Part shown: positions 1 through 64,000 of the stretch, piece by piece | Layout: each line of letters starts with the position of its first letter | Numbering within the stretch: the first letter of the stretch is position 1 | Assembly: GCA_964597545.1 (NCBI GenBank) | Contig: CAZQXN010000009.1 | Coordinates: 16-64,015 of the forward strand | Source: an uncultured Planctomycetia bacterium | GTDB taxonomy: Bacteria > Omnitrophota > Gorgyraeia > 1-14-0-20-64-10 | Length of the DNA: 64,000 nt | Direction: 5' to 3' | Notes under the pieces: generated by a model | What the model saw: only the letters and a program-made list of their open reading frames with translations | The model's database searches: none | What the model was told of the DNA's origin: nothing | Position numbers and translations under genes: made by a program

Positions 1-303
1 ATTAAACTCACTGTGCTCATCAACCCAAAGGTGCGCCCCCTCAGCAGGAGAAAGGCTTTAGATTGGGAGGGGTGCCTTTCGGTGGAGAATCTGCGGGGCC
101 AGGTTCCGCGCTGGAAATCCATAGAGGTTCGGGCTTATAATGCTCAAGGTAAGCTGGTGCGCTTTAAGGCGAGTGATTTCTTTGCCCGGGTGATCCAGCA
201 TGAGTGTGATCATCTTCAGGGCAGGTTATTCATCGATCGAATGAAGGATTTCTCGACCCTCACGCACTTAGAGGAGTTTACGAGGTATTGGGAGCATGGT
301 TAA
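1..303 (+). CDS. def: peptide deformylase, C-terminal part (5' end lies outside the window)
   Basis: Open frame from position 1; the translation contains the EGCLSV and QHECDHLQG metal-binding motifs of peptide deformylase. Confidence 0.85.
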   Translation: MKLTVLINPKVRPLSRRKALDWEGCLSVENLRGQVPRWKSIEVRAYNAQGKLVRFKASDFFARVIQHECDHLQGRLFIDRMKDFSTLTHLEEFTRYWEHG

Positions 304-694
304 GGTAGAGAAACAGCTTTCGATCTTCCTGGAGAATCGACCAGGTGGTTTGGCCCGGATCTGCGGCACTCTGGCAGAGGCCGGCATCAACATCGTGGCA
401 CTGACGGTTCACGACACGGTAGACCACGCCATTGTGCGCCTTTTGGCCGATCGACCGGTCAAGGGCCTCTTGATCCTCGAGCAGTTGGGGCTCTATATCT
501 TAGAAAGTGATGTTGTGGTGATGGAGCTGGACAATCGCCCCGGTACCCTCGCTGAAATTGCCCGAAAGCTTGCCCGCGCTGATATCAACATCGAATACGC
601 CTACTGCACTGCCACTGACCACCAGGGACTTGGCGCCCTGGTCTTAAAGACCGACGAACCTGACCGCACCCTCGAGCTGCTCAACGAAGGTTGA
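296..694 (+). CDS. ACT domain-containing protein (two ACT-like halves)
   Basis: 132 aa with a duplicated GxLARI/GTLAEIA beta-alpha-beta-beta-alpha-beta pattern typical of ACT regulatory domains; overlaps the def 3' end by 8 nt. Confidence 0.55.
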   Translation: MVKVEKQLSIFLENRPGGLARICGTLAEAGINIVALTVHDTVDHAIVRLLADRPVKGLLILEQLGLYILESDVVVMELDNRPGTLAEIARKLARADINIEYAYCTATDHQGLGALVLKTDEPDRTLELLNEG

Positions 695-766
695 CCCCGC
701 TGACCTAGGTATCCTCTTTGCACCGCTGGTGGCGGCGTAATTCCCCTCCCCCCAAAACCTAAGATC

Positions 767-807
767 GGTACCGGGTACAAACTGCCAAAATAAGTGTACC
801 CGGTACC
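767..807. repeat. palindromic element copy A: GGTACCGGGTACA-N15-TGTACCCGGTACC
   Basis: Perfect 13-bp inverted arms read directly in the sequence, about 30 bp upstream of cstA. Confidence 0.6.
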
Positions 808-839
808 AAGTGTGCGGATTCTTTTGTACAATGCTTTGC

Positions 840-2489
840 ATGAGTTCTGTTGTTGTTCTGCTGGGAGCACTCCTCATCTTTTCGGCCGGCTATCGCTGGT
901 ACGGCCAAAGGCTTGCCCGGTACTTCGGGGTGGATCCCTCTAAGCCCACTCCAGCCCACACCAAGGAAGACGGTCGCGACTTTGTTCCGGCCCGCAGCTG
1001 GTGGGTCCTCTTTGGCCATCACTTCTCTTCGATCTGCGGGGCAGGGCCCATCGTGGGGCCGGTGCTGGCGGTTGCCTTCTGGGGTTGGGGGCCGTCCATT
1101 CTGTGGGTTTTGGTGGGATCGGTCCTGATGGGGGCGGTTTCAGATTTCTCCAGCCTTTTTGTCTCGGTGCGTGCAGGCGGCGAGTCCATTCCTGAGGTTG
1201 CCCGACCAGAGATCTCCCCCAGGGCGCGCTTACTGTTCTCTGCCTTTATCTGGCTTTCTTTGGTTCTGGTGATTGCGGTTTTTGCCATCTTTGCTGCCAA
1301 GACCTATATCCAGGTGGCCGAGGCTGTCCTGCCATCTTGGGGATTGATTCCGGTGGCCCTGTTGACCGGCTGGCTCCTCTACCGCAGAGCATGGCCCACC
1401 TGGCTGGCGACCTTGGTTGGATTAGGCGGTTTGGCCGCCCTTTTGGTGGCCGGCAAAGCTTTTCCTGTGAATTTGCCTGAAATCCCAGGGCTTACTCCTC
1501 AGAACGCGTGGATTCTACTGCTGTTGGCCTATGCTTTCTTGGCATCGGTAATGCCGGTCAACATTCTTTTGCAGCCCAGGGATTATCTGGCAAGCTTTCT
1601 GCTCTTATCTGCGATCGGGATCGGGGTGGTTTCAGTTTTGGTGAGCCGTCCTACCATGGATCCGGTTTTGCTCCATTCTTTGAGGCCCCAAGAGTGGGAA
1701 GCGGCCGGGCCCCTCTGGCCCATGCTCTTTGTGACCATTGCCTGCGGCGCGATCTCCGGGTTCCATGCGTTGGTTTCCTCTGGGACGACCTGTAAGCAGT
1801 TGGGTTCTGAGGCCCATGCCTGCCGCATCGGCTACGGCGGGATGTTGATGGAGGGGTTGGTGGGTGTTTTAGTGGTGATTTGTGTGGCAGCAGCCCTCTC
1901 AAGGACAGAGCTCATTACGCTGCTCAAGTCAGGTGGGCCGATCTCTGCCTTTAGCGGTGGCTATGGCAAGCTCTCTTTTGCTTTCCTAGGAACTTTTGGA
2001 GCTGCTTTTGCGGTGATGGCCCTCAATGCCTTTATCCTGACCACCCTGGATACGGCCACCCGAATTGGGCGGTATTTGACCGGTGAGCTCTTTGGGATCC
2101 GCTCAATTTACGGCTCAACGCTGCTGGTCGTGGTTGCGGCGGGATGGCTGGCCCTTACCGGGCAGTGGACTCGAATCTGGCCGGCCTTTGGCGCTTCCAA
2201 TCAGTTGGTAGCCGGGTTGGCCCTTTTGGTGGTTTCCTGCTGGATGATTCGGCGTGGGCGGCCGGCAAGATTCACACTGATACCGGCGCTGATCATGTTG
2301 GTGACCACCCTGGCAGCCTTTGGGTATCAATTGGCGAGTGCTTTGTCCAGGCGCAATGCGGATACAGGGATTCTCGAGCCGGATTACTTTCTTTCGGGGG
2401 TGGTGGTGGTTTTGATGGTGCTGGCTGCGGTGGTTTTTATTGAGGCTTTAAAGGTACTGCGGGAGAAGCCGCAAGCAGCTCTTCCCTAA
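840..2489 (+). CDS. cstA: carbon starvation protein A (CstA family transporter)
   Basis: The LFGHHFSSICGAGPIVGPVLA motif matches the CstA signature; polytopic membrane protein. Alternative in-frame starts lie at 810 (GTG) and 831. Confidence 0.85.
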   Translation: MSSVVVLLGALLIFSAGYRWYGQRLARYFGVDPSKPTPAHTKEDGRDFVPARSWWVLFGHHFSSICGAGPIVGPVLAVAFWGWGPSILWVLVGSVLMGAVSDFSSLFVSVRAGGESIPEVARPEISPRARLLFSAFIWLSLVLVIAVFAIFAAKTYIQVAEAVLPSWGLIPVALLTGWLLYRRAWPTWLATLVGLGGLAALLVAGKAFPVNLPEIPGLTPQNAWILLLLAYAFLASVMPVNILLQPRDYLASFLLLSAIGIGVVSVLVSRPTMDPVLLHSLRPQEWEAAGPLWPMLFVTIACGAISGFHALVSSGTTCKQLGSEAHACRIGYGGMLMEGLVGVLVVICVAAALSRTELITLLKSGGPISAFSGGYGKLSFAFLGTFGAAFAVMALNAFILTTLDTATRIGRYLTGELFGIRSIYGSTLLVVVAAGWLALTGQWTRIWPAFGASNQLVAGLALLVVSCWMIRRGRPARFTLIPALIMLVTTLAAFGYQLASALSRRNADTGILEPDYFLSGVVVVLMVLAAVVFIEALKVLREKPQAALP

Positions 2490-3012
2490 GCGTTTCAGCT
2501 TTCTTTGCCCCGACCAAAATCCCTACAAGGGTCAACGCAAACTCCATGGCCGTGCCCGGTCCGCGAGAAGTGATGATCTTCTTGTCTACCACTACCCGTT
2601 CTTCGCTGTAGCGGGCGACCTGGTTCACCCCTGAGCGGACCGAAGGGTGGCTCGTAGCCCGCCTGTCTCTGATGAAACCGTTTGCGGCCAGCAGGGCGGG
2701 GGCGGCACAGATGGCAGCGATGTACTTGTCCTGCCGTGCGAATTCTTCCAGCAGAGACAGAAAATCGGGATACCTCTGGAGATGCTCCACCCCTTTGGTG
2801 CCTCCAGGCAGGGCAATCATGTCAAAGAGGACAGGGTCTGCTTCATTCAGCAGGCAGTCGGCCATCATGTGGATGCCGTGGGAGCCTTCCAGAGACCCAG
2901 AGGCGGTACCCGCAACCGTTACACCCACCTCAGCCCGACGCAGTACGTCAATGAGGGTAACCGTCTCAATCTCCTCAAACCCCGGAGCCAGAGGAACCAG
3001 AACCCGTTTCAT
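2437..3012 (-). CDS. DJ-1/PfpI family protein
   Basis: 191 aa with the DJ-1/ThiJ fold pattern (IAAICAAPALL nucleophile-elbow region); convergent with cstA and overlaps its 3' end by 53 nt. Confidence 0.7.
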   Translation of the reverse strand: MKRVLVPLAPGFEEIETVTLIDVLRRAEVGVTVAGTASGSLEGSHGIHMMADCLLNEADPVLFDMIALPGGTKGVEHLQRYPDFLSLLEEFARQDKYIAAICAAPALLAANGFIRDRRATSHPSVRSGVNQVARYSEERVVVDKKIITSRGPGTAMEFALTLVGILVGAKKAETLREELLAASPAVPLKPQ

Positions 3013-3045
3013 GGGGACATTTTACCATGTGTTAGAATAAGGGTC

Positions 3046-4401
3046 ATGCCAACTCGAAAAACCATTCGATTTAAGAAAACTGAGAAATACCAGGCAGCTG
3101 TCGGCATTGTCCGCCTCCTCTATGAGGCAAGACATGAGGCCTACTTGGTGGGGGGGTGCGTCCGGGATCTGCTGATGAAGCGGACCCCTCAAGATTTTGA
3201 TGTAGCCACCTCAGCTAAGCCTGAGGAGGTCAGCCGCCTCTTCAGGCGGACGATCCCGGTAGGGGTGAAGTTTGGTGTGCAGTTGGTGCTGGTCAAGGGG
3301 GTTCCCTATGAGGTGGCGACTTTCCGGACGGATCAGGCGTACAAGGACGGCCGCCGTCCCGAGGGGGTGATCTTCTCCAACCCCAAGGAGGATGCCCTTC
3401 GACGAGATTTTACAGTAAACTCCCTCTTCTTTGATCCGAAAAAGAATCGCGTGATCGATTTCTGTTCAGGGCAGAAAGATTTAGATGCTCGCGTCATCCG
3501 GGCAATCGGCGAACCGCGCCGCCGCTTCTCAGAGGATCGCTTAAGGATGCTGCGCGCAGTCCGCTTTGCAGCGACCCTAGAATTTACCATTGAGCCCAAG
3601 ACCTTCCGGGCCATCCAGAAGGAGGCCAGGGCAATCACCGAGGTGAGCCTTGAGCGCATCCGGGATGAATTGGTGAAGCTCTTTACCGGACCCCATCCCG
3701 GCAAAGGCCTAGCACTTTTGGACGCAAGCGGTTTATTGCCATATATTCTGCCTGAGGTATCCAAGATGAAGGGGGTGCAGCAGCCGCCGGAGTTCCATCC
3801 GGAGGGGGATGTCTTTGTGCATACCAAACTCCTCCTGGACAAGCTCCCCAGCACCTCTGCGGTGTTGATCTTTGGAGCACTGCTGCACGATGTGGGCAAG
3901 CCTCCGACCTTTAAGGTGAAGGAGCGGATTCGTTTTGACGGTCATGACGTGGTCGGTAAGCGCATGGCAGAGAAGATCTGCCGACGCCTGCACTTTTCCA
4001 ATGCCGAGGGACAGGCCATTGTCGAGATTGTCGGCAACCACATGCGTTTTAAGGATGTCAAACTGATGCGCATGTCCACCCTTAAGCGGTTCTTGGCACG
4101 GCCGACCCTTGCCGAGGAGATGAAGCTTCACCGGGCGGACTGCCAAGTCAGCCACGGGGATCTCAGCAATTGGAGGTTCCTGCGCAGAAAGCAGAAGGAG
4201 TTTTCCATTCGGGAGATACGGCCCAAGCCCCTGTTGCGCGGCCAGGATCTGTTGGCATTGGGTTTTCAGACCAGCCCTTTGATTGGTGTGATCTTAAAGG
4301 CTGTTGAGGAGCGCCAACTGGAGGGGGAGTTGACCGCTAAGGCTCAAGCCCTCGCTTGGGTTAAGGAATCTTTTTCGCCGGGAAAGAGAGATATCCGATG
4401 A
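3046..4401 (+). CDS. cca: CCA-adding tRNA nucleotidyltransferase / poly(A) polymerase family with HD domain
   Basis: GGCVRDLLMKRTPQDFDVATSA nucleotidyltransferase head, RRDFTVNSLFFDP, and an HD motif (LHDVGK). The upstream extension of the ORF to 2647 overlaps the opposite-strand gene and was discarded. Confidence 0.8.
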   Translation: MPTRKTIRFKKTEKYQAAVGIVRLLYEARHEAYLVGGCVRDLLMKRTPQDFDVATSAKPEEVSRLFRRTIPVGVKFGVQLVLVKGVPYEVATFRTDQAYKDGRRPEGVIFSNPKEDALRRDFTVNSLFFDPKKNRVIDFCSGQKDLDARVIRAIGEPRRRFSEDRLRMLRAVRFAATLEFTIEPKTFRAIQKEARAITEVSLERIRDELVKLFTGPHPGKGLALLDASGLLPYILPEVSKMKGVQQPPEFHPEGDVFVHTKLLLDKLPSTSAVLIFGALLHDVGKPPTFKVKERIRFDGHDVVGKRMAEKICRRLHFSNAEGQAIVEIVGNHMRFKDVKLMRMSTLKRFLARPTLAEEMKLHRADCQVSHGDLSNWRFLRRKQKEFSIREIRPKPLLRGQDLLALGFQTSPLIGVILKAVEERQLEGELTAKAQALAWVKESFSPGKRDIR

Positions 4402-5189
4402 CGCCGAGCCCGGCCAGACCCGAGCGCCGCCCACTGATCATAGAGGTGATCGGATCCGTCCTTGCCTGGATCATGATCATAGTAGTCACCTTTATCGCGG
4501 CAGCGGTCATGGCCCTGATTTATGTTTTCACTAGGGGTTTTGATCCGCACCGCCGGCGTTGCCACCAGGTTGCTCACTGGTGGGGCAAATCATTGATTAA
4601 GCTCAACCCCACCCACCAGGTCTATGTCCATGGCCGGGAAAATATCCCCAAGGACCGGTCCGTGATCTTTATGGCAAATCACCAAAGCTACTCGGATATT
4701 CCTGTCATCTACTTTATTAATCAGGATTTCAGATGGCTGGCAAACCAGGAGTTGTTTCGCACTCCTCCGGTTGGTTGGTGCATGGGGATGGCCGGCTATG
4801 TCCCGGTTCGCCGAGGCAATCCTAAAGCGGCCAAGCGGACCGCCGAGCAGGTTCGCTCCTGGCTGGGAAAGGGTGTCTCTGTCTTTGTTTTTCCGGAAGG
4901 GACCCGTTCCCGCGTGGGGGCGTTCGGTAAATTTCTCATGGGTGGATTCCGGCTGGCGGTGACGACCGGAACCCCGATTGTTCCGGTGGTGTTAGTGGGG
5001 ACCCGGCAGCTGTTGCCCCGGGGTGGGTGGATTTTCCGAATGGGGGCAAAGCCCCAGATCCATCTCCTGCCGCCTATTGCCCCGGAATCCTCTGACTTGA
5101 AGGAGGTGCGCTTCTTGGCGAGAAAGGTGAGGGGTGCAATGGTTCAGGTTTATCGCAAGTATTTAAAGGAGGCGCGGCGCAGTGTCTAA
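4398..5189 (+). CDS. plsC: 1-acyl-sn-glycerol-3-phosphate acyltransferase
   Basis: NHQSYSD and FPEGTRS acyltransferase motifs; N-terminal TM segment. Confidence 0.8.
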   Translation: MTPSPARPERRPLIIEVIGSVLAWIMIIVVTFIAAAVMALIYVFTRGFDPHRRRCHQVAHWWGKSLIKLNPTHQVYVHGRENIPKDRSVIFMANHQSYSDIPVIYFINQDFRWLANQELFRTPPVGWCMGMAGYVPVRRGNPKAAKRTAEQVRSWLGKGVSVFVFPEGTRSRVGAFGKFLMGGFRLAVTTGTPIVPVVLVGTRQLLPRGGWIFRMGAKPQIHLLPPIAPESSDLKEVRFLARKVRGAMVQVYRKYLKEARRSV

Positions 5190-6312
5190 GGGATGTACAG
5201 CTGCGCTCATGGTGGCGGCCAGCCAAAACAGCGCAGATCTCTTCTATGCCACGCGCTTTAGGGCGCCGGACCCCTTTATCTATGTTGAGATTGCAGGTAA
5301 AAAGATTCTGGTACTGTCTGACCTGGAGATTGATCGAGCCAAGAAGGAGGCTCGGGCCGATGAAATCCTTTCCCTCTCCAAGATTCAGGCGGTGTTGAGC
5401 AAGGGGGATCTTCCACGGGCCGGAACCTTAGAGGTGATCGACCACCTCTTTAAGGAGCGGGGCGTTACCTCGGTGCGGGTGCCGAGCGCCTTCCCGGTGT
5501 CCCTGGCTGACCGCCTGCGCAAAAAGAAATATGCCCTCAAGGTCATTGAGGAGCCCTTCTTTCCTGACCGGATGATCAAGGCCCCTGATGAGGTGGAATC
5601 GATTCGACAGACCCTGCGCAAGGCAGAGTCGGCCCTGGAGGGTGCCTTGGAGTTTATCGGGAGTGCGGAGATTCGAAAAGAGGAGCTGTGGGTTGAGGGT
5701 GAACCGTTAACCTCAGAGTTGGTGCGCCGGCGCATGCAAATTGCCCTCTTGAATGAGGGGTATTGGGCCCGTGAGGTCATTGTGGCCGGCGGCGCGCAGG
5801 CTTGCGATCCTCACAACACAGGCTCCGGAGCCCTTAGGGCCCATTGGCCGATCATCCTGGACCTGTTTCCAGTTTCCCTGGAGAGCGGTTATTGCGCTGA
5901 TATAAGCCGGACTGTTGTTAAGGGTAAGTCTTCCGAGAAGGTCAAGCGGATGTACCAGGCGGTCCAGCAGGGGCAGGAGCTTGCTTTCATGCAATTGAAA
6001 GACGGCATTGACGGACGCGTGGTGCACCAGGCCATACTGGACCATTTTGAGGCTCAGGGATTCCCGACGCGGGAAGAACAGGGCCGGATGGTCGGTTTCT
6101 TCCATGGGACCGGCCATGGGTTGGGGCTGGAGGTGCATGAGCCTCCCCGCATCAGTCCCGTAGAGGAGGCCCTTAAGGCTGGGCAGGTGGTTACAGTGGA
6201 GCCCGGCCTCTACTATCCTGACGCCGGCGGCATCCGGCTAGAGGATGACGTGTTGATTACCGAGACCGGCTGCGAGAACCTGACTGTCCTGCCGAAATTC
6301 CTGGAGCTATAA
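5182..6312 (+). CDS. Xaa-Pro aminopeptidase / M24 family metallopeptidase
   Basis: Creatinase-like N-domain followed by M24 metal ligands (HGTGHGLGLEVHE, VEPGLY). Confidence 0.8.
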   Translation: MSKGCTAALMVAASQNSADLFYATRFRAPDPFIYVEIAGKKILVLSDLEIDRAKKEARADEILSLSKIQAVLSKGDLPRAGTLEVIDHLFKERGVTSVRVPSAFPVSLADRLRKKKYALKVIEEPFFPDRMIKAPDEVESIRQTLRKAESALEGALEFIGSAEIRKEELWVEGEPLTSELVRRRMQIALLNEGYWAREVIVAGGAQACDPHNTGSGALRAHWPIILDLFPVSLESGYCADISRTVVKGKSSEKVKRMYQAVQQGQELAFMQLKDGIDGRVVHQAILDHFEAQGFPTREEQGRMVGFFHGTGHGLGLEVHEPPRISPVEEALKAGQVVTVEPGLYYPDAGGIRLEDDVLITETGCENLTVLPKFLEL

Positions 6313-6315
6313 CCC

Positions 6316-6366
6316 GGTACCGGGTACAGTTTTCAACAAGCGGTGTTAATAAGTGTACCCGGTACC
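6316..6366. repeat. palindromic element copy B: GGTACCGGGTACA-N25-TGTACCCGGTACC, followed by a T-tract and an extra GGGTACCGG half-site
   Basis: Read directly; sits between the convergent 3' ends of the M24 peptidase (+) and leuD (-). Confidence 0.6.
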
Positions 6367-6394
6367 AGTTTTGGGTACCGGTGTTGGGGTTGCT

Positions 6395-6997
6395 TTAGCG
6401 CTGGGGGCTGTGCTTGGCTTCAAAGGCGGTGATGACCGCCTCTTGTTTCAGAGTCACAGCGATGGGGTCGAGCCCGCGGACTAAGAGCTCCTTAACGGCC
6501 GGATCGATCTCGAAGCTAAAGACAAGTTCCTCATCCAGGTGCAGGGTGACCCGCTGGTGATCCAGAGCCACCGTGGCCTCTAGCCCCTGGGTGCGTCCTA
6601 CCCTCTGAAAGATTTCATCTACCTCAGCTTCTTCTAGCGTTACCGTCAGCAGCCCATTCTTGGCGCTGTTGTTGCGGAAGATGTCAGCAAAGCTTGGTGC
6701 AATGACCACACGGAAACCCGCCTGCTGAACTGCCCAGACGGCGTGCTCCCGAGAGGAGCCGCAGCCAAAGTTGTTCCGGACCACCAGAATGGAGGCTCCC
6801 TTAAAGCGCGGAAGGTTCAACGCAAACTCCGGATTGGGTTTGCCCTTTGAAAGCTTCGCCCAGTCATAGAAGAGGGATTTTCCAAAACCGGTCTTCTTGA
6901 TCGATTTTAAGAACTGCTTGGGGATAATCTGGTCGGTATCCACATTGGACCGGTCTAGGGTAACCACGAGGCCGCGGTGGCTCTTAAAGGGCTTCAT
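6395..6997 (-). CDS. leuD: 3-isopropylmalate dehydratase small subunit
   Basis: 200 aa of LeuD/aconitase swivel-domain sequence; its start overlaps the leuC stop (ATGA). Confidence 0.9.
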
Positions 6998-8403
6998 CGG
7001 TTCTTACCCCATTTGCGGATGTCCACAAAGTGTCCTTCCACAGCTGCCGCTGCCGCCATCTCAGGGGAGACCAAGTGAGTTCTTCCTCCCTTGCCCTGGC
7101 GGCCTTCGAAGTTGCGGTTAGAAGTAGAGGCGCAGCGCTCCCCGGGTTTCAGCTGGTCTGGGTTCATCCCTAAGCACATGCTGCAGCCCGAGTGTCTCCA
7201 GTCAGCTCCAGCACTCTTAAAGATCTTGTCCAATCCCTCTGCTTGCGCTTGGGCGCGCACAGGCTCTGAGCCGGGGACCACCAGGACCTTAACACCGGGG
7301 GCAATCTTGTGTCCTTTAAGCATTTGTGCGGCGGCCCTTAAATCCTCGATGCGGCCGTTGGTGCAGCTGCCGATGAAGACGGTGTTGATTCTAATCTGTT
7401 CCATTGGGGTGCCTGGAGTCAGCCCCATGTAGCTCAGCGCCTGCTCCACGTCCTTGCGGCTGTAGCCGGGAACCTTTCCTGGGTCAGGGACGCGGCCTGC
7501 GACATCGATTACCATCCCAGGGCTTGTTCCCCAGGTAATCTGAGGAGCGATCTCGAAGGCATCCAGGGTGACGGTTTTATCGAATAGGGCGTTCGAATCG
7601 CTGGGCAGCGTGCGCCAAAAGGCGAGCGCCTTCTCCAGAGCTGCACCCTTGGGCGCAAAGGGACGATCTCCAGAGGCGATGTATTCGAAGGTGGTCTCGT
7701 CAGGGGCGATCATGCCGGCACGGGCTCCAGCCTCAATCGACATGTTGCAGATGGTGGTTCTTGCCTCCATGGAGAGGGCGCGAATTGCAGAACCGGCATA
7801 CTCCAGGACATGACCGGTGCCGCCGGCCGCTCCAATGGTGCCGATGAGCTTTAAGATCATGTCCTTGGCCGTGACGCCAGGGGAGAGGGAGCCGGTAAAT
7901 TCTACCCGAAAAGTCTTAGGCTTGGTTTGAGTCAGGCACTGGGTGGCCAGGACGTGCTCTACCTCAGAGGTTCCAATCCCAAAGGCCAAAGCTCCGAAGG
8001 CACCGTGCGTAGAAGTATGGGAATCCCCGCAGACCAGGGTGATGCCGGGCAGGGTCAGTCCCAGCTCAGGGCCGATGATGTGGACAACGCCCTGACGGTC
8101 GCTGGATAGGCCATAAAGCGTAATGCCAAAATCCCGACAGTTCTTCTCCAGGGCCTCGATCTGGGCGCGGGAGGTCAAATCACGAATGTTGACCCGGTCA
8201 TCGGTCGGAACGTTGTGGTCCATTGTCGCAAAGGTGAGCTCCGGTTTGCGGACACCCCTTTTATTCAGGCGCAGCCCTTCAAAGGCCTGAGGGGAGGTCA
8301 CCTCATGGACCAGGTGGCGGTCGATGTAGAGCAGGGTCCCTCCGCCGGGCTGGACCGCCACTGCGTGGGCCTGCCAGATCTTTTCAAACAGGGTTTTCGG
8401 CAT
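6994..8403 (-). CDS. leuC: 3-isopropylmalate dehydratase large subunit
   Basis: Aconitase-family large subunit; N-terminus [15 protein letters not shown] parallels E. coli LeuC. The start was chosen at the internal ATG (8403), since the longer ORF runs to 8535. Confidence 0.9.
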
Positions 8404-8887
8404 TCTTCTTCTCAAAGGTGAGAAAGCTGTAGGGATAAGGGTTATCTGCATCTGCTTGACAATCCTTCCGCGAGGTCTCCTGCCAGAGTTCCTTGTCCAA
8501 ATCAAAGAGCAGGGTGTCCCCCTCAAACTCCTCATGGATCTGGGTCAGATAAATCTTGTGGGCCATGGGAAGGGTTTGCTGATAGATGCTGGCGCCGCCG
8601 ATCACAAAGATCTCGGGTGCTTCGCTGCAAAGCTGAAGCCCCTCGGACAGAGAGCCGGCGATCAGACAATCCTTGGCTTGAAAATTCTTCTGCCGCGTGA
8701 TCACCACATTTTTGCGTCCGGGCAGGGCTCTGCCGATGGACTCATAGGTCTTGCGGCCCATCACCACCGGATGGCTGAGCGTCATCTCTTTGAAGCGCTT
8801 TAAATCCGCCGGGAGCTTCCAGGGCAGCCGGTTGTTGGCGCCGATGACTCCGTTGGCTGAGGTTGCACAGATCAGTGAAATGCTCAT
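8384..8887 (-). CDS. folA: dihydrofolate reductase
   Basis: ISLI(C)A...NGVIG...LPW...D...VVMGRKT(Y/F)ESIG DHFR signature; 167 aa. Confidence 0.85.
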
Positions 8888-8890
8888 GGG

Positions 8891-9685
8891 TCAGACCGCA
8901 ATCTCAGCTCGGATGAGCGGGTGGTGTGTGTAGTTTTCCAGGGCGAAATCCTCGTAGTCGAAGTCAAAGATGGACTGCACCTTTGGGTTTAAGCGCATCT
9001 GGGGCAGAGGATAGGGCTCGCGAGTCAGCTGGAGTTTTGCCTGCTCCAAATGATTGCTGTAGAGATGCGCATCGCCGAAAGTGTGAACAAAGGTTCCGGG
9101 TTTCAGCCCGCAGGTTTGCGCCATCATGAGTGTCAAGAGGGCATAGGAGGCGATGTTGAAGGGGACTCCCAGAAAGACATCGGCTGAACGCTGATAGAGC
9201 TGGCAGGAGAGTTGCCCTTGAGCCACATAGAATTGGAAGAAGCAGTGGCAGGGGGGAAGCTTCATCTTGGGAATCTCCGAGGCATTCCAGGCAGAGACGA
9301 TCAGGCGCCGAGAGTTGGGGTTGGTTTTGATCTGGTCAATGACCTGATTGATTTGATCTATGGCGCCCCCATCAGGGGTGGGCCAACTGCGCCATTGGGC
9401 GCCGTAGATTGGGCCCAGGTTCCCCTGGGCATCGGCCCATTCATTCCATATGGTGACCCCATGGTCATTGAGGTATTGGGTGTTGGTGTCCCCCTTGAGG
9501 AACCAGAGCAGCTCATAGATGACCGATTTCAGATGCACCTTCTTCGTGGTCACCAGGGGGAACCCCTGGGACAGATCAAAGCGCATCTGATGGCCGAAAA
9601 CAGACAAGGTGCCTGTGCCGGTTCGATCGGCCTTCTGGATGCCGCAATCCAGGATATGCTGCATGAGTTCCAGGTAGGTTTTCAT
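8891..9685 (-). CDS. thyA: thymidylate synthase
   Basis: ThyA motifs (YLELMQHIL..., catalytic-Cys region [12 protein letters not shown]); start taken at MKTYLEL. Confidence 0.9.
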
Positions 9686-9733
9686 GGGGGATCTATTATA
9701 CACCAAGAGGCCTGTCCCCTTGAGGGGGTGTCA

Positions 9734-9742
9734 TGTTATACT
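9734..9742 (+). promoter_or_regulatory. candidate extended -10 promoter (TGtTATACT) for nuoA
   Basis: TGnTATACT sits 18 nt upstream of the nuoA ATG in the 74-bp divergent thyA/nuoA spacer. Confidence 0.25.
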
Positions 9743-9759
9743 CTCAGTCAACCCCAGTC

Positions 9760-10113
9760 ATGAACGAGTATCTCGGCGTCTTTATTTCCCTAGTTTTTGC
9801 AGCCCTGGTTGCGGGCGGTTTTCTCCTTTTGGCGGCCCTCCTGGGCCCCAAAAAACCTTCTGCGGCCAAGTCAGAACCCTTTGAGTGCGGAAAACCCCCG
9901 TTTCATCTGCCTGCCGGTCGTTTCCCTGTGAAGTTCTATTTGGTTGCCATGCTCTTCCTTCTCTTTGATGTGGAGCTGGTTTTCCTCTTTCCTTGGGCCG
10001 TGGTCTATCGACAGCTCGGTTGGTTTGGTTTCCTGGAGGTGCTGGTCTTCCTGGGAATTGTGGTGATCGGATTTGTTTATGCCTGGAAGAAGGGGGCGCT
10101 GGATTGGGAGTAA
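9760..10113 (+). CDS. nuoA: NADH-quinone oxidoreductase subunit A
   Basis: Small 3-TM protein with the conserved (F/Y)ECG and FLLFDVE(L/V)VFL(F/W)PWA NuoA/ND3 motifs. Confidence 0.9.
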   Translation: MNEYLGVFISLVFAALVAGGFLLLAALLGPKKPSAAKSEPFECGKPPFHLPAGRFPVKFYLVAMLFLLFDVELVFLFPWAVVYRQLGWFGFLEVLVFLGIVVIGFVYAWKKGALDWE

Positions 10114-10592
10114 ACCTGCTCGGTAACGGAAAGAATTTCCTGACGACCCAGGTGGATTCTGCGGTCGGCTGGGCACGGAAGTTCTCCCTCTTTCAATATC
10201 CCTTTGTGACTGCCTGCTGCGGCATGGAGTACATGGCGACTGCCTGCTCCCACTACGACATTGACCGCTTTGGAGCGGGCTTCCCCCGCTTCTCCCCCCG
10301 GCAGGCTGATCTCCTCTTTGTGGTCGGGACCATCAGCCACAAGCTTGCCCCGGTCCTCAAGACCATCTATGATCAAATGGCCGAACCCAAATGGGTAATT
10401 GCCTTCGGGGTCTGTACCTGCACCGGGGGGTTCTATGACAACTACGCGACGGTCATGGGGATTGACACGATCATCCCGGTGGACATTTACATCCCGGGCT
10501 GTCCGCCGCGTCCAGAGAATGTGTTGGACGGCTTAATGAAACTGCAGGCAAAAATTCAGGAGGAGCACCGTGGACCCCGCCGCGCTGTGTGA
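10107..10592 (+). CDS. nuoB: NADH-quinone oxidoreductase subunit B
   Basis: PSST/NuoB cysteine ligands (TACCGMEYMA, GVCTCTGGFY, GCPPRPE). The start is uncertain (TTG at 10107; there is no in-frame ATG). Confidence 0.85.
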   Translation, partial: GVNLLGNGKNFLTTQVDSAVGWARKFSLFQYPFVTACCGMEYMATACSHYDIDRFGAGFPRFSPRQADLLFVVGTISHKLAPVLKTIYDQMAEPKWVIAFGVCTCTGGFYDNYATVMGIDTIIPVDIYIPGCPPRPENVLDGLMKLQAKIQEEHRGPRRAV

Positions 10593-11154
10593 GCTTCTCC
10601 AGAAGCGTTTCGCCGATGGCGTGATTGCGACACACCACCATCGGGGAGATGCGACGGTGACCCTTGGCAAGGGGTGCCTTTTAGAGGCGGCCCGCTTCTT
10701 AAAGGAGGAACCCTCCCTTCAGATGAACTTTCTTGTGGATTTGACCGCCGTGGATTACTTGAACTTTGGCCAGTGCCTGCCCGCTGGCGGGGCCTTTGCC
10801 AATCAGGGAGTGCCGTTGGCCCCCCCAAGCGCTCTTCAGGATGATCTCCCTTGGCCGGGATCGGCAACCCCAGAGCGCTTTGAGGTGGTTTATCACTTCT
10901 TCTCTTTGTGCCACCGGCACCGCATACGAGTGAAGGTTCCGGTTGGGGTGGAGGACCTGGCGGTGGATTCATTGGTTTCACTCTGGGCAGCGGCCGATTG
11001 GTTTGAGCGTGAGGTGTGGGACATGTTCGGGATCCATTTTCAGGGACATCCGAATCTTAAGCGGATCCTCATGTACGAGGAGTTTCAGGGCCATCCCTTG
11101 AGAAAGGATTATCCGGTGAACAAGCGTCAGCCCCTGCTGGGACCCATCAACTGA
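10570..11154 (+). CDS. nuoC: NADH-quinone oxidoreductase subunit C
   Basis: 30-kDa subunit family (AADWFEREVWDMFGIHFQGHPNLKRIL motif). Confidence 0.85.
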   Translation: MDPAALCELLQKRFADGVIATHHHRGDATVTLGKGCLLEAARFLKEEPSLQMNFLVDLTAVDYLNFGQCLPAGGAFANQGVPLAPPSALQDDLPWPGSATPERFEVVYHFFSLCHRHRIRVKVPVGVEDLAVDSLVSLWAAADWFEREVWDMFGIHFQGHPNLKRILMYEEFQGHPLRKDYPVNKRQPLLGPIN

Positions 11155-12536
11155 TGAGCGAGCGCACCGTGGCAGATCACCCCCTTGAAACACGCGAGAT
11201 GCTCTTGAACGTTGGCCCTGCGCATCCGGCTATGCATGGGATTGTTCGCTTGATCATGAAGCTGGAGGGGGAGACCATTCGAGAAGCCGAGACCGAGATC
11301 GGCTATCTCCACCGGGGTTTTGAGAAGATGTCTGAAAACGTCTCCTACAACGGTGTCATCCCCTATACCGACCGGCTCAACTACGTCTCTCCCCTCATCA
11401 ACAACATGGGGTACTGCATGGCGGTGGAGAAGCTTTTGGGACTCTCTGTACCGGAGCGCTGCCATGCGATACGGGTGATCATGTCTGAGATCTCCCGCAT
11501 CACAGATCACCTGACTTGCATCGGGGCGACCGCGATGGAGCTGGGGGCCTTTACGGTATTTTTGTACATGATCAAGGCCAGAGAATATCTTTGGGAGCTG
11601 GTCGAGGCGGTGACCGGAGCGCGTCTCACTGTTTCTTATTGCCGGGTGGGCGGGGTCAAGGCGGATTTGCCGGTTGATTTTGAAGGGCAGTGCCGCAAGG
11701 CGCTTCAGCAGACCCGCGATGTTCTGCTTGAGGTGGATAAGCTTCTGACGCGCAACCGGATCTTTGTTGATCGACTCAAGGGAACGGGTCGGATTTCACA
11801 AGAAGCGGCCATCTCTCATGGGATGACCGGCCCCTTCCTGCGCTCGACCGGTGTTAACTACGATGTCCGCAAAGTTTCACCCTATGCGATCTATGACCGC
11901 CTTGATTTTGAGGTCCCCCTGGGGGTGGAGGGAGACAACATGGAGCGGTATTACGTGCGAATGCAGGAGATGGAGCAGTCGGCGCGGATCATTGAGCAGT
12001 GTCTGGAGCGGATGCCCGCGGGTCCTGTCGGTGTGGATCCCCAGACCGGCCGCCCATGGTCAGGGCAGGGTGGGTCCCCACAGGTGATGCCGGCGGCTGA
12101 GATGGTGGACAAGGCGAAGCTGGGAAAAATCGATGAGATCCGAGGTAAGGTTGCCGGGGTGGGGCCCACGTTGGCCGGCGGCGAGAAGCCCATACGGGGA
12201 GGGATTGCTACCGGCGAGAAGCAGGTCTCTTTGCCGCCTAAGGAAGATACCTACGGCAACATCGAGGGGCTCATGAACCACTTTAAGCTTGTCATGATGG
12301 GTCATGGGATTCGACCGCCCAAAGGGGAGGTGTACTTGCCCGTAGAGGGGGCCAACGGAGAGCTCGGTTTTTACATTGTCAGCGATGGCTCAGAAAATGC
12401 TTACCGGGTTCGGGTTCGACCTCCCTGCTTTACGATTATGTCTGCCCTCTCCCAGATGTTGGTGGGGGATATGATGGCTGATTTGGTCCCCACCTTTGGA
12501 TCAGTCAACATGATTGGCGGAGAACTGGACCGATGA
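11154..12536 (+). CDS. nuoD: NADH-quinone oxidoreductase subunit D, with a ~55-aa Gly-rich insertion
   Basis: 49-kDa subunit motifs (N-terminal GPAHPAMHG, C-terminal GELGFYIVSDG). It is 460 aa rather than the usual ~400-417. Confidence 0.9.
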   Translation: MSERTVADHPLETREMLLNVGPAHPAMHGIVRLIMKLEGETIREAETEIGYLHRGFEKMSENVSYNGVIPYTDRLNYVSPLINNMGYCMAVEKLLGLSVPERCHAIRVIMSEISRITDHLTCIGATAMELGAFTVFLYMIKAREYLWELVEAVTGARLTVSYCRVGGVKADLPVDFEGQCRKALQQTRDVLLEVDKLLTRNRIFVDRLKGTGRISQEAAISHGMTGPFLRSTGVNYDVRKVSPYAIYDRLDFEVPLGVEGDNMERYYVRMQEMEQSARIIEQCLERMPAGPVGVDPQTGRPWSGQGGSPQVMPAAEMVDKAKLGKIDEIRGKVAGVGPTLAGGEKPIRGGIATGEKQVSLPPKEDTYGNIEGLMNHFKLVMMGHGIRPPKGEVYLPVEGANGELGFYIVSDGSENAYRVRVRPPCFTIMSALSQMLVGDMMADLVPTFGSVNMIGGELDR

Positions 12537-12557
12537 AAGGTCTGGCTCTGAGGATGT

Positions 12558-14318
12558 ATGAAAGTGCCTGACCCTTTGGTACAACTTGAACCTCAGGCAC
12601 GCGAGATCATCGGCCGCTACGAAGAGAAGCGGGCGGCGATGCTGCCTATGCTGTGGCTGGTTCAGAAGGCGTTTGGGGTTGTCTCCCCAGAGGCAGAGGC
12701 ATGGGTCAGTGACCAGCTAGAGGTTCCGATCGTTCATGTGCGAGAGGTGGTCTCTTTCTATACCTTACTGCGCACCGAGCCTGTTGGAAAACAGTGCATC
12801 CAAGTCTGCAATTCACTCTCATGCCGACTCAAGGGTTCTGAGGCGCTCCTTAAAAACTTGAGTGATAGATACGGGATTGGGCCGGGCCAGACCACGCCTG
12901 ATGGCAGCGTCACCCTTTCGAGGGTAGAGTGTCTCTGCGCTTGCGAAGCTGCCCCGGTTGCACAGGTGAATGAGCAGTACGAGCGACTCCAAGAGGGATC
13001 AGACCCCTTTTGGATCTCTAGCGAGGGCCCGGTTCTCTCTAAACGGTTTAAGCATGCCGAGGGCTGTTCGCTGGAAGCGTACCTTGCCGATGGGGGGTAC
13101 CAAGCAGCCAAAAAGGTGCTCACCCGCATGAAACCTCAAGAGGTCATCGATGAAGTCACCCGGGCGAATCTTAGAGGCCTGGGGGGTGCAGGTTTCTCAG
13201 CCGGCAAGAAATGGAGCTTTGTGCCGAAGAGGAGCGGCAAACCTGTTTTCCTTGTGGTCAACGCCGATGAGGGGGAGCCGGGCACCTTTAAGGATCGCTA
13301 TATTCTTGAACGGGATCCTCATGCCCTGATTGAGGGGATGATCATCGCTGCTTTTGCCATCGGCGCGCACAAGGCCTATGTCTACATCCGCGGTGAGTAT
13401 GTCCGTCCGGCTGAACGCTTGGCACGCGCTTTGGAGGAGGCCAAGAAGGGCGGCTGGCTTGGAAAGAAAATCCAGGGGACCCGCTTTGATCTTGAGGTGG
13501 TCATCCACATGGGGGCAGGGGCCTATATCTGCGGCGAGGAGACAGCCCTCTTAAGCTCCCTGGAAGGGGGCAAGGGTTTTCCGAAGCTCAAACCCCCTTT
13601 TCCGGCGATCTCGGGGCTCTTTGGGTGTCCGACCATCATCAACAATGTTGAGACCCTTGCCTGCGTGGGGCCGATTCTTCAAATGGGGGCGGCGTGGTTT
13701 GCAGGGCTTGGGACGCCCCAGCAGGGAGGAACAAGGTTCTTCAGTTTGTCTGGACATATCCGCCGGCCTGGTTTGTATGAGGCCCCTGTGGGTATTCCTT
13801 TGCGGCAGTTGATTGAGGACAAGCGTTATGGCCAGGGGATCCGAGAGGGCAAGAAACTTAAGGCGGTGATCCCGGGCGGGATCTCGGCCAAGATTTTCAA
13901 AGCCGATGAGATTGATGTGCCGATGGACTGCGACTGTATGTTGGCGGCAGGCAGCATGGCTGGTTCGGCCGGGGTGATTGTGTTGGATGAGACGGCTTGC
14001 ATGGTGGAGGCCTTGCGTGCTGCAACCCATTTCTTTGCCGAGGAATCTTGCGGGCAATGTTCTCCGTGCCGAGAGGGGACTGGCTGGATCCATAAGGTGG
14101 TCGAGCGCATCGCAGCGGGGAAGGGACGTGCGGCTGATCTGGAGACACTGCTTTCGGCTGCGCGCAACATGGAGGGCAATACGATCTGCGTTTTTGCCGA
14201 TGCGGCTGCCTGGCCGGTGATCTCCTACATCACCAAGTTCAGAGAAGAATTTGAGCACCACATCCAAACCGGCGCATGCCCCCTCAAGGGGCGTCTCCTG
14301 GAAGGGGTGGAGGCATGA
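12558..14318 (+). CDS. nuoEF: fused NADH-quinone oxidoreductase subunits E and F (24-kDa plus 51-kDa)
   Basis: The N-terminal ~165 aa carry the NuoE 2Fe-2S cysteines (CNSLSC ... CLCAC). The remainder is NuoF (GLGGAGFSAGKKW, FMN/NADH site, ESCGQCSPCREG 4Fe-4S motif) in one continuous frame. Confidence 0.85.
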   Translation: MKVPDPLVQLEPQAREIIGRYEEKRAAMLPMLWLVQKAFGVVSPEAEAWVSDQLEVPIVHVREVVSFYTLLRTEPVGKQCIQVCNSLSCRLKGSEALLKNLSDRYGIGPGQTTPDGSVTLSRVECLCACEAAPVAQVNEQYERLQEGSDPFWISSEGPVLSKRFKHAEGCSLEAYLADGGYQAAKKVLTRMKPQEVIDEVTRANLRGLGGAGFSAGKKWSFVPKRSGKPVFLVVNADEGEPGTFKDRYILERDPHALIEGMIIAAFAIGAHKAYVYIRGEYVRPAERLARALEEAKKGGWLGKKIQGTRFDLEVVIHMGAGAYICGEETALLSSLEGGKGFPKLKPPFPAISGLFGCPTIINNVETLACVGPILQMGAAWFAGLGTPQQGGTRFFSLSGHIRRPGLYEAPVGIPLRQLIEDKRYGQGIREGKKLKAVIPGGISAKIFKADEIDVPMDCDCMLAAGSMAGSAGVIVLDETACMVEALRAATHFFAEESCGQCSPCREGTGWIHKVVERIAAGKGRAADLETLLSAARNMEGNTICVFADAAAWPVISYITKFREEFEHHIQTGACPLKGRLLEGVEA

Positions 14319-15925
14319 GTGCCGTCCAGCGCGTTACCCTGACCATTGACGGGCAGTCGGTTTCAGTCTCCCAGGGAACCACGGTCATGCAGGCTGCCGA
14401 GCAGATCGGCATCTTCATCCCCCGCTACTGCTACCATCCGGGCCTCTCCATTGCCGGCAATTGCCGCATCTGTTTGGTGGAGATTGAAAAGGTGCCCAAG
14501 CTTCAGATCTCCTGCAACACCCCGGCGGCCGAAGGGATGATGGTTCTGACTCAATCGCCGCGCGTGCTGAAGGCCCGGCGGGCGGTGTTGGAGTTCTTGT
14601 TGATCAACCATCCCCTGGATTGTCCGGTGTGCGACCAATCCGGGGAGTGCGACCTCCAGAATTACTACCAGGCTTACGGCCAGTACGATGCCAGGTTTAC
14701 GGAGCAAAAAGTCAAGAAGCCCAAGGCGGTTCCCTTGGGGCCCACCGTTATGCTGGATGCCGAGCGCTGCATCCTCTGCTCCCGTTGCGAGCGATTCACC
14801 GACGAGGTCTCTAAGACCGGGGATCTGGGGATCTTCAATCGAGGTGATAAGGCCCAGGTTGGTCTTTACCCCGGCAAGGCACTTGATCACAGCTATTCCG
14901 GCAATGTTGTGGATCTCTGTCCGGTGGGGGCTTTGACCGATCGCGAGTTCAGGTTCAAGGCCAGGGTCTGGTATCTTTCCGCTGCGCCATCAATCTGCAC
15001 CGGGTGCGCCCAAGGGTGCAACATTGATCTCCATTACACGCTGGACCGTCCCCATCTGGCTGAGGGTGCTCGAGTCATGAGGGTCAAGCCTCGGCACAAT
15101 GCCCATGTGAATCACTGGTGGATGTGTGATGAGGGCCGGTACGGCTACAAATTTATCGACCGGGAGCGATTGACTCATGTGCGCTTGAGGGGGGCCAAGA
15201 GCAGCTGGGAGGCGGCGTTGTCTGAGGTTGCGGTTTTGCTCCATCGCATCCGGGTGCAGGAGCGCTATAAGGCGATTGCGCTCCTACCCTCAACACAGCT
15301 GACCCTAGAGGAGATGTTCTTGGTGAGCCAGCTTGGCAAGGCGCTGGGGGTGAAGGGCATTTCTTCTCAAGTTCCAGCCCGGCCCGGATACAGCGATGAT
15401 TTCTTGATTCAAGCAGACAAAAGCCCCAATGCGTTCGGAGCAAGGTTGATTGGTTTCGGGGAAGGGGGGGCTCAGAGCGCAGAGGAGCTTATCCAGCACT
15501 GCTTGTCAGGCAAGGTGGATCTTTTGTGGGTATTCGGCCACGATCTGGTTGATCTATTCGGCAAGGAAAAGGCCAAACAGGTCAGCCAAAAGGTGAAGTT
15601 GATGATCTTTCAGGGTGCCAACGAGAATCCCACCTGCCAGCTGGCGCATTGTGTGCTGCCCAGTGCTGTTTTCGCCGAGAAGGATGGTGTTTTTGTGAAT
15701 GCGCAGGTCCGGGCACAGCGCGTTACCCGGGCCTTTGATCCCCTCGCTGGGGTCAGGGCCGATTGGGAAATCTTATTGGATGTGGGAGCCCGTCTCGGGG
15801 TTCCGTTTGATTTTAAAACCCCGGAGGAGATCTTCGCCCTCTTGGGGGAATATCTGCCGGCCTTCAAGGGGTTGACCTATGAGCGGCTCGGTTCGGAAGG
15901 GGTGCAATTGACCGATGTGGATTGA
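14315..15925 (+). CDS. nuoG: NADH-quinone oxidoreductase subunit G (short form, ~537 aa)
   Basis: N-terminal 2Fe-2S and two 4Fe-4S Cys motifs (CYHPGLSIAGNCRICLVE, HPLDCPVCDQSGEC, CILCSRCERF). It lacks the long C-terminal extension of E. coli NuoG. The start overlaps the nuoEF stop. Confidence 0.85.
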   Translation: MSAVQRVTLTIDGQSVSVSQGTTVMQAAEQIGIFIPRYCYHPGLSIAGNCRICLVEIEKVPKLQISCNTPAAEGMMVLTQSPRVLKARRAVLEFLLINHPLDCPVCDQSGECDLQNYYQAYGQYDARFTEQKVKKPKAVPLGPTVMLDAERCILCSRCERFTDEVSKTGDLGIFNRGDKAQVGLYPGKALDHSYSGNVVDLCPVGALTDREFRFKARVWYLSAAPSICTGCAQGCNIDLHYTLDRPHLAEGARVMRVKPRHNAHVNHWWMCDEGRYGYKFIDRERLTHVRLRGAKSSWEAALSEVAVLLHRIRVQERYKAIALLPSTQLTLEEMFLVSQLGKALGVKGISSQVPARPGYSDDFLIQADKSPNAFGARLIGFGEGGAQSAEELIQHCLSGKVDLLWVFGHDLVDLFGKEKAKQVSQKVKLMIFQGANENPTCQLAHCVLPSAVFAEKDGVFVNAQVRAQRVTRAFDPLAGVRADWEILLDVGARLGVPFDFKTPEEIFALLGEYLPAFKGLTYERLGSEGVQLTDVD

Positions 15926-17012
15926 GCTGTTTATTAAAGCAGGGCTTGCGGCAGTTGTTTTCTTTGGGGTGCTGAATCTCGCCGGTTTGCACACCTGGAT
16001 TGAGCGCAAGCAGTCTGCAGTGATGCAGGATCGCATCGGGGCCAATCGCGCCTCCATCTTGGGGCTGCGCCTTTTGGGCCTCTTTCACCCCCTGGCCGAT
16101 GCCATCAAGATGTTTACCAAAGAGGATTTCATTCCTGCGCGCGCAGACAAGCTTCTCCACACCCTGGCTCCCTTTCTTTCAATCTTCTTTGCCCTGGCGG
16201 CTTTTGCCGCCATCCCCTTTGGGGATCGATTGATGGTGTGGGGACGAACCATTGAGCTGCAGGTGGCCAAGATCGATGTGGCCCTTCTGTACGTCTTTGC
16301 GATGCTCTCTTTGGGGATCTATGGGGTCATTCTGGCCGGCCTCTCCTCGCGGAGCAACTATGCGGTATTGGGGGGCTTAAGGGCAACGGCCCAGATGCTT
16401 TCCTATGAGATCAGCTTAGGCGTTGCCATCGTGGGCATCGTCATGGTCTTCGGCACCCTGGATCTGCAGGAGATGGTGCGGGCACAGGGGGCGTATTGGG
16501 CTGGGGGGTGGATTCCCCGATGGGGATTTCTCCTGCAGCCTCTCTCGGCAGTAATCTTCTTAACGGCTGCCTTGGCGGAAACCAAACGTGTGCCTTTCGA
16601 CCTGCCTGAGGGGGAGAGTGAGATTGTCGGCTACTTTGTTGAGTACAGCGGGATGAAGTTTGGGATGTTCTTCATGACCGACTTCATCGAGACGATCCTG
16701 GTGGCCTGTCTGGCCACCACCCTCTTCTTTGGGGGGTGGCAGGTGCCGTATCTGCATCCGGACGGTTTCCACTTTCCTTGGGGCGCGTTCTTGCCTGTAG
16801 GGCATCTGCTCTATGTGGGGTTGGGGGTGATGAGCTTCTCAGCCAAGGTCATCGCCTTCTGCTGGCTCTTCATGACGGTTCGCTGGACCCTGCCGCGCTT
16901 CCGCTACGATCAATTGATGCGGCTGGGTTGGAAGTATCTCTTTCCGCTGGCGGTAGCCAACGTGCTGCTGACGGGGTTGGTGTTGGCCCTGCTGTATCCG
17001 AAGGGGTGGTAA
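15915..17012 (+). CDS. nuoH: NADH-quinone oxidoreductase subunit H
   Basis: ND1 family, 8-TM; conserved (A/V)DA(I/L)K(M/L) and (E/Y)SE(I/L)V(A/G)G(F/Y) motifs. Confidence 0.9.
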   Translation: MWIELFIKAGLAAVVFFGVLNLAGLHTWIERKQSAVMQDRIGANRASILGLRLLGLFHPLADAIKMFTKEDFIPARADKLLHTLAPFLSIFFALAAFAAIPFGDRLMVWGRTIELQVAKIDVALLYVFAMLSLGIYGVILAGLSSRSNYAVLGGLRATAQMLSYEISLGVAIVGIVMVFGTLDLQEMVRAQGAYWAGGWIPRWGFLLQPLSAVIFLTAALAETKRVPFDLPEGESEIVGYFVEYSGMKFGMFFMTDFIETILVACLATTLFFGGWQVPYLHPDGFHFPWGAFLPVGHLLYVGLGVMSFSAKVIAFCWLFMTVRWTLPRFRYDQLMRLGWKYLFPLAVANVLLTGLVLALLYPKGW

Positions 17013-17016
17013 GGCG

Positions 17017-17589
17017 ATGATTGTAAGAAAGCGCGATCTCAACTTCTGGGAAAAGCTGTACCTGCCGGAGATTATCCGGGGGGTTGCGGTCACCTCCAAG
17101 CACTTCTTCAAAAACCTCTGGCTGCATACCGCCCACCGGGCGGGTCTTTTCAAAGATCGCCAGGCAGCGGTCACCTATCAATACCCGGAAGATCCCCGTC
17201 CCCTCTCGCCGCGTTTGAGGACCCGGCATCGCCTCACCGTTCGCGCCGAAGGGACCCCGCGATGCGTAGGCTGCATGATGTGTGAAACGATCTGTCCGGC
17301 CAAGTGCATCACGATTGTGGCTGGGGAGCACCCTGACCCCCATGTCGAGAAATACCCTGTCCGGTTTGACATTGATTTAGGGATGTGCGTCTATTGCGGC
17401 TACTGCGTGGAGGCTTGCCCTGAGGATGCGATTCGGATGGATACCCAAATTCTAGACATCGCCAGCACCAGCCGAGACGACATGAAGCTGGACCTGCATG
17501 CCCTGATGGATCCTAAGCTGCGCAAGCCGCTGACGCGTTGCGCCTTAAGCTTTCCGCACCACTGCGCTTTCCAAAAACCGGCGCCCTAA
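17017..17589 (+). CDS. nuoI: NADH-quinone oxidoreductase subunit I
   Basis: Two CxxCxxCxxxCP ferredoxin motifs (CVGCMMCETICP, CVYCGYCVEACP). Confidence 0.9.
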   Translation: MIVRKRDLNFWEKLYLPEIIRGVAVTSKHFFKNLWLHTAHRAGLFKDRQAAVTYQYPEDPRPLSPRLRTRHRLTVRAEGTPRCVGCMMCETICPAKCITIVAGEHPDPHVEKYPVRFDIDLGMCVYCGYCVEACPEDAIRMDTQILDIASTSRDDMKLDLHALMDPKLRKPLTRCALSFPHHCAFQKPAP

Positions 17590-18998
17590 AACAGAGCCCG
17601 AACGGTAGCAAAGGCCAGCTGAACCCAAGGTCCCTGGAAGATTCCGATTCCCACCATCGCCACCAGGCAAGCATAAAGGGCTATTCGGATTGAAAGTGCG
17701 ATGGGAATCGGGGAGGCCTCCGTCGGGGGGTCGGCATACATGGTCTTGACGATCAAAAGATAGTAGTACAGGGAGATGATCACTCCAGCCAACCCCACGA
17801 GCCCCAAGCCCAGATGGGCCTGATGAAAGGCCGACAAGAGCAGCAGGAACTTTCCGAAGAATCCGGATAGCGGCGGAATGCCGGCTAAAGACAACAAGGC
17901 CACCAGGAGTGTTGCCGCCAACAGGGGAGAGCGGCGGCTTAAGCCCGCGTAATCCCGAATTTCATCGGATCCCACCTGCCTCGAGAAAGCGATGACCACC
18001 AGGAAGACCGCCAGGTTGGTAAAGAGGTAGCTCACCAGGTAGAAGTTGATTGCTGTGGCCCCCAGGCTGGTGCCCGCGGCCACTCCGATCAGGAAATATC
18101 CCGCATGGCCAATCGAGGAATATCCCAAGAGGCGCTTGATATTCTTCTGCGGGATGGCACCCAAATTTCCATAGAGGATGGTCAGCCCCGCAATCCATGC
18201 AACGAGGCCTGTCCAGGCCTCTGCTTGCGGCAAGAAGATCTCGTAGAGCAGCCGAAAGATAACCAAGAGCCCCACGGCCTTAGAGCCCACAGAGAAGAAG
18301 GCGGTGACCGGTGTGGGGGCCCCCTGGTAGACATCGGGCGCCCACAGATGGAAAGGAACCGCCGCCACTTTGAAGAGTACCCCGGCCAAGACCAATAGGA
18401 GCCCCAGCATAAGCCCGGCCGGCAGCAGCGTGGCGGATTCAACCGCCTGTCGGATTGCAGAAAATTGGATCGACCCGCTGGCACCGTAAAGGAAGGCGAC
18501 ACCATACAGCAGGAAGGCCGAAGCCACGGAACCGAGGATCAGGTACTTTATCCCGGCCTCCAGGGAAGCGGGATGGGTCTTGAGGTATGCAGTGAGGATG
18601 TAAAAGGTGATGGTGACCAGCTCCAAGGAAACAAAGAGCATCAAGAAGTTTGCTGAGGAGGCTGCAAACATCATTCCCAGGGTAGCGGTCAAGATCAGCA
18701 GATAAAACTCCCCATGTCCTTCTGCCAGGGTCGCCTGGAACTGACGAGTCATGAGCAGCACCAAGAAGGCCGTGCCCACGAAGATCGCCTTAAAGAAGAT
18801 GGCCAGCGCATCCACCCGATACATGCCCCCTAGAACTTCCTGCGGGGCAGCGTGCCACTGCATTGCCAGCAAAGGAAGTGCCAACAGAATGCCCGCAGCC
18901 GAGATCGTCCCCATCCAGAAGAGTCGCTTAGGAATGCGTGTCAAGTCCATGGCCAGCACCCCGAGAATCAGCAGGCCTACGTAAAGCTCCGGAAGCAT
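17586..18998 (-). CDS. nuoN: NADH-quinone oxidoreductase subunit N
   Basis: ND2-family antiporter-like subunit (FHLWAPDVYQGAPTPV motif). Start taken at MLPELYVGLL. Its stop codon overlaps the nuoI stop on the opposite strand. Confidence 0.85.
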   Translation of the reverse strand: MLPELYVGLLILGVLAMDLTRIPKRLFWMGTISAAGILLALPLLAMQWHAAPQEVLGGMYRVDALAIFFKAIFVGTAFLVLLMTRQFQATLAEGHGEFYLLILTATLGMMFAASSANFLMLFVSLELVTITFYILTAYLKTHPASLEAGIKYLILGSVASAFLLYGVAFLYGASGSIQFSAIRQAVESATLLPAGLMLGLLLVLAGVLFKVAAVPFHLWAPDVYQGAPTPVTAFFSVGSKAVGLLVIFRLLYEIFLPQAEAWTGLVAWIAGLTILYGNLGAIPQKNIKRLLGYSSIGHAGYFLIGVAAGTSLGATAINFYLVSYLFTNLAVFLVVIAFSRQVGSDEIRDYAGLSRRSPLLAATLLVALLSLAGIPPLSGFFGKFLLLLSAFHQAHLGLGLVGLAGVIISLYYYLLIVKTMYADPPTEASPIPIALSIRIALYACLVAMVGIGIFQGPWVQLAFATVRALF

Positions 18999-19030
18999 CA
19001 CAGACCAGCCGGTAGGGGGGGTGAGGGGCG

Positions 19031-20521
19031 TCACAGCCTTGCCACTGCCTCCAAGGGGCTCAAGTGAAAGAGTAGCTGCTCCACTGAAGGGCTGATCACA
19101 TCCAACAAAAGCCTGGGCCAACAGCCGACAATCAGCAGGCCTGCCAAGAGGATGAGATACGGAACGCGCTCAAAAACAGTGGCGTCCTTAATGGTGGACC
19201 ATCTCGGATTTGGGGGCCCAAAGAAGCCGGTCCGAACGGCTCGAAGCATGTAAAAGGCGGTGATGACAATCCCGAAGATGGCTGCGACGGCCAACCATCG
19301 GTATGGATTCCATGCGCCAAAGAAGATCAAGAGCTCTGAGGCAAAGTTTGCAAATCCAGGCAGCCCGGCCGAGGCCAGCGCAGTCATGACAAAGGCGACC
19401 GCAATAAAGGGGACCTGGCGGGCCAGTCCGCCCCACTCGGCAGTCAGCCGCGTATGGGTTTGGTCGTACACGTGCCCCACTGCGGCAAAGGCCAGGGCGG
19501 TCATCAGGCCGTGAGCAAACATCAGCAGCACCGTGCCGTTGAGGGCGATGGGATTGAGGCAGGCAATTCCGAGCAGGACATACCCCATGTGACTTGAGGA
19601 GGAGTAGCCGATCATGAACTTGATGTCCTTTTGAGCCATGGCGACATAACCGCCGTAGATCACGTTCATGATGGCAATCCCCGCCACCCACGGCAGCCAC
19701 GCAAAGGCCCCTTCCGGCAGCAGTTGGACTGCGATTCTTAGAATCGCGTAGGATCCCAGCTTCATCAACACCCCTGCGTGCAGCATGCTCACTGCCGAAG
19801 GGGCTGCGGCATGGCCAATTGGAGACCAAGAGTGGAGTGGCCACATGGGGGCGATGACGCCAAAGCCAATCAACAGAAAAGGAAAAAGCCAGATTTGCAG
19901 ATGGCTGGGAAGAGGGTGCTGGGCCAGAAAGCGCTCCAGGAAGATCAAGTCAAAGGTCGCAACGCCGGAGGTCAGGTACAGCGCGAACAAGCCCGCCAAG
20001 GCCAAGACTGCCCCGGCCGAAAGATAAAGGGTCAGCTTCATCGTGGCGTAGCTCTTCTCCCCGGAGCCCCAGATGCCGATCAAGGGAAACATGGGGATCA
20101 CCGCCATCTCGAAGAAGAAGTAGAAGAAGAAGATGTCCAGGGAGGTGAAGACCCCATACACTGCGCCGATCAGCAGCAAGTAGAAGATGTAATAGGTTTT
20201 GACCCGCTCATGGATGCGATAGGAGATGAGCACCCCGGTGAAGCTGCAGAAGGCGTGCAGCAGGGTCAGGATCAGGCTGATGCCGTCAACCCCCACTTGG
20301 TATTGGATGCCCAAAGAAGGAACCCACGGGATCCGGTGGACCCACTGGTACCCAGCGGCAGTTCGATCGTACTGCACAAGCAGCCACAGGACGATCAAGA
20401 GCGGAATGCCGGTTGCGATAACGGCCACGCGTCGCACCCAGGCCTCTTGCCGGTTCGGGATGAGAATAAGAGACAAGGCTCCCAGGAAAGGGAGGAGCAG
20501 AATCCAGGTCACAGGGTTCAT
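19031..20521 (-). CDS. nuoM: NADH-quinone oxidoreductase subunit M
   Basis: ND4 family; start taken at MNPVTWILLLPFLGA. Confidence 0.85.
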   Translation of the reverse strand: MNPVTWILLLPFLGALSLILIPNRQEAWVRRVAVIATGIPLLIVLWLLVQYDRTAAGYQWVHRIPWVPSLGIQYQVGVDGISLILTLLHAFCSFTGVLISYRIHERVKTYYIFYLLLIGAVYGVFTSLDIFFFYFFFEMAVIPMFPLIGIWGSGEKSYATMKLTLYLSAGAVLALAGLFALYLTSGVATFDLIFLERFLAQHPLPSHLQIWLFPFLLIGFGVIAPMWPLHSWSPIGHAAAPSAVSMLHAGVLMKLGSYAILRIAVQLLPEGAFAWLPWVAGIAIMNVIYGGYVAMAQKDIKFMIGYSSSSHMGYVLLGIACLNPIALNGTVLLMFAHGLMTALAFAAVGHVYDQTHTRLTAEWGGLARQVPFIAVAFVMTALASAGLPGFANFASELLIFFGAWNPYRWLAVAAIFGIVITAFYMLRAVRTGFFGPPNPRWSTIKDATVFERVPYLILLAGLLIVGCWPRLLLDVISPSVEQLLFHLSPLEAVARL

Positions 20522-22371
20522 TGGAGAGCCACGTAAAGAATGAAGGTCAGTCCTGCCAGCAGCACCAAGGCATAGCCTTGAACCTGACCGGTTTGTGCAC
20601 GTCTGAGTGCCGAGCCGGTGAGCTGCGTAAGCCGCGCGATACCGTTGACCCACAGGCCGATGATCACGATGCGCTCAAAGAGGCCCAAGAGTATGGCCAA
20701 CCGCTGTTGAATGTTTCGGTTGATCCATGCGTAGAGCTCATCCATGTAATACTTGCGCTTGAGGATCGTTCCCAGACCCAGGAATCGATCTCTCAACGCA
20801 GGCTGCAGTGAAAATCCTCTCTGGTAGATGGCATAGGCCAGTACCAATCCGGCGACAGCGACCCCAGTGGACAGGAGGGCCACCGGTAGGCTAAATGCGG
20901 TATGCGCTGATCCTAAGTGGGCGCGATGGAGGAAGGCTGGAATTCCCAGAAAGCCAGCTGCCGTCGAGAAGATTGCCAGGACGACCATCGGTATCGTCAT
21001 CACGCGCGGGGATTCATGAGCATGTTCTGCGGCAGCGGTGCGGGGGCGGCCTAAGAAAACAAACCAGGCCAGTCGCCCCACATAAAAGGAGGTCAGTCCC
21101 GCTGTAAACGTGCCCACAATGCCTAAGAGGGGGTTTTGGGTGAGGGCCAAGGCTAAGATTTCGTCTTTACTCCAGAAGCCGGCAAGCGGAAAGATTCCAG
21201 CCAGGGCCAGGGCGGCAATCCCAAAGGTGATGGAGGTCCACGGCATCCGTTTGAATAACCCTCCCATCTGGCGGATGTCATTGGTGTGCAGCGCGTGGAT
21301 GACAGACCCTGCTCCTAAGAAGAGCAGGGCCTTGAAAAAGGCGTGCGTGGTCAAGTGGTATGCCCCGGCAATCGCACCCCCTAGACCGATCGCCATAACC
21401 ATATAGCCCAGCTGGCTTAGGGTGGAATAGGCCAGAATGCGTTTGATGTCGTTTTCGACCAATGCCATGCTGGCGGCAAAAAGGGCGGTGAAACCGCCTA
21501 TGACTGCAATCCAAGACATCAATTCCGGTGCGCTGGATACCAGGAAGAAAACCCGAATCAGCAGATAGACGCCCGCTGCCACCATGGTGGCAGCATGAAT
21601 CAAAGCCGAGACCGGGGTAGGGCCCTCCATGGCATCCGGTAGCCAGACGTGTAGGGGAAATTGCGCTGATTTTCCGACGACACCACAGAAGATCAGCCCC
21701 CCGGCAGCTGCAAGCATCCCGGTCGTTATGGTGCCGCTTGCCAACAAAGACCCTAAGCGCTCTGCCAGCAGATAGAAGTTTAGGGTGCGCACTGTCCCAT
21801 CAGCGCCTGAAAGGTTCCACAGCATAAGGATACCCATGAGGAAGCCGAAGTCGGCCAGCCGGTTGACCAAAAAGGCCTTCTTGCCGGCTTCGGCCGCCTG
21901 GGGCCGTTCATACCAGTGGCCGATCAAGAGATAGGAGCTGGCTCCGACCAACTCCCAAAAGATGAAGAGGGTGATGAAGTTATTGGCCAGCACAATGCCC
22001 AGCATGGAGAAGGCAAAGAGGGCAAGCATCGCAAAATATCGCGGAACCCCTTGGTCCTTAGCCATATAGCCGATCGAATAGATGAAGATCATCAACCCCA
22101 CGCCGGTGACCACCAGGCTCATCAAGATTGCCGGGGCATCCAGGAGCAGCCCAAACTCAATAAAAAGTTCGGGCAGGACAATCCAAGGCAGAGAGGTTTC
22201 CAGGACGTGCTCGCCCAGTCGCAGAAGAGCTGCACAAGAGCCCAAGAAGGAGAGGGCCATCGCCCCTATGGCAAGACGAGCGCTGGCGCTGCGCGATTTA
22301 CGGGCAAAAAGCACAATACTCATGCAGGCGAGCATGGGGGCAAAGAGGATGATCCAGGGCAGCACTACCAT
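20518..22371 (-). CDS. nuoL: NADH-quinone oxidoreductase subunit L
   Basis: ND5 family, 617 aa, with the long C-terminal amphipathic region; overlaps the nuoM start. Confidence 0.9.
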   Translation of the reverse strand: MVVLPWIILFAPMLACMSIVLFARKSRSASARLAIGAMALSFLGSCAALLRLGEHVLETSLPWIVLPELFIEFGLLLDAPAILMSLVVTGVGLMIFIYSIGYMAKDQGVPRYFAMLALFAFSMLGIVLANNFITLFIFWELVGASSYLLIGHWYERPQAAEAGKKAFLVNRLADFGFLMGILMLWNLSGADGTVRTLNFYLLAERLGSLLASGTITTGMLAAAGGLIFCGVVGKSAQFPLHVWLPDAMEGPTPVSALIHAATMVAAGVYLLIRVFFLVSSAPELMSWIAVIGGFTALFAASMALVENDIKRILAYSTLSQLGYMVMAIGLGGAIAGAYHLTTHAFFKALLFLGAGSVIHALHTNDIRQMGGLFKRMPWTSITFGIAALALAGIFPLAGFWSKDEILALALTQNPLLGIVGTFTAGLTSFYVGRLAWFVFLGRPRTAAAEHAHESPRVMTIPMVVLAIFSTAAGFLGIPAFLHRAHLGSAHTAFSLPVALLSTGVAVAGLVLAYAIYQRGFSLQPALRDRFLGLGTILKRKYYMDELYAWINRNIQQRLAILLGLFERIVIIGLWVNGIARLTQLTGSALRRAQTGQVQGYALVLLAGLTFILYVALQ

Positions 22372-22667
22372 CTCAAGTTTCTCACCTCATCTGCGTTGGT
22401 CTTTCCGGTATGCCGGACCAACAGCAGTGCGACAGCCAGACCCACCGCGATTTCAGCGGCTGCGACGATCATCACAAAGAAAACTATGATTTGACCGGTT
22501 AAGTCTCCCTGCGCTCGGGAGAAGGCAACAAAGGCCAGGTTAACGGCACTGAGCATCAACTCGATGCTGAGCAAAATCAGTATGATATTGCGCCGCGTGA
22601 TGACGCCGATCAAACCCATGGTAAAGAGAAGGGCGCTTAAGAGCAGCAGATGCGACAGGGTGATCAC
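22365..22667 (-). CDS. nuoK: NADH-quinone oxidoreductase subunit K
   Basis: ND4L family, 100 aa, 3 TM. Confidence 0.9.
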   Translation of the reverse strand: MITLSHLLLLSALLFTMGLIGVITRRNIILILLSIELMLSAVNLAFVAFSRAQGDLTGQIIVFFVMIVAAAEIAVGLAVALLLVRHTGKTNADEVRNLRW

Positions 22668-23167
22668 GGCAACCTCCGCTTGGCAAGCGCAATGGCGCCG
22701 ATGATTCCTACCACTAAGAGGGCACTGGCCAGCTCAAAGGGGAGGGCATAGGTGGTGAAGAGATGCTTTCCCACCTCAGCGGTGGTCCCGAGAGGCGGGT
22801 GGGCTGCAGGGGGGAGCGCTTGCTGCAGGACATTCGGAAGAAGAAAAGCCAACTGCAGCAGGAAGAGCAGTCCAACAACGGTCCCGGTAAATTTGAGAAT
22901 CCGCCCCGGGGTTCGAGAAAGGGCTTCGGGAGCTGTATCAAGCAGCATGACCACAAAAAGGAAGAGCACCAGAACCGCCCCGGCGTACACCAAGATCTGA
23001 ATGATCGCCACAAAATAGGCCCCCAAGCCCACAAAAAGGGCAGAAAGACCTAAGAGTGTTACGACCAAGGAAAGGACAGAATAGACAGGATTGCGAGCGA
23101 GGAGAACTCCCAAGGCGCCCGCAAGAATCACCGTGGAAAGAGTGGTAAAGAGGACTGGATGAATCAT
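22664..23167 (-). CDS. nuoJ: NADH-quinone oxidoreductase subunit J
   Basis: ND6 family, 167 aa; overlaps the nuoK start. Confidence 0.85.
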   Translation of the reverse strand: MIHPVLFTTLSTVILAGALGVLLARNPVYSVLSLVVTLLGLSALFVGLGAYFVAIIQILVYAGAVLVLFLFVVMLLDTAPEALSRTPGRILKFTGTVVGLLFLLQLAFLLPNVLQQALPPAAHPPLGTTAEVGKHLFTTYALPFELASALLVVGIIGAIALAKRRLP

Positions 23168-23200
23168 GCGTGAAAAGGAAGGCCATTATAACAAAACGCC

Positions 23201-23229
23201 GTTGACGCTTTTGGAAAAAATCGGTATCA
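23201..23229 (+). promoter_or_regulatory. candidate sigma-70 promoter TTGACG-N17-TATCAT for the transketolase genes (leaderless or near-leaderless)
   Basis: Good -35/-10 with 17-nt spacing; the -10 ends only ~5 nt before the first ATG at 23234, which implies a very short or absent 5' UTR. Confidence 0.35.
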
Positions 23230-23233
23230 TCTG

Positions 23234-24124
23234 TTGATCATGGCAACTCCCCACCTTCCCGTGGAACAACTACCCGCCCGTGCTCGTGACATTCGGAAAG
23301 AAGTGATCCGGATGCTGGCTGCGGCAGGCTCTGGGCATCCGGGCGGTTCCCTTTCGGAAGCCGAGATCCTGGCCGCGCTCTATTTCCATCTCCTTCGATG
23401 CGATCCCCGTCGCCCCGATTGGGAGGATCGGGACCGCTTTGTCCTGAGTAAGGGGCATGGGGTGCCTGCGCTCTATGCGGCCATGGCACTGGCCGGATAC
23501 TTCCCGAAGGAGAAACTTTCGACCTTGCGTCAGTTGGGATCCCCCCTGCAGGGTCACCCCGACATGCGGCGCTTGCCGGGACTGGAGGCCTCCTCCGGCT
23601 CCCTGGGGCAGGGGCTTTCCGTCGCCATTGGCATTGCGCTTGCTTTGGCCTTGGACCGCAAGGGGTGCTGGACCTACTGCCTCATGGGTGATGGTGAGAA
23701 CCAAGAGGGGCAGGTGTGGGAGGCAGCGGCTTTTGCAGGTTTTAGGCGCCTGGATCACTTGATTGCCATTGTAGATTACAACAAATTCCAGCTCGACGGC
23801 GCCATCAAAGATATCGGTGATCTGGAACCTCTTACCTCCAAATGGGAAGCCTTTCGCTGGCACGTCCAAGAGGTGGATGGCCATGACATTGCTCAGTTGC
23901 TGTCGGCTGTTGAGCAGGCCAAGTCCACCGAAGGCCAGCCCCATCTGATTATTGCCCATACCGTCAAGGGCAAGGGTGTTTCCTTCATGGAGGGGAACAA
24001 CGCCTTTCATGGGGTGGCCCCAACCCAAGAGGAGATGGAGGCTGCTCTGGCCGAACTCGATGGAGATCCATCCGCCTCCCAAGCCCTGATCGCAACTGGC
24101 AAGATCAAGCAGGGGGGCAAGTGA
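23234..24124 (+). CDS. transketolase, N-terminal (TPP-binding) subunit
   Basis: Transketolase N-terminal motifs (GHPGGSLS, GDGENQEG) in a stand-alone 296-aa protein. Confidence 0.85.
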   Translation: MIMATPHLPVEQLPARARDIRKEVIRMLAAAGSGHPGGSLSEAEILAALYFHLLRCDPRRPDWEDRDRFVLSKGHGVPALYAAMALAGYFPKEKLSTLRQLGSPLQGHPDMRRLPGLEASSGSLGQGLSVAIGIALALALDRKGCWTYCLMGDGENQEGQVWEAAAFAGFRRLDHLIAIVDYNKFQLDGAIKDIGDLEPLTSKWEAFRWHVQEVDGHDIAQLLSAVEQAKSTEGQPHLIIAHTVKGKGVSFMEGNNAFHGVAPTQEEMEAALAELDGDPSASQALIATGKIKQGGK

Positions 24125-25086
24125 CCATGGCGGTAATGGCTAAGACGATGGGAAAGGCAACGCGCGATGCCTACGGCGAGGCCCTTTGTGAGCTGGGGCG
24201 CAAGGACCCCAGGATTGTGGTGCTGGATGGAGATCTCTCCTGCTCGACCCGGACCAGCCTCTTTGCCGCTGAGTTCCCGGATCGGTTTTTCAACGTCGGC
24301 ATCGCTGAAGCCAACATGGTCAGCATGGCCGGCGGCTTGGCCCATTCCGGGAAGATCCCCTTCATCTCCAGCTTTGCCTGCTTTATGACCTGCAAGGGAT
24401 ATGACCAACTTCGCATGTCTGCTGCTTTCCCTCGACAGAATGTTAAGGTGGTTGCCTCCCACGGCGGCATTTCGGTGGGCGAGGACGGCGTCAGTCAGCA
24501 GTCGATCGAAGATGTGGCCCTGATGACATCACTGCCCCACTTTACCGTTACCATCCCGGCGGATGAGCATGCGACCCGCGCTTTGGTTCTGCAGTCGGCA
24601 GTCCTGGATGGCCCCTTTTACATGCGGACCGGCCGGCCCAAGGCGCCGATCATTTATAAGCCGAGCGACTCCTTCCAGATCGGCAAGGGGATCCGTTTAC
24701 GTGAAGGTAAGGATGTGACCCTGGTGGCCAATGGGTTGATGGTCTACGAGGCCTTGGTGGCAGCAGGGAAGTTGGCTGCTCAGGGGGTCTCTGCCGCGGT
24801 TGTGGACATGCATACGGTCAAGCCCTTGGATGAGAAGCTGCTCTTGGCTCAGGCCAAGGCAACCGGGGCCATGGTCATCGCCGAGGAGCATCAAATCTGG
24901 GGCGGTTTGGGCTCAGCGGTTGCGCGCTTGCTTGCCAACAACAGTCCCGTCCCGATGGAATTTGTAGCGATCCAAGACATCTACGCAGAATCCGGAAAAC
25001 CGGCTGAGCTTCTTGAAAAGTACGGTTTAACGGCCCGCCAGATCACCGAAGCGGCCCAGCGCGTTCTCCCCAGGAAGAAGGGGTGA
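24121..25086 (+). CDS. transketolase, C-terminal (pyrimidine-binding) subunit
   Basis: Transketolase Pyr and C-terminal domains in a 321-aa protein; its start overlaps the stop of the N-terminal subunit gene. Confidence 0.85.
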   Translation: MTMAVMAKTMGKATRDAYGEALCELGRKDPRIVVLDGDLSCSTRTSLFAAEFPDRFFNVGIAEANMVSMAGGLAHSGKIPFISSFACFMTCKGYDQLRMSAAFPRQNVKVVASHGGISVGEDGVSQQSIEDVALMTSLPHFTVTIPADEHATRALVLQSAVLDGPFYMRTGRPKAPIIYKPSDSFQIGKGIRLREGKDVTLVANGLMVYEALVAAGKLAAQGVSAAVVDMHTVKPLDEKLLLAQAKATGAMVIAEEHQIWGGLGSAVARLLANNSPVPMEFVAIQDIYAESGKPAELLEKYGLTARQITEAAQRVLPRKKG

Positions 25087-25727
25087 AGGTTTACCTCAAG
25101 CAGCTCGAGCTTGGACCCCTTCAAAATTTTGTTTACCTCATCGGCTCTCCTGAATCCCGACAAACTGCTGTTGTAGATCCAGCGTGGGATGTCCCCCGCA
25201 TCTTAGAGACTGCCCAGCAGGATGAGATGCGCATCACCCACGCCATCATCACCCACACCCATTTCGACCACATCAACGGCCTCGAGCCGCTCTTGGAGGC
25301 CCTTGACATCCAAGTGGTGGTGCATAAGAAGGAGGCAGATGCCCTGCCGATTGACCCATCCCGCGCTGAAGTGATCGAGGGAGGGCAGGAGATCTCCTTA
25401 GGGGGAGTGACCCTTTCGTTTCTGCATACCCCCGGGCACAGTCCGGGTTCAATCTGCGTGGCCACCGGGGATCTGCTCTTGACCGGGGATACCCTCTTTG
25501 TTGGGGGGTGCGGCCGGTGTGATTTGCCGGGCAGTGACCCCGAGGCGATGTATAAGAGCCTAACGCGTTTGAGCCAATTGGATGAGCAAATGGTCATTCA
25601 TCCGGGCCACAACTACGCTAACCAACCGACTGCATTGCTGGCCGAGGAGAAGTCGTACAACCCCTTTCTCCAGGCAGAAAGCCTCAATCAATTTCTCACC
25701 CTGGTTGGCTCTGTGCGCAGGAAGTAA
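25083..25727 (+). CDS. MBL-fold metallo-hydrolase (glyoxalase II-like)
   Basis: THTHFDHINGL metal-binding motif. Confidence 0.7.
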   Translation: MKVYLKQLELGPLQNFVYLIGSPESRQTAVVDPAWDVPRILETAQQDEMRITHAIITHTHFDHINGLEPLLEALDIQVVVHKKEADALPIDPSRAEVIEGGQEISLGGVTLSFLHTPGHSPGSICVATGDLLLTGDTLFVGGCGRCDLPGSDPEAMYKSLTRLSQLDEQMVIHPGHNYANQPTALLAEEKSYNPFLQAESLNQFLTLVGSVRRK

Positions 25728-25730
25728 TCG

Positions 25731-26102
25731 ATGGATCGGATCTTAGTGACTGGACTGTCACTGCAGGCGCGCGTAGGGCTAACAGCTGCAGAGCGAAGGA
25801 AGCGCCAGCAGATCCGAATCGACCTGGAGCTGTCTCTGGACCTTCGACCGGCAGGCCGCCGAGATGAGATGCACCGGACGATCGATTATGCAGCGGTAGC
25901 AGCCCAGACCAAGCAAACGGCAGCGGCTCGGTCTTACCGGCTGGCTGAGGCTTTGGCTGAGGCGGTGGCCGAGGTCTTGCTCAAACGCTTTCGGCCGCGG
26001 GCAGTGCGTGTGCAGGTAAAAAAATTCTCAGTTCCAGGGACAGAATCGGTGGGCGTGGAGATTGTACGCAGATCTACCCGCGGTAGGTTGCAAAAGAGTT
26101 AG
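25731..26102 (+). CDS. folB: dihydroneopterin aldolase family protein
   Basis: 123 aa with FolB-like pattern (GLSLQARVGLTAAER ... IDYAAV). Confidence 0.65.
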   Translation: MDRILVTGLSLQARVGLTAAERRKRQQIRIDLELSLDLRPAGRRDEMHRTIDYAAVAAQTKQTAAARSYRLAEALAEAVAEVLLKRFRPRAVRVQVKKFSVPGTESVGVEIVRRSTRGRLQKS

Positions 26103-26481
26103 GAGTTTCCCACAGGGTGACTTGGCTGACCGGGAACCCGGCGTGCCGGGCCCCATCAAAGATCATCTGGGCAAGTGTTTCAGCTGTTGGATTCCGGGGT
26201 AAGGCCACAAAGGGTTCTTTGAGGGCTTTAAGCTGAGGCACGATCGGGTCTTTTTCGTTTAAGAGCATCTTGTGATCCAGCACAGAATCGACCCACCCTT
26301 GAATGTGCTCCTTGACCTTTGCAAAGTCCATCACCATACCCAGCGGATTGAGAGTGTCGCTGGCCAGCTCAATCTCCACCTTGGCGTTGTGGCCATGCAG
26401 AAAGCGGCACGGACCCTTGTAATCCAAGAGCCGGTGCCCGTAGCAAAAGTGGATGACCTTGGTGATCTTGTACATGGACAT
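26074..26481 (-). CDS. queD: 6-carboxy-5,6,7,8-tetrahydropterin synthase / 6-pyruvoyl-tetrahydropterin synthase family
   Basis: CYGHRL ... HGHN zinc-ligand motifs of the PTPS/QueD family; its 3' end overlaps folB by 29 nt (convergent). Confidence 0.8.
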   Translation of the reverse strand: MSMYKITKVIHFCYGHRLLDYKGPCRFLHGHNAKVEIELASDTLNPLGMVMDFAKVKEHIQGWVDSVLDHKMLLNEKDPIVPQLKALKEPFVALPRNPTAETLAQMIFDGARHAGFPVSQVTLWETPNSFATYRG

Positions 26482-26568
26482 TAGGTTGAAGCGGTTCCTA
26501 TATTAGAATGAGTTGCTTGCGCAATCAAGTAAGAGTCGTTCGGTCGTCCATGTTCACGGAGAGCTGCG

Positions 26569-26937
26569 GTGATGATCTATAAAGGTGGCATCGGGCAATG
26601 GTCCTGGGCGCTGCACCGGTTAACCGGTGTCGGAGTAGGACTCTTCCTGTTGATCCACATCATGGATACCGCCCTGATTCTCTTGGGGCCCGATCTCTAC
26701 AACAAGATTATGCACTTTTACCGGATGCCCCTCTTTGCTCTGATGGAGATGGGGCTCTTCGCAGCGGTTTTGTACCACACCCTCAACGGAATCCGCATCA
26801 TCTTAATTGACTTCTTCCCGGCACTGACCATACATCATAAGCGTCTGTTCGCGGTCGTTGCGATTCTCTTTATTGCCATCTTTGTGCCCGTGGCCGGCAT
26901 CATGGCAGGTCACGCCCTGGAGGGGATACAGCGATGA
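26569..26937 (+). CDS. sdhC: succinate dehydrogenase cytochrome b subunit
   Basis: SdhC signature S..HRLTG plus a heme-ligand His in a 3-TM protein; sits upstream of sdhDAB. Confidence 0.7.
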   Translation: MMIYKGGIGQWSWALHRLTGVGVGLFLLIHIMDTALILLGPDLYNKIMHFYRMPLFALMEMGLFAAVLYHTLNGIRIILIDFFPALTIHHKRLFAVVAILFIAIFVPVAGIMAGHALEGIQR

Positions 26938-27356
26938 ACGTTTCCGGGGGCCATGAGCGGCCGGTAGGCGGCCTGGAGTTGTATGCTTGGCTCTTCATGC
27001 GCATCTCCGGGGTGCTCCTACTCCTGCTGGCCTTGGGGCACCTGTTTATCATGCATGTCTTTAACTCCATTCAGGTCATTGATTACGATTTTGTAGTCAA
27101 TCGCTACCAACATCTCTTTTGGCGGTTCTATGACTTGGCACTGTTGTGGCTGGCGCTGCTGCATGGGCTCAATGGGTTTCGAATGATTGCAGATGATTAT
27201 TTGCGCCCAGGGGTGCGGGGGATCGCCGTGCGCCTCCTCTTTGCCGGAGGGTTCTTTTTTCTGGTTTTGGGGAGCTGGGTGATCCTTGCTTTTCAACCGG
27301 CCTCCCCATTATCGGTACCGGGTACACTGCTGGAAAGTGTACCCGGTACCTTTTAA
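26934..27356 (+). CDS. sdhD: succinate dehydrogenase hydrophobic membrane anchor subunit
   Basis: 3-TM protein with a His ligand (LALLHGLNGFR), in the operon position of sdhD. Its last 14 codons are encoded by palindromic repeat copy C. Confidence 0.55.
   Translation: MNVSGGHERPVGGLELYAWLFMRISGVLLLLLALGHLFIMHVFNSIQVIDYDFVVNRYQHLFWRFYDLALLWLALLHGLNGFRMIADDYLRPGVRGIAVRLLFAGGFFFLVLGSWVILAFQPASPLSVPGTLLESVPGTF
27314..27350. repeat. palindromic element copy C: GGTACCGGGTACA-N11-TGTACCCGGTACC followed by TTTT
   Basis: Read directly; it lies inside the sdh operon at the sdhD/sdhA junction. Confidence 0.6.
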
Positions 27357-27360
27357 GGCT

Positions 27361-29106
27361 ATGGCTACCTATCGTTTTGACGGGTTGATCGTGGGTGCGG
27401 GCGGGGCTGGGCTCATGGCTGCTCTACAGGCCAGCCAAGGGTCTTCTTCAGATTCCGGTCCTAAGATTGCGGTCCTTTCGAAGCTCTATCCTACCCGCTC
27501 CCATACCGGCACAGCCCAAGGGGGAATCGGGGCTGCCCTGGGCAATTCCGAGGAGGATCGCTGGGAGTGGCACGTCTTTGATACGGTCAAGGGATCTGAT
27601 TATTTGGCCGATCAAGATGCGGTGGAGACGATGTGCCGCGAGGCGGTCGACACTGTCTATGAACTTGAGCACATGGGGTTGCCATTCTCCCGCACCCCTG
27701 AAGGCAAGATTGCCCAGCGGCCTTTTGGCGGGCACACCAAAGAATTCGGAAAGGCCCCGGTCCGCCGCTCCTGCTATGCTGCGGATCGAACCGGCCACAT
27801 GATCCTGCAGACCCTTTACCAGCAGTGCATCAAGCAGGGGGTCACTTTTTTTGATGAATTCCATGTGGTGGATCTTTTGGTTCAGGATGGGGTGACCTGC
27901 GGTGTCGTGGCCGTTGAGATTGCCACCGGCGAGCTCCACACCTTTCATGCCAAGGCGGTTCTCTTTGCCACCGGTGGCTGCGGCCGGATGTTTAAGATTA
28001 CCTCCAACGCTTTGACCCTCACCGGCGATGGCATGGGGGTGGTGCTTGAGCGGGGTCTCCCCTTAGAGGATATGGAGTTCTTCCAGTTTCACCCGACCGG
28101 CATCTACAAGATGGGGATTTTGATCACCGAAGCAGCGCGCGGGGAAGGGGGGATACTGCGCAACAAGGGCGGCGAGCAGTTCATGGAGCGTTATGCGCCC
28201 ACCCTTCTGGATCTAGCTCCGCGGGACATGGTCTCCAGGGCGATCACCCAAGAGATCAGAGAAGGGCGCGGAATTGATGGAAAGGGGTATGTGACGCTGG
28301 ACCTTACACACCTTGCCCCTAAATTGATTCAGGAGAAGCTTCCGGACATCTCAGAGTTCGTCAAAACCTATATCGGAATTGATCCTACCCGGCAGCCCAT
28401 ACCGGTCCAGCCGACGGCCCATTATGCGATGGGGGGAATCCCCACCAATGCAGATGGCGAGGTGGTCGTAAACGGTCAACAGCAGGTCATGCCCGGGCTC
28501 TATGCTGCCGGGGAGTGCGCCTGCGTGTCAGTGCATGGAGCCAATCGCTTGGGAACCAATTCCCTGGTGGACATTATTGTCTTTGGGCGGCGCGGCGGCA
28601 GGGCGCTGCGTGCCTTCGCTGAGAAGACCGATTGGCCCAGGCTGCCAAAAGACCCCCAAGGCCAACTCAGAGGTCGATTAGAGAAGCTGCGCAGCGGCGC
28701 AGGCTCTGAATCTGCCGCCCAAATTCGCCAGAGCCTTCAGACAGAAATGATGGATCACTGTTCGGTTTTAAGAACTCAGAAGGGTTTGGAACAGGTGCAG
28801 GGGGTGATCCGACAGCTTAAAGAGCGCTACAGCCATGTTCAGCTGCAGGACAAGGGAATGAGGTTTAATTCGGAGCTCTTGGAGGCATTGGAGTTGAAGC
28901 ATCTGCTTGGCCTTTCCCAGGTCACGGTTGCCGCTGCTCTGGCTCGGACCGAATCACGCGGTGCCCACTACCGGGAGGATTTCCCAGAGCGGGATGATGC
29001 CAAGTGGCTTAAGCACTCCCTCTGCCGCCTGGAAGGTAATCAAGTGTCGATGGAGAGCCGCCCGGTTGTGATCACCCGCTTTGAGCCCAAGGAGCGGAAG
29101 TACTGA
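27361..29106 (+). CDS. sdhA: succinate dehydrogenase / fumarate reductase flavoprotein subunit
   Basis: FAD-binding GAGGAGL, covalent-FAD His region (SHTGTAQGG), RSHTV/active-site HPTG and RGEGG motifs. Confidence 0.9.
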   Translation: MATYRFDGLIVGAGGAGLMAALQASQGSSSDSGPKIAVLSKLYPTRSHTGTAQGGIGAALGNSEEDRWEWHVFDTVKGSDYLADQDAVETMCREAVDTVYELEHMGLPFSRTPEGKIAQRPFGGHTKEFGKAPVRRSCYAADRTGHMILQTLYQQCIKQGVTFFDEFHVVDLLVQDGVTCGVVAVEIATGELHTFHAKAVLFATGGCGRMFKITSNALTLTGDGMGVVLERGLPLEDMEFFQFHPTGIYKMGILITEAARGEGGILRNKGGEQFMERYAPTLLDLAPRDMVSRAITQEIREGRGIDGKGYVTLDLTHLAPKLIQEKLPDISEFVKTYIGIDPTRQPIPVQPTAHYAMGGIPTNADGEVVVNGQQQVMPGLYAAGECACVSVHGANRLGTNSLVDIIVFGRRGGRALRAFAEKTDWPRLPKDPQGQLRGRLEKLRSGAGSESAAQIRQSLQTEMMDHCSVLRTQKGLEQVQGVIRQLKERYSHVQLQDKGMRFNSELLEALELKHLLGLSQVTVAAALARTESRGAHYREDFPERDDAKWLKHSLCRLEGNQVSMESRPVVITRFEPKERKY

Positions 29107-29807
29107 TGAAGGTCACCTTTAAAATTCGCCGCTTTGATCCTGAAAGGGATGCCAAACCCCATTGGAAGGCTTACACCGTTGAGCTTGAGCCAACCGATCG
29201 GGTGCTCGACGGTTTAGAGGCGATCAAGAATCAGTTGGATGGCACCCTGACCTTTCGGCGTTCCTGCGCGCACGGGGTGTGCGGATCAGACGCCATGATG
29301 ATCAACGGCAGAAATCGCTTAGCCTGCAAGCTGTTGGTCAAGGATGTGCGCCAACCGATCACCCTGGAACCCTTGATGCGCTTTAAAGTGGAAAAGGACT
29401 TGGTCGTTGATATGGAGCAGTTCTTTGCCCAGTACCGCTCGGTAAAGCCTTACCTTATGGATGCCGAAACCCCGCCGCAGAAGGAGCGGCTGCAGTCTCC
29501 TGAACAGCGGCAGCGCTTTGACGATACCACCAAGTGTATCCTCTGCGCAGCCTGCACCACCAGCTGCCCCTCTTTTTGGACCAATCCCGATTATGTGGGA
29601 CCGGCCGCTGTGGTTCAGGCCCACCGCTTCATCTTTGACAGTCGGGATGACGGGCAAGGGGAGCGGCTTAAGCTCCTCAATGAGCAAGCGGGGGTTTGGC
29701 GCTGCCGAACGATTTTCAACTGTGCTGAAGCCTGCCCCCGCGACATCAATGTTACCCGCGCTATCGGCGAGATCAAACTCGCCCTCACCAAGAAAAAGCC
29801 CAAGTAA
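29106..29807 (+). CDS. sdhB: succinate dehydrogenase iron-sulfur subunit
   Basis: 2Fe-2S (CAHGVCGSDAMMINGRNRLAC), 4Fe-4S and 3Fe-4S cysteine clusters (CILCAACTTSCP ... CRTIFNCAEACP). Confidence 0.9.
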   Translation: MKVTFKIRRFDPERDAKPHWKAYTVELEPTDRVLDGLEAIKNQLDGTLTFRRSCAHGVCGSDAMMINGRNRLACKLLVKDVRQPITLEPLMRFKVEKDLVVDMEQFFAQYRSVKPYLMDAETPPQKERLQSPEQRQRFDDTTKCILCAACTTSCPSFWTNPDYVGPAAVVQAHRFIFDSRDDGQGERLKLLNEQAGVWRCRTIFNCAEACPRDINVTRAIGEIKLALTKKKPK

Positions 29808-29865
29808 CCCCCTTCATTTTAGCCGGTTTGGCAACATTAGGTGTAGATAAATGTAGTTATTTACC

Positions 29866-29894
29866 TTGAAGTTAAGCAAAACTTAAGCCATACT
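29866..29894 (+). promoter_or_regulatory. candidate promoter TTGAAG-N17-CATACT in an AT-rich 97-bp spacer upstream of the giant ORF
   Basis: Read directly; this is the only markedly AT-rich stretch in this part of the window. The spacer also contains the CTTAAG-containing direct repeats AAGTTAAGC and AACTTAAGC. Confidence 0.3.
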
Positions 29895-29904
29895 TTAACT
29901 AACC

Positions 29905-32900
29905 ATGCGCATGTTCAACGCCAGACGAATAATCCACATATTGCTTATCCTTGCCTTTTCGTGCACAGAGGCACAGGCTCTGCGACAGGTCAGTCCCAAG
30001 CAGTCGGATGGGGTCCGGCAGGAGTTAGCCGCCGGCTTGGAGGAGACAGCAACTCAGAACGTTACAGAACTCATCCACCGCGAGGGCAAAACAAACGCTC
30101 TTTTTCCGGGTACCCGGGTGGTCAATCTTATCGCCGAGGAGGATGACCCTGTTTTTATTAGAGGTGTTCAATACGAAGCAGAAGTGAATAATGGACTGCG
30201 CAGGCTGAATCAGACAGGGTTTTTCTGGGTGACGAATGGTTCTGGGCGGCTTGAGCTTGGCGCTACCTCAGAACCGATCAGATACGGGAAGATCATATAT
30301 CTTCCCAGGGACATCTATTTTAGAGTTGTTCCCAACTTTGGCCCTGGGCAGCCCCCGCTAGAGCTTCTTCAGATCTTTCCGTGCCGCCCTGAGTCATTTC
30401 GGCTTTCCAAAAGCGTTACCCCAGAACAAGCCAACACCGCAGAGGCATTGGAAGGCTGCCTTGGCTACTCATCGGGCGAGGTTGACGATGTAATCCTCAA
30501 TTTCTCGCCCAAAATGGATGGGCTGGATGTTGTCCGCTACCGCAGCTCAAGCACCAGACCCACCCTCATGCTGGATGCTTCTGAGCACCCGAGTGTCCTT
30601 GTTGCCATGTCCGGCACAGCCAGGGTCAAAGGCAAAGTCAACACGCAGGATTGGGAAAGAATCCTCACAGAGGGTGATGTGCGCCGCTTGCCTGTTTTTG
30701 ATGGTCCCTTCTCGATTTCCGGTGATCGGATCATCGTTTTGGCCATTGGACCTGAAGATTCTGTTGGGCCCAAGACCCAAGATGGGCTGAACGCCTTAAT
30801 TAAAGTTGCTCCTCCGCCGACTCAGCCGCTTTCATTCCGAATGGCAGATGTTTATGTTGTAGGGGGTGCTGGCGACATCCCTTCCTCGACTGAGCGCTTG
30901 CCATCTGAAAGAGGTGATTTTGCTGCTGCAGATCTTGGAGGGGGTCAGGCGGACTCGACATCAATCGATCAAAGAGCGCTGGCTGATGCCGAAGAAGACG
31001 ATGAGGGTGGTCCAGCCGCAGAGGAAGAGGAAGGAGAGGCAGCACTTAAAGCAGCTCGCAAGACTGCTGCAAGAAGACCATCCGCAAAAGCCGGGGAGCC
31101 CTCTGTGGCGAAGGCAACCAAGCAACCAAAAAGGAAAGCCCCCAAGAAGAGCTTTGAAGAAAAGGCTGGTTTGCGCAAGATGCTTCGCAAAAAAGGCAGA
31201 TACGGCGGAGTTGCAGTAGGCTTCACCGAACCGCTCGAGTTCTTAAACGGCATGGAGGTGGCTGAGCAGCACATCGCGCACCGCCAGCTTGCTGCCGCGC
31301 TCTCCGCCGAGGAAGGAATAGCGTCTTTACACGTTTTAAGTCCCGCCAAGGGCGGGGAGCAATGGCTAGAGTTTGCGATTCCAAAACGGCAACCCGAGGA
31401 GCTGATTGCTTCTGTTCGGGATTTGTTGCCGCAGGGGCCTGAATATATCCTGCTGGAGGCAGATGAGGGGCACTTCTGGCTCATGCCGCAGGCTGTTTTC
31501 TGGAGGCCTTCAACGGAAGGCCAAAGGCAGAGGTTCAAAGAGCTCGTTAGGCGGACTGAACTCGGAGAAGGAAGGAGGCAGGTACAGGCTTTCCAGAGCC
31601 TGCTCAATCGGTTCTCTGAAGAAGGGGGTGTGCCCCTCACAGGGGGTGTGCGGATGCGTGTTTCCTCCTGGTATAAATTTTTTCTTTTCAGCTCAGCGCT
31701 TCAACCTGGTACGCGGGTAGGGTCTGTGCTTGCGCTACCTAGTCAATATAAACACCAAGCAGTTCATGTCGTGCCGAGGCAAGAGGAAGGAAGGCTGGTC
31801 TTGTCTGTTTATGGATTGTCCCCTTTTCGGCTAATCCACTCTTATAGCCGCGATGCTGATTCCGGATACTACACTTTGGCAGGGACCGTCATAGGGGACA
31901 AGGTTGCCTCCCTGCCAGATGCATCCCAGAAGGCTTTTCCTGCAGTCGACGAGTCGCGCGGCTATAAACGCTCTGAGCTTTCGAAGGTGACCGGTTTGCC
32001 AAACCCCTTGCTCAACCGCCTAGAGAAACGAGGGGTGGTTTATCTGGACTCCGCTCAATTGGTACCGGGCTGGCTGGTTGCTCTATTGGCCGGGGCTTCG
32101 AGGGAGGCGGACAAGAAGATATACCCCATCAGCGGTCTTACTCTTTTCCTGAGTCTCACCAGGCACGCTGCCGATCGGGCGTGGAGGGTCTCAGGGCTGC
32201 CTGCGATTGAGCAGCCCGGAGAGCAGAAGATGCTAGCGCGCGAAACAGTTTTGGAGATCGTGCTTACCTATCGCTTTAAAGACAAGGTAGAGGAATTGGC
32301 CGGCCCTTATCTGGATTGGCGGGCGGCAGCCAAAAGGCTGAAAATAAAAAGTACCGTACTAAAGTCCTGGCCGACCGTTGCTCAGAGAGTTCCAGTCTCT
32401 AATGGATTTCCTCTCTGGGTGGCCTCTGGTTCGGTGCACCGGATTACCCACCTTGGAGTTGAGGGGCTTCTTGAGGCGGAGCAGGAGGCGGTGCAAGCCG
32501 CAGAAGAACAAGGCAAGAGAGTCCTTTTTCATGCCGCTCAGAAGCGCTTTCCTGACGATTTGGTTTCAAAGCAGATTCTGTTGTATCGGCGGATGTTCCG
32601 GGCAGCGAAGGAACTTGGCATCCCTCTGGAGGTGCTCGAGCACCCCCTTGCCCCGGTTCAAACGCGCTACATCGTTCCCCAGGGACGCTTGGAAGAGATC
32701 TTTCATGAGGTTGATCACCCGATGGCCTGGACTCCTAGGAATATTCAGACGGGGTCCAGCTATATCATGAGCTCAGCTGCGCGGGTACTGGGCTTTAGAA
32801 ACGGAACTGTGGCGAAAAACTGGCTCACGGGCGAGCATCCCGAAGTTAACCTTGCGCAGGAGCTTGGGCATTCTTGGGTGTCGGGCGCCGATCTCATTCG

Positions 32901-35900
32901 CGTTGCAGAGGAAAAAGCTTCTTCCTCCGGCCAAGAAGAGGGTGGCCTGGAAGAGACAGCAACCCAGAATGTTTCGGAGTTGCTGTACCGGGAGGGCCGG
33001 ATAAGCGCTCTGGCTCCGGGCGTCAAGGAGTTCAACCTTATTGCCAAAGCGGGCGACCCTGCCTTCGTAAGGGTGGTCCGATACGAACCTGGGGAGGGCA
33101 ATGGGCTGCGCAGGCTAAACCAGCCAGGACTTTTTTGGGTGGCAGGTGGCTCTGGGCAGCTTGAGTTGGGTGCTACCTCAGGACCAATCTCTGCAGGGCA
33201 GATCATCTATATGCCCAGCGATGTCTATTTTAGAGTAATTCCCAGCGCTACTCCCGGGCAGCCCCCCTTGGATCTTCTTCAGATATTTCCGCGCCGCCCA
33301 GATTCACTTTGGCCTCCCAAGGGCGCTTCCCCCGAGACAGTCAACAGCGAAGAGGCATTGGCAGGCTGTCGCCTCTACTCCTGGGGCGGACCTGAGGATA
33401 CAATCGTCAATTTCTCGCCCAAGATGGATGGGTTGGATGTCGTCCGCTACCGCAGCTCGAGCGTCACACCCACCCTCATGCTGGATGCCTCTGATCATCC
33501 CAGAGTCCTTGTTGTTATGTCTGGTAGGGCTCGGATTCGGAGCCAGGTTAACCAAGATAACTGGAACAGGCTCCTGTCAGATGGAGACTTAATCCGTCTT
33601 CCGGCGACTGAGCACCCCCTCTCGATCTCCGGAGATCCAGTCACCCTCCTCGCCATCGGACCTAAAGATTCCATTGAGCCCAAGGCAATCGAGGCGCTGG
33701 GCAGGTTGACCGCCGCCCATCCGCCAGTTCAGCCGATGACATTCCAAGTGGTGGACAGCTTTGTTGCGGGAGGTGTTGGTGATTTTTCCGGGCGCGGAAG
33801 TGAGCGCATGCCCTCTGAGACAGGTGATTTTGCTGCAGTCGACCTTGCGGGGGGGCGGGCAGATGTGGCAGCGGTCGATCAAAGAACGCTGGCAGATGCC
33901 GAGCAGGAAGATGACTCTGCGGCAACCGAACCGGACAAAGAGGAGGAGAAGGCACTCAAGGCAGTTCGCAAGACTGCGGCAAAGAAGCCATCCAAGAGAG
34001 CCAGTGAACCTTCTGCAGCGAAGCCAACAAGGAAACCAAAGAAAAGAGTTTCCAGGAGGAGCTTCGAAGAACAATCTGGAGTACGCAAGATGCTTCGTAG
34101 GACTGGGCGTTCCGGCGCAGTCGCAGACGGTTTCACCAAACCGCTTGAGTTCTTAAACGGTATGACGGTCGTTGGGCAGCATATTGCCCACCGCAGGCTT
34201 GCCGTCGCCCTTTCTTCCCACGAAGAAATGGTTTCTCTGCACGTTCTCAATTCCGTCAGGGGCAGAGATCAATGGATGGAATTTGCGGTTCCAGAAAAGC
34301 AGCGAGGGGAGTTGTTCGCCTCTGTTCGTGGCCAGCTATTACCGGGTTTTGAGTATATCTTGCTGCAGGCAGATGAGGGCCATTACTGGCTTATGCCGCA
34401 AAGTGTTTTCTGGAGAACCTCTGCGGGGGGCCAAAGAGACAAGCTTAGAAAACTCCTTAAGCTTGCAGAGTTTGAGGAGGGGGAACGCCAAGAAAAAGGC
34501 CTTGATCGGTTGCTTAAGCAATTTTCCGAAGAAGAAGGCGAACCACTAACGAGAGGGGTTCGGATACGTGTTACGGCCGATTACCAAGCCTACCTCTTTA
34601 AGCTGGCGCTGGAGAGTGGCCGCTATTGGTCCGCCTACCTCACCGTGCCCATTGCTTACCGGCATCAAGTGATTCATGTTGTGCCGAGGTTGGGGGAGGA
34701 GGGGGTGGTGTTGAATGTTTACGGACTGTCTCCCTACAGGCTGGTTCAATCTTTTAGTTGGAATGCGGGCTCCAGAAGATACAAGGCACTTGAAACGGCC
34801 TTAGAGAGGCGGATTGCATTTGCGCCGGATATCGCCGAGAAGAAACTTCCTCAGATTGAAGCGGCGCGCGGATATGAGCGTTCTGAGCTTGCGAAGGTGA
34901 GCGGATTGCCCAACAGACTGCTTAGCCGATTGGAGAGTCAGGGTATTGTGTATCTGGATTCCTCTAACTTGGTGCCTGGGTGGCTGGTTGCATTATTGGC
35001 AGAGGCTTCTAGGGAAGTGGACAAAGCCGAATATCCCGCTTCTGCTCTAAGCGTTTTGTTGGGGCTTGAGAACGAGACTGCGGTGCAGTTGTGGAGGCGT
35101 TCGGGGCTGCCCAGTATCCGGGCGTCTCGGCAGCGGAACTTGCTGTCGCGTGAGGTGGTTCTGGAGCTTGTGATTACGCGGCGCTTCCAGGATGAAGTAG
35201 AGAAATTGGCCGGCCCTTATCAGGAATGGAGAGCAGCAGGCAAGAAGCTGTCGATCGGTGCCCACCCCCTTTCTTCTTGGCCGTCTATCGCCCAAACCGT
35301 TCCTGTCTTTAAGGGTTTTCCGCTTTGGGTGAAATATAGGTCATGGCACCGTCTCACTCACCTTGGGTTTGAGGGGCTTGTCGAGGCGGAGCAGGAGGCA
35401 GTGCAGGTTATTCAGGATGCGGGTAAAGCGGTTCTCTGGAGTGCGGTTCAGGATCGTTACCAGAGGAAGCCGCGCAGTAATTTCCTCGCACAGTATTCCC
35501 GAGCTTTTCAAGCGGCAATGGAACTCAATATTCCCGTTGAGGAGCTTGAGCACCCCCTTGCTCCGGTTCAAACGCGGTATGTGGTTCCCCAAGAACGTCT
35601 GGATGAGGTCTTTAATGAGGTGGATGAGCCGACAGCTTGGACCACAAAGACAGTCCTATCGGAGGGATGGTATGCGCTCTCATCTGTCAGGCAGGCGCTG
35701 GGATTGACTGAAGGGGCTCTGAAGCGACGGGTCTACGCAGGAGCCCTTGGTGATTTCAAAAAGATAGAAGGCAAGCTTTGGGTATCGGGAGCCGGCATCC
35801 TTCAGTATGCCGAGAATCAACCATCCCGCTCCGGCCTCGAGGAAAACAACCTGGATGCGCGGGTCGCCCGGATGCAGCGGCGCCTTGGCCAGGAAAGAGC

Positions 35901-36249
35901 AGATGTCGTTCTGGGCCCAGTCTACGGTCTTTTGTCAGACTACCACTCTTCCCGTATCCATGATGCTCCGAAGCTTTTCGACCAATATGTGGATTTGGTC
36001 TCTGAAACCTTCTCCGACGATGCGGGGTCTGTCTTCTGGGTCACCTTGCAGACCTTGCGCCACCTAGAGACCCTAGACGGCATCGCCTCCCCAGAAACAG
36101 TCCTTCGGCAAGCCCTAGAGCAGTTCAGCGGCCCCCAAGAACCTCTCAACTGGGACAACTTCTCCCAATTTGAACCCCCCTGGAATTCCTTCAAGGGTAT
36201 ACTCTCTTGTGCGAGAATTTGGACCCTCAGGGCGTCGCCAGAGCGCTGA
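29905..36249 (+). CDS. giant (2114-aa) protein with a signal-peptide-like N-terminus and two tandem ~970-aa modules; function unknown
   Basis: Single uninterrupted ORF. N-terminus MRMFNARRIIHILLILAFSCTEAQA has the n/h/c regions of a signal peptide with an AQA site. Residues 44-1013 and 1014-1980 are clearly homologous to each other. I recognise no characterised family. Confidence 0.8.
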   Translation: MRMFNARRIIHILLILAFSCTEAQALRQVSPKQSDGVRQELAAGLEETATQNVTELIHREGKTNALFPGTRVVNLIAEEDDPVFIRGVQYEAEVNNGLRRLNQTGFFWVTNGSGRLELGATSEPIRYGKIIYLPRDIYFRVVPNFGPGQPPLELLQIFPCRPESFRLSKSVTPEQANTAEALEGCLGYSSGEVDDVILNFSPKMDGLDVVRYRSSSTRPTLMLDASEHPSVLVAMSGTARVKGKVNTQDWERILTEGDVRRLPVFDGPFSISGDRIIVLAIGPEDSVGPKTQDGLNALIKVAPPPTQPLSFRMADVYVVGGAGDIPSSTERLPSERGDFAAADLGGGQADSTSIDQRALADAEEDDEGGPAAEEEEGEAALKAARKTAARRPSAKAGEPSVAKATKQPKRKAPKKSFEEKAGLRKMLRKKGRYGGVAVGFTEPLEFLNGMEVAEQHIAHRQLAAALSAEEGIASLHVLSPAKGGEQWLEFAIPKRQPEELIASVRDLLPQGPEYILLEADEGHFWLMPQAVFWRPSTEGQRQRFKELVRRTELGEGRRQVQAFQSLLNRFSEEGGVPLTGGVRMRVSSWYKFFLFSSALQPGTRVGSVLALPSQYKHQAVHVVPRQEEGRLVLSVYGLSPFRLIHSYSRDADSGYYTLAGTVIGDKVASLPDASQKAFPAVDESRGYKRSELSKVTGLPNPLLNRLEKRGVVYLDSAQLVPGWLVALLAGASREADKKIYPISGLTLFLSLTRHAADRAWRVSGLPAIEQPGEQKMLARETVLEIVLTYRFKDKVEELAGPYLDWRAAAKRLKIKSTVLKSWPTVAQRVPVSNGFPLWVASGSVHRITHLGVEGLLEAEQEAVQAAEEQGKRVLFHAAQKRFPDDLVSKQILLYRRMFRAAKELGIPLEVLEHPLAPVQTRYIVPQGRLEEIFHEVDHPMAWTPRNIQTGSSYIMSSAARVLGFRNGTVAKNWLTGEHPEVNLAQELGHSWVSGADLIRVAEEKASSSGQEEGGLEETATQNVSELLYREGRISALAPGVKEFNLIAKAGDPAFVRVVRYEPGEGNGLRRLNQPGLFWVAGGSGQLELGATSGPISAGQIIYMPSDVYFRVIPSATPGQPPLDLLQIFPRRPDSLWPPKGASPETVNSEEALAGCRLYSWGGPEDTIVNFSPKMDGLDVVRYRSSSVTPTLMLDASDHPRVLVVMSGRARIRSQVNQDNWNRLLSDGDLIRLPATEHPLSISGDPVTLLAIGPKDSIEPKAIEALGRLTAAHPPVQPMTFQVVDSFVAGGVGDFSGRGSERMPSETGDFAAVDLAGGRADVAAVDQRTLADAEQEDDSAATEPDKEEEKALKAVRKTAAKKPSKRASEPSAAKPTRKPKKRVSRRSFEEQSGVRKMLRRTGRSGAVADGFTKPLEFLNGMTVVGQHIAHRRLAVALSSHEEMVSLHVLNSVRGRDQWMEFAVPEKQRGELFASVRGQLLPGFEYILLQADEGHYWLMPQSVFWRTSAGGQRDKLRKLLKLAEFEEGERQEKGLDRLLKQFSEEEGEPLTRGVRIRVTADYQAYLFKLALESGRYWSAYLTVPIAYRHQVIHVVPRLGEEGVVLNVYGLSPYRLVQSFSWNAGSRRYKALETALERRIAFAPDIAEKKLPQIEAARGYERSELAKVSGLPNRLLSRLESQGIVYLDSSNLVPGWLVALLAEASREVDKAEYPASALSVLLGLENETAVQLWRRSGLPSIRASRQRNLLSREVVLELVITRRFQDEVEKLAGPYQEWRAAGKKLSIGAHPLSSWPSIAQTVPVFKGFPLWVKYRSWHRLTHLGFEGLVEAEQEAVQVIQDAGKAVLWSAVQDRYQRKPRSNFLAQYSRAFQAAMELNIPVEELEHPLAPVQTRYVVPQERLDEVFNEVDEPTAWTTKTVLSEGWYALSSVRQALGLTEGALKRRVYAGALGDFKKIEGKLWVSGAGILQYAENQPSRSGLEENNLDARVARMQRRLGQERADVVLGPVYGLLSDYHSSRIHDAPKLFDQYVDLVSETFSDDAGSVFWVTLQTLRHLETLDGIASPETVLRQALEQFSGPQEPLNWDNFSQFEPPWNSFKGILSCARIWTLRASPER
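30034..32943 (+). repeat. module 1 of the intragenic tandem duplication (970 codons)
   Basis: Begins GLEETATQNVTELIHREGK and ends ...SSSGQEEG; aligns colinearly with module 2. Confidence 0.8.
32944..35844 (+). repeat. module 2 of the intragenic tandem duplication (967 codons)
   Basis: Begins GLEETATQNVSELLYREGR and ends ...SRSGLEE; roughly 55-60% identical to module 1 by eye. Confidence 0.8.
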
Positions 36250-38411
36250 CGCACTCTGACTTCACAGACAACATTCGATTGCCAAACCTCACCACCAAAA
36301 AACCCGACTGGCGCTCCATCCAGCTTGATGGAAGGCGGGCTGTCGCAATCTCAAGACTGCTCGGCTTCTTGCCGGAACGGCACCGCTACGCCATGCTGCA
36401 TTCCGGCAGGGCAATGATCATTGTCCCGCAGGCCACCCTTCTTCAGCCTGCCCCGGAGGAAGAAATCAAGGCTTTTCGCCAACAGGTGCTGCAAGCCCTC
36501 CATGGAGCTCAAGCGGATCGGGACGAAGCGGTGAGGAGATTGCTTCACACCTATCAGAATCCCCTGTGGGGAGCAGAGGGCATTGATGTGCGCGTTCCGA
36601 GCACCGCATCGGGCCTCTACCTCTTTTATCTGGGGGCGGCCATGGGCGTACCCAAGAGTGTGATGATCAATTTCTCACGTACCCGAAGGAATCAGGTGAT
36701 GCGCCTGATCCCCTGCGTCCTGGACGGGGAGTTGTATTTGGAGGCGTACCAGCACGCCCCTTTTCAATTTGACCGGAGAGTGAAGTGGAATAAAAAATCG
36801 CTGTCTTTCAGGGGTGTCAGCGGACCGATTCAGACTTACAGCCGTTTTGGCCAGTCTGCCGATATCCTTCGAGCTCTGGATGGAATTGATCCGGATTTGG
36901 ATTATGAGCCCGACTTTGAACGACTCCAACAACTGACGGGCATTTCTCGTGAGGTCCTGGATGAACTGGGCAGCCGGGGCTATCTGTATCGGAATCGATC
37001 CGGAAAGATCCCAGGCGATTTGGTGCGGCTTCTGGAAGGCGAATCCAAGAAATACAAGCAGAAGTGGTATACCGCCGGCATCTTTACTCGTGGCCTGGAC
37101 CAATCAACAAGGGACGTTGACGGTCTTCAGCACCGGGCTCGCTTCGGCGTCCTGGAGGAGCCAGGCAGTTCCAGGCGGTACAGCCGAAACTCTGTCTTGG
37201 AGATCATCTTGACCAAGAAACTTGAGGAATGGATCAAGAAGGAGGTGGGGGGTTTTGTTTCAAGGGAGAAGGTTTTGTCCGATGACAAGGTGGGCATCAA
37301 CGCCAGGCGCTTAAGGCGCTGGCTCAAGCAGAGTAGATCACCCTTCCTAAAGAAAGCTGGAGTTCCTGTGTGGGTCACTTTGGATGAGAGGCACTACCTG
37401 ACCGGCAAGGGTATTGAGGCCGAGAAACGGGCCTTGGCGAGAATCCCTGCAACCCATACTATTCTTGCCGATGCCATGAGGCGAGCGTACACATTTGATG
37501 ATGATCTGCACTTTGCCGACTTTTACTTAGAGGTTTTTCGGGCTGCGCAGGAGCTCGGCAAGGAGTGGAAGTTCTGGGAACACCTCTTTGCTCCGATACT
37601 GACCCTGGTTGTTGTGAAAAAAAGAGATCTAACAGCCATCTTCAAGGAGGCGGAGCATCCTACAGCTTGGAGCGTTTCTCAGATCAAGCCGGACCGCTAT
37701 TACGGCAATGGCACCGTTGTACGCTTGAGCGGTTATAAGCCCAATACAGTGTCGAACCACTTTTCGAATAACAAGATAGCAAGCGTGGTAGCTCTCGGGC
37801 GGCACTGGGCTCCGGGCCCTGAGGTTATCCGCCTTGCCAGAGCGCGTGAAGCATCTGCCGGTTTAGAGGAGCTGTCGCCAGAAATTGTAGAGATTTTGAG
37901 GGAGCAGCCGGGGGCTGCGGTTACCTGGGCTGTTATTGAGCCGGCCGGCTTGGAGGATCTGCCAAGTACGGTAGCCATACAAAGAATTCCGGCTGACACG
38001 GGAGAGGCTCCAGATATACCTAGGCAACCCCTTGTGATGGTGCAGAAGGGGCTCCTGCCGGAGGAGGTGCTGCGGCAAATGGATCAGGGGGGCTGGGCTG
38101 TTCGGTTGCTTCCGGAGAAGCCAGGTGGAGATGGGCTTGAGCATGCCGTGGCAGTTGGCTTAGAGGAACAGGAAGGGCCTCTTTTGGTGATCGTGGAGGC
38201 CTCCCTTCAAGATGCGGTGAGAAGGCTGACGGCCTATGACAGGGTAACGGCTGTGGTGCTGGAACAGGGTATGGCACAGCTGCTTGCGCCGGGAAATCTA
38301 ATCTTATTCCTCAAGCACACCTTGGCCCATCTTCCGGGGCGCTTCCTCGATTTACAGATCTTTTTAGCGGCCGGCCAAGAAGAGCTTTTTGCAGTGGCAG
38401 ACCAGCTGTAA
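36207..38411 (+). CDS. 734-aa paralog of the C-terminal half of the giant-protein module; function unknown
   Basis: Shares colinear blocks with the modules, for example FRAAQELGKEWKFWEHLFAPILTLVVVKKRDLTAIFKEAEHPTAW versus FRAAKELGIPLEVLEHPLAPVQTRYIVPQGRLEEIFHEVDHPMAW, plus the SAGLEE junction motif and HTH-like segments. The start is either the TTG at 36207 (overlapping the giant ORF by 43 nt) or the ATG at 36393. Confidence 0.65.
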   Translation: MCENLDPQGVARALTHSDFTDNIRLPNLTTKKPDWRSIQLDGRRAVAISRLLGFLPERHRYAMLHSGRAMIIVPQATLLQPAPEEEIKAFRQQVLQALHGAQADRDEAVRRLLHTYQNPLWGAEGIDVRVPSTASGLYLFYLGAAMGVPKSVMINFSRTRRNQVMRLIPCVLDGELYLEAYQHAPFQFDRRVKWNKKSLSFRGVSGPIQTYSRFGQSADILRALDGIDPDLDYEPDFERLQQLTGISREVLDELGSRGYLYRNRSGKIPGDLVRLLEGESKKYKQKWYTAGIFTRGLDQSTRDVDGLQHRARFGVLEEPGSSRRYSRNSVLEIILTKKLEEWIKKEVGGFVSREKVLSDDKVGINARRLRRWLKQSRSPFLKKAGVPVWVTLDERHYLTGKGIEAEKRALARIPATHTILADAMRRAYTFDDDLHFADFYLEVFRAAQELGKEWKFWEHLFAPILTLVVVKKRDLTAIFKEAEHPTAWSVSQIKPDRYYGNGTVVRLSGYKPNTVSNHFSNNKIASVVALGRHWAPGPEVIRLARAREASAGLEELSPEIVEILREQPGAAVTWAVIEPAGLEDLPSTVAIQRIPADTGEAPDIPRQPLVMVQKGLLPEEVLRQMDQGGWAVRLLPEKPGGDGLEHAVAVGLEEQEGPLLVIVEASLQDAVRRLTAYDRVTAVVLEQGMAQLLAPGNLILFLKHTLAHLPGRFLDLQIFLAAGQEELFAVADQL

Positions 38412-38415
38412 TGCC

Positions 38416-38445
38416 CGGTATCTGTTGATAAGTGTACCCAGTACC
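38416..38445. repeat. degenerate palindromic element copy D (CCCGGTATCTGTTGATAAGTGTACCCAGTACC)
   Basis: The right arm and spacer (TGTTGATAAGTGTACCCaGTACC) match copy B (TGTTAATAAGTGTACCCGGTACC); the left arm is decayed. Confidence 0.4.
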
Positions 38446-38462
38446 TGGTACTATCCTACGTC

Positions 38463-39086
38463 ATGAATAAAGCCTTACCAGCCATTCGCGCCTTTCTTTT
38501 TGATCTGGGCAATGTACTTTTCCGCTTTGATCACATGCGTGTAGCGCATGCGGTTACTCAAGGCACCCCTGTGGATCCGGCAGCCCTCTTTAAGCTGGTC
38601 TTTGACTCCCCGATCGTGGTGGAGCACGACACCGGCAAGATCACGACTGAACAGTTTTACGAGATTCTCAAAGCTGAGCTCGGGTTAGACATGACGTACG
38701 ATCGATTCCTTGAGGTATGGAACGATATCTTTACCGAGAACCAGCAAATGATTCATTTGGTCGAGCGGCTGAGTAAACGCTATCCCTTGTACCTGATCTC
38801 CAATACCAACCGCCCTCATTTTGAATTTCTTAAAAAGCAGTGTCCGGTTTTGGGGCGGTTTAAGGGTGTCGTCCTCTCCTACGAGGTCGGACACTTAAAG
38901 CCTCACCCAGAGATTTACCGCAAGGCCCTTGAGCTGGCGGGGTTGCTGCCACCCGAGATTCTCTACATTGATGATCGGAAGGATCTGATTGCTGCCGGGG
39001 AAGCCCTGGGTTTTAAGACCCACCGCTTTACCGATTTTGAGACCCTTCAAGGGGAACTCGCTTCCCTGGGAATTGATCCCTTATAA
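38463..39086 (+). CDS. HAD-IA family hydrolase
   Basis: FLFDLGNVL motif I and an (I/V)DDR motif IV. Confidence 0.75.
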   Translation: MNKALPAIRAFLFDLGNVLFRFDHMRVAHAVTQGTPVDPAALFKLVFDSPIVVEHDTGKITTEQFYEILKAELGLDMTYDRFLEVWNDIFTENQQMIHLVERLSKRYPLYLISNTNRPHFEFLKKQCPVLGRFKGVVLSYEVGHLKPHPEIYRKALELAGLLPPEILYIDDRKDLIAAGEALGFKTHRFTDFETLQGELASLGIDPL

Positions 39087-39094
39087 TAAACAAG

Positions 39095-40042
39095 ATGTCT
39101 ACCTCTGATGCTTCCCTTGCTGCTCTGATTAAGCTGTTGGCAGACGACCACACAGAAGTGGTCGAAGCGGCCCGAGCCAAATTGGTTGAGCTGGGTGGGC
39201 GCGCGGTGCCTGTTTTGCAGGAGGCCGCTGACCGCCATACCGATCACAAGGTCCGCATTGAGGCGCGGGGTGTTTTGGAACGTATTCGTCTCGCGAATAT
39301 GCGCGATGAATGGCAGCAGGTCGCCGACGTGGCCGATAAGCGTTTGAATCTGGAGGAGGGCGTCTTCCTCATGGCGCGAGTCTCTTATCCGGATTTGGAT
39401 CCCAAGGTTTATCAGCAGCAGTTGGATGAACTGGCCAAACGGATTCGACCGAAGCTTAAATCCCTCTCCAGTTTCCCCGGCCGACTGCGTGCTGTCAGCC
39501 GCTTCCTCTTTCGAGAACAAGGGTTCAAGGGCGACTGGAACGACTACTTCAACCCCCAGAACAGCTACCTTAACTGTGTGCTGGATCGAAAACTCGGCAT
39601 CCCCATCTCCCTTTCGGTGCTGTATATGCTCTTGGCCTGGCGCCTGAAGATTCCGGTCCAAGGCGTTGGGATTCCCGGTCACTTCATGGTGAAGTACCAG
39701 GATGCCAAAACCGAGCTGTATGTCGATACCTTCAATGAGGGCCGCTTCCTGAGCCGCCCGGAATGCATCCAGTTCATCGTCGAGGCAGGCTACCCGTATC
39801 AGCGGGAGTTTTTGGAGGGGGTCACCCCTCGAGAGATCCTGGGCCGGATGCTCCGCAATCTCATCCTCATCTATGTTGAGCGGCGGGAAGAGATCCTCGG
39901 CCGGACCCTCACGCGATTCTTGGATGTCCTCTACCCCGGAGAGGGGGCTGTGGCCATATCTGAATTGCCGACGTCCGAAGATGAGCCCGAGGCAGAAGAT
40001 CCGCAAGCCGATGATCCAGAGACGGGTGAGCCTGAACCGTGA
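39095..40042 (+). CDS. transglutaminase-like / SirB1-family protein with acidic C-terminal tail
   Basis: The central region NPQNSYLNCVLDRKLGIPISLSVLYMLLAWRLKIPVQGVGIPGHFMVKY resembles the transglutaminase-like core of the SirB1/UPF0162 family. Confidence 0.5.
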   Translation: MSTSDASLAALIKLLADDHTEVVEAARAKLVELGGRAVPVLQEAADRHTDHKVRIEARGVLERIRLANMRDEWQQVADVADKRLNLEEGVFLMARVSYPDLDPKVYQQQLDELAKRIRPKLKSLSSFPGRLRAVSRFLFREQGFKGDWNDYFNPQNSYLNCVLDRKLGIPISLSVLYMLLAWRLKIPVQGVGIPGHFMVKYQDAKTELYVDTFNEGRFLSRPECIQFIVEAGYPYQREFLEGVTPREILGRMLRNLILIYVERREEILGRTLTRFLDVLYPGEGAVAISELPTSEDEPEAEDPQADDPETGEPEP

Positions 40043-40869
40043 AGATCCGCATTGGGCATAGCCCCGATCCGGACGATGCCTTCCTCTTTTATGCCCTAAG
40101 CCAACACAAGCTCTCTACTCCAGAGTTTACCTTTACTCACCTGCTGGAGGGGATAGAGGGGTTAAACCAGCGAGCCCTTCAGGGTGAACTGGAGATGACC
40201 GCCATCTCTCTGCACGCCTATGCCTACTGTGCTGACCGGTATCTGCTGATGTCTGCCGGTGCCAGCATGGGTGAAGGCTATGGGCCGGTCGTGGTGACGC
40301 ATGATTCTTTGTCCCGAAAGGACTTAAACAAAGTGCTGCTGGCCATACCAGGAGAGATGACAACGGCCCGGCTCCTGACGCAGTTGGCAGTGGGCCCCTG
40401 TAGCTTTCAGGTGATGCCCTTTGACCAGATCCTCCCGGCTGTTTTGGCCCAGCGCATTCCGGCGGGCGTGTTAATCCATGAGGGTCAACTGACCTACGCT
40501 GAGCAGGGGCTTAAAAAGGTTCTGGATTTGGGCGCCTGGTGGCAGGAAAGGACGGGATTACCGGTTCCCCTAGGAGTCAACGTCCTGCGGCGCGATTTGG
40601 GCCCTGAGCGGTGTAAGCGCCTCGCCGGCATCTTTCAAGAGAGCTTGAATTATTCTCTCAACCACCGGCAGGAGGCGCTTCAATATGCCCAGCAATTTGC
40701 CCGGGGGTTACAGCCTGCACTCACAGATCGATTTGTCGGGATGTACGTTAATGCTCTAAGCCTCGATTGCAGACCGCGGGGTGCTGAGGCCATGCGGCGG
40801 TTGTTGGATTGGGCAGCCCAGATGCACATTACACCGGGCAAGGTTCCTTTGGAGTTCGTTGGTGGCTGA
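40039..40869 (+). CDS. mqnD: MqnA/MqnD-family protein, probably 1,4-dihydroxy-6-naphthoate synthase (futalosine pathway)
   Basis: N-terminal RIGHSPDPDDAFLFYAL resembles the MqnD SPCPND motif; periplasmic-binding-protein-like fold family. Confidence 0.55.
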   Translation: MKIRIGHSPDPDDAFLFYALSQHKLSTPEFTFTHLLEGIEGLNQRALQGELEMTAISLHAYAYCADRYLLMSAGASMGEGYGPVVVTHDSLSRKDLNKVLLAIPGEMTTARLLTQLAVGPCSFQVMPFDQILPAVLAQRIPAGVLIHEGQLTYAEQGLKKVLDLGAWWQERTGLPVPLGVNVLRRDLGPERCKRLAGIFQESLNYSLNHRQEALQYAQQFARGLQPALTDRFVGMYVNALSLDCRPRGAEAMRRLLDWAAQMHITPGKVPLEFVGG

Positions 40870-41680
40870 CCCGCGGGCCTTAGCGGTTGCAGTCAAGGCT
40901 GCTCAGGCAGCCGGCCGAGTCCTCATGAAGCATCTGGGTAAACTCAAATCCTCTCAGGTCAGGCGAAAGGGGGGTTCTGACTGGGTCACGGCTGTGGATC
41001 ATGCCTCTGAGGAGGCGATCATCAAGATCATCCGCAGGGCCTTTCCGGATCATGCGATTGTGGCCGAGGAGTCCTCCCCTGGGGGGAGCCGGCGTCCCAC
41101 CCAATGGTTGATCGATCCGCTTGACGGGACAGTGAACTATCTGCACAGCTTCCCGGTCTTTGCGGTCTCGGTGGCTCTGGTAGAGCGCGGGCAACTTGCG
41201 GTTGGGGTCATTTTCGATCCGCTGCGCAAGGAGCTCTTCACCGCCCAGCGCGGCAAGGGGGCCTGGCTCAACGGTAAGTGCATCCGCGTCTCTTCGATGC
41301 GGCGCTTTGAGGATGCGCTTTTGTGCACCGGTTTTCCGTTTAGAAGGCGCAAGCAGTTTGACCTGTATTTGGAGTCCTTTCGGAAGATTCTGCATCGAAC
41401 AGGATGGGTCCGTCGGCCCGGGTCAGCGGCCATTGATCTGGCCTATGCCGCCTGCGGTCGAGCCGACGGTTTCTGGGAGATGGGGCTCAACCCCTGGGAT
41501 GTGGCGGCAGGGGTGCTGCTGATCCAGGAGGCCGGGGGGCGGGTGACTGATTTCTTTGGGGGCAAGGATTACTTGTGGGGCGGATCGATTGTGGCGGGTA
41601 ATGCCACCTTACACCGGAAGCTGTTACGGGTGCTGGCCCCCATCTTCCGAGGACAACGATTGCGCTCGTCATCAGACTGA
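40858..41680 (+). CDS. suhB: inositol monophosphatase family protein
   Basis: IMPase motifs (AEES, WLIDPLDGT, WDVAAG). The start is approximate (GTG/TTG just after the mqnD stop). Confidence 0.8.
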
Positions 41681-41742
41681 AGCGTGATATCATGAAAACC
41701 AACTTGTCAGCACAGCACGGATTGCGCGTCAGGAGGTCAAAA

Positions 41743-42210
41743 ATGTTTTGGTTCTGGTTCTTCGGGTTTCTGCTCATCCCATCGGTCGCGTATGCTCACT
41801 GCGATATCCCCTGTGGGCTGTACAGCCCGGAGGCGCTACTTATGGCTGCCAAGACAGTCTGGACCATGGTGACGAAGATCAAGGCGCTTAAACACCCGGG
41901 AGCCGGCGCACCTCAAGGGGAGGTGGATGACTTTGAGAATGCGGTCAGCCGCATGGTGGCCGTCAAAGAGGAGCATGCCCAGATCGCAAAAAAGGAACTT
42001 CTCATCCTCTGGACAGATTACTTCAAGCCGGAGCACCTCAAGCGCTTTCCCAAGCTGCATGAAATCTTCTGGAATGCGGCAAAGCTCTGCTCCAAGAACA
42101 AGCAGAACATTGACGTCAAGGCGGCCGAAGATCTGCGCAAGGCAGCGGATGAAATCGCCGGTATCTTTAACCAGGCCGAGGAGGCCAAGAAGGCAGCTGC
42201 CGCAGCCTAG
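41743..42210 (+). CDS. sodN: nickel superoxide dismutase precursor
   Basis: Ni-hook HCDIPCGLYSP plus conserved WTDYFKP; strong AGGAGG Shine-Dalgarno 6 nt before the 41743 ATG. The longer ORF begins at 41692. Confidence 0.85.
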   Translation: MFWFWFFGFLLIPSVAYAHCDIPCGLYSPEALLMAAKTVWTMVTKIKALKHPGAGAPQGEVDDFENAVSRMVAVKEEHAQIAKKELLILWTDYFKPEHLKRFPKLHEIFWNAAKLCSKNKQNIDVKAAEDLRKAADEIAGIFNQAEEAKKAAAAA

Positions 42211-42234
42211 CGGCGACTTACCCGGACATCGATT

Positions 42235-43173
42235 GTGGGAACACAAGAAAACGTTATTATCTTAGGATCCGGCTGCGCCGGCTTGACCGCGGCGGTCTAT
42301 GCGGCGCGTGCCGATCTAAAACCCTTGCTGGTGGAGGGCGCTCAGCCCGGCGGGCAGCTGACACTGACCACCGAGGTGGAGAATTACCCTGGTTTTCCTG
42401 AGGGGGTTGGGGGCCAGGAGCTGACCGAGCGAATGAAGAAACAGGCTGAGCGTTTTGGGACGCGGTTTCTCTCCGGCGCGGCCTCCAAGGTGGACGTGAC
42501 GCGCCCCCCCTTTACCGTTGAGGTGGAGGGGGAGGCCTTCCAGTGCAAAACCTTAATTGTTGCCACCGGCGCGACGGCCCGATGGCTGGACCTGGATTCT
42601 GAGCGGGCGCTATTGGGCCATGGAGTTTCGGCCTGTGCGACCTGTGACGGTTTTTTCTTTCGCGGTAAAGAGGTTTTGGTGGTCGGCGGTGGCGATACCG
42701 CCATGGAGGAAGCCCTCTTTCTAACCAAGTTTGCCAGCAAGGTAACGGTAGCCCACCGACGGGATGCGCTTCGCGCCTCCAAGATTATGCAAGAGCGTGC
42801 CAAGGCCAACCCCAAGATTCATTGGGCTTGGAATTCGGTGGTAACCGAGGTCCGGGATCCCAAGCAGAAGAAGGTGACGGGGGTCACCCTTAAGGATGTC
42901 AAGACCGGGCAAACCCGTCCCTTTGCTTGCGAAGGGGTCTTCGTGGCCATTGGGCATGAGCCCAACACACAGCTACTCAAAGAGCAGGTGGAGTTGGATG
43001 AGAAGGGTTACTTGGTGCTTAAGCGTGGCACCCAAACATCGGTCCCAGGTATTTTCGGCTGTGGCGATGTGCATGATCTTGGATACAAGCAGGCGGTCAC
43101 TGCCGCAGGATGGGGGTGTATGGCAGCCATAGATTGTGTGCGTTTCTTAGAGGTACAAGAGAGCGGGGGTTAA
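42235..43173 (+). CDS. trxB: thioredoxin-disulfide reductase
   Basis: GSGCAG FAD motif, redox-active CATC, and a second GGGDTA NADPH motif. Confidence 0.9.
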   Translation: MGTQENVIILGSGCAGLTAAVYAARADLKPLLVEGAQPGGQLTLTTEVENYPGFPEGVGGQELTERMKKQAERFGTRFLSGAASKVDVTRPPFTVEVEGEAFQCKTLIVATGATARWLDLDSERALLGHGVSACATCDGFFFRGKEVLVVGGGDTAMEEALFLTKFASKVTVAHRRDALRASKIMQERAKANPKIHWAWNSVVTEVRDPKQKKVTGVTLKDVKTGQTRPFACEGVFVAIGHEPNTQLLKEQVELDEKGYLVLKRGTQTSVPGIFGCGDVHDLGYKQAVTAAGWGCMAAIDCVRFLEVQESGG

Positions 43174-43182
43174 GCGCAAGCC

Positions 43183-43953
43183 ATGTCGATTCGAGACGAT
43201 CTTTTTGACCTGACAGATAAGGTAGCGTTGGTGACCGGTGCTTCCCGGGGATTGGGCCAGGCCATGGCATTGGCGTTGGCGCAGAATGGGTGCCATGTGG
43301 CGATTAATGCGCGGGAAGGGAAGTCCCTGGGTAAGACGGCGCAGCAGATCGAAGCCCTTGGACGACGAGTCCTGGTGGTGGCCGGGGATGTCAGCGATGA
43401 AGACTTCACCAAGAAGATGGTTGACGAAGCTGCCAAGGTTTTTGGCCGCATCGACATCTTGGTCAACAATGCAGGGATTTGGGAAGGGACCTATTTCTTT
43501 CGCTTAAAGAAGAGCGATTGGGACAATGTGATTCGCGTCAACATGACCGGAGCCTTCTTGGTGGCCAAGGCGGTTTCACGCGTCATGATGAAGCAGCGCT
43601 CCGGTAAGATCATCAATGTGAGTTCCGTTTCGGGATTTCGCGGTTCTCCCGAAGCTCTGGCCTATTGCGCAACCAAAGGTGCCTTGATCCAGATGACCCG
43701 GGTCATGGCCATTGAGATGGGACCGGTCAACGTGCAGGTCAATGCCGTTGCTCCCGGGATGTTTGATACCGACATGACCAAGGAGTACATCGAGGACAAG
43801 GCGGCCATTGAGCCCTACCTCGCGCGCGTCCCTTCCAAGCGTTATGGCCAACCTAAGGAGTTGGCGGGATTGGTGATCTTCTTGGCCTCCAAGGCATCTG
43901 ACCATATGACCGGGCAGATCATTGCCTTAGATGGGGGGGCGTCTCTTGTTTGA
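43183..43953 (+). CDS. SDR-family oxidoreductase
   Basis: TGASRGLG Rossmann motif and a YxxxK catalytic dyad (YCATK). Confidence 0.8.
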   Translation: MSIRDDLFDLTDKVALVTGASRGLGQAMALALAQNGCHVAINAREGKSLGKTAQQIEALGRRVLVVAGDVSDEDFTKKMVDEAAKVFGRIDILVNNAGIWEGTYFFRLKKSDWDNVIRVNMTGAFLVAKAVSRVMMKQRSGKIINVSSVSGFRGSPEALAYCATKGALIQMTRVMAIEMGPVNVQVNAVAPGMFDTDMTKEYIEDKAAIEPYLARVPSKRYGQPKELAGLVIFLASKASDHMTGQIIALDGGASLV

Positions 43954-44005
43954 TCAATTCACATCGGGCCTGAGGACCCGGGTGGGGAAAAGCTAAGGAG
44001 GAGTC

Positions 44006-44521
44006 ATGGCAGTCGGCAAGAAGGTGTTGATGGTCATTGCATCCAGTCAGTTTCGGGATGAAGAGTACCAGAAACCCCGCACCCTCCTAGAGGCGGCAGG
44101 GGTTGAAGTCACTGTTGCCTCTTCCAGTTTGAGCGAGTCGGTTGGGATGTTGGGTCTCAAGGTAACCCCCGATGTCCTGCTCCAGGATGTCAAGATGGAG
44201 GCGTACGATGCCCTGTTGTTGGTTGGGGGCATGGGTTCTACTGAATATTGGGAGAGCGCCGAAGCGCATGCCTTGGCTCGTTCCGCCTTTGGAGCCAACA
44301 AACCCACGGCAGCGATCTGTTTGGCCCCTATGACATTGGCCAATGCCGGACTCTTGAAGGGCAAGAAGGCCACGATTTGGCAGGATGCAGCAGGCGAGTT
44401 CAAGGCCAAGGGAGTCCATTACACCAGTCAGGATGTGGTTCGGGATGGCCTGGTTATTACCGGATCCGGACCTGATGCGGCCGAAGCATTCGGACGGGCT
44501 TTGGTTGAAGCCCTCTCATAG
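44006..44521 (+). CDS. DJ-1/PfpI family protein
   Basis: AAICLAPM nucleophile-elbow region; second DJ-1 paralog in the window; AAGGAGG Shine-Dalgarno. Confidence 0.75.
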   Translation: MAVGKKVLMVIASSQFRDEEYQKPRTLLEAAGVEVTVASSSLSESVGMLGLKVTPDVLLQDVKMEAYDALLLVGGMGSTEYWESAEAHALARSAFGANKPTAAICLAPMTLANAGLLKGKKATIWQDAAGEFKAKGVHYTSQDVVRDGLVITGSGPDAAEAFGRALVEALS

Positions 44522-44530
44522 GGGCGGTCG

Positions 44531-46102
44531 GTGATGCGGATGCTCAAGCGTTGGGCTGCTGCTTGCTGCTTAAGTCTTGCGGCGGTTGCCGCAGCCGCAG
44601 GATCGGTCGAGTGGAGCGCTTTGGATGATCGTGTTGTCCAGCATTATCAGGCTGGCCGCTATGCCGAGGCAGCCCAGCTTGCGGAAAAGACCCTTGTCAT
44701 TTCCGAAAAAGCTTTTGGCTCAGACCATCCCAACGTAGCCGTTTCCCTCAACCGACTGGCCTCTGTGTATCGGGCGCAGGGAAGGTACAAGAGCGCCCTG
44801 CCTCTTTTTGAGAGGAGCTTGAGTATCTACCGCGCTCGCTTTGGCGATCCCCATCCGCACGTTGCCGCAACCCTCAACCACTTGGCCTCGCTCTACCGCG
44901 CTCAAGGCAGCTATGTCCAAGCCGAGGCTTTTTCTCAACAGGCTGTTGAGCAGTACGAGACCCTCTTTGGCAAGGAGCATCCTGAGATTGCCTCCTCCTT
45001 GAACAACCTGGCCGAGCTGTATCGGATGCAGGGTCACTATGACAAGGCAGAACCTCTCTACGAGCGTTCCCGCGTTATGGTTGAAGCCCTTTACCCATCG
45101 GCGCATCCCCATGTTACGACTGCCCTCAACAACCTGGCCGAGTTGTATCGATCCCAGGGCCGGTATCCAGAAGCCGAGAAGTTTCTCCGGGAAGCGCAGA
45201 AGAGGGTCCAGGCCGGCTTAGGAGAGAAACATCCTGTGCTGGCGACCGTTTTAAACAACTTAGGGTTGCTGCGTAAAGCGCAGGGCCGCACCGAGGAATC
45301 AGAACGTCTTTACCGGCAAGCTCTCGAAATTGCCGAAAAAAACCTTGGCGCCGAACACCCTCAATTGGCCAACTACCTGAATAACCTGGGCGAGCTGTAT
45401 CGATCTGAAGCCCGCTATGCCGAAGCCAAAAAGAGCCATCAGCGCTCCCTGGCCATCCGGGAAAAAACTTATGGTAAGGATTACCTCCCGGTGGCCACGG
45501 CACTGCATAACTTAGCCGAGCTTGCCCGAGTGCAGGGTCAGCACAAGCAGGCTAAGGCATTGTTCAGCCGGGCCCTGAAGATTCGGGAGAAGGGTTTAGG
45601 GTCAGATCATCCCGACATTGCTTTCACCCTCAATGGTTTGGCCAGTGTTCATTACGCCATGGGGCAATATGACCGTTCTGAAGTGCTCTATGAGCGCGCT
45701 TTGTCTATCTTAGAGCAGCGCTTGGGTGCGGCCCATCCCGAGATTGCCACTTCGCTCAATAACCTCGCCGGACTCCATCAAACGCGGGCCAGGTACAAGG
45801 AAGCAGAACAGCTCTACCGCCGGGCCATTGAGATTCTCCGGCATGCTTCCGGGACAGAGGCTTCACTCCTGGCCACCTCCCTGAATAACCTCGCTATCCT
45901 TTACCGTATTCAGGGGCGCTTTGCAAAGGCAGAGCCCCTTTACCGGCAGGCCATTGATTTGTTGGAGAAGGCGTTAGGGCCCAAGCACCCGGATGTGGCA
46001 GCAGTGCTGGAGAATTACGCTGTTTTCTTGGATGAGATGGCTCGACCGATCGAAGCGCAGAAGATGCGCGAGCGGGCACGCGGGGTCCAGCCAGCTTCTT
46101 GA
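44531..46102 (+). CDS. tetratricopeptide-repeat protein (about ten TPR_12-like repeats) with a signal peptide
   Basis: Iterated NNLAELYRxQGRYxEAE pattern; N-terminal MMRMLKRWAAACCLSLAAVAAAAG signal-like segment. Confidence 0.85.
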   Translation: MMRMLKRWAAACCLSLAAVAAAAGSVEWSALDDRVVQHYQAGRYAEAAQLAEKTLVISEKAFGSDHPNVAVSLNRLASVYRAQGRYKSALPLFERSLSIYRARFGDPHPHVAATLNHLASLYRAQGSYVQAEAFSQQAVEQYETLFGKEHPEIASSLNNLAELYRMQGHYDKAEPLYERSRVMVEALYPSAHPHVTTALNNLAELYRSQGRYPEAEKFLREAQKRVQAGLGEKHPVLATVLNNLGLLRKAQGRTEESERLYRQALEIAEKNLGAEHPQLANYLNNLGELYRSEARYAEAKKSHQRSLAIREKTYGKDYLPVATALHNLAELARVQGQHKQAKALFSRALKIREKGLGSDHPDIAFTLNGLASVHYAMGQYDRSEVLYERALSILEQRLGAAHPEIATSLNNLAGLHQTRARYKEAEQLYRRAIEILRHASGTEASLLATSLNNLAILYRIQGRFAKAEPLYRQAIDLLEKALGPKHPDVAAVLENYAVFLDEMARPIEAQKMRERARGVQPAS

Positions 46103-46115
46103 AAAGGGTGGTGTT

Positions 46116-47015
46116 TTAAGATTTTCGCAGAAGGGATTGCAGTGCTTCTGCCAGATTCGGATGGCGGAAGGTAAACCCTGAGCTTTCAAGTTTTCTGGGG
46201 CAAGCACGAGTGCTGGCCAGCAAGGTTTCATCCGCCATCTCCCCGAGCATGAGACGAAGGAGATAGGCGGATGTGGAAAGTACGGCTGGGCGCCGCAGCG
46301 CAGCTCCCAATTGGCGGGTGAATTCTCGGTTGGTCACCGACTGCGGGGCAACGACATTGACGGGCCCTGAAAGCGTTTGGGTTTCCAAGGCGTAGAGGAT
46401 TGCCCTGACCGCATCTTCCAAAGTAATCCAACTGACGTATTGCTGGCCGCTGCCCAGCGGACCTCCCAACCCCAGCCGAAACAAAGGCAGCATTTTGGAC
46501 AAGGCCCCTCCGGTTGGATGCAGGACAAGGCCAAAGCGCAGATGAACCACGCGGCTTCCCATCTGCAGGATCGGCTCGGCCGCTTGTTCCCAGCGCCGCC
46601 CCATCTCAGCCAAGAAGCCATCACCTGAGGCGCTCTCTTCCATCAGCGGTTCGCCGGCGCGGTCGCCGTAGTAGCCGATGGCCGAGGCGCACAAGAATGT
46701 TTTAGGGGGGGAGGCCAATTGCGCAAGGGCCTCAGCCAGCAGGCGCGTTCCTTGGACGCGGCTTGAGCGAATCAAGGATTTGTTTTTTGTTGTCCAGCGC
46801 CCTGAAGCAATCGGTTTTCCTGCCAGGTGGATGACTTGATCGATCCCCTCAAGGGCTGTGAATTCAAGTTGGCGCTTCATGGGATCCCAAAAAACCTGAT
46901 CGGGCGACCGAGAACCCTTTCGGGTAAGGCGCAGGAGTTGGTGACCCTTCTTGCGTAAGACCTGCAGTAGGGCAGAGCCGATAAAGCCGGAGGAGCCGGT
47001 AACCAGGATTTTCAT
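46116..47015 (-). CDS. TIGR01777 (YfcH-like) NAD-dependent epimerase/dehydratase family protein
   Basis: GSSGFIGSAL Rossmann motif and a DUF1731-like C-terminus. Confidence 0.7.
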   Translation of the reverse strand: MKILVTGSSGFIGSALLQVLRKKGHQLLRLTRKGSRSPDQVFWDPMKRQLEFTALEGIDQVIHLAGKPIASGRWTTKNKSLIRSSRVQGTRLLAEALAQLASPPKTFLCASAIGYYGDRAGEPLMEESASGDGFLAEMGRRWEQAAEPILQMGSRVVHLRFGLVLHPTGGALSKMLPLFRLGLGGPLGSGQQYVSWITLEDAVRAILYALETQTLSGPVNVVAPQSVTNREFTRQLGAALRRPAVLSTSAYLLRLMLGEMADETLLASTRACPRKLESSGFTFRHPNLAEALQSLLRKS

Positions 47016-47039
47016 AGGGACGATTGTAGCAGTCGCTGA

Positions 47040-47061
47040 ATGACCATGACAAGATGGTCAT
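47040..47061. promoter_or_regulatory. candidate operator: perfect palindrome ATGACCAT-N6-ATGGTCAT
   Basis: Read directly; it abuts the -35 of the downstream promoter in the divergent spacer between the YfcH-like gene and the alcohol dehydrogenase. Confidence 0.35.
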
Positions 47062-47062
47062 C

Positions 47063-47090
47063 TTGGTCCGGGAGATCTTTTTGGTAGAAT
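47063..47090 (+). promoter_or_regulatory. candidate sigma-70 promoter TTGGTC-N16-TAGAAT for the MDR alcohol dehydrogenase
   Basis: Good -35/-10 spacing, followed by an AAGGAG Shine-Dalgarno 8 nt before the ATG at 47110. Confidence 0.4.
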
Positions 47091-47109
47091 AGACCAAAGG
47101 AGAACACCT

Positions 47110-48147
47110 ATGAAAGCGGTCTTTTTTCGTCAGCACGGCGGCGCTGAAGTGCTTCGATACGGGGAGCAGCCAACCCCCAAGCCGGGTCCGCATGAAGCCC
47201 TGGTGAAGGTAGAGGCCTGCGGACTCAACCACTTGGACCTTTGGATTCGACAGGGGCTTCCCGGTATTCCGGTCAAGCTGCCCCATATCGTAGGTTCCGA
47301 GATCGTTGGAAAGGTTACCAAGATCGGCTCAGAGGCCAAGGGGGTTAAGGGGATCAAGATCGGTCAACGGGTGCTGGTGGCTCCTGGGATCCATTGCGGA
47401 AGCTGCCCCAACTGCCGCAAGGGGCGGGAATCCCTATGTCGGGAGTTTGAAGTCCTCGGCCTTCAGCGTAATGGCGGCTATGCTGAATATGCTTCGGTTC
47501 CGGCCAAGAACTTGATTCCGGTTGATTCAAAGCTCAAGCCTGAGGAGTGGGCTGCAGTCCCGCTGGTCTTCTTGACCGCTTGGCACATGCTGGTTACCCG
47601 AGGCAACCTCAAGGCCGGCGAGACAGTCCTCATTCATGCTGCGGGCTCTGGAATTGGATCGGCTGCGGTTCAGATTGCCAAATTGTCGGGCGCGACTGTT
47701 TTTGCAACGGTGGGTTCTGAGAAGAAGCTCAAGCGAGCCAAGGCCCTGGGAGCCGATTGGGTCATCAATTACAATGCCTGGGATTTTTCAGATGAGGTCC
47801 TGCAGTTGACCGAAGAGCGAGGGGTCGATCTGGTTTTCGAGCATGTGGGGCCTGCCACCTGGCGAAAGAGCGTGCGGTGTTTGGCCAAGGGAGGAAGGCT
47901 GGTCACCTGCGGCGCCACCACCGGTCCCATTGTTGAGTTGGATTTGCGTTTCTTCTTCACCAAGGAGCTCTCGGTGGCGGGCTGCTACATGGGCAGCCGT
48001 CAAGAACTGGATCAGGTGTTGGGGTTGATTTCCGAAGGGAAGTTGAAGCCGGTTTTGGACAACACATTTGCGCTCAAGGATGCAGTGCGGGCTCAGGCCA
48101 CCCTGGAGAGCCGTAACTTCTTTGGCAAGCTTGTGCTGACGGTGTAA
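47110..48147 (+). CDS. zinc-binding alcohol dehydrogenase / quinone oxidoreductase (MDR family)
   Basis: GHE-like catalytic zinc region, structural-zinc CxxCxxCxxxxxxxC ([15 protein letters not shown]), and GxGxxG ([12 protein letters not shown]). Confidence 0.8.
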
Positions 48148-49232
48148 TGGATATCCCGCTCACTCCCGAAGCTATCCTGGAGGCCCTCAGGTGCGTCGAA
48201 GACCCCGAGCTTCACCAAGACGTGGTCTCGCTGGGGATGATACAAGATCTTTCGGTGTCCCAAGGCGTTGTGCGCCTCACCCTGGTATTGACCACGCCGG
48301 CTTGTCCCCTTAAAGCCGAGATGGAGCGGCGTGTTCGCTCAGCCGTGGAGGGCCTGGCCGGCGTCTCGAAAGTGGAGCTGACCACGACAGCGCGGGTCCG
48401 CACCTCAATTCCATCGGATCGCAAGGGGCTGCCCGGGGTGCGCAATATCATTGCGGTTGCTTCGGGCAAAGGGGGTGTCGGCAAGACAACGGTCAGCGTG
48501 AATACAGCCGTGGCCCTGGCCAAGAGTGGCGCCAGGGTCGGCTTGATGGATGCCGACATCTATGGGCCGAATGTTCCTCTGATGATGGGCTTAAAGCGTT
48601 TGCCCCCCACCGAGAACCAGAAGATTATTCCGGCAGAGAACTTCGGGGTTGGGGTGGTCTCCATGGGGTTTCTTCTGGAACCCGATGACCCTGTCATATG
48701 GCGCGGCCCCATGCTCCATGGAGCGGTGAATCAATTCCTAAGAGAGGTTCGCTGGGGAGAACTGGATTATCTCCTGGTGGATCTTCCTCCCGGGACCGGT
48801 GATGTGCAGCTGTCCCTTTCGCAGCTGATCCCGCTGACCGGCGCCCTGGTGGTTACCACGCCTCAAGATGTGGCGCTGTTGGATGTGCGCAAGTCGATTG
48901 CCATGTTTGAAAAGGTTTCGGTGCCGGTCTTAGGACTCGTCGAGAACATGTCCGGTTTTGTTTGTCCTCACTGCCAGAAGTCCTCGGATCTTTTTGCGCG
49001 GGGTGGGGGCCGCTGCATGGCCGAAGCCCTGAAGATTCCGTTCCTCGGAGCCATTCCCTTGATTGGCGAGGTGCGCTTAGGCGGTGATGCCGGTTCACCC
49101 GTCGTTGTTGCCCATCCCGATACCTCTGCTGCTCAGGCCTTGGCCTTGGTGGCCCAGCGATTGGCTGCCCAGACGAGTCTTGTGGCCGCCCAGGCTGCCG
49201 CGCCGGTTGCATCGACGAAAAGAACAGAGTGA
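48147..49232 (+). CDS. apbC: Mrp/NBP35 family Fe-S cluster carrier ATPase with N-terminal DUF59
   Basis: Walker [11 protein letters not shown] and a CxxC motif (CPHC). Confidence 0.9.
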
Positions 49233-49283
49233 CCGTAACCCACCCCCGCCGCCGTTTAAGTTTCTGGCCTCGTCACTTAGATT

Positions 49284-49315
49284 TTCTGCCATCGGCCGTA
49301 AATCCGATGACAGAA
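49284..49315 (+). terminator. candidate intrinsic terminator or regulatory hairpin: TTCTGCCATCGG-N8-CCGATGACAGAA followed by TTT
   Basis: 11 of 12 bp paired in the stem, 50 nt downstream of the apbC stop, followed by ATTTAGG. Confidence 0.35.
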
Positions 49316-49337
49316 TTTAGGCAAGGTGATAAAGTAA

Positions 49338-49445
49338 ATGAGGTTCAGACCTATGGAGCGCAGCGAACATGAGTCTGCGACCGAATTTATTTCGAGCGAA
49401 ACGAGAGATCTGACGCATTACTGGTTTACCCTACAACTTAATTGA
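49338..49445 (+). CDS. possible 35-aa small ORF (MRFRPMERSEHESATEFISSETRDLTHYWFTLQLN) with a Shine-Dalgarno sequence
   Basis: AAGGTGA lies 8 nt upstream of the ATG; the ORF sits in the 225-bp leader of the ferredoxin/reductase operon. No homology is recognised. Confidence 0.2.
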   Translation: MRFRPMERSEHESATEFISSETRDLTHYWFTLQLN

Positions 49446-49463
49446 ATCCTAGGAGGAATGGTC

Positions 49464-49778
49464 ATGGCCTATGTTATTGACGAGCGGTGCCTCGGTGAGC
49501 AGTATGCCCAGTGTGTTGAGGTCTGCCCGGTAGACTGTATTTATGCCGGCGACCACAACGGCGAGCCCTTCATGGTGATTGATCCCGAGGTGTGCATCAC
49601 CTGCGGGGCCTGCGTGCCGGTTTGTCCAGTAGGCGCCATCCTAGAATCCGAGGAGCTCAATGCTGAGTATGCGAAGCTCAATGCGGAACTTTCCCCTCAG
49701 TGGAAGGACAATCCCAAGGTGACTCCGCGCCCCAGCGACGAGCCACCCCGTAAACCCCACCACAAGCTGGTTATCTGA
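49464..49778 (+). CDS. 4Fe-4S ferredoxin
   Basis: CxxCxxxCP-type motifs (CITCGACVPVCP); AGGAGG Shine-Dalgarno 7 nt upstream. Confidence 0.75.
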   Translation: MAYVIDERCLGEQYAQCVEVCPVDCIYAGDHNGEPFMVIDPEVCITCGACVPVCPVGAILESEELNAEYAKLNAELSPQWKDNPKVTPRPSDEPPRKPHHKLVI

Positions 49779-49796
49779 TCTCTTTCGATCTTCCGG

Positions 49797-51389
49797 ATGA
49801 CGGTCGCATCGGAGGAAGTTAAGCAGCGCGCCACAAACCCTTTCCTCATTAGCGAAAAACTCGAAGCGGTATCGCGACAAGGATGTGCTTGCCTTTCTGA
49901 GGAGGATCGCCTGCTCCTGCCATGGGCAGGGCTCTTTCCCTATTCGGATAAGCCTGATTATTGCATGCTGCGCTTGAAGATCCCTGGCGGGGGATTGATG
50001 AGCGGACAGCTCAAACATCTGGCCCAGCTGACGCAAGAGCAGACCCACAAGTTTGTAGACCTGACCACACGGCAGGAGATCCAGTTGATCGGGGTACCGC
50101 TCAAGGCTGCCCATGCCCTTTTAGATTCCTTGGAAACTGTGGGGTTGTCCTCCTGGGGAGCAGGGGGGGATACCGTACGCAATGTCGTAGGATGCCCTGT
50201 GAGCGGATTATCCGCAGAAGAGTCCTGGGATCCCTCCGGCGCATTGCTTGAGGCGCATCAAGCCTTCCTGAGGGATCCTGAGTTTTCCAACCTTCCGCAG
50301 GAGCTTACCATCTCCATTTCGGCTTGCCCACAGCAGTGCCAGCATCCCGAGATCCACTGCGTAAGCCTCGTTGGCATGACGCGCAAAGTGGGCGAAGCTG
50401 TTCAGCCGGGGTTTGATCTTCGTCTTGGGGGGGCGCTGGCCCCCGAACCTTGCTTTGCTCAACGCCTAAACACCTTTGTTCCCTCAGAACAGGTTATCCC
50501 TGTCTTAAAAGCTGTTGCTCTGCTCTATCGGGATGCCGCGGGTTTAAGGGCAGACCGTGCGCGGGCTCGATTGAGTTTTCTCGTGGCCGAGCTGGGGCCC
50601 TCTGGTTTCCGGGCTGCGCTTGAAGAAAAGCTTGGGCACCGCCTCGAGGAGGTCGGCCCCTCCGAGGACCCTCCGGACACCTGCCAGGATCACGTGGGGG
50701 TGCACGAACAAAAACAAAAGGGACTCTTCTGCATTGGAATCCCGGTTTTGGCAGGGCGGTTGAGTGCGGAGCAGATGGCAAAGGTAGCCGACCTTTCCGA
50801 GCGCTACGGCGGCGGCACGCTTCGGATAACCGCTCGGCAGAATCTACTGCTCGGAGGCATTCCTCAAGAGCGCGTTGCTCAGGTCATGGAGGGGTGTGAG
50901 TCGGTGGGTTTGAAGGTGAATGCCTCGGCGCTCCTGCGCGCGGTGGTGACCTGCACCGAAACGCCCCCTGCTCCCCCGGACAGCACTGAGGCCAAAGCGC
51001 GGAGCGAGGAGTTGGTTGAATACCTGCAAACCCAAGTCTTGCTGGATGAACCCTTAAGGATTCATCTTTGCGGCTGCGGCGCTACCTGCGCCGTGATACC
51101 CATCGCGCACATTGGCCTGGCGGCGACGACGGTGGAGGTGGAGGGTCAAGCCATTGATGCCTATGATGTTGCCTTGGGAGGAGGGATGGGCGCTCAGCGC
51201 GCTTTCAGCCGTTGGGTGGTTCGGGGTATTCCTGCCGCCGAGCTTAAACTTCGCCTGGAGCGGTTGCTGGTGGGCTACAAGAAAGGGCGCAAGGCCAAGG
51301 GGAAGGAGACCTTTAACGCTTTCTGTCAACGGGTAGGAGAAGAAGCTCTTGTGCGACTTTTGGAAAAGAAGAAGGAGGAAGAGCAATGA
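49797..51389 (+). CDS. nitrite/sulfite reductase family protein (divergent)
   Basis: Internally duplicated NiR/SiR ferredoxin-like halves; CPQQC (Cx3C) and CGCGATC cysteine clusters. Confidence 0.55.
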   Translation: MTVASEEVKQRATNPFLISEKLEAVSRQGCACLSEEDRLLLPWAGLFPYSDKPDYCMLRLKIPGGGLMSGQLKHLAQLTQEQTHKFVDLTTRQEIQLIGVPLKAAHALLDSLETVGLSSWGAGGDTVRNVVGCPVSGLSAEESWDPSGALLEAHQAFLRDPEFSNLPQELTISISACPQQCQHPEIHCVSLVGMTRKVGEAVQPGFDLRLGGALAPEPCFAQRLNTFVPSEQVIPVLKAVALLYRDAAGLRADRARARLSFLVAELGPSGFRAALEEKLGHRLEEVGPSEDPPDTCQDHVGVHEQKQKGLFCIGIPVLAGRLSAEQMAKVADLSERYGGGTLRITARQNLLLGGIPQERVAQVMEGCESVGLKVNASALLRAVVTCTETPPAPPDSTEAKARSEELVEYLQTQVLLDEPLRIHLCGCGATCAVIPIAHIGLAATTVEVEGQAIDAYDVALGGGMGAQRAFSRWVVRGIPAAELKLRLERLLVGYKKGRKAKGKETFNAFCQRVGEEALVRLLEKKKEEEQ

Positions 51390-51805
51390 AGCTTGCAAGG
51401 ATAGTGATCGCGGGGGTGCTGGTTACACTCTTTGACGCTGTTGTGGGTATGGTGACTTGCGGTTGGATCTTTAATTGGGTTTATCATCTGGAGCCGACAT
51501 CGGTCTGGAAAGCAGGTGCTTTGGATGCGCCTCCGGGGGTGCTCTATTACGCTGGGAGCATCCTGCTCAGCATTGCTCTGGCTTTTGTGTACGCCTTGCT
51601 TCGCCGCGGCATTCCAGGTAAGACCCAGTTGGTCCGCGGGTTGGTGTTTGGGCTCTGCGTCTGGGTGGTCGGCATGCTGCCCGGGATGTTTGCCCTGCAT
51701 TACTTCACGTCGATTGCCGCGACGGTTATCCTCTATTGGACGCTCATTGGCTTAGTCCAGAGCCCGCTTAGAGGTCTCATCATCGCGGCGGTCTACGGAG
51801 AGTAA
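51386..51805 (+). CDS. hypothetical small membrane protein, translationally coupled to the reductase gene
   Basis: 139 aa, four predicted TM segments, ATGA start/stop overlap with the upstream gene. Confidence 0.4.
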   Translation: MKLARIVIAGVLVTLFDAVVGMVTCGWIFNWVYHLEPTSVWKAGALDAPPGVLYYAGSILLSIALAFVYALLRRGIPGKTQLVRGLVFGLCVWVVGMLPGMFALHYFTSIAATVILYWTLIGLVQSPLRGLIIAAVYGE

Positions 51806-51872
51806 ATACCCTTCGGATATATGCGCCTGGGCTGATTCTCTGTTGTAAAATAAACGGAGCGTACCCCAGGAA

Positions 51873-52592
51873 CTATCGCTTCAGATTCCAGTTGGAAGAG
51901 GCATAGCGGCTCTTCGCCGTTTCTCTGATCTGGGATTGAGGAAGGGCCGTCAGTTTTCCTTTAGCGTCCCACACGCTTCGCAGTGCCGCCTTGATGGTTT
52001 GGGCCGTAAGGGGAAGGGGCGCGAGAAAGGCAGCATGGCTCCTCTTGTTTCGGTAAGACGGCTGTTTGGCAGGTAGGGGCAAGAGCTGTTTCATGAGCTT
52101 CACGTCGGCCTGAATAAGAAAGGTTCCATGAAAGAGCAGGGCTCGGCGCTTGCGCCGCTGTGCATTGCCTGAGAATTTCATGGTACCGAGCGTTAAATCG
52201 GTATCCCCCTGAATCCTGATCGGTTGCCCCAGGAGAGGTTCCAGCGCTTGGCGGTTGCGGTTCAAGACAAAGCGATTGGTTCCACCGATGGTGGTCAGTG
52301 CGCCGGAATCAGGAATCTTCAATATCAGGCTGAAGTTCAGGCAGCCGGGTCCCTGGAGCACTGCGCCGCCTCCGCTGATGCGTCTGAGGACCGGGATCTT
52401 GAGGCGCTTGGCCGCGGCCAAGTTCACCTCTGCTTGTGCGCGATTGGACAAGCCTAAGACCACAAAGGGGCGTGGTGTCTCCCAGAAGCGAAGCACCTCA
52501 TGCGGGAAACCGGCTTCGACGAGGTCCAAGAGGATCTGGTCGCAAGCGAGATTGAGTTCCGGCGTTGGTAATGTGAGTTCCAGCGTCTTCAT
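51873..52592 (-). CDS. lipoate-protein ligase / octanoyltransferase family protein (BPL_LplA_LipB domain)
   Basis: RRISGGGAVLQGPGCLNFSL resembles the LplA/LipB catalytic loop (RRxSGGGAV). It diverges from aceE across a 27-bp gap. The ORF-track extension to 53057 was discarded. Confidence 0.55.
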   Translation of the reverse strand: MKTLELTLPTPELNLACDQILLDLVEAGFPHEVLRFWETPRPFVVLGLSNRAQAEVNLAAAKRLKIPVLRRISGGGAVLQGPGCLNFSLILKIPDSGALTTIGGTNRFVLNRNRQALEPLLGQPIRIQGDTDLTLGTMKFSGNAQRRKRRALLFHGTFLIQADVKLMKQLLPLPAKQPSYRNKRSHAAFLAPLPLTAQTIKAALRSVWDAKGKLTALPQSQIRETAKSRYASSNWNLKR

Positions 52593-52619
52593 TTGATTGA
52601 AAACCATTATAGCTTGACC

Positions 52620-55184
52620 ATGACAGCTCCACCATCTTCCAGCAGGGCTCCCGATCGCCCCCAGGCACCTTGGGCGGTGGGGTCCCCTTATGTCAATACG
52701 ATCTCGCCCCAGGCTGAGCCTGCTTTTCCCGGGGATCGGAAGATTGAGCGGCGCATCAAGAGCTTGATCCGTTGGAATGCGATGTCTATGGTGGTCAAGG
52801 CCAACCGAATTCACGACGGCATCGGAGGCCACATCTCCACCTTTGCTTCCTCTGCCACCCTTTATGAGGTTGGTTTTAACCACTTCTTCCGAGGGCCCCA
52901 CGGGGAGGGGCCGGGGGACCTGATCTATTTCCAAGGGCATGCGGCTCCGGGCAATTATGCACGGGCTTTCCTGGAGCGGCGTCTGGACATTAAGCATCTG
53001 CATCACTTCCGCCAAGAATTGGCGCACGGGGGAGGGGGGCTTTCCTCCTATCCCCACCCGTATCTGATGCCCTTCTTCTGGCAGTTTCCGTCGGTTTCCA
53101 TGGGGCTGGCGCCGGTCATGTCCATTTACCAGGCCCGTTTTAGCCGTTACCTTCAGGCCCGAGGATTTCTTAAAGGTCCAGAGCCTAAGGTTTGGGCCTT
53201 TGTGGGTGATGGCGAATGCGACGAACCAGAGTCCTTAGGAGCTTTGACGCTGGCCTCGCGAGAGGGACTGGACAACCTGATCTGGGTCGTCAACTGTAAT
53301 CTCCAGCGGCTGGATGGGCCGGTACGCGGCAACGGGAAGATCATCCAGGAGCTTGAGGCCGCTTTCCAGGGGGCCGGGTGGAATGTGATTAAGGTCATCT
53401 GGGGCTCGAATTGGGATCCCCTTTTGGCCGCCGATCAGAAGGGACTGCTCTTAAAGCGCATGGAAGAGGCGGTGGATGGGGATTACCAGAAATACTCGGT
53501 TGAGCCCGGAAGTTACGCCAGGAAACATTTCTTTGCGAAATATCCAGAGCTTCTGCGCATGGTCAATCACTTGACCGACGTCGAGATCCAGAAGCTGGTG
53601 CGGGGCGGGCATGATCCCGAGAAGGTGTATGCTGCCTATCATGCAGCGGTTCGCCACCAAGGGGCTCCCACGGTGATTTTGGCCAAAACCGTCAAGGGGT
53701 ATGGATTGGGGGAAGCCGGCGAGGGGCGTAACATCACGCACCAGCAGAAGAAGCTCAATGAGAAGGAGCTTCGGGAATTCCGAAGCCGCTTTGACATCCC
53801 GATCAACGATGAGGAGGTAGTGGATGCCCCTTTTTATCGGCCTCCCTTAGAGAGCGAAGAGACCCGGTATTTGTTGGAGCGCCGCAAGGCACTGGGTGGT
53901 TTTGTGCCGGAGCGCAAGGTCCATCCGGTGGCCCTTAAGGTGCCTGGAGCTGACCTCTATCAGGAGTTTTTAGCTGGATCCGGGCGGACATCAGTTTCCA
54001 CCACCATCTCTTTTGTTCGGCTGTTAAGCAAGCTGCTTCGGGATAAGGAGGTGGGTCGTCAGATTGTTCCGATCATTCCGGATGAAGCCCGAACCTTTGG
54101 CATGGATACCCTCTTCCGACAGGTTGGTATCTATGCGAACCGGGGCCAGCTGTATGAGCCGGTGGACCGGGAGACCCTCCTTTTTTACCAGGAGGCGAAA
54201 GACGGTCAGCTGCTGGAAGAGGGGATTACCGAGGCCGGTGCCACCTCTTCGTTTATTGCAGCAGGGACTGCTTATTCCAACTTTCATGTGCCCATGATCC
54301 CCTTTTACATTTACTACGCCATGTTTGGTTTTCAGCGGGTTGGGGATCTGCTTTGGGCGGCTGCGGATTCCCGAACCAAGGGATTCTTGCTGGGGGCGAC
54401 GGCAGGCCGCACCACCCTTCAAGGGGAGGGGCTGCAGCACCAGGATGGACACAGCCATCTGCTGGCCACGACAATCCCGACGCTCCTCACCTATGATCCG
54501 GCCTTTGCCTATGAGGTGTCGGTGATCATTCGAGAGGGGATGCGGCGGATGTATGTGGAGGGGGAGGAGATTTTCTATTACTTGACCCTCTACAATGAGA
54601 ATTATCCGATGCCGACAATGCCAAAGGGGGTCGAGGAAGGAATCCTTAAGGGGCTCTACAAGTACCGATCGGGGGCGAAGGCCAAACGGCACAAGGTGCA
54701 CCTGCTGGGCTCCGGTCCGATCCTAAATCAAGTGCTTGAGGCGCAGAAGCTCTTGGCAGAGCGCTACGATGTCTCTGCCGATGTCTGGTCAGCTACCAGC
54801 TATAAAACATTGCGCACCGAAGCCATGGAGGCGCAGCGGTGGAACATGCTGCATCCCACCGAGCAGCCCAAATGCTCCTACTTGGAGTCGGTTTTAAAGG
54901 GCGAAGAAGGTGTTTTTGTGGCGGCCTCAGACTATGTGAAGGCAGTTTGTGAGCAGATTGCCCCTTGGGTGCCGGGGGGATTGACAGTGTTGGGGACAGA
55001 TGGGTTCGGGCGAAGCGACACTCGAAAGGCCTTACGGCGCTTCTTTGAAGTGGATACTGAGATGATTATGGTGGCCACGCTTTACGCGCTTGCACAAAAA
55101 GGAAAGGTGGGGATGCCCTTGGTCGCACAGGCCATCGACGATCTTGGCGTTGATCCTGAGAAGCTCCATCCCCAATTTGCATAA
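52620..55184 (+). CDS. aceE: pyruvate dehydrogenase E1 component (homodimeric type)
   Basis: Colinear with E. coli AceE (RRIKSLIRWNAM, DLIYFQGH, GDGECDEPES, etc.). Confidence 0.9.
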   Translation: MTAPPSSSRAPDRPQAPWAVGSPYVNTISPQAEPAFPGDRKIERRIKSLIRWNAMSMVVKANRIHDGIGGHISTFASSATLYEVGFNHFFRGPHGEGPGDLIYFQGHAAPGNYARAFLERRLDIKHLHHFRQELAHGGGGLSSYPHPYLMPFFWQFPSVSMGLAPVMSIYQARFSRYLQARGFLKGPEPKVWAFVGDGECDEPESLGALTLASREGLDNLIWVVNCNLQRLDGPVRGNGKIIQELEAAFQGAGWNVIKVIWGSNWDPLLAADQKGLLLKRMEEAVDGDYQKYSVEPGSYARKHFFAKYPELLRMVNHLTDVEIQKLVRGGHDPEKVYAAYHAAVRHQGAPTVILAKTVKGYGLGEAGEGRNITHQQKKLNEKELREFRSRFDIPINDEEVVDAPFYRPPLESEETRYLLERRKALGGFVPERKVHPVALKVPGADLYQEFLAGSGRTSVSTTISFVRLLSKLLRDKEVGRQIVPIIPDEARTFGMDTLFRQVGIYANRGQLYEPVDRETLLFYQEAKDGQLLEEGITEAGATSSFIAAGTAYSNFHVPMIPFYIYYAMFGFQRVGDLLWAAADSRTKGFLLGATAGRTTLQGEGLQHQDGHSHLLATTIPTLLTYDPAFAYEVSVIIREGMRRMYVEGEEIFYYLTLYNENYPMPTMPKGVEEGILKGLYKYRSGAKAKRHKVHLLGSGPILNQVLEAQKLLAERYDVSADVWSATSYKTLRTEAMEAQRWNMLHPTEQPKCSYLESVLKGEEGVFVAASDYVKAVCEQIAPWVPGGLTVLGTDGFGRSDTRKALRRFFEVDTEMIMVATLYALAQKGKVGMPLVAQAIDDLGVDPEKLHPQFA

Positions 55185-55185
55185 G

Positions 55186-56439
55186 ATGGAGATCCGACTT
55201 CCCCAACTGGCTGAAGGGGCTGATTCCGGAACCGTGGTCAATCTCTTGGTTTCTGTAGGGGATAAGATCGAGAAGGATCAGACGATTTTGGAGCTGGAGA
55301 ACCAAAAGGCCGTTGCCCCCATTCCATCCCCTGCGTCCGGAAAGGTAGAGCAAATTCATGTCAAGGAAGGGGATGCGGTTGCGGTTGGCCAACCCTTGAT
55401 TGTTTTGGCTGAGGTTGGCAGGGACTTAGGTTCTTCTGAGGGTCGGGCAGCTCCTGCGGCTTCAACGGTTCGCTCCATCCCGAAGCCGACCACCCCTTCG
55501 GGTGCGGTTCCTGGCAGCCGTCAGGTCCCGTCACCCTCTGGGGCATCACCGCCTGCAGCCCCCTCCATACGTAAGATGGCAGAGGAGCTGGGATTGAATT
55601 TGACTCAGATTCCTGGCAGCGGTCGCGGGGGAAGGATTACCCGGGAAGATGTTCAGGGTTATCTGGCCGCACTTCAATCTACTTCGGGAGGACAGAAGCC
55701 TGCAGCAGCAGCGCCTCAAATTGATTTTTCCAAGTGGGGCAAGGTGACCCGCAAGCCATTATCCCCCTTACGGCAGACCGTGGCTCGCGTGATGACAGAG
55801 TCATGGAATAGCATCCCCCATGTCACTCAGTTTGGCCAGGCCGATGTCACCGACCTCTTGGCGCTCAAGCAGAGGTACGACAGTGATTACCGCCAGAGGC
55901 AGGCGCCCTTGACCATGACCTCCTTTATCTTGAAGGCTGTGATTCGCCCCCTTCGAAAGTTCCCCCTCTTTAACGCCAGCCTTGATGAGGCGGCCAAGGA
56001 ATTGGTGCTCAAGGAGTACCTGCACATCGGTATTGCTGTGGATACTCCGGAAGGTCTTTTAGTCCCGGTCCTCAGGGATGCAGATCGGCAGAGCACCGAA
56101 GAGCTCTCCAGGCAACTGAGCGCGCTTGCCGAGCGCGCAAGAGCGCGTAAGCTTAACCTAGATGAGATGCGGGGGGCCTCCTTTACTATCTCGAATCAGG
56201 GGGGGATTGGCGGGACACACTTTACCCCGATCATCCCTTGGCCGCAGGTGGCCATTTTGGGGGTGGGGCGCGCAGCGGCACAGCCGGCGCCTCGGGGCAA
56301 TACCGTTGAGAGCCGAACGATGCTTCCCTTGGCCCTTTCCTATGATCACCGGGTGGTTGACGGCGCTGATGCTGCCCGATTTATTACAGAACTTATCAAC
56401 ACCCTTGAACAGTTTCCTGAAGAGGAGGTCAGACCGTGA
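55186..56439 (+). CDS. aceF: dihydrolipoamide acetyltransferase (E2)
   Basis: Lipoyl domain (ELENQKAV), Ala/Pro linker, subunit-binding domain, catalytic domain with DHRVVDG. Confidence 0.85.
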   Translation: MEIRLPQLAEGADSGTVVNLLVSVGDKIEKDQTILELENQKAVAPIPSPASGKVEQIHVKEGDAVAVGQPLIVLAEVGRDLGSSEGRAAPAASTVRSIPKPTTPSGAVPGSRQVPSPSGASPPAAPSIRKMAEELGLNLTQIPGSGRGGRITREDVQGYLAALQSTSGGQKPAAAAPQIDFSKWGKVTRKPLSPLRQTVARVMTESWNSIPHVTQFGQADVTDLLALKQRYDSDYRQRQAPLTMTSFILKAVIRPLRKFPLFNASLDEAAKELVLKEYLHIGIAVDTPEGLLVPVLRDADRQSTEELSRQLSALAERARARKLNLDEMRGASFTISNQGGIGGTHFTPIIPWPQVAILGVGRAAAQPAPRGNTVESRTMLPLALSYDHRVVDGADAARFITELINTLEQFPEEEVRP

Positions 56440-57872
56440 CAAAGAGCCACTCCCACGCCATCGAAACCGACCTGGTTGTTCTCGGGGCAGGCCCAGGGGG
56501 AACTGCAGCTGCCTTTTATGCAGCGGACAAGGGCAGGCAGGTGGTTCTTGTTGAGCAGGCCGAGCGTTTGGGCGGCGTGTGCCTTCATCGCGGCTGCATT
56601 CCCTCCAAGGCGCTGCTGCATGCAACTGAGCCCCTTCGAGAGGCCGAAGCTTCCAAGGGGCGCGGGATTGATCTGGGTACCCCCAAGGTACAGTCTCAGA
56701 AGCTTCGCGCATGGAAGAATTCGGTGATTGAAAAGTTGGCCGGCGGATTGGAGCTGTTGCGCAGGAAGCGCAACGTCGAACGGGTCATCGGCCGCGGCCA
56801 CTTTGAGGATTCCAACACGTTGCGGGTGGAGACGCCCGAAGGGCAGCTCTTTATTCGGTACAAGTCTGCAATCATTGCGGTGGGTTCCAGGCCTGCCATG
56901 CCGCACACCTTTGATTTGGGCAATCCCCGCATCATGACCTCCACCGAAGCGTTGAATGTAGAGGAGACCCCCAAGGAGCTGTTGGTGGTAGGCGGCGGCT
57001 ACATTGGGATGGAGTTGGGGACCCTGTATGCCTCACTCGGCTCCCAAGTGGTCATGGTTGAGGCATTGAACACCTTGTTGTTAGGGGCTGATCCGGATTT
57101 GGTTCGCCCGGTCATGCGCTATGCTGAGCGAGCTTTCAAGGCGGTCCGTTTGAACACTAAGGTTCTCAAGATGGCCACCTCCGGCAAGAAGATCAAGGTG
57201 GCCATGGAGACCGATGGCAACAAAACCGAAGAGAATTACGACCGCGTCCTGGTTTCGGTGGGGCGCGCCCCGAATTGCGATGATCTGGGCCTGGAGAACA
57301 CCCGGGTTGCCCGAGACGAAAAGGGATTTATCCAGGTCAATCAGCGCCAACAGACGGCAGATTCTGCCATCTACGCTATCGGGGATGTGGTGGGTGGGGT
57401 TCTCTTGGCCCACAAGGCCTCTAAGGAGGCGCGGATTGCCGTGGAGGTGATCATTGGAGAGGCCAGCGCTTTCGAGAACATTGTCATTCCTGCGGTGGTC
57501 TTTGCTGATCCCGAGGTGGCTTGGTGCGGTTTGACCGAGACTCAGGCCCGAGAGAAGGGCATCCCGATTCAGGTCACGCGCTTTCCATGGGGCGCCTCCG
57601 GGCGCGCCATTACGCTGGATCGGACTGACGGGATGACCAAACTGATTTTGGAACCCCAGACCGATCGGATCCTGGGCGTGGGGATTGTTGGCGTCGGGGC
57701 AGGAGAACTGATCAGCGAAGGAGTGCTGGCGGTTGAGATGGGAGCGACTGCCAAGGACTTGGCAGAAACCGTCCATCCTCACCCCACCCTCTCAGAAACC
57801 CTTATGGAGTCTGCCGAGGCCTTTTACGGAACTGCAACCCATACCTTTTCCCCGCGCGCGAAACGCCCGTGA
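56436..57872 (+). CDS. lpd: dihydrolipoyl dehydrogenase (E3)
   Basis: GAGPGG FAD motif, redox-active CLHRGCIPSK, and a C-terminal HPHPTLSE motif. Confidence 0.9.
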   Translation: MTKSHSHAIETDLVVLGAGPGGTAAAFYAADKGRQVVLVEQAERLGGVCLHRGCIPSKALLHATEPLREAEASKGRGIDLGTPKVQSQKLRAWKNSVIEKLAGGLELLRRKRNVERVIGRGHFEDSNTLRVETPEGQLFIRYKSAIIAVGSRPAMPHTFDLGNPRIMTSTEALNVEETPKELLVVGGGYIGMELGTLYASLGSQVVMVEALNTLLLGADPDLVRPVMRYAERAFKAVRLNTKVLKMATSGKKIKVAMETDGNKTEENYDRVLVSVGRAPNCDDLGLENTRVARDEKGFIQVNQRQQTADSAIYAIGDVVGGVLLAHKASKEARIAVEVIIGEASAFENIVIPAVVFADPEVAWCGLTETQAREKGIPIQVTRFPWGASGRAITLDRTDGMTKLILEPQTDRILGVGIVGVGAGELISEGVLAVEMGATAKDLAETVHPHPTLSETLMESAEAFYGTATHTFSPRAKRP

Positions 57873-58762
57873 GCGTGTTGCCCCCCTCCTCCGTGCGGCC
57901 GCAAACGGCTCCTCTGTATATTGACCCCCGCGTTGTCGTAGGCGAGAAGCGTCAGGCCATGAACCGTCAGGTCTTGAAAGAGTGCGCCGAGGACCTGGAG
58001 GATTTCATGGGCCGCTCCATGCAGGAGATCGCGGAGGAGTGGTGGGCCAACAAAGAGGCGGTGCACAGGCTTGAAGAGCATCTGCTGCAAACCGCAACCG
58101 ATCCCCGCCCGATCACAGAATTCTATGCAACGACCGACTATTACCTCTACGAGAGCACCTACTGGGAGGCGCAGGCGGACAAACAGCAAGAGTTTCGCAA
58201 GCTGTGGCTGGCATGCCGCCGATTGGGGCTTACGCGTCTGTTGGATTTCGGTGGTGGCACAGGGGGTGCCACCCGCTATTTTCACAAGCGTGGGATTGCC
58301 TGCGACTATTTGGATGTCCCGGGAAGAACTTTTGATTTTGCGCGCAGGCGGATTGAAAAGCACAATATCCCAGTTCGGATCTTCAGCGCTTTAGATCCAA
58401 AAGCACCGCCTCAGGGGGTCTATGACGGGGTGATGGCCTATGATGTGCTGGAACACCTCTTCGATGTCCCTGCAGCTCTGCGTCAGATTGCTGGTCTGTT
58501 GCGGTCGGGGGGAATCTTCTTTGTGAAGTCCACTTTTATGGGGGGTGGGGCGCACCTCTCCAAAAACGATATCTACGAAGAGCTCCCCAACCTGAACCGA
58601 ACAGCAGCCGAGTGCGGGTTTCGCTTTTTGGGGCAGCTCAAAACCGACCGGATGAGCCGCTTACTCTCCCGCTTAGGGCTCAGGTACGCAACCCTGGGGG
58701 TTCGGATTGCGCTCCGCAAGAAGACCGGCGGCAACATTCTTGTGTACCGGAAGGGTTCATGA
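57869..58762 (+). CDS. class I SAM-dependent methyltransferase
   Basis: LLDFGGGTGGAT motif I; possible ATG start at 57959. Confidence 0.65.
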   Translation: MSVLPPSSVRPQTAPLYIDPRVVVGEKRQAMNRQVLKECAEDLEDFMGRSMQEIAEEWWANKEAVHRLEEHLLQTATDPRPITEFYATTDYYLYESTYWEAQADKQQEFRKLWLACRRLGLTRLLDFGGGTGGATRYFHKRGIACDYLDVPGRTFDFARRRIEKHNIPVRIFSALDPKAPPQGVYDGVMAYDVLEHLFDVPAALRQIAGLLRSGGIFFVKSTFMGGGAHLSKNDIYEELPNLNRTAAECGFRFLGQLKTDRMSRLLSRLGLRYATLGVRIALRKKTGGNILVYRKGS

Positions 58763-59028
58763 TGGCAGGCGAAACAGCACAGCGCATCCTGGAATTTGTT
58801 CAGGGCACCTTTGCCGTCCGCCTTGAAAGCGCGGGGAAGCTGGATCTTTCCAGCCCGCTGTTTTCTTCTCAGGTGATCGACTCGATGGGAGCGGTAGAAT
58901 TGCTGGCATTCATCGAGCAGGAATTTCATGTTTCTATCGACCTGACGATTGAAGAGCTGCGGCGCTTGGACAGCGCGGAGAATTTTGCCGCCCACGTCGA
59001 ATCCCTTCAACAGGCTCAGCCGAAATGA
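58759..59028 (+). CDS. acyl carrier protein (DltC-like)
   Basis: 89 aa with a VIDSMGAVEL phosphopantetheine-site pattern; ATGATG overlap with the upstream stop. Confidence 0.65.
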   Translation: MMAGETAQRILEFVQGTFAVRLESAGKLDLSSPLFSSQVIDSMGAVELLAFIEQEFHVSIDLTIEELRRLDSAENFAAHVESLQQAQPK

Positions 59029-60002
59029 TGTCCTGGAAGCCGTATGAGTTGACCATTGGGTTGCCGCAGACCAACTACCGGCATTTCGCTGAGGTGAAGT
59101 TGCTCATGGAGGCCGGTAACTTCTTCTGGTGGGCTCTGGGGGAGGCCATGGGCTCCCCTGTATCGAAACTTCGTTCCGACACAGGGGAGCCGCTCTATGC
59201 GACCATCTACTTCATCGAGGAGAACTTCCCGTTCGAGCGCTCCCTGCCGAGTTTCACGTTGGATGACCGGTTGAACTTCTTCGTTGCGCTGCGCACCCTG
59301 AGGAATACAAGCGTCGAGGGCCGCGTTGTCTTTGATCGCGCAGACCGAATTGCTTCCGCGGAGGAGAACAGTTCCTGGTGCACTGAAGGATCTGCCCATC
59401 CATGGGTTCGATACGGCTCCATTTTTGCCGCCCCTGAAGCCGGCACCAACAAGCTGACCGTCGCCTCCCCGGCCAATGCCACCGCAACGAAGCTGCCCCC
59501 GTTGCCGTTTGGGGAGAATCCCGCTCGCATTACGCGAGAAGCAGAGGCCACCGGTCAACTGGGGGTGATCCCAGAGGACTGGGTTTCCTTGGATGCTGCG
59601 GGGTCGGTTTCGGTCACATACGCCATCGATCCGGACCGGGATACCAACGCGGCGGGGTTGGTTTATTTCGCCAATTATGTTGCTTTCATGGAGGTGGCAG
59701 AGCGTCAGGTGCTGGTTCGGCCCACGGCATCGGGCAAAGGGCTTACCAGCGAGCTCCTTGCCCAGCGCCGGGTGCTGCGGCGGAGAATCGCTTATTACGG
59801 CAATGCCAGCTTGTCTGGCCAACTGATGATTGCGGTTTCTCGATTTGCACCGCCGGCCTCATCTGACCTGGTTGGGCTTCGGTACCGCATCACCCTGGCA
59901 GGACAGGAGAAGCCGATCTGTCTCTCAGAGGTGCTGTTTGCCCTTTCGCCGCTGGCCAGTCTACACTCTCAAGGAGCTGCCGCCGAAGGCAAGAAAAGGT
60001 GA
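59025..60002 (+). CDS. LnmK-like double-hotdog protein (probable ACP acyl-loading acyltransferase/decarboxylase)
   Basis: Two 4HBT-like halves (…NYRHFAEVKLLMEAG… and …DTNAAGLVYFANYVAFMEVAE…), ~325 aa as in LnmK-like proteins. Confidence 0.45.
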   Translation: MMSWKPYELTIGLPQTNYRHFAEVKLLMEAGNFFWWALGEAMGSPVSKLRSDTGEPLYATIYFIEENFPFERSLPSFTLDDRLNFFVALRTLRNTSVEGRVVFDRADRIASAEENSSWCTEGSAHPWVRYGSIFAAPEAGTNKLTVASPANATATKLPPLPFGENPARITREAEATGQLGVIPEDWVSLDAAGSVSVTYAIDPDRDTNAAGLVYFANYVAFMEVAERQVLVRPTASGKGLTSELLAQRRVLRRRIAYYGNASLSGQLMIAVSRFAPPASSDLVGLRYRITLAGQEKPICLSEVLFALSPLASLHSQGAAAEGKKR

Positions 60003-60003
60003 G

Positions 60004-61050
60004 TTGAGTTCTCCATCCGGATCTACCCGTTCCCACTGGCGTCGTCTCTTCGTCTGCTTTGCACTGCTGGCAGCGGTAGATCAAGCGGTCCTACCCGCCC
60101 TGCAAAGCTCAGAAGCCCGCCGGTATGAGTCGACCGACCCGATGCGATTCGGAAATTCAGATCTTTTCCTGATCGGTCCCATGACCGAGTATCTTCGAGA
60201 GCACCCTGTGGGTCTAAAGCCCCGCGCGATCTTCTTAGGGGACTCCATTGTCTGGGGATATCTCCTGGAGACCGGAGAAACGCTTCCGGCGAACTTTCAG
60301 CGTTTTGTTCCAAACGTCAAGGTTTTGAACCTAGGCAGCAACGGTTTTGATGCTGTGAGCGCCTATCTTATGACCAAGGCGCTCATCGATTCGGTCGACA
60401 CCTTCTATTATGTCTATGAGCAGGATGATCTGGATCGTCGGCCCCACCCCCTGCTGGCCCGGCTCATTCCGGTAAGCCCCGAGGATACTTCCCGGTTTGA
60501 GCTTGAACTTCCCCCGCCCTGGGTAGCTACTTTCAACCGCATGGCCCACTTCTGGAAGTTGGCGCGATATTCCTACCGCCTTCAAGGGGCGTTGTTTGGG
60601 AACTCGGGCCGGCAGTACCTGTACTCCAAGGGGAGGCGGCTTGGGAAGTTGCTGCACAACCCTTCGGGGCAGGGGGAGGCTGCGGAAGGGACCAGGAAAG
60701 CTGCTTTGCGCGTGCAGTGGAGTTCCCCCTCAGCCGGAGGTCCCCTTTCCGAAGAGGAGGCGGGCGATTTAGCCAGGCGTCATCCCATGTTGTGGGAGTA
60801 CGCCTCCTTGCTGGCCGGCCACCAAAAGCAAGGGGTCATCATCGAGTTTGCGCATCACAAGAAAATCTTGAGCGACTCGGAGCGACGGAAGTTCAACCGT
60901 CGTTTCCGTCCCTTTGTGGTCTTTGCGAAGCTGACCGTTCCCGATGCTTATCTCATGCCTGATGAAGCCCACCTGGCAGCTGAAGGGACTCGAGCTGTTG
61001 CTTCAACTCTCTCCGAACATGCCAGCCCTTCTCGGTTGCTGTCCAGATGA
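60004..61050 (+). CDS. membrane-anchored SGNH/DltD-like protein
   Basis: N-terminal TM segment (LFVCFALLAAV) followed by a GDS-type block (AIFLGDSIVWGY), positioned like the DltD PIYGSSEL region. The TTG start is uncertain. Confidence 0.35.
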   Translation: MSSPSGSTRSHWRRLFVCFALLAAVDQAVLPALQSSEARRYESTDPMRFGNSDLFLIGPMTEYLREHPVGLKPRAIFLGDSIVWGYLLETGETLPANFQRFVPNVKVLNLGSNGFDAVSAYLMTKALIDSVDTFYYVYEQDDLDRRPHPLLARLIPVSPEDTSRFELELPPPWVATFNRMAHFWKLARYSYRLQGALFGNSGRQYLYSKGRRLGKLLHNPSGQGEAAEGTRKAALRVQWSSPSAGGPLSEEEAGDLARRHPMLWEYASLLAGHQKQGVIIEFAHHKKILSDSERRKFNRRFRPFVVFAKLTVPDAYLMPDEAHLAAEGTRAVASTLSEHASPSRLLSR

Positions 61051-62219
61051 TTGTCAATGAACCCCTCTTTATCGCGCTGGTAATTGGGACGGTTTGCACC
61101 TTCTTCCTGGTCCCGGTCCGCTGGCGCCATGGGATCCTGATCCTCTCCGGGATATGCCTCTACCTCTTTTACGCGGCGGAGTTTCTTCCGCTGGTGGCGG
61201 GGCTCGTGCTGCTGACCTATTGGGTCTCGGGGCGCCTTGGGGTCTGGATCAATGTGGCAGCGCTTGTTGGCGTTATGTTCTACTTCAAACTGCAGGGAGG
61301 TTTTGGGGTGATCTCAGCCGGGATCACCCCCGGCCAAACCCTGGTGGACCGACTGGTTTTCCCTTTGGGGTTGTCGTTTCTCACCTTTGAGTTGATCCAT
61401 TTCTCGATTGAGCGCCAACGCGGAAAAATCCCCCAAGCCTCCCTGGCTAGCCTTGCCGCATTTGCCTTTTTCTTCCCGTGCCGCATCGCAGGACCGATCA
61501 AACGCTACCAGCCATTCGAGAAATCGGTGCGGAGCTCGCGATGGTCTGTTGAGCAGCTCTACCGCGGTTTGGTGCGTATCCTGTGGGGGTTCTTGAAGAA
61601 GGTGATGTTGGCCGATCTCCTGGTCCTTGCGGTGCCCTGGATGGGTCAGGCACACCACCCCTTGCAGGTGTGGGGGGGGCTGGTGGCGTATTCCTTTTAC
61701 ATCTTCCTTGATTTCAGCGCCTATTCAGACATCGCCATTGGGATCTCATGGCTGATGGGTTTAAACGTACCGGAGAACTTCCGGGCTCCGTACCTGAGCC
61801 GCAACATCCGAGAATTCTGGAGCCGGTGGCACATTTCCCTTTCCAGTTGGCTGGGGGACTATCTGTTTCTACCGATCAGTAAGCGATTGGCCACCTCGAA
61901 GGTGCATCTGAAGCCTCAAGCAGCTGCCGCGGCAGGCTTCTTGATAACCTTTGCCATCTGCGGGCTGTGGCATGGGCCGTCCGCCAACTTTCTGCTGTGG
62001 GGCCTGTACCATGGTGCGCTGCTCTCTCTGTACTCCTTCTACAGAGCTTCGAGGTTTTCAACCGTGCGTTTGGATGCTATGCTGAAGTGGTGGCCAGCGC
62101 TCCATCAGGTCCTCGCTCCTGGAATCACCTTCCTGGTTGTAACCATTGGCTGGGTTCTCTTTGCAGTGCAGGGCAGTGCCATCCCTGAGGTTTTTCAAGC
62201 GTTGTGGACAGGAAGATGA
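61047..62219 (+). CDS. MBOAT-family membrane O-acyltransferase (DltB/AlgI-like)
   Basis: The conserved block FWSRWHISLSSWLGDYLFLPI closely matches the DltB catalytic-His region. Confidence 0.85.
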   Translation: MIVNEPLFIALVIGTVCTFFLVPVRWRHGILILSGICLYLFYAAEFLPLVAGLVLLTYWVSGRLGVWINVAALVGVMFYFKLQGGFGVISAGITPGQTLVDRLVFPLGLSFLTFELIHFSIERQRGKIPQASLASLAAFAFFFPCRIAGPIKRYQPFEKSVRSSRWSVEQLYRGLVRILWGFLKKVMLADLLVLAVPWMGQAHHPLQVWGGLVAYSFYIFLDFSAYSDIAIGISWLMGLNVPENFRAPYLSRNIREFWSRWHISLSSWLGDYLFLPISKRLATSKVHLKPQAAAAAGFLITFAICGLWHGPSANFLLWGLYHGALLSLYSFYRASRFSTVRLDAMLKWWPALHQVLAPGITFLVVTIGWVLFAVQGSAIPEVFQALWTGR

Positions 62220-62326
62220 GAATCTGGCTGGTGGACATTGCAGTGGGGTTTATTTTGGCTCTCGGGGTGATCCTGGTCGTTTTGTTTTCAACCTTTGATT
62301 CCACCTTTCTCTATCGTGGGTTCTAG
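62216..62326 (+). CDS. unannotated 36-aa single-TM protein ending FLYRGF (DltX-like C-terminal FxYxxF motif)
   Basis: MRIWLVDIAVGFILALGVILVVLFSTFDSTFLYRGF; its ATG overlaps the MBOAT stop (ATGA). It is absent from the ORF track because it is shorter than 60 aa. Confidence 0.45.
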   Translation: MRIWLVDIAVGFILALGVILVVLFSTFDSTFLYRGF

Positions 62327-62328
62327 GA

Positions 62329-62757
62329 ATGCGTAGCGCACAGACAATGCTGCAGCGGCTCCTTTTGGGAGGGGCGATCTATTTCTTGCTGGTTTCGGCT
62401 GCACACATGCTTGGGATCAAGATGCCCCTTCTTTTTGTGTACTTTAGCGTTCCTTCGTATGCTTACCAAGACAGGATCATCTCCTTCTTGTCTTTTGGTT
62501 GGGCGATGTTCTTACTCTCAGGTGTTTCTAGTGTCAAGCAGGGTGCCCTGGAGGTTGTCCGGTATATCCTCTGGGCCGGCTGCGCAGGGGTCATAGGGTT
62601 GTGCGTGATTAACTTCACGTTGGGTTCTGGAGCCGCATCCCGGCGGCTCCTTCCTTTCTGGGTTGAGACAGCGGTGTTTTTTATCTACCTGGTTCTTCTG
62701 GCACGCTGTTACCGCGAAGCGGCAGGGCGAAATATTTCCGGCACATCGCAGCGTTAA
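62329..62757 (+). CDS. hypothetical 4-TM membrane protein
   Basis: 142 aa; begins 2 nt after the small ORF. Confidence 0.4.
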   Translation: MRSAQTMLQRLLLGGAIYFLLVSAAHMLGIKMPLLFVYFSVPSYAYQDRIISFLSFGWAMFLLSGVSSVKQGALEVVRYILWAGCAGVIGLCVINFTLGSGAASRRLLPFWVETAVFFIYLVLLARCYREAAGRNISGTSQR

Positions 62758-62775
62758 ATAAAAAGGAGGCTTGTC

Positions 62776-63744
62776 ATGGTTGGGAGTCAGGAGGTAACGG
62801 CGCAGGATTTAGATACCAAGGTTTTTATTGATGAGAAGACTGCCGAGATTTCCGCCGCGGCGGGAACTGGCGAGGCGATCAACGCCCTTTCGGGCGGGGT
62901 TGATTCCTCTGCCGTGACGATGCTGGGCCACAAGGCCTTAGGCCCACGCCTTAGAACCTATTTTGTTGATAACGGGATTATGCGTGAAGGTGAGCCCCAA
63001 AAGGTGGCCAAGATCTTCAAGGCGCAGGGTGTTCATGTGGAGATTGTTGACGCCCAGGACGAATTCTTCAAGGCACTCAAGGGTATTACTGATCCCGAGG
63101 AAAAGCGGGAGGCCATCACCCAGACCTTCTATAGGGATGTCTTTGGCAGGCTGGTCCGGGAAAGTGGGGCGAAGCACCTGCTGCAGGGCACGATCTTGAC
63201 CGATGTCGATGAGACCGTTGCGGGAATCAAGAGGCAGCACAATGTGTTTGAGCAGCTGGGCATCGATCCGCAAGCCGCTTTTGGCTATAAGATCATTGAG
63301 CCCTTGATCCAACTGCGCAAGGACGGTGTTCGCAAGGTGGCCGAGGCCCTGGGATTGCCTGAGTCGATCTACAACCGCATGCCCTTTCCAGGTCCGGCCC
63401 TCACAGCTCGGGTCATCGGTGAGGCAACGCGAGAGAGGATTGCGACCGTCAGGATTGCTACCCGCATTGTTGAGGAGGAGCTCGCTTCAACCCAGGCGTT
63501 TCAATACATGGCGATTCTACACGAGGACAGAGTCACCGGGATGCGCCAGAACAAGCGGGATTTCGGCTGGCAGCTTGAGATTCGCTGCTGGGACAGCGTG
63601 GATGCCAGGAAGGCAGAGCCGACAAAGCTCCCCTACGATCAGCTCAAGAAGATGGCCGATCGGCTGACGGAAGAGGTTCCCGGGGTGGTCAGCGTGACCT
63701 ACAATATCACCTCCAAGCCTCCCTCCACCATGGAGGCCGTTTAA
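62776..63744 (+). CDS. guaA: GMP synthase ATP-pyrophosphatase subunit (GuaA C-terminal domains as a stand-alone protein)
   Basis: PP-loop SGGVDSS, FVDNGIMREGE, and a C-terminal dimerisation block MPFPGPALTARVIGE, all colinear with the E. coli GuaA C-terminus; AAGGAGG Shine-Dalgarno. Confidence 0.8.
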   Translation: MVGSQEVTAQDLDTKVFIDEKTAEISAAAGTGEAINALSGGVDSSAVTMLGHKALGPRLRTYFVDNGIMREGEPQKVAKIFKAQGVHVEIVDAQDEFFKALKGITDPEEKREAITQTFYRDVFGRLVRESGAKHLLQGTILTDVDETVAGIKRQHNVFEQLGIDPQAAFGYKIIEPLIQLRKDGVRKVAEALGLPESIYNRMPFPGPALTARVIGEATRERIATVRIATRIVEEELASTQAFQYMAILHEDRVTGMRQNKRDFGWQLEIRCWDSVDARKAEPTKLPYDQLKKMADRLTEEVPGVVSVTYNITSKPPSTMEAV

Positions 63745-63797
63745 GACATTTTGTTCGAATCATTGCTTTCTGTGCAACTTACGAAGAGGAGCGAAGC

Positions 63798-64000
63798 ATG
63801 AGCGGAATCTTTGGAGTGGTTTCAAAAGAGAGCTGTTCTCAGGATTTGCTCTATGGGACCGATTATCATTCCCATCTCGGGACTGAATTCGGCGGGATGG
63901 CGGTTCTGGGAAAGCTCTTTAACCGTCAGATTCACAGCATTGCCCAGAGCCAATTTAAATCGAAATTCTATGATGATCATAAAAAGATGCAGGGGAACAA
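63798..64000 (+). CDS. partial CDS (3' end outside window); N-terminus MSGIFGV resembles class-II (Ntn) glutamine amidotransferases but with Ser in place of the Cys2 nucleophile
   Basis: The frame stays open to the window end; GAGGAG lies upstream of the ATG. Confidence 0.3.
   Translation, partial: MSGIFGVVSKESCSQDLLYGTDYHSHLGTEFGGMAVLGKLFNRQIHSIAQSQFKSKFYDDHKKMQGN

Follow-up and report, generated by a model that had tools for sequence, protein, structure and literature searches.

Palindromic GTAC-box hairpins in an Omnitrophota genome are probably REP-type mobile elements moved by a RAYT encoded elsewhere

A contig from an uncultured member of the Omnitrophota carries four copies of a short palindromic repeat, which raises the question of whether these are binding sites for a regulator, RNA structures that evolved at each place, or copies of a mobile DNA element. 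The whole stretch of 64,000 nucleotides that was analysed is called the window here, and positions are those of its forward strand. The original prediction had listed three copies with perfect 13-bp arms and a decayed one, and both the sequences and the positions were confirmed. The inverted-repeat arms, GGTACCGGGTACA / TGTACCCGGTACC, are 13 nt long and perfect in three of the four copies, and the fourth (D) is decayed.

Copy A, 767-807: hairpin element with arms at 767-779 and 795-807 and a 15-nt loop.
Copy B, 6316-6366: hairpin element with arms at 6316-6328 and 6354-6366 and a 25-nt loop with an inner stem.
Copy C, 27314-27350: hairpin element with arms at 27314-27326 and 27338-27350 and an 11-nt loop; the effective stem is 15 bp.
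Copy D, 38411-38452: decayed element with a badly decayed left-arm remnant at 38411-38422 and the loop tail TGTTGATAAG.

The elements are 37-51 nt long with perfect stems of 13-15 bp, and in copy B an extended imperfect hairpin covers 6311-6371. Each arm does not merely contain GGTACC but is in itself an 11-bp palindrome, GTACC(G/C)GGTAC, so that the layout of an arm is a self-complementary double-GTAC box, G-GTACC-S-GGTAC-A. Strict inversion of the outer bases and of the centre base (G..G..A / T..C..C) is seen in each of the intact copies A, B and C, and the spacing from box centre to box centre is 24, 28 or 38 bp. In copy D the right arm (38433-38445) has one mismatch and is overlapped by a second perfect palindrome, AGTACCTGGTACT, at 38440-38452. 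Partial boxes that overlap via one common GTAC were found at 6310-6321 and 38434-38451. The spacer tail predicted to be common to copies A, B and D is indeed there (ATAAGTGTACCC). The arms contain no stop codon in any of the six frames.

With up to two mismatches allowed, 7 arm matches were observed in the window; 100 shuffles that preserve dinucleotides gave 0.51 +/- 0.59 and never as many as 7, so the repeat family is not a product of chance. The window has 7 occurrences of the 11-bp core box GTACCNGGTAC, where base composition predicts 0.06. Copy A was found again in the Logan assembly SRR8146443, at 100% identity over 1277 bp, and since this assembly is independent the copy is no assembly artefact. 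The word GTAC itself is rarer than expected across the window (113 observed and 240 expected from base composition, or about half), a shortage that could come from restriction avoidance and that makes the GTAC-rich repeats more conspicuous. An unrelated inverted repeat with 19-nt arms that are 89% complementary and 3 nt apart (GGCTCCCCTGTATCGAAAC / GTTCCGACACAGGGGAGCC) sits at 59151-59191, within long ORFs on both strands.

The first description of all copies as intergenic is not exact. Copy A has an ACT-domain gene (296-694) on one side and cstA on the other, both assigned by Pfam. The start of cstA is at 831, as called in the Logan assembly, or at 840, and thus 24-33 nt past the copy; the predicted place upstream of cstA stands, and the single distance of 30 bp is replaced by this range. 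Copy B was correctly placed between two convergent 3' ends, those of an M24 peptidase gene (stop codon 6310-6312) and of leuD (end 6395). Copy C is at the sdhD/sdhA junction, within the 3' end of the sdhD ORF, to which it supplies the last 14 codons (...SVPGTLLESVPGTF*), with the stop codon (27354-27356) 4 nt past the element. Copy D follows a 734-aa ORF and ends 11 nt ahead of a HAD hydrolase gene (start 38463); its left-arm remnant touches the ORF's stop codon (38409-38411), with one base (38411) in common. The copies are therefore intergenic in the case of A and B, but C lies inside an ORF and the remnant of D shares a stop-codon base.

The 734-aa product has no Pfam match, and its ORF follows one of 2114 aa, the two together spanning 29905-38411. 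In a related Omnitrophica MAG an ORF of ~2000 aa without a recorded Pfam hit is found after sdhB (L022, 12573-18608). The relative's locus L021, described below, also matches a second site of the window, 32944-33524, at 82%, which suggests internal repeats or paralogy.

Comparison with relatives bears on the age of two copies. The closest named homologues belong to Candidatus Omnitrophica MAGs, with 76% identity for SdhA and 63% for the peptidase, which makes this phylum the probable source of the window. The metagenome contig Ga0118719_1003019 (L039 and L021) is colinear with window positions 1297-30665 at ~90% nucleotide identity, and no exact box was found in it, only a single 11-mer with one mismatch in 28 kb. 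At the peptidase/leuD junction the gap is 21 nt in the relative (L039, L040) and 82 nt in the window, copy B included, and the last codons of the peptidase gene were replaced with the insertion (LEL* in the window versus LELD* in the relative). At the other site the sdhD stop codon of the relative (L021) abuts the sdhA start codon and copy C is absent; the window has ~60 extra bases there, and its sdhD encodes 140 aa compared with 126 aa in the relative. Copy C is absent also from the more distant Omnitrophica MAG (L022), where again the sdhD stop abuts the sdhA start. Both copies, B and C, are thus recent insertions, missing where the ~90% identical relative has the orthologous sites. Two of the four copies arose after the split from that relative, with arms that are still perfect, and the perfection of all six arms of the intact copies suggests a recent spread.

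The sdhA start codon beside copy C is an ATG after TTTTAAGGCT (window 27351-27363), while in the relative it is a GTG right after the sdhD stop (L021, ~9990-10003). With the insertion, then, the sequence of the junction and the codon at which sdhA starts were exchanged too. No target-site duplications or flanking direct repeats were visible at any copy, as expected of a Y1/HUH mechanism but not of a DDE-type MITE. Beyond the loop tail the flanks of the copies are unrelated to each other, with no conserved bases outside the arms. The extra half-site noticed after copy B is real, but it does not belong to the element: the motif GGGTACCGG at 6373-6381, just 3' of the copy, aligns with AGTACCGGG in the relative that has no insertion (L039, ~5030-5040), and it is therefore ancestral and outside the inserted element. 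A GTACCGG(G) motif was already present immediately 3' of the place where copy B inserted, and a preference for targets that resemble the arm may be behind this.

The family had been taken as lineage-specific, and this part of the description did not hold. One genome per species was scanned for the exact pattern (185,579 species, 596 Gb), and the exact arm pair was found at 16 genome loci, often with several copies per genome, and at 15 more loci from a metagenome scan; the chance expectation in 596 Gb is estimated at about 0.004. The hosts in the genome scan are Halanaerobium, Halobacillus, a Bacillota MAG, Lachnospiraceae, Gaiellales, two Omnitrophota MAGs and two Planctomycetota MAGs. All 26 arm bases are identical in at least six phyla, and the G+C content of the metagenome-scan loci spans 28-72%. 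In GTDB representative genomes the copy number of the exact 13+13 pattern is low, at most about 4 per genome, and no match to it or to the N-centre pattern was found in 2.9 million viral contigs (0 each).

What is lineage-specific is the loop, which is mostly palindromic too, so that a conserved outer stem surrounds a variable inner stem-loop. An orthologous copy after hisIE in two Halanaerobiales-like genomes (76-81% protein identity) has kept 26 of 26 arm bases and only 8 of 12 loop bases, and its flanks have diverged. A covariation count of the arm pairing fits both arm models, every box being self-complementary, and a count of centre-base pairs carries a bias from the choice of loci. Positions deep in long stop-free stretches are held by 33% of 36 exact hairpins compared with 80% of random positions. 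Since the arms are free of stop codons in six frames, genes can tolerate the element in frame, examples being the sdhD tail and leuS of the Omnitrophota MAG HK-STAS-OMNI-5. In that MAG (JACKFM010000001.1) an exact hairpin at L004:5634-5670 is in frame within the leucyl-tRNA synthetase gene (ORF 4510-7008); the residues it encodes there, VPGTPSHNVPGT, fall in a variable editing-domain loop that reads PGEP---LPEP in the T. thermophilus LeuRS. Boxes also form tandem arrays, which reach 15-19 boxes. The array in a locus of the metagenome Ga0206852 (L028:2473-2976) consists of 15 exact boxes and further degenerate ones, all pointing the same way and repeated every 26 nt, and here as well as in the array of L034 the centre base takes all four values.

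No gene for a RAYT (REP-associated Y1/HUH tyrosine transposase) is present in the 64-kb window, and none was seen in the Omnitrophota loci that have the exact hairpin (L004, L006 and L013), each of which covers only 8 kb. All ORFs of the first 16 loci were compared with each other. With one syntenic pair and generic domains (GGDEF, ABC ATPases) excluded, the only family common to unrelated loci was Y1_Tnp (PF01797, IS200-like), and a gene of this family directly adjoins the boxes in a Bacillota MAG (L009) and in Halobacillus (L002). In L009 there are two boxes upstream of the gene (4618 and 4643; gene 4736-5332) and four downstream (5339-5427). In a metagenome locus (L034, Ga0206852) seven tandem hairpins with a 51-nt period (4336-4703) precede the gene (4777-5349), which is followed by one hairpin (5352-5387). 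A Y1_Tnp gene bracketed by boxes was thus found in 3 of ~31 pattern-selected loci, with about 0.08 expected for a single-copy gene by our estimate.

The RAYT-type protein has 2053 homologues, many of which are named 'REP element-mobilizing transposase RayT' in the source. Through these homologues, one exact box and fragments were found beside the RAYT gene of H. praevalens (L044). In an Anaerolineaceae locus (L018) there are 22 matches to GTACCNGGTAC at up to two mismatches in 6.6 kb, mostly variants of the form GTRCCWGGYAC, and hairpins of this form flank the RAYT gene on both sides. Boxes of the form GTRCCWGGTAC are upstream of the RAYT gene in two further loci (L045 and L046), and the RAYT loci of Thermoanaerobacterales (L019 and L020) showed weak, distant box variants only. 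In five or six other genomes, then, the same or related boxes flank a RAYT-type gene. This is the layout of a REPtron, a RAYT/TnpA_REP gene flanked by REPs (PMC6006769, PMC3333891).

In the alignment of these proteins H60 and H62 (HxH motif) are invariant and Y102, in a GHxFQGRY motif, is nearly so. A single RAYT sequence gave no match in a PDB search, whereas the best PDB match of a 15-sequence profile was the E. coli TnpA_REP (4ER8, E 5e-6), with the IS200/IS605 TnpA at ~0.07. The best NCBIfam model is NF047646, 'REP-associated tyrosine transposase' (E 1e-15 to 1e-20), although the clade scores 57-71 bits, under the curated cut-off of 80. As judged from these profiles, the associated protein is closer to TnpA_REP than to the TnpA of IS200/IS605. 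The proteins of L034 and L009 are only ~34% identical to each other.

The RAYT gene is between uvrA and uvrC both in the Bacillota MAG (L009:1788-7300) and in Halanaerobium praevalens DSM 2228 (L044:7071-12468), with 63% protein identity. The same single-copy position in two genomes suggests long vertical inheritance; RAYTs, unlike insertion sequences, typically keep to one fixed position (PMC5581495). Homologues on plasmids belong to a longer subclass of about 290 aa, have at most 41% identity and have no boxes nearby, and therefore no transfer vehicle is visible.

Together, the insertion polymorphism, the lack of target duplications and the presence of the same boxes beside RAYT genes elsewhere make 'REP-like', one of the two classes offered by the original prediction, the right one. 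The four sites are most probably copies of a non-autonomous mobile DNA hairpin of the REP/REPIN type, moved via a RAYT that is encoded elsewhere. The 64-kb window contains no RAYT gene, and a RAYT in the source genome, its mobilising of these very copies and any effects on transcripts are inferred.

The models for the mechanism are TnpA_REP and the TnpA of IS200/IS605 (PMC3479197, PMC3333891). The outer stem of 13 invariant bp encloses the variable inner loop or stem of 11-25 nt, and the element would fold in single-stranded DNA, as with the E. coli TnpA_REP and the IS200/IS605 TnpA. The RAYT, encoded once elsewhere in the chromosome, would recognise, cut and rejoin the element and so place copies at new sites, mostly gene ends, without target duplication. 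Once inserted, the element would be transcribed as a very stable RNA hairpin. The insertion can incidentally alter gene ends and operon junctions (the sdhD tail, the peptidase C-terminus) and possibly the stability of mRNA 3' ends. A secondary effect is conceivable where a stable hairpin now stands between sdhD and sdhA in place of the relative's abutting stop and start codons, and where hairpins stand at the 3' ends of two genes.

The best surviving alternative accepts that the element is mobile but has it moved without a RAYT, either as a MITE by a DDE transposase that reads the 13-nt arms as terminal inverted repeats, or by recombination or template switching at GTACCGG-like sequences. The lack of a RAYT gene in the window would agree with it; the position of copy B directly beside the ancestral GTACCGGG motif could mean homology-guided insertion, and the GTAC-sharing partial boxes at 6310-6321 and 38434-38451 could stem from slippage. 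We nevertheless consider it unlikely, given that no target-site duplications are visible, that no IS with such termini was found in the window or in any of ~45 loci, that an element of 37-51 nt is far shorter than typical MITEs, and that the sole gene recurring beside the boxes, in five or six genomes, is the Y1/HUH RAYT.

The second class offered at the outset, operators for a dimeric regulator, fared much worse. In this reading a dimeric or tetrameric transcription factor would bind the 11-bp palindrome GTACC-N-GGTAC, with cstA, sdhAB and the HAD hydrolase gene as its regulon. Each arm is a perfect palindrome of operator size, and three of the copies are less than 35 nt upstream of start codons (cstA, sdhA, HAD). 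The box also resembles AGTACCnGGTACT, the core of FapR-type sites, and copy D contains exactly that string; a FapR operator was rejected because of the insertion polymorphism and because no fatty-acid genes are nearby. However, the ~90% identical relative has the same genes but neither copy B nor copy C beside them at the orthologous sites, and copy B is between two 3' ends. The spacing (24, 28 and 38 bp) is not fixed and shows no helical phasing, and the strict inversion of the outer and centre bases is a property of a hairpin unit, not of independent sites. Neither the tandem arrays of 15-19 boxes nor the copy in frame within leuS looks like an operator, and the 31 loci have no target gene in common except the RAYT. 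We regard operators as very improbable.

The folding of the copies bears on the REP reading as well as on the remaining alternative. The elements were said to form very stable RNA hairpins, and the intact copies do so in prediction, at -24.6 kcal/mol for A (z -3.9), -33.5 for B and -30.4 for C (z -5.7); the statement does not extend to copy D, which folds no better than shuffles (-10.7 kcal/mol, z -0.2). Folded as single-stranded DNA the intact copies reach -14 to -17.6 kcal/mol, with z of about -6.3 to -7.0 (copy A: -14, z -6.6). A terminator scan, which asked for a GC-rich stem-loop directly followed by a T-run, called 0 of the 4 copies, a short TTTT being present after copy C only. In a consensus scan no promoter-like site was found at copy A, and a promoter-like match on the minus strand (27336-27308) overlaps copy C. 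Another promoter-like sequence, a consensus match only, overlaps copy D at 38425-38454 (TTGATA, 18 nt, TG-TACTAT), 9 nt upstream of the start codon of the HAD hydrolase gene. No Rfam family matched at its gathering score anywhere in the window.

That the copies are intrinsic terminators or mRNA-stabilising 3' hairpins, selected site by site, would agree with the stability of the RNA hairpins, with copies B and D right after stop codons, with the TTTT after copy C and with the effects on termination and mRNA stability reported for E. coli REPs (PMC6006769), but it is hardly credible: identical arms of 26 nt at unrelated sites and across phyla make independent local evolution impossible, no copy was called as a terminator, copy A is upstream of a gene and copy C inside an operon, and effects on transcripts are more plausible as a secondary outcome of insertion.

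The proposed RAYT-moved hairpin can be set beside the known systems. Almost all of the characterised REP-RAYT systems come from Proteobacteria, in which the REP families are specific to a species or genus and carry a GT[AG]G tag. The reference systems are those of E. coli (YafM, PDB 4ER8) and Pseudomonas (Nunvar 2010, PMC2817692; Bertels & Rainey 2011, PMC3116915; Ton-Hoang 2012, PMC3333891; Quentin 2018, PMC6006769). The elements described here share with them the short hairpin repeats mostly at gene ends, the Y1/HUH gene bracketed by the same repeats (as a REPtron, in other genomes), tandem clusters included, the lack of target duplications, the presence or absence that varies among close relatives, and a RAYT that keeps its chromosomal place (uvrA-RAYT-uvrC in two Halanaerobiales genomes). 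Unlike them, the elements have a self-complementary GTAC at the foot, twice per arm, where known REPs have the GT[AG]G tag (PMC3733652, PMC6006769); the arms begin G-GTAC-C, and neither GTAG nor GTGG occurs in the elements. The same arm sequence recurs in at least six phyla and with RAYTs of only ~34% identity, in contrast to the known REP families, each of which is confined to a species or genus. Instead of mainly Proteobacteria, the hosts belong to Bacillota, Chloroflexota, Omnitrophota, Planctomycetota and Actinomycetota, and the RAYT clade scores under the NCBIfam cut-off for RAYTs.

The IS200/IS605 family has in common with these elements an HUH/Y1 enzyme family that recognises hairpins in single-stranded DNA, and insertion without target duplication. 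It inserts beside a short target motif related to the element end, to which copy B beside GTACCGGG may be a parallel. It differs in that the hairpins studied here are dispersed alone and are not the ends of an IS that carries its transposase, and in that the associated gene is apparently single-copy, at a fixed position, with a profile closer to TnpA_REP. The GTAG- and CGTC-tagged repeat superfamilies (Di Nocera et al. 2013, PMC3733652) are also small palindromes spread over many phyla, some of which flank RAYT genes, but neither tag is in the window elements, and the words GTAC and GGTAC are absent from the main text of that paper. MITEs such as the Correia elements of Neisseria are likewise small non-coding inverted repeats at gene ends that are able to alter transcripts, but they measure 100-400 bp and have terminal inverted repeats derived from DDE-type IS and target-site duplications, none of which was found here.

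In the REP papers PMC3733652, PMC2817692 and PMC6006769 with its supplements there is no REP of the GTACCNGGTAC type and no entry for Halanaerobium or Omnitrophota. A literature search with the 11-mers returned primers and tRNA sequences only, and no description of the box in the searchable literature; the sole match to a bacterial 'repetitive sequence', a Neisseria Correia element, is unrelated.

We also propose, as possible rather than probable, that these repeats form an undescribed class, 'GTAC-box REPs', either ancient or travelling horizontally, whose arms have stayed the same in at least six phyla and with cognate RAYTs that are ~34% identical. If so, the class would have an unusually rigid DNA-recognition code, with a self-complementary GTAC foot in place of GT[AG]G. 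The element could land in frame in genes and may home to GTACCGG-like targets, and the three perfect copies within 64 kb would mean that the window's genome is undergoing an active burst.

As regards the window, the finding mainly clarifies a point: what appeared to be the site of an unknown regulator is probably a mobile repeat. In annotation such hairpins should be masked rather than read as operators or terminators; their insertion changes both the ends of genes (the C-terminus of sdhD, the stop codon of the peptidase) and the junctions within operons. A REP class common to Bacillota, Chloroflexota, Actinomycetota, Planctomycetota and the uncultivated Omnitrophota would be relevant to how RAYTs read DNA, and to whether REP-RAYT pairs are inherited vertically over long times or move across phyla.

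Follow-up and report, generated by a model that had tools for sequence, protein, structure and literature searches.

A giant open reading frame between sdhB and the gene of a HAD hydrolase raises two questions: whether it is a complete gene, and what its product may do. We analyzed it within a stretch of 64,000 nucleotides, hereafter the window. The frame is real, starts with ATG, and encodes 2114 amino acids on the forward strand (29905–36249). The first-pass annotation had read it as an exact head-to-tail duplication of a ~970-residue module followed by a unique tail. Our comparison with related sequences indicates instead that it is just the first three quarters of a gene of ~2835 codons, the features of which are as follows.

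29808–29904, forward strand: AT-rich spacer between sdhB and the gene, 97 nt, GC 0.36.
29905–29979, forward strand: predicted Sec-type signal peptide (MRMFNARRIIHILLILAFSCTEAQA), with the mature N-terminus predicted as LRQV.
30034–30894, forward strand: β-rich N-terminal part of module 1 (residues 44–330), lineage-specific, opening with GLEETATQNV.
30895–31224, forward strand: low-complexity linker of module 1, acidic in residues 331–378, then Lys/Ala/Pro-rich and basic in residues 379–440.
31225–32943, forward strand: constant C-module of module 1 (residues 441–1013), ending SSSGQEEG.
32944–35844, forward strand: module 2, in-frame tandem duplicate of module 1 (residues 1014–1980), ending RSGLEE.
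32944–33804, 33805–34134 and 34135–35844, forward strand: the three parts of module 2, matching those of module 1.
35845–36180, forward strand: probable start of module 3, an acidic segment of ~112 residues (NNLDARVARMQ...FEPP).
36175–36180, forward strand: C6 homopolymer, the putative frameshift point, apparently one C short.
36181–36249, forward strand: out-of-frame end of the annotated product, 22 codons and a stop (WNSFKGILSCARIWTLRASPER), apparently spurious.
36174–37871, forward strand: C-module of module 3, in the frame of the downstream ORF, ending ASAGLEE.
37872–38411, forward strand: conserved acidic C-terminal tail domain, net charge −16, with more GLE[EDH] motifs, ending ...LPGRFLDLQIFLAAGQEELFAVADQL.

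No other 100-nt stretch of the window is as AT-rich as the spacer, in agreement with the first-pass annotation; the next lowest GC content is 0.40. It contains a putative promoter, TTGAAG and CATACT separated by 17 nt and ending ~10 nt before the ATG, which was read by eye and lies below the scan threshold. The ~75-nt core of the spacer differs at one position from that of the closest relative, L089, the SdhA of which is 90% identical. The N-terminus of the encoded protein is composed of a positively charged start, a hydrophobic core of ~12 residues, and AQA, and its description as signal-peptide-like is borne out. A signal peptide followed by LR and, ~20 residues on, by GLEE also occurs in P0002 (when its ORF is read from an upstream ATG), P0003, P0004, P0005, P0006 and P0008, and the signal-like N-terminus is retained in relatives with just 25–30% identity. 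The core is too short for a transmembrane helix, and the rest of the protein has no hydrophobic segment of transmembrane length.

Modules 1 and 2 (residues 44–1013 and 1014–1980/1) align end to end with 55.1% amino-acid identity over 971 columns with four gap positions. Their DNA is 67.5% identical, and their repeat blocks keep a constant spacing of 2910 nt (970 codons). The duplication is thus exact in register but not in sequence, and the six conserved blocks listed earlier correspond to identical runs in the alignment. With a dN/dS of 0.27 and a dS of 1.2, the two modules represent an old in-frame tandem duplication kept under purifying selection. The N-terminal part of module 1 is 59% identical to its counterpart in module 2 and, outside the window, has matches in P0008/L089 only. 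Net charge identifies the acidic runs (−13 in module 1, −11 in module 2) and the basic runs (+17 over 62 residues in each) that had been noted in the linkers.

The C-module, part of the ~650 residues previously left unassigned, was predicted by AlphaFold with a pLDDT of 85.3. It is formed by an N-terminal α/β part, a β-sheet part, and a winged-helix array, which in module 1 spans ~31951 to 32931. In the model, the last ~330 residues form a row of five winged-helix domains of the MerR/excisionase type, which supplies an assignment for part of the region. Matches to Pfam HTH_17 occur in six of the 11 family members, and that in the distant member P0010 exceeds the Pfam cutoff. None of the C-module copies in the window reaches a Pfam cutoff; module 2 has a sub-threshold HTH_3 match at residues 1654–1678. 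The arrays have little positive charge (net 0 to +14 per ~330 residues), and conservation in them falls mainly on Gly, Pro and aromatic residues of the core; charge therefore gives no indication of DNA binding.

The last 134 residues of the 2114-residue product had been taken for a unique tail. The first 112 of them appear to open a third module, in addition to the two recognized before, and the last 22 to be out-of-frame read-through. The downstream ORF (36207–38411, 734 residues) is a paralogous copy, contrary to the statement that nothing else in the window looks similar (E 9e-40 against the module in blastp). Its start was placed by the ORF finder at TTG 36207, but its homology begins at 36177, immediately behind a stop and before the first possible start codon. 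In tblastn, the C-modules of modules 1 and 3 share 25% identity over 587 columns (E 5e-48), starting from PLEFLQG. One C added to the C6 run, or a −1 slip there, yields ...FEPPLEFLQGY..., which keeps the register of the module motif (F)TEPLEFLNGM. The added C joins the giant ORF to the next one in an open frame of 2835 codons.

Relatives provide uninterrupted counterparts. The equivalent junction stretch of L008, PMEQAPFEGPLEFLAGY, is a single frame; P0005 holds signal peptide, C-module and tail within one ORF; and a single ORF fills the slot between sdhB and the HAD hydrolase gene in L001, L003 and L005. The C-terminal tail shares 65% identity with the C-terminus of P0007 and 35% with that of P0005 (E 6e-21). 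The acidic segment of module 3 bears a weak, tentative likeness to the segment preceding the C-module in P0003/P0004 (E 0.004, 0.018; 0.03). Judged by these similarities, the giant ORF and the ORF following it (to 38411) are one ancestral gene. It would encode a signal peptide, three modules each closed by [AS]-G-L-E-E, and a conserved acidic tail, with module 3 combining a different N-terminal part with a diverged copy of the ~570-residue constant module. Because the C6 run is one base short, the deposited sequence predicts a 2114-residue product with 22 junk residues and a separate 734-residue ORF. A frameshift splitting the ORF had been named beforehand as a refutation; the one seen here is of another kind, since it truncates the gene rather than creating the ORF.

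We hypothesize that the frame break is an assembly error or a recent lesion, and not programmed. A real frameshift, in a gene that is decaying or was deliberately truncated, is possible but rather unlikely. In that case, a two-module exported protein of 2114 residues would be made, and module 3 would be either untranslated or translated from TTG 36207 and, lacking a signal peptide, cytoplasmic. None of the 46 G/C runs of at least six nucleotides in the window shows another homopolymer-linked frame break that crosses homology, which speaks against a generally error-prone assembly and makes a real truncation possible. The family gene of L008 has a frameshift of its own in a G7 run, possibly reflecting repeated lesions or tolerated frame breaks. 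The slot is dispensable, being empty in L091, and an AAGGG sequence, read by eye, lies ~11–15 nt ahead of TTG 36207. Against a real frameshift, 745 codons are still open past the shift, and the conserved PLEFL lies upstream of all possible starts of the downstream ORF. The gene has no excess of homopolymer runs (0.71 per kb versus 0.72 per kb in the window). Since the C-module of module 3 has a dN/dS of 0.24 relative to its L008 ortholog, any lesion would be very recent.

The constant module appears to define a very rare, uncharacterized family, so far found only in metagenome-assembled genomes labeled Ca. Omnitrophica. A search of 1.84 billion cluster representatives returned nine hits, and all labeled relatives are genomes called Ca. 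Omnitrophica. The view that the protein belongs to no characterized family is upheld: searches of Pfam, NCBIfam, PDB and PADLOC with the window protein and the full-length relatives tested gave nothing above threshold, the sole exception in the family being the HTH_17 match of P0010. The junction motif seen between modules 1 and 2 is present but belongs to a family-wide [AS]-G-L-E-E punctuation, found at every module border of the members. GLEE was observed 28 times versus ~0.7 expected and is encoded by synonymously varying codons; across ~150 kb of related DNA, no other ORF contains it. The minimal family member is a signal peptide followed by a single C-module with GLEE on either side; members combine the constant module with lineage-variable cargo modules. 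Modules are shuffled between P0003 and P0004; across relatives, the modules set off by GLEE marks vary in number, order and type. The slot in syntenic relatives is empty, holds an unrelated gene (L090), or holds one family member of ~530 to 2011 residues. Between lineages, SdhA/B are 68–76% identical versus 25–30% for the C-module, which points to a gene evolving far faster than its neighbors.

We consider the chances about even that the locus is a single frameshift-split gene for an exported multivalent binding scaffold, possibly processed at GLEE. The predicted protein would be exported by Sec and would act in the envelope or outside the cell, bearing lineage-specific cargo domains. Its ligand would most likely be DNA or another repetitive polymer, because fifteen winged-helix units occur in the protein, together with two Lys/Ala/Pro tracts that resemble histone H1. 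To our knowledge, DNA-binding folds outside the cytoplasm are unusual. GLEE would mark junctions at the peptide level, most plausibly by serving as a processing site where modules can be released. The gene has no linked protease, and GLEE could be a plain structural linker.

It is distinctly unlikely that the protein is a delivered effector polyprotein similar to MARTX or polymorphic toxins, the cargo of which is released at the junction motif and acts on the cell of a host or prey organism, and the winged-helix arrays of which target foreign DNA. The signal peptide, the repeated junction peptide, the cargo modules that are variable and mobile among close relatives, the very fast evolution within a conserved slot, and a GC3 lower than that of neighboring genes are consistent with an effector. 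The cargo of relatives weakly resembles nucleotidyltransferase, GNAT and WD40 types, but every cargo assignment is below Pfam cutoffs. Omnitrophota have been discussed as predators or symbionts with large, possibly cleaved secreted proteins (bioRxiv 10.1101/2023.11.21.568195). However, no toxin, RTX, RHS, hemagglutinin, cysteine-protease or translocation domain was detected, and the neighbors are housekeeping genes, with no immunity-like gene among them. The lineage also possesses complexes I and II, aconitase and PDH, in contrast to what is typical of host-dependent Omnitrophota (bioRxiv 10.64898/2026.06.07.730766).

We give little credence to a membrane-tethered or cytoplasmic nucleoid-associated protein, in which the hydrophobic segment is an uncleaved anchor or irrelevant and the arrays and H1-like tracts bind the cell's own chromosome, like RacA, BldC and Par. 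The structural neighbors of the winged-helix units are all cytoplasmic DNA binders, the Lys/Ala/Pro tracts carry a net charge of +17, and P0010, above the HTH_17 cutoff, lacks both signal peptide and GLEE. Nevertheless, the short hydrophobic core followed by AQA, the positive-inside orientation that places the bulk outside, and the retention of the signal-like N-terminus among distant relatives argue for export, and both the dispensability and the hypervariability of the gene set it apart from core nucleoid proteins. A chance ORF or mis-assembly is effectively refuted already: although the source is a metagenome-type contig and contigs of relatives frequently stop within the gene, the copies diverge too far in DNA for a collapsed or duplicated repeat, their dN/dS indicates constraint, and at least five other assemblies have positional orthologs.

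The preferred reading, an exported scaffold, has partial counterparts among known systems. The N-terminal part of the module is β-rich, as is the cupin superfamily, and two cupin-like barrels per module had been proposed. The proposal is unconfirmed: the one Cupin_2 match in Pfam, at residues 1057–1111 of module 2, scores 16.4 bits versus a cutoff of 27.2, copy 1 and the proposed second barrel have no Pfam cupin match, and the AlphaFold model of the β-rich half of module 1 has a pLDDT of 32, too low for use. MerR, the excisionases (Xis, AlpA, RdfS), BldC, pSK1 Par, RacA and TraN (Pfam HTH_17, MerR clan) are small proteins of the cytoplasm containing one or two units each. In the present protein, five of them follow a part of ~240 residues that has no PDB match, the array-bearing module occurs threefold behind a signal peptide, and DNA binding is putative.

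Giant Omnitrophota proteins of the archaeovorin type, secreted or membrane-bound, share with this protein the phylum label, large size, a signal peptide, a multi-domain build and poor annotation. They are 10,000 to 147,000 residues long, mostly with many transmembrane helices, contain peptidase or carbohydrate-binding domains, and have been proposed to undergo post-translational cleavage (bioRxiv 10.1101/2023.11.21.568195; 10.64898/2026.06.07.730766). The protein described here has 2.8 thousand residues, no transmembrane helix and other domains, and neither the string GLEE nor the word excisionase appears in these two reports. Unlike MARTX and the polymorphic toxins (Rhs, CdiA with VENN / DPxGL), the family has no RTX or RHS repeats, hemagglutinin, C80 protease or known toxin/immunity pair, and its junction motif, at which cleavage is putative, occurs three to six times per protein. 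Like them, its members are large and exported, a short conserved peptide separates constant from exchangeable parts, and module content varies among close relatives.

The region downstream of the succinate dehydrogenase genes is organized as follows.

27286-29106, sdhA (longest frame)
29106-29807, sdhB
29808-29904, AT-rich spacer of 97 nt
29905-36249, + strand, giant open reading frame of 2114 aa with an ATG start, containing module 1 (aa 44-1013) and module 2 (aa 1014-1980)
36207-38411, + strand, open reading frame of 734 aa with a TTG start, containing most of module 3 and a C-terminal tail
29905-38411, + strand, the two frames read as one gene

The giant frame is a single open frame, and the head-to-tail duplication of ~970 aa that had been read from its sequence is confirmed. 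BLASTP of residues 1-1013 against the rest of the protein aligns module 1 with aa 1014-1981 at 55.1% amino acid identity with four gap positions, and the corresponding DNA is 67.5% identical. All repeat blocks detected by a repeat finder are spaced by exactly 2910 nt, or 970 codons. The constant spacing and the nearly gapless alignment indicate that the duplication occurred in frame, head to tail. The duplication is old, with a dS of ~1.2 between the modules, and purifying selection acts on both (dN/dS of 0.27 overall and 0.14-0.33 per segment). The first module of the closely related locus L089 (JGI 3300009373; 12665-13312, protein P0008) is 74% identical to module 2 and 65% to module 1; over its initial 78 aa, the values are 82% and 70.5%. 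Either the duplication is older than the split from L089, or module 1 evolves faster.

Beyond the duplication, the gene contains a diverged third module behind a frame break. The 734-aa frame has no match in Pfam or NCBIfam, and it aligns with the last ~570 aa of both modules at 25% identity (E values of 9e-40 and 6e-32). In tblastn, the homology of module 3 starts at 36177, upstream of the TTG start and immediately past an in-frame TGA, and opens with PLEFLQG, the counterpart of the conserved PLEFLNGM block. A run of six C (36175-36180) is located where the downstream-frame homology overlaps the end of the giant frame. One C added to the run gives ...NFSQFEPPLEFLQGYTLLCENL..., in register with (F)TEPLEFLNGM, and produces one open frame of 2835 codons. 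Since this single-base repair restores the frame, the 2114-aa product ends in 22 residues of out-of-frame read-through. What the first-pass annotation described as a unique tail after the second copy is the start of the third module, cut by the one-base break.

The frame break is either an assembly error or a recent real lesion. Runs of at least six G or C are not enriched in the gene (0.71 per kb, compared to 0.72 per kb in the window), and across the 46 such runs in the window no other homology-crossing frame break was found. Among the sampled orthologues of module 3, the closest, in the relative locus L008 (JGI 3300009127), has a frameshift of its own ~140 codons further on (419-432), caused by an extra G in GGGGGCGGGGGGG, so that it reads PLWGAGGH and a stop in place of GIDVRV; removal of one G opens a frame of 753 codons. 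The frame is broken at one site in the window and at another in L008, with shifts of opposite sign, which makes programmed frameshifting unlikely. A programmed -1 ribosomal frameshift was also rejected because the site, A CCC CCC, does not conform to the slippery heptamer X XXY YYZ and is in frame at this position in L008. For a phase-variable contingency locus, in which long homopolymer tracts would be enriched, the observations are mixed: the gene lacks such enrichment, yet homopolymer frameshifts arose independently in two lineages. A gene that is truly truncated or decaying would likewise be consistent with these independent frameshifts; module 3 compared to L008 has a dN/dS of 0.24, and we regard such decay as somewhat unlikely, though as the most credible of the rival explanations.

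The 2114-aa and 734-aa frames are, as judged from comparison with relatives, one ancestral gene. This is supported by the selection on module 3, by the in-frame junction in L008 (PMEQAPFEGPLEFLAGY), by the occurrence in three syntenic relatives of just one frame from sdhB to the HAD hydrolase gene, and by the conservation of the tail. The 185-aa tail of the downstream frame is 65% identical to the end of family member P0007 and 35% identical to that of P0005 (E value of 6e-21), in which a signal peptide, a constant module and the tail are within one frame.

The ~570-aa part shared by all modules, the constant module, contains five winged-helix units, delimited by their secondary-structure pattern at module residues ~243-296, 297-360, 361-429, 430-498, and 510-569. 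In the structural model, the units have the MerR/excisionase winged-helix fold, which consists of a strand, two helices, and a β-hairpin wing in ~55 residues. The closest structural neighbors are pSK1 Par (8csh, score 7.0), BldC (6amk, 6.9), NmlR (5d8c, 6.8), TraN (4p0y, 6.5), and RdfS (8dgl, 6.3), followed by AlpA, Xis, and RacA. Foldseek against PDB and BFVD agrees with MerR/excisionase-type neighbors and adds nothing further; none of its PDB matches reaches E ≤ 0.001. HTH_17 (PF12728) is matched at E ≤ 1 by six of the 11 family module sequences (best 2.8e-5), and exceeds its cutoff in the distant member P0010 (28.6 against 27). The window modules do not match HTH_17, and module 2 reaches 16.5 bits for HTH_3 against a cutoff of 23. 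The first ~240 residues of the constant module, formed by an α/β part and a β-sheet part, have no structural neighbor.

In modules 1 and 2, the N-terminal half had been described as cupin-like barrels, a description that sequence and model do not confirm: Cupin_2 is matched in module 2 only, at 16.4 bits against a cutoff of 27.2, and the AlphaFold model of aa 44-440, built from a three-sequence alignment, has a pLDDT of 32, which precludes fold comparison.

The proposed signal peptide is upheld by residue pattern and by conservation. The N-terminus, MRMFNARR / IIHILLILAFS / CTEAQA followed by L, fits the heuristic pattern of a Sec signal, namely a charged n-region, an h-region 7-15 residues long, and small amino acids at -3 and -1. 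The pattern is kept in the full-length relatives and P0008. Full-length members carry a short signal-peptide-like segment, then LR, with the first [AS]-G-L-E-E (GLEE) peptide ~20 residues on. The called product of P0002 starts late, and an upstream ATG yields MSTRELAPRICALLVCFCLSFPTSALA, then LRGPQPAQHSGLEE. No further stretch has the hydrophobicity and length of a transmembrane segment, and along the whole protein no Kyte-Doolittle window of 19 residues reaches 1.6. The conservation of the signal peptides suggests that the protein may be exported via Sec. Inspection revealed no following hydrophobic segment or Cys that would indicate prepilin-type, lipobox, or C-terminal sortase-type signals. 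Tat export was rejected because RR occurs in four of the seven N-termini without being conserved, and a folded Tat substrate of 2.8 kaa is implausible.

The GLEE peptide is present at every module border, with 28 occurrences in ten proteins compared to ~0.7 expected from composition, and is positioned in low-confidence linker ends of the AlphaFold model. Its codons vary freely at synonymous positions, so the constraint acts on the peptide, which rules out a DNA-level recombination site. Among six-frame open reading frames of at least 80 aa in the window and seven related loci, GLEE is confined to this family, bar one antisense frame; a general sorting signal of the lineage was rejected, given its absence from other frames in ~150 kb. 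We found nothing relevant in the literature on the motifs GLEE, AGLEE, or SGLEE. By its position and conservation, GLEE could be a processing site or a mere junction cap.

The modules between these marks are diverse: a β-rich part with an acidic and a basic linker in the window protein, a weakly nucleotidyltransferase-like module in P0003, a weakly GNAT-like one in P0005, and WD40 propellers in P0006. The constant module is present in one to three copies per protein. The core of P0003 is 78% identical to that of P0004, but their first modules differ, and the first module of P0003 recurs elsewhere in P0004 at 28% identity. The smallest member, from L092, is essentially only a constant module: a signal-like N-terminus, LREGAGLEE, one constant module, and GLEE. 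It is split into two frames only by an N-run in the record.

A two-module HMMER profile matched nine proteins among 1.84 billion cluster representatives, only over its last ~500 positions; the N-terminal half of the module occurs outside the window only in P0008, a fragment. The sole named match is annotated as hypothetical and comes from a "Candidatus Omnitrophica bacterium" MAG, and named SdhA homologs at 70-76% identity bear the same label. Complex I and complex II are reported to be essentially absent across 176 complete Omnitrophota genomes, and these complexes, aconitase, and PDH to be largely missing in typical Omnitrophota (bioRxiv 10.64898/2026.06.07.730766). The lineage studied here has all four, and the label should therefore be taken loosely; the "Omnitrophica" name of the nearest MAGs may hide a distinct lineage. 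The window carries a near-complete nuo operon (9993-22371), sdhAB (27286-29807), aconitase (6994-8535), and aceE (52593-55184).

Other searches added no members. A word-indexed search with the whole protein returned only itself, and one with the nine-sequence family alignment gave no match, probably because noise words swamped it. A genome-contig scan with the alignment of modules 1 and 2 matched nothing, and one with SdhB brought up 80 loci, with identities of ≤70%, in unrelated phyla, none containing the family. Metagenome-contig scans with the two-module alignment and a further alignment gave no match in a collection evidently devoid of relevant samples. PDB sequence searches produced chance-level matches only, and PADLOC and Rfam nothing relevant.

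The gene order nuoJKLMN, split transketolase, metallo-β-lactamase-fold protein, sdhCDAB, slot, HAD hydrolase, transglutaminase-like, MqnA-like is conserved in the related loci L001, L003, L089, L090, and L091, with partial conservation in L005, L008, and L092. The slot itself varies.

Contents of the slot between sdhB and the HAD hydrolase gene
L091 (GCA_964373715.1), 12427-12690: empty save for a ~35-aa zinc-ribbon mini-ORF
L090 (GCA_023818695.1), 12508-14259: unrelated 583-aa β-propeller-like gene without GLEE
L092, 1816-3502: minimal family member, ~530 aa
L003: family member, 1549 aa
L005: family member, 1777 aa
L001: family member, 2011 aa
Window: family member, 2835 aa

Between lineages, SdhA and SdhB are 68-76% identical, whereas the shared module is 25-30% identical. 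SdhA of L089 is 90% identical to that of the window, yet its first module retains only 65% identity to module 1 and 74% to module 2. The GC3 of the gene is 0.57 (0.62 in the downstream part), compared to 0.66-0.68 for sdhA, sdhB, aceE, and the transglutaminase-like gene. The gene is accessory and fast-evolving, set among housekeeping genes. Insertion by a mobile element was dropped as an explanation, since neither flanking repeats nor an integrase or tRNA are present.

The spacer upstream of the gene was correctly noted as AT-rich: its GC content of 0.36 is the lowest of any 100 nt in the window. Its core of ~75 nt differs at one position from L089 (12448-12560), despite divergence of the neighboring coding sequence to 65-74% amino acid identity. 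The spacer contains TTGAAG, 17 nt, CATACT and a symmetric element, TTAAGC...CTTAAG, and is a possible promoter or operator. A ~35-aa Cys4 zinc-ribbon mini-ORF (e.g. MTRHLYCPTCGAKLFNRSCKRWCAVCGHHESCADM) is located directly 3' of sdhB in five related loci (L001, ~9900-10010; L003, ~2000-2110; L005, ~390-500; L091, 12427-12690; L092, 1002-1103); in the window and L089 the AT-rich spacer takes its place. A MazE-PIN toxin-antitoxin pair adjoins the GLEE gene in at least two lineages, after it in L005 (5977-6604) and L006 (6157-6423) and before it in L092 (1198-1825), and is not among the genes flanking the window slot. At 606 aa from a TTG start, the longest sdhA frame exceeds its homologs (575-582 aa) by ~25-30 codons, and the true start probably lies further downstream.

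We propose, with moderate confidence in the explanation as a whole, that this gene structure, family, and fold belong to an exported multivalent binding scaffold with GLEE junctions. The gene structure, duplication, frame break, family, slot, GLEE statistics, and constant-module fold are shown by the analysis, and are much firmer than what is said on function. The three-module protein would have fifteen winged-helix units and two H1-like Lys/Ala/Pro tracts (net charge +17 each), which suggests that it could bind DNA or another repetitive polymer multivalently. However, DNA binding is tempered by the winged-helix arrays being only mildly basic (0 to +14) and their conserved positions structural. 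The protein would face the environment or other cells, which fits its fast evolution, module shuffling, and dispensability.

It is improbable, though conceivable, that the GLEE proteins are an undescribed kind of bacterial polyprotein: a Sec-exported precursor cut at every GLEE by a putative dedicated glutamyl- or double-glycine-type protease, releasing lineage-specific enzymes and several five-fold winged-helix DNA-binding modules that would jointly target DNA outside the cell or of foreign (prey or host) origin, with modules gained by recombination at the junctions. A polyprotein delivered as an effector would share the modular, signal-bearing architecture, and is similarly doubtful; the features of Rhs/CdiA systems are missing, with no RHS/YD or haemagglutinin repeats, toxin domain, or adjoining immunity gene, and the downstream genes encode the HAD hydrolase, transglutaminase-like, and MqnA-like proteins. 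A cytoplasmic or tethered nucleoid protein would suit the winged-helix fold, and is very unlikely beside the conserved signal peptides. An artefact is hardly credible, since modules 1 and 2 share only 67% DNA identity, which shows that the duplication did not arise in assembly.

If the exported scaffold reading holds, the protein would be a compact, tractable modular exported protein from a little-known uncultured lineage, with an unvarying tetrapeptide at its domain borders, and arrays of a DNA-binding fold that is classically cytoplasmic would follow a signal peptide. GLEE would offer a concrete test site for the processing that others have suggested, on no evidence, for large Omnitrophota proteins, and the slot would be a clean example of how modules are gained, lost, duplicated, and shuffled within one conserved chromosomal position. 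In annotation terms, the deposited products of 2114 and 734 aa are parts of a single gene, and the "unique tail" is a frame-break artefact.

Among known systems, the giant proteins of Omnitrophota differ from the window protein: they are 10-147 kaa long, with many transmembrane helices and different domains (bioRxiv 10.1101/2023.11.21.568195, 10.64898/2026.06.07.730766), whereas the window protein has 2.8 kaa and no transmembrane helix. At the level of the repeat unit, DNA binders with MerR/Xis-type domains in tandem, for example TraN and BldC, come closest, although the window copies are below the HTH Pfam cutoffs and are thus not members of these families by Pfam. At the level of architecture, the closest are polymorphic or MARTX-type modular exported proteins, of which the gene is not a member; Pfam and NCBIfam searches of the window protein and P0002-P0005 found no glycine-rich RTX repeats or C80 protease. 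We class the window protein, on its sequence and predicted structure, as putatively exported, modular, and polymorphic, with multiple domains arranged around a DNA-binding fold that is already known.

Follow-up and report, generated by a model that had tools for sequence, protein, structure and literature searches.

Two overlapping open reading frames (ORFs) from an uncultured Planctomycetia bacterium, found in a 64,000-nucleotide stretch of DNA that was analysed as a whole (the window), very probably make up a single ancestral gene of ~2,835 codons, with a single nucleotide missing at a run of six C residues (C6). As judged from sequence, the protein belongs to a very rare, undescribed and unannotated family of giant proteins, in which a conserved leader at one end and a conserved C-terminal domain (CTD) at the other enclose unrelated cargo modules—with [A/S/T]GLEE in a flexible linker at each boundary. 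Taken as a whole, the explanation developed here (one broken gene, from a GLEE-punctuated, putatively exported modular family with predicted nucleic-acid-binding modules) appears likely to us.

Reading-frame break at a C6 tract

The two ORFs and the site of the break are arranged as follows:

29905..36249, + strand: giant ORF, 2,114 aa, as assembled
36207..38411, + strand: 734-aa ORF (p734), TTG start, as assembled
36175..36180, + strand: C6 homopolymer, site of the reading-frame break; one extra C joins both ORFs
36181..36249, + strand: out-of-frame tail of the 2,114-aa ORF, WNSFKGILSCARIWTLRASPER*, without a homolog

The ORF to which the earlier note had drawn attention, p734, thus exists, and it overlaps the giant ORF by 43 nt, in the -1 frame. 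The addition of one C at the C6 run yields a repaired ORF of 2,835 codons with zero internal stops, and the tail at 36181..36249 probably lies outside the real protein. In the frame of p734, a TGA codon (36171-36173) is directly followed by TPLEFLQGYTLLCENLDPQGVARALTHS, and the same region of the sole ortholog, on contig L001, reads, in one unbroken frame, PFEGPLEFLAGYAPSREDLTPQHIARALTHS; the matching QFEPP is supplied by the frame of the giant ORF immediately 5' of the C6 run, at the position of which L001 carries GGT CCT CTA in frame (GAA GGT CCT CTA). Similarity to L001 and to the two modules of the giant ORF begins at PLEFLQGY (36177 onward), upstream of TTG 36207—the first in-frame start, located 10 codons inside a conserved domain whose first 20 residues are confidently modelled (AF2, pLDDT 83-89). 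The PLEFLxG homology therefore lies 5' of every possible start of p734 and crosses into the frame of the giant ORF at C6; the paralog alignment likewise spans the break, with F-x-x-PLEFLNG at the homologous position of modules 1 and 2 (junction segment against shuffles, p ~0.001). Because the homology precedes all starts and crosses frames at C6, we read the two ORFs as one gene. The 745-codon downstream frame is fully open, without stops, and shares 51-54% identity with L001, and no promoter or terminator signal above chance was detected between the two ORFs.

A rare family occupying a conserved chromosomal slot

A profile search recovered 19 cluster representatives of the family among 1.84 billion (1.84e9), occurring in metagenome genomes labelled Planctomycetia and carrying complete enzymes, TPR, WD40 and DNA-binding arrays as cargo. 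The terminal elements of the family map to the window at these positions:

29905..29979, + strand: signal-peptide-like N-terminus, MRMFNARR + IIHILLILAFSC + TEAQA (inspection; Kyte-Doolittle 2.71 over 12 aa)
29980..30045, + strand: conserved leader LRQVSP...AAGLEE, with LR[PEQ] 18 aa before the first GLEE
37860..38411, + strand: family CTD (type 1), ~180 aa, from AGLEELSP to ...AVADQL and the stop

The giant ORF thus opens with the leader of the family, MRMFNARR-IIHILLILAFSC-TEAQA-LRQ...(18 aa)...AAGLEE; the basic plus 12-aa hydrophobic N-terminal layout recurs in 12 other members, and the spacing from LR to GLEE amounts to 17-18 aa in eight members including the giant and to 10-15 aa in the others that have both motifs. 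At the opposite end, the C-terminus of p734, which the earlier note had considered unique and ~200 aa long, is in fact a conserved ~180-aa domain that closes at least 12 other protein clusters. Its profile matches the C-termini of P0005, P0009-P0012, P0014-P0018 and P0020, with domain E-values of 1e-20 to 1e-41 in local hmmsearch comparisons, and positions 37860-38408 align with 12 CTDs at 31-65% identity; type-1 CTDs end in ..[ST]QL or ADQL. The AF2 model of the domain is alpha/beta (pLDDT 86.6, pTM 0.83), and neither a PDB fold match nor a sequence match was found for it. The CTD alignment contains no conserved Cys, His, Ser or Asp, so the domain is not an obvious self-processing protease.

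Leader and CTD lie on one polypeptide in all seven members with complete termini. In the window as assembled, the leader is on the first ORF and the CTD on the second, and one base added at C6 places both on a single uninterrupted ORF. The same slot (sdhB, giant, HAD hydrolase) is filled by such a gene on four related contigs, and in L002, L003/L004 and L011 the space between sdhB and the HAD hydrolase is taken up by one ORF that carries both leader and CTD, contrary to the notion of an adjacent second gene. The giants sharing this slot have conserved ends and unrelated interiors. The involvement of a conflict system, another suggestion of the earlier note, was not borne out: PADLOC returned zero matches for either ORF and the locus is embedded among core metabolism genes.

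Three module copies and their GLEE junctions

Between leader and CTD, the repaired gene contains three GLEE-delimited units:

30034..32943, + strand: module 1, aa 44-1013; starts with a cupin-like part, followed by an acidic and next an H1-like basic stretch and by the C-half
31231-32943, + strand: C-half of module 1, ~570 aa
32944..35844, + strand: module 2, aa 1014-1980, repeating module 1 in tandem (55% aa identity across 967 aa)
35845..36174, + strand: ~110-aa segment 3' of the third GLEE, in place of the cupin and basic parts (module 3)
36177..37871, + strand: C-half of module 3, PLEFLQGY ... SAGLEE, in the frame of p734, its first 10 codons 5' of the TTG
30034-30045, + strand: GLEE junction motif, aa 44
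32944..32955, + strand: GLEE junction motif, aa 1014
35833-35844, + strand: GLEE junction motif, aa 1977
37860-37871, + strand: GLEE junction motif, aa 2653 (SAGLEE 37854-37871, p734 aa 550-555)
38157-38168, + strand: internal GLEE in a structured part, aa 2752

The third unit, 676 aa in length, contains the same ~565-aa core as the others. BLASTP aligned p734 aa 48-555 colinearly with giant aa 501-1012 (25% identity, E 9e-40) and aa 125-555 with giant aa 1551-1980 (25% identity, E 6e-32), the FRAAQELGKEW.../EAEHPTAW blocks falling within these alignments, and Smith-Waterman scores of 423 and 380 stood far above those of shuffled sequences (means 40 and 41, sd 5.4 and 5.9; z = 71 and 58), so that the outcome which the earlier note had named as refuting it did not occur. 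The similarity that the earlier note had seen between the 734-aa ORF and the C-terminal halves of both modules is hence real, as are the SAGLEE motif and the lack of cupin-like and basic segments in the third copy; the segment that replaces the latter shows no more than weak similarity to segments of P0006 and P0007 (E 0.013 or worse). In other words, the description of a third, diverged copy of the module C-half ending in SAGLEE stands, whereas its assignment to a separate paralogous gene gives way to one gene with a 1-nt homopolymer indel. Cupin_2 (PF07883) stayed below its gathering threshold (27.2 bits) in the N-halves of modules 1 and 2, reaching 16.4 bits (E 0.0075, aa 1057-1111) in module 2 only.

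The module duplication is old, as read from sequence divergence, and not recent, ongoing and locally expanding as first proposed. Module 3 shares 24-26% identity with modules 1 and 2, which makes it no closer to them than to modules in other organisms (26-31%), and it groups with the L001 ortholog (51% identity). The comparison of module 1 with module 2 gave a dS of ~1.2 and a dN/dS of ~0.28.

The junction motif itself is strongly enriched. Five GLEE were observed in the repaired protein against 0.16 expected, those at aa 44, 1014, 1977 and 2653 all at boundaries, and five of the seven matches to G[LMIVW]EE among window ORFs of 100 aa or more fall within the giant gene. Across 18 family proteins, GLEE occurs 57 times against ~1.9 expected, in 3 to 8 copies per protein, preceded by A, S or T in 52 cases and encoded with synonymous codon variation. 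The motif falls in the low-confidence ends of both AF2 models, and in relatives it stands 3-13 residues beyond the boundaries of complete enzyme domains—in P0009, for instance, a GLEE at 1582 precedes a kinase starting at 1589, and PdxA ends at 2371 with the next GLEE at 2384.

Origin of the frame break

An independent, separately translated paralogous gene of 734 aa, formed beside the giant by local duplication, would account for the two ORFs of the assembly, for the 2,114-aa protein on record at NCBI and for a weak AAGGG 9 nt upstream of TTG 36207. We nonetheless consider such a gene unlikely, since the similarity that it shares with L001 and with modules 1 and 2 sets in before its first possible start and switches frame at C6, and since an overlap of 43 nt is unusual. 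It would also leave a CTD without a leader beside a leader-bearing giant without a CTD, unlike the seven complete members, whereas syntenic relatives carry one ORF; furthermore, the protein collection yielded neither the 734-aa product nor anything nearly identical to it, though it includes the products of both neighbours. A programmed -1 slip of the ribosome at A CCC CCC U, giving products of 2,114 and 2,835 aa, seems more improbable still. A -1 slip of tRNA-Pro on CCC CCC would yield exactly the homologous F-E-P-P-L-E-F-L, but the site is not conserved (L001 reads through it in frame and the other relatives are single ORFs), the heptamer A CCC CCC departs from the canonical X XXY YYZ, the downstream RNA fold is no better than shuffles (z = 0.02) and an Rfam search returned no match.

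A mutation present in the organism itself deserves more weight, and we see it as a substantial, if not the favoured, possibility. The cell would then make a 2,114-aa protein without module 3 and the CTD, either through recent pseudogenisation or because slipped-strand events at the C tract switch the gene on and off. The window holds 67 homopolymer runs of at least 6, and the other 66 break no examined gene—an indication that errors are not widespread in the assembly and that a real mutation is conceivable. The ortholog L001 is broken too, though at another homopolymer (G7, near L001:425), and further members of the family seem to be truncated (P0007 relative to P0006; P0006 and P0004 without a type-1 CTD). 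Conversely, the open and conserved 745-codon downstream frame implies that any inactivation was very recent, a run of six is short by the standard of phase-variable tracts, and contigs of this kind break housekeeping genes as well (SdhA is split in L011), so that breaks can be assembly errors. A pattern scan of JGI metagenomes recovered no second copy of the C6 site. Whatever its origin, the break very probably divides a single ancestral gene.

Fold and predicted function of the repeated core

The module 3 C-half was modelled with a pLDDT of 83. The model partly shows a core of structured N-terminal domains (alpha/beta, then beta-rich) followed by ~5 small helix-helix-strand, winged-helix-like units, of which the last appears to be a winged helix of the Xis/MerR (HTH_17) type, an assignment likewise established in part. 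HTH_17 (PF12728) matches 7 of 13 module copies (best 1e-9), including homologous positions in P0021 (39 bits), P0019 (28.6) and the ortholog P0001 (25.3); the three module copies of the window gave no significant match at the gathering threshold of 27 bits. Foldseek identified local matches to 6ama BldC (TMt 0.69, rmsd 2.3, prob 0.97), 4j2n Pukovnik Xis (TMt 0.70) and 7tea GlnR (prob 0.98), with E 0.3-1.5 for the whole 569-aa query, and the whole-module fold search returned no match at E <= 0.001.

The modules may therefore be proposed to bind nucleic acid, modules 1 and 2 with the addition of a histone-H1-like basic tail. Inspection of the N-terminal sequence suggests that the giant protein would be exported, and a surface or matrix role, as raised in the earlier note, is possible. 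Counting against export, many of the relatives' cargo domains depend on ATP, NAD, SAM or acetyl-CoA, and outside the cytoplasm one would not expect DNA binding. We further propose that [AST]GLEE could be a short linear motif that a trans-acting factor recognises; this factor would most likely be an endopeptidase releasing the modules from a polyprotein, although the search for a candidate protease yielded none. Alternatively, the reader of GLEE could be a docking partner. In a tentative version of this alternative, the motif would serve docking or assembly (e.g., bound by the CTD or another receptor), and the giant would stay uncleaved and work as a multivalent scaffold, for instance as a network at the surface or in the matrix that binds extracellular DNA. 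This would fit the strict conservation of GLEE in flexible linkers, its multivalency, the H1-like tails and winged-helix arrays of the modules, and a CTD whose conserved residues are not of the catalytic type but include Q, W, R and T as surface candidates. On the other hand, the GLEE-delimited units are complete, stand-alone-type enzymes, for which release by cleavage fits at least equally well.

Comparison with known systems

The architecture recalls the MARTX toxins of Vibrio and relatives, which are likewise giant exported proteins (export being predicted from sequence in our case) with conserved N- and C-terminal regions around a string of unrelated effectors or cargo, a cargo set that varies among close relatives at the same locus, and short linker sites between cargo, at which MARTX proteins are processed and the giant conceivably so. 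Unlike MARTX, the giant has neither RTX/glycine-rich repeats nor a cysteine protease domain (no Pfam or NCBIfam match in either ORF), a Sec-like leader instead of a C-terminal T1SS signal, [AST]GLEE instead of Leu-(A/S/G) in its linkers, and a family cargo of DNA-binding arrays and metabolic-type enzymes rather than known toxins. Gingipain-type polyproteins (RgpA/Kgp, T9SS) also combine a signal peptide, several domains and a CTD conserved across otherwise different cargo, and release their domains by cleavage at defined sites, to which GLEE may be the counterpart. The ~180-aa alpha/beta CTD, however, matches neither Por_Secre_tail, the T9SS sorting domain (no Pfam/NCBIfam match on the tail, and a model that is not a beta-sandwich), nor any PDB fold; the giant has no protease domain, and the family organisms are labelled Planctomycetia, not Bacteroidota.

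Polymorphic toxins (CdiA VENN, Rhs DPxGL) share the short conserved peptide that divides conserved from swappable parts and the fast turnover of the latter at a fixed locus. They differ in that the giant lacks FHA/YD repeats, an immunity-gene pattern, toxin domains and PADLOC matches, in that both ends are conserved here with a variable middle, and in that GLEE is repeated within each protein. Finally, the last ~55 aa of the module resemble the HTH_17/MerR-Xis domains of BldC and mycobacteriophage Xis, both in the HTH_17 matches of family members and in superpositions of the model (TM ~0.7 on target, rmsd 2.0-2.3 over 51-53 residues). On DNA, domains of the BldC type assemble into head-to-tail arrays, and several such units appear in tandem within the module; unlike in BldC and Xis, they are covalently arrayed in a ~565-aa module of a leader-bearing giant, their DNA binding is predicted, and the window's own copies are too diverged for Pfam significance.

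As one possible reading, which we put forward with reserve, the family may constitute an undescribed bacterial polyprotein or cargo-display system, in which complete, unrelated proteins would be bracketed by a leader of the Sec type and by a C-terminal domain dedicated to sorting or assembly, [AST]GLEE would be the recognition site of a dedicated endopeptidase or receptor, and cassettes would be swapped at the sdhB-giant-HAD slot among related Planctomycetia-like bacteria.

Third module copy and frame break at the C6 run

Within the giant ORF, two tandem modules (module 1, aa 51-1016; module 2, aa 1021-1984) are 55% identical, and the shorter ORF that follows contains, as the earlier note had recognized, a third copy of the C-terminal half of the module (module 3). 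The features concerned are:

29905..36249, plus strand: giant ORF, 2,114 codons
36207..38411, plus strand: 734-codon ORF with a TTG start, overlapping the giant ORF by 43 nt in the -1 frame
36175-36180: C6 run, where the giant and 734-aa frames swap roles

Residues 48-555 of the 734-aa ORF are colinear with residues 501-1012 of the giant (E 9e-40, 25% identical), and residues 125-555 with residues 1551-1980 (E 6e-32, 25% identical)—including the sequence blocks quoted in that note. The local scores of 423 and 380, compared with approximately 40 ± 5 for shuffled sequences (n=200), correspond to z = 71 and 58. The resemblance is genuine, and the outcome that the note gave as refuting it, scores on a par with shuffled controls, did not occur.

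The description of module 3 as part of an adjacent gene did not hold, since homology crosses from one frame to the other at the C6 run and the syntenic relatives have one ORF. The 734-aa ORF has a single relative in the databases, P0001 (54% identity), encoded on a 3.3-kb JGI contig (L001) where the HAD hydrolase gene comes next, as it does in the window, and the L001 frame stays open upstream to the contig edge (...PFEGPLEFLAGYAPSREDLTPQHIARALTHS). In the window, the frame of the 734-aa ORF reads TPLEFLQGYTLLCENLDPQGVARALTHS right after a TGA (36171-36173), upstream of the first possible start, and the giant frame supplies QFEPP immediately before the TPLEFLQGYTLLCENLDPQGVARALTHS site. Between the flanking conserved codons, the window has one base fewer than L001; the insertion of a single C produces an ORF of 2,835 codons with no internal stops. 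The paralog alignment spans the break as well, since F-T-(E/K)-PLEFLNG occurs in modules 1 and 2 at the precisely homologous position, and the junction segment by itself differed from shuffles with p about 0.001. Between the two ORFs, promoter and terminator signals did not exceed chance. The repaired, one-gene reading is further supported by the relatives at the same locus, each of which is a single ORF from the leader (a signal-peptide-like N-terminus with an LR motif) through the C-terminal domain (CTD). Judged from the sequence, the two ORFs are best read as one gene.

A programmed frameshift was rejected as the source of the break, because the slippery run is not present in L001, the RNA downstream of the C6 run folds no differently from shuffles (z = 0.02) and an Rfam search at the break returned no element. 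The missing base may be an assembly error, or it may be a real recent mutation. Such assemblies do contain frame breaks in housekeeping genes, as illustrated by SdhA in a groundwater metagenome contig (L011:5179-6906), which is divided into two ORFs of 276 and 292 aa. L001 has a separate break at a G7 run (L001:400-450, GGGGCGGGGGGGC), at a position unlike that in the window, which led the gene caller to split the ortholog of the 734-aa ORF into 145-aa and 563-aa pieces. The window has 66 further homopolymer runs of 6 or more, none of which breaks any gene examined, and an exact-pattern scan of metagenomes for a second copy of the C-run site returned nothing. No product of the 734-aa ORF, from any start, was retrieved from a 5.8-billion-cluster protein collection in which both neighbours from the same NCBI contig are represented by their products (P0002 and P0003); the deposited annotation may thus not call this ORF.

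Age of the module copies

Over 469 shared columns, the identity of module 3 is 51% with its L001 ortholog, 26-31% with the modules of other organisms and just 24-26% with modules 1 and 2, which pair together (51%) with a dS of about 1.2 and a dN/dS of about 0.28—values that speak against the recent, ongoing duplication previously suggested. Tandem module doubling was seen again in other lineages (the related proteins P0004 and P0021).

A rare family with a common leader, GLEE motifs and a C-terminal domain

A profile built from the three module copies and P0001 gave only 19 matches among 1.84 billion cluster representatives. The core module of about 500 aa was matched in six proteins, some with two or three copies, and eleven proteins of 227 to 2,835 aa share just their last ~180 aa, at the extreme C-terminus, their other content being unrelated. 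The C-terminus once considered unique to the 734-aa ORF is, therefore, a conserved CTD. In members with intact termini, the leader comprises a basic cluster, a 12-residue hydrophobic stretch, often A-x-A, and then LR[PEQ], followed after 10-18 residues (17-18 in eight members) by the first [AST]GLEE. The GLEE motif occurs 57 times in 18 proteins, versus about 1.9 expected, with A, S or T as the preceding residue in 52 of the 57 and flanks rich in P, G, S and E; G[LMIVW]EE has seven matches in window ORFs of 100 aa or more, and five of them fall in the giant gene. The motif is located at domain borders—in P0009, one copy lies 4 residues ahead of a complete D-threonate-kinase-like domain and another 13 residues past the end of a complete PdxA domain—and in the low-confidence ends of the AlphaFold2 (AF2) models of both the CTD and the core module. 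Its codons vary synonymously among sites (GGC/GGT, TTG/CTG/CTC/TTA, GAG/GAA), indicating constraint on the peptide rather than on DNA and ruling out a DNA-level recombination site at module borders.

The family is not recognized by Pfam, NCBIfam, PADLOC or PDB, no description of it or of the GLEE motif was found in the literature, and a related-locus search with the module alignment against genome and metagenome contigs found nothing. Underlying the two ORFs is, most probably, one giant split by a frameshift, from a rare family without annotation whose members are bracketed by leader and CTD and punctuated by GLEE.

Further variation was observed among relatives. Contig L008 (2-17920) encodes three giant GLEE proteins in tandem, i.e., a fragment of >816 aa followed by proteins of 2,389 and 2,732 aa. 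The fragment and the 2,389-aa protein have another C-terminal domain (..EALLMAA and ..LLATAVAA) preceded by the same GQAGQGQSAGLEEG linker, and the C-terminus of P0008 looks similar (..QELLEAA); these different C-termini imply at least two CTD types in the family. P0021, a distant member of 2,594 aa from a lower-GC organism, combines two core modules with four XRE-type HTH domains and HATPase_c; its leader matches (..GYALRELQPEK), but G[IM]EE-like variants take the place of GLEE and its C-terminus is different.

Cargo replacement at a fixed locus

Three relatives—P0009 (contig L002), P0005 (L003/L004) and P0012 (L011)—sit in the slot that the giant fills in the window, between sdhB and the HAD hydrolase gene. 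The gene order is transketolase N and C, Lactamase_B, FolB, (PTPS, QueC), sdhCDAB, the giant, HAD hydrolase, transglutaminase-like and MqnA, and flanking proteins are ~75% identical across these loci. What the same-slot giants have in common is limited to the leader (35-54% identity across 24-71 aa) and the CTD (35-45%), except that P0005 also shares one core module with the window giant at about 30%. The rest of the interior is unrelated from giant to giant, P0009 having TPR, HTH, kinase and PdxA domains and P0012 having TPR and others, and the equal length of P0009 and the repaired ORF, 2,835 aa, is a coincidence. The wholesale replacement of the interior amid a 75%-identical housekeeping locus implies cassette exchange.

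Several other features of these loci were recorded. An NTP_transf_2/HEPN pair, toxin-antitoxin-like, lies between the giant and HAD hydrolase genes at L002:18620-19370, with none in the window, and a HicA/UPF0150 pair directly follows the giant gene on contig L010. In the window and all relatives, transketolase is encoded by two genes (the N-terminal half, then the pyrimidine-binding and C-terminal halves), which is a genuine split and no error:

23234-25086: split transketolase, window
L002:2174-3972: split transketolase
L003:2266-4205: split transketolase
L011:421-2298: split transketolase

Elsewhere in the window, a block of positive AT-skew (0.17 to 0.27, 18-24 kb) coincides with minus-strand genes for Proton_antipo_M-family membrane subunits (NuoL/M/N or Mrp-like; 17586-22371). 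A 406-aa ORF, unmatched in Pfam, immediately precedes and overlaps the gene for an MBOAT-family membrane O-acyltransferase (59830-62219).

Structural features of the CTD and the core module

Neither ORF had a significant match in Pfam, NCBIfam or PADLOC, the latter speaking against a defence system. The AF2 model of the CTD is a confident alpha/beta structure (pLDDT 86.6, pTM 0.83) for which fold and sequence-profile searches of the PDB gave no relative (best Foldseek E 3e-3, TMq <= 0.41), and no Cys, His, Ser or Asp is conserved in its alignment; a self-processing protease is hence unsupported. The core module model (pLDDT 83, pTM 0.53) contains several domains, predicted to run from an alpha/beta and a beta-rich domain (both within aa 1-215) to about five small helix-helix-strand units. 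Its fold matches are local only, to MerR/Xis-type winged helices (BldC, Pukovnik Xis, GlnR), and a PDB sequence search with the module profile gave nothing. At the homologous last unit, seven of the 13 module copies match HTH_17, none of them from the window. In modules 1 and 2, an acidic run (DAEEDDEGG..EEEEGE) is followed at once by a Lys/Ala/Pro/Arg-rich, histone-H1-like run (KAARKTAARRPSAKAGEPSVAKATKQPKRKAPKK):

30970-31215 (approximate): acidic and H1-like runs, module 1
33880-34125 (approximate): acidic and H1-like runs, module 2

Module 3 has neither run. The 110-aa segment ahead of it resembles segments of P0006 and P0007 weakly (E 0.013-0.05) and was not used as evidence.

Proposed function and implications

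The sequences show the domain grammar, the conservation of GLEE in flexible linkers and the replacement of cargo at a fixed locus. We propose that the leader would direct Sec export, that the core module and the basic tails of modules 1 and 2 could bind nucleic acid and that a trans-acting factor may recognize [AST]GLEE as a short linear motif. A five-residue motif so strictly conserved within flexible linkers implies that some protease or receptor is dedicated to reading it. Since the GLEE-delimited units are complete proteins, an endopeptidase that would free them is favoured. The pairing of a small residue with a following Gly resembles the Ala-Gly sites of LexA-type and signal-peptidase-type enzymes. 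A role of [AST]GLEE in docking or assembly is a serious rival to processing by such an endopeptidase. The closest systems in architecture include MARTX toxins, gingipain-type polyproteins with their common C-terminal sorting domain and polymorphic toxins with junction motifs, but the defining domains of all three are absent here.

As the record stands, a 2,114-aa protein is deposited and the 734-aa piece has no product; the entry should be one gene of ~2,835 aa or carry a frameshift flag, and readings of copy number or paralog expansion that rest on the ORF split are misleading. A frameshift-split member of the GLEE family is more interesting than the expansion proposed in the earlier note. 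The family that the repaired gene reveals is rare, and its grammar is simple and checkable—a leader, cargo separated by [AST]GLEE and a common CTD. The putative export leader, found together with ATP/NAD-dependent enzymes that need cytoplasmic cofactors and with DNA-binding arrays, constitutes a concrete puzzle. If processing is demonstrated, these giants would represent a new polyprotein system of bacteria, from a group that bears the label Planctomycetia and the cell biology of which is still debated.
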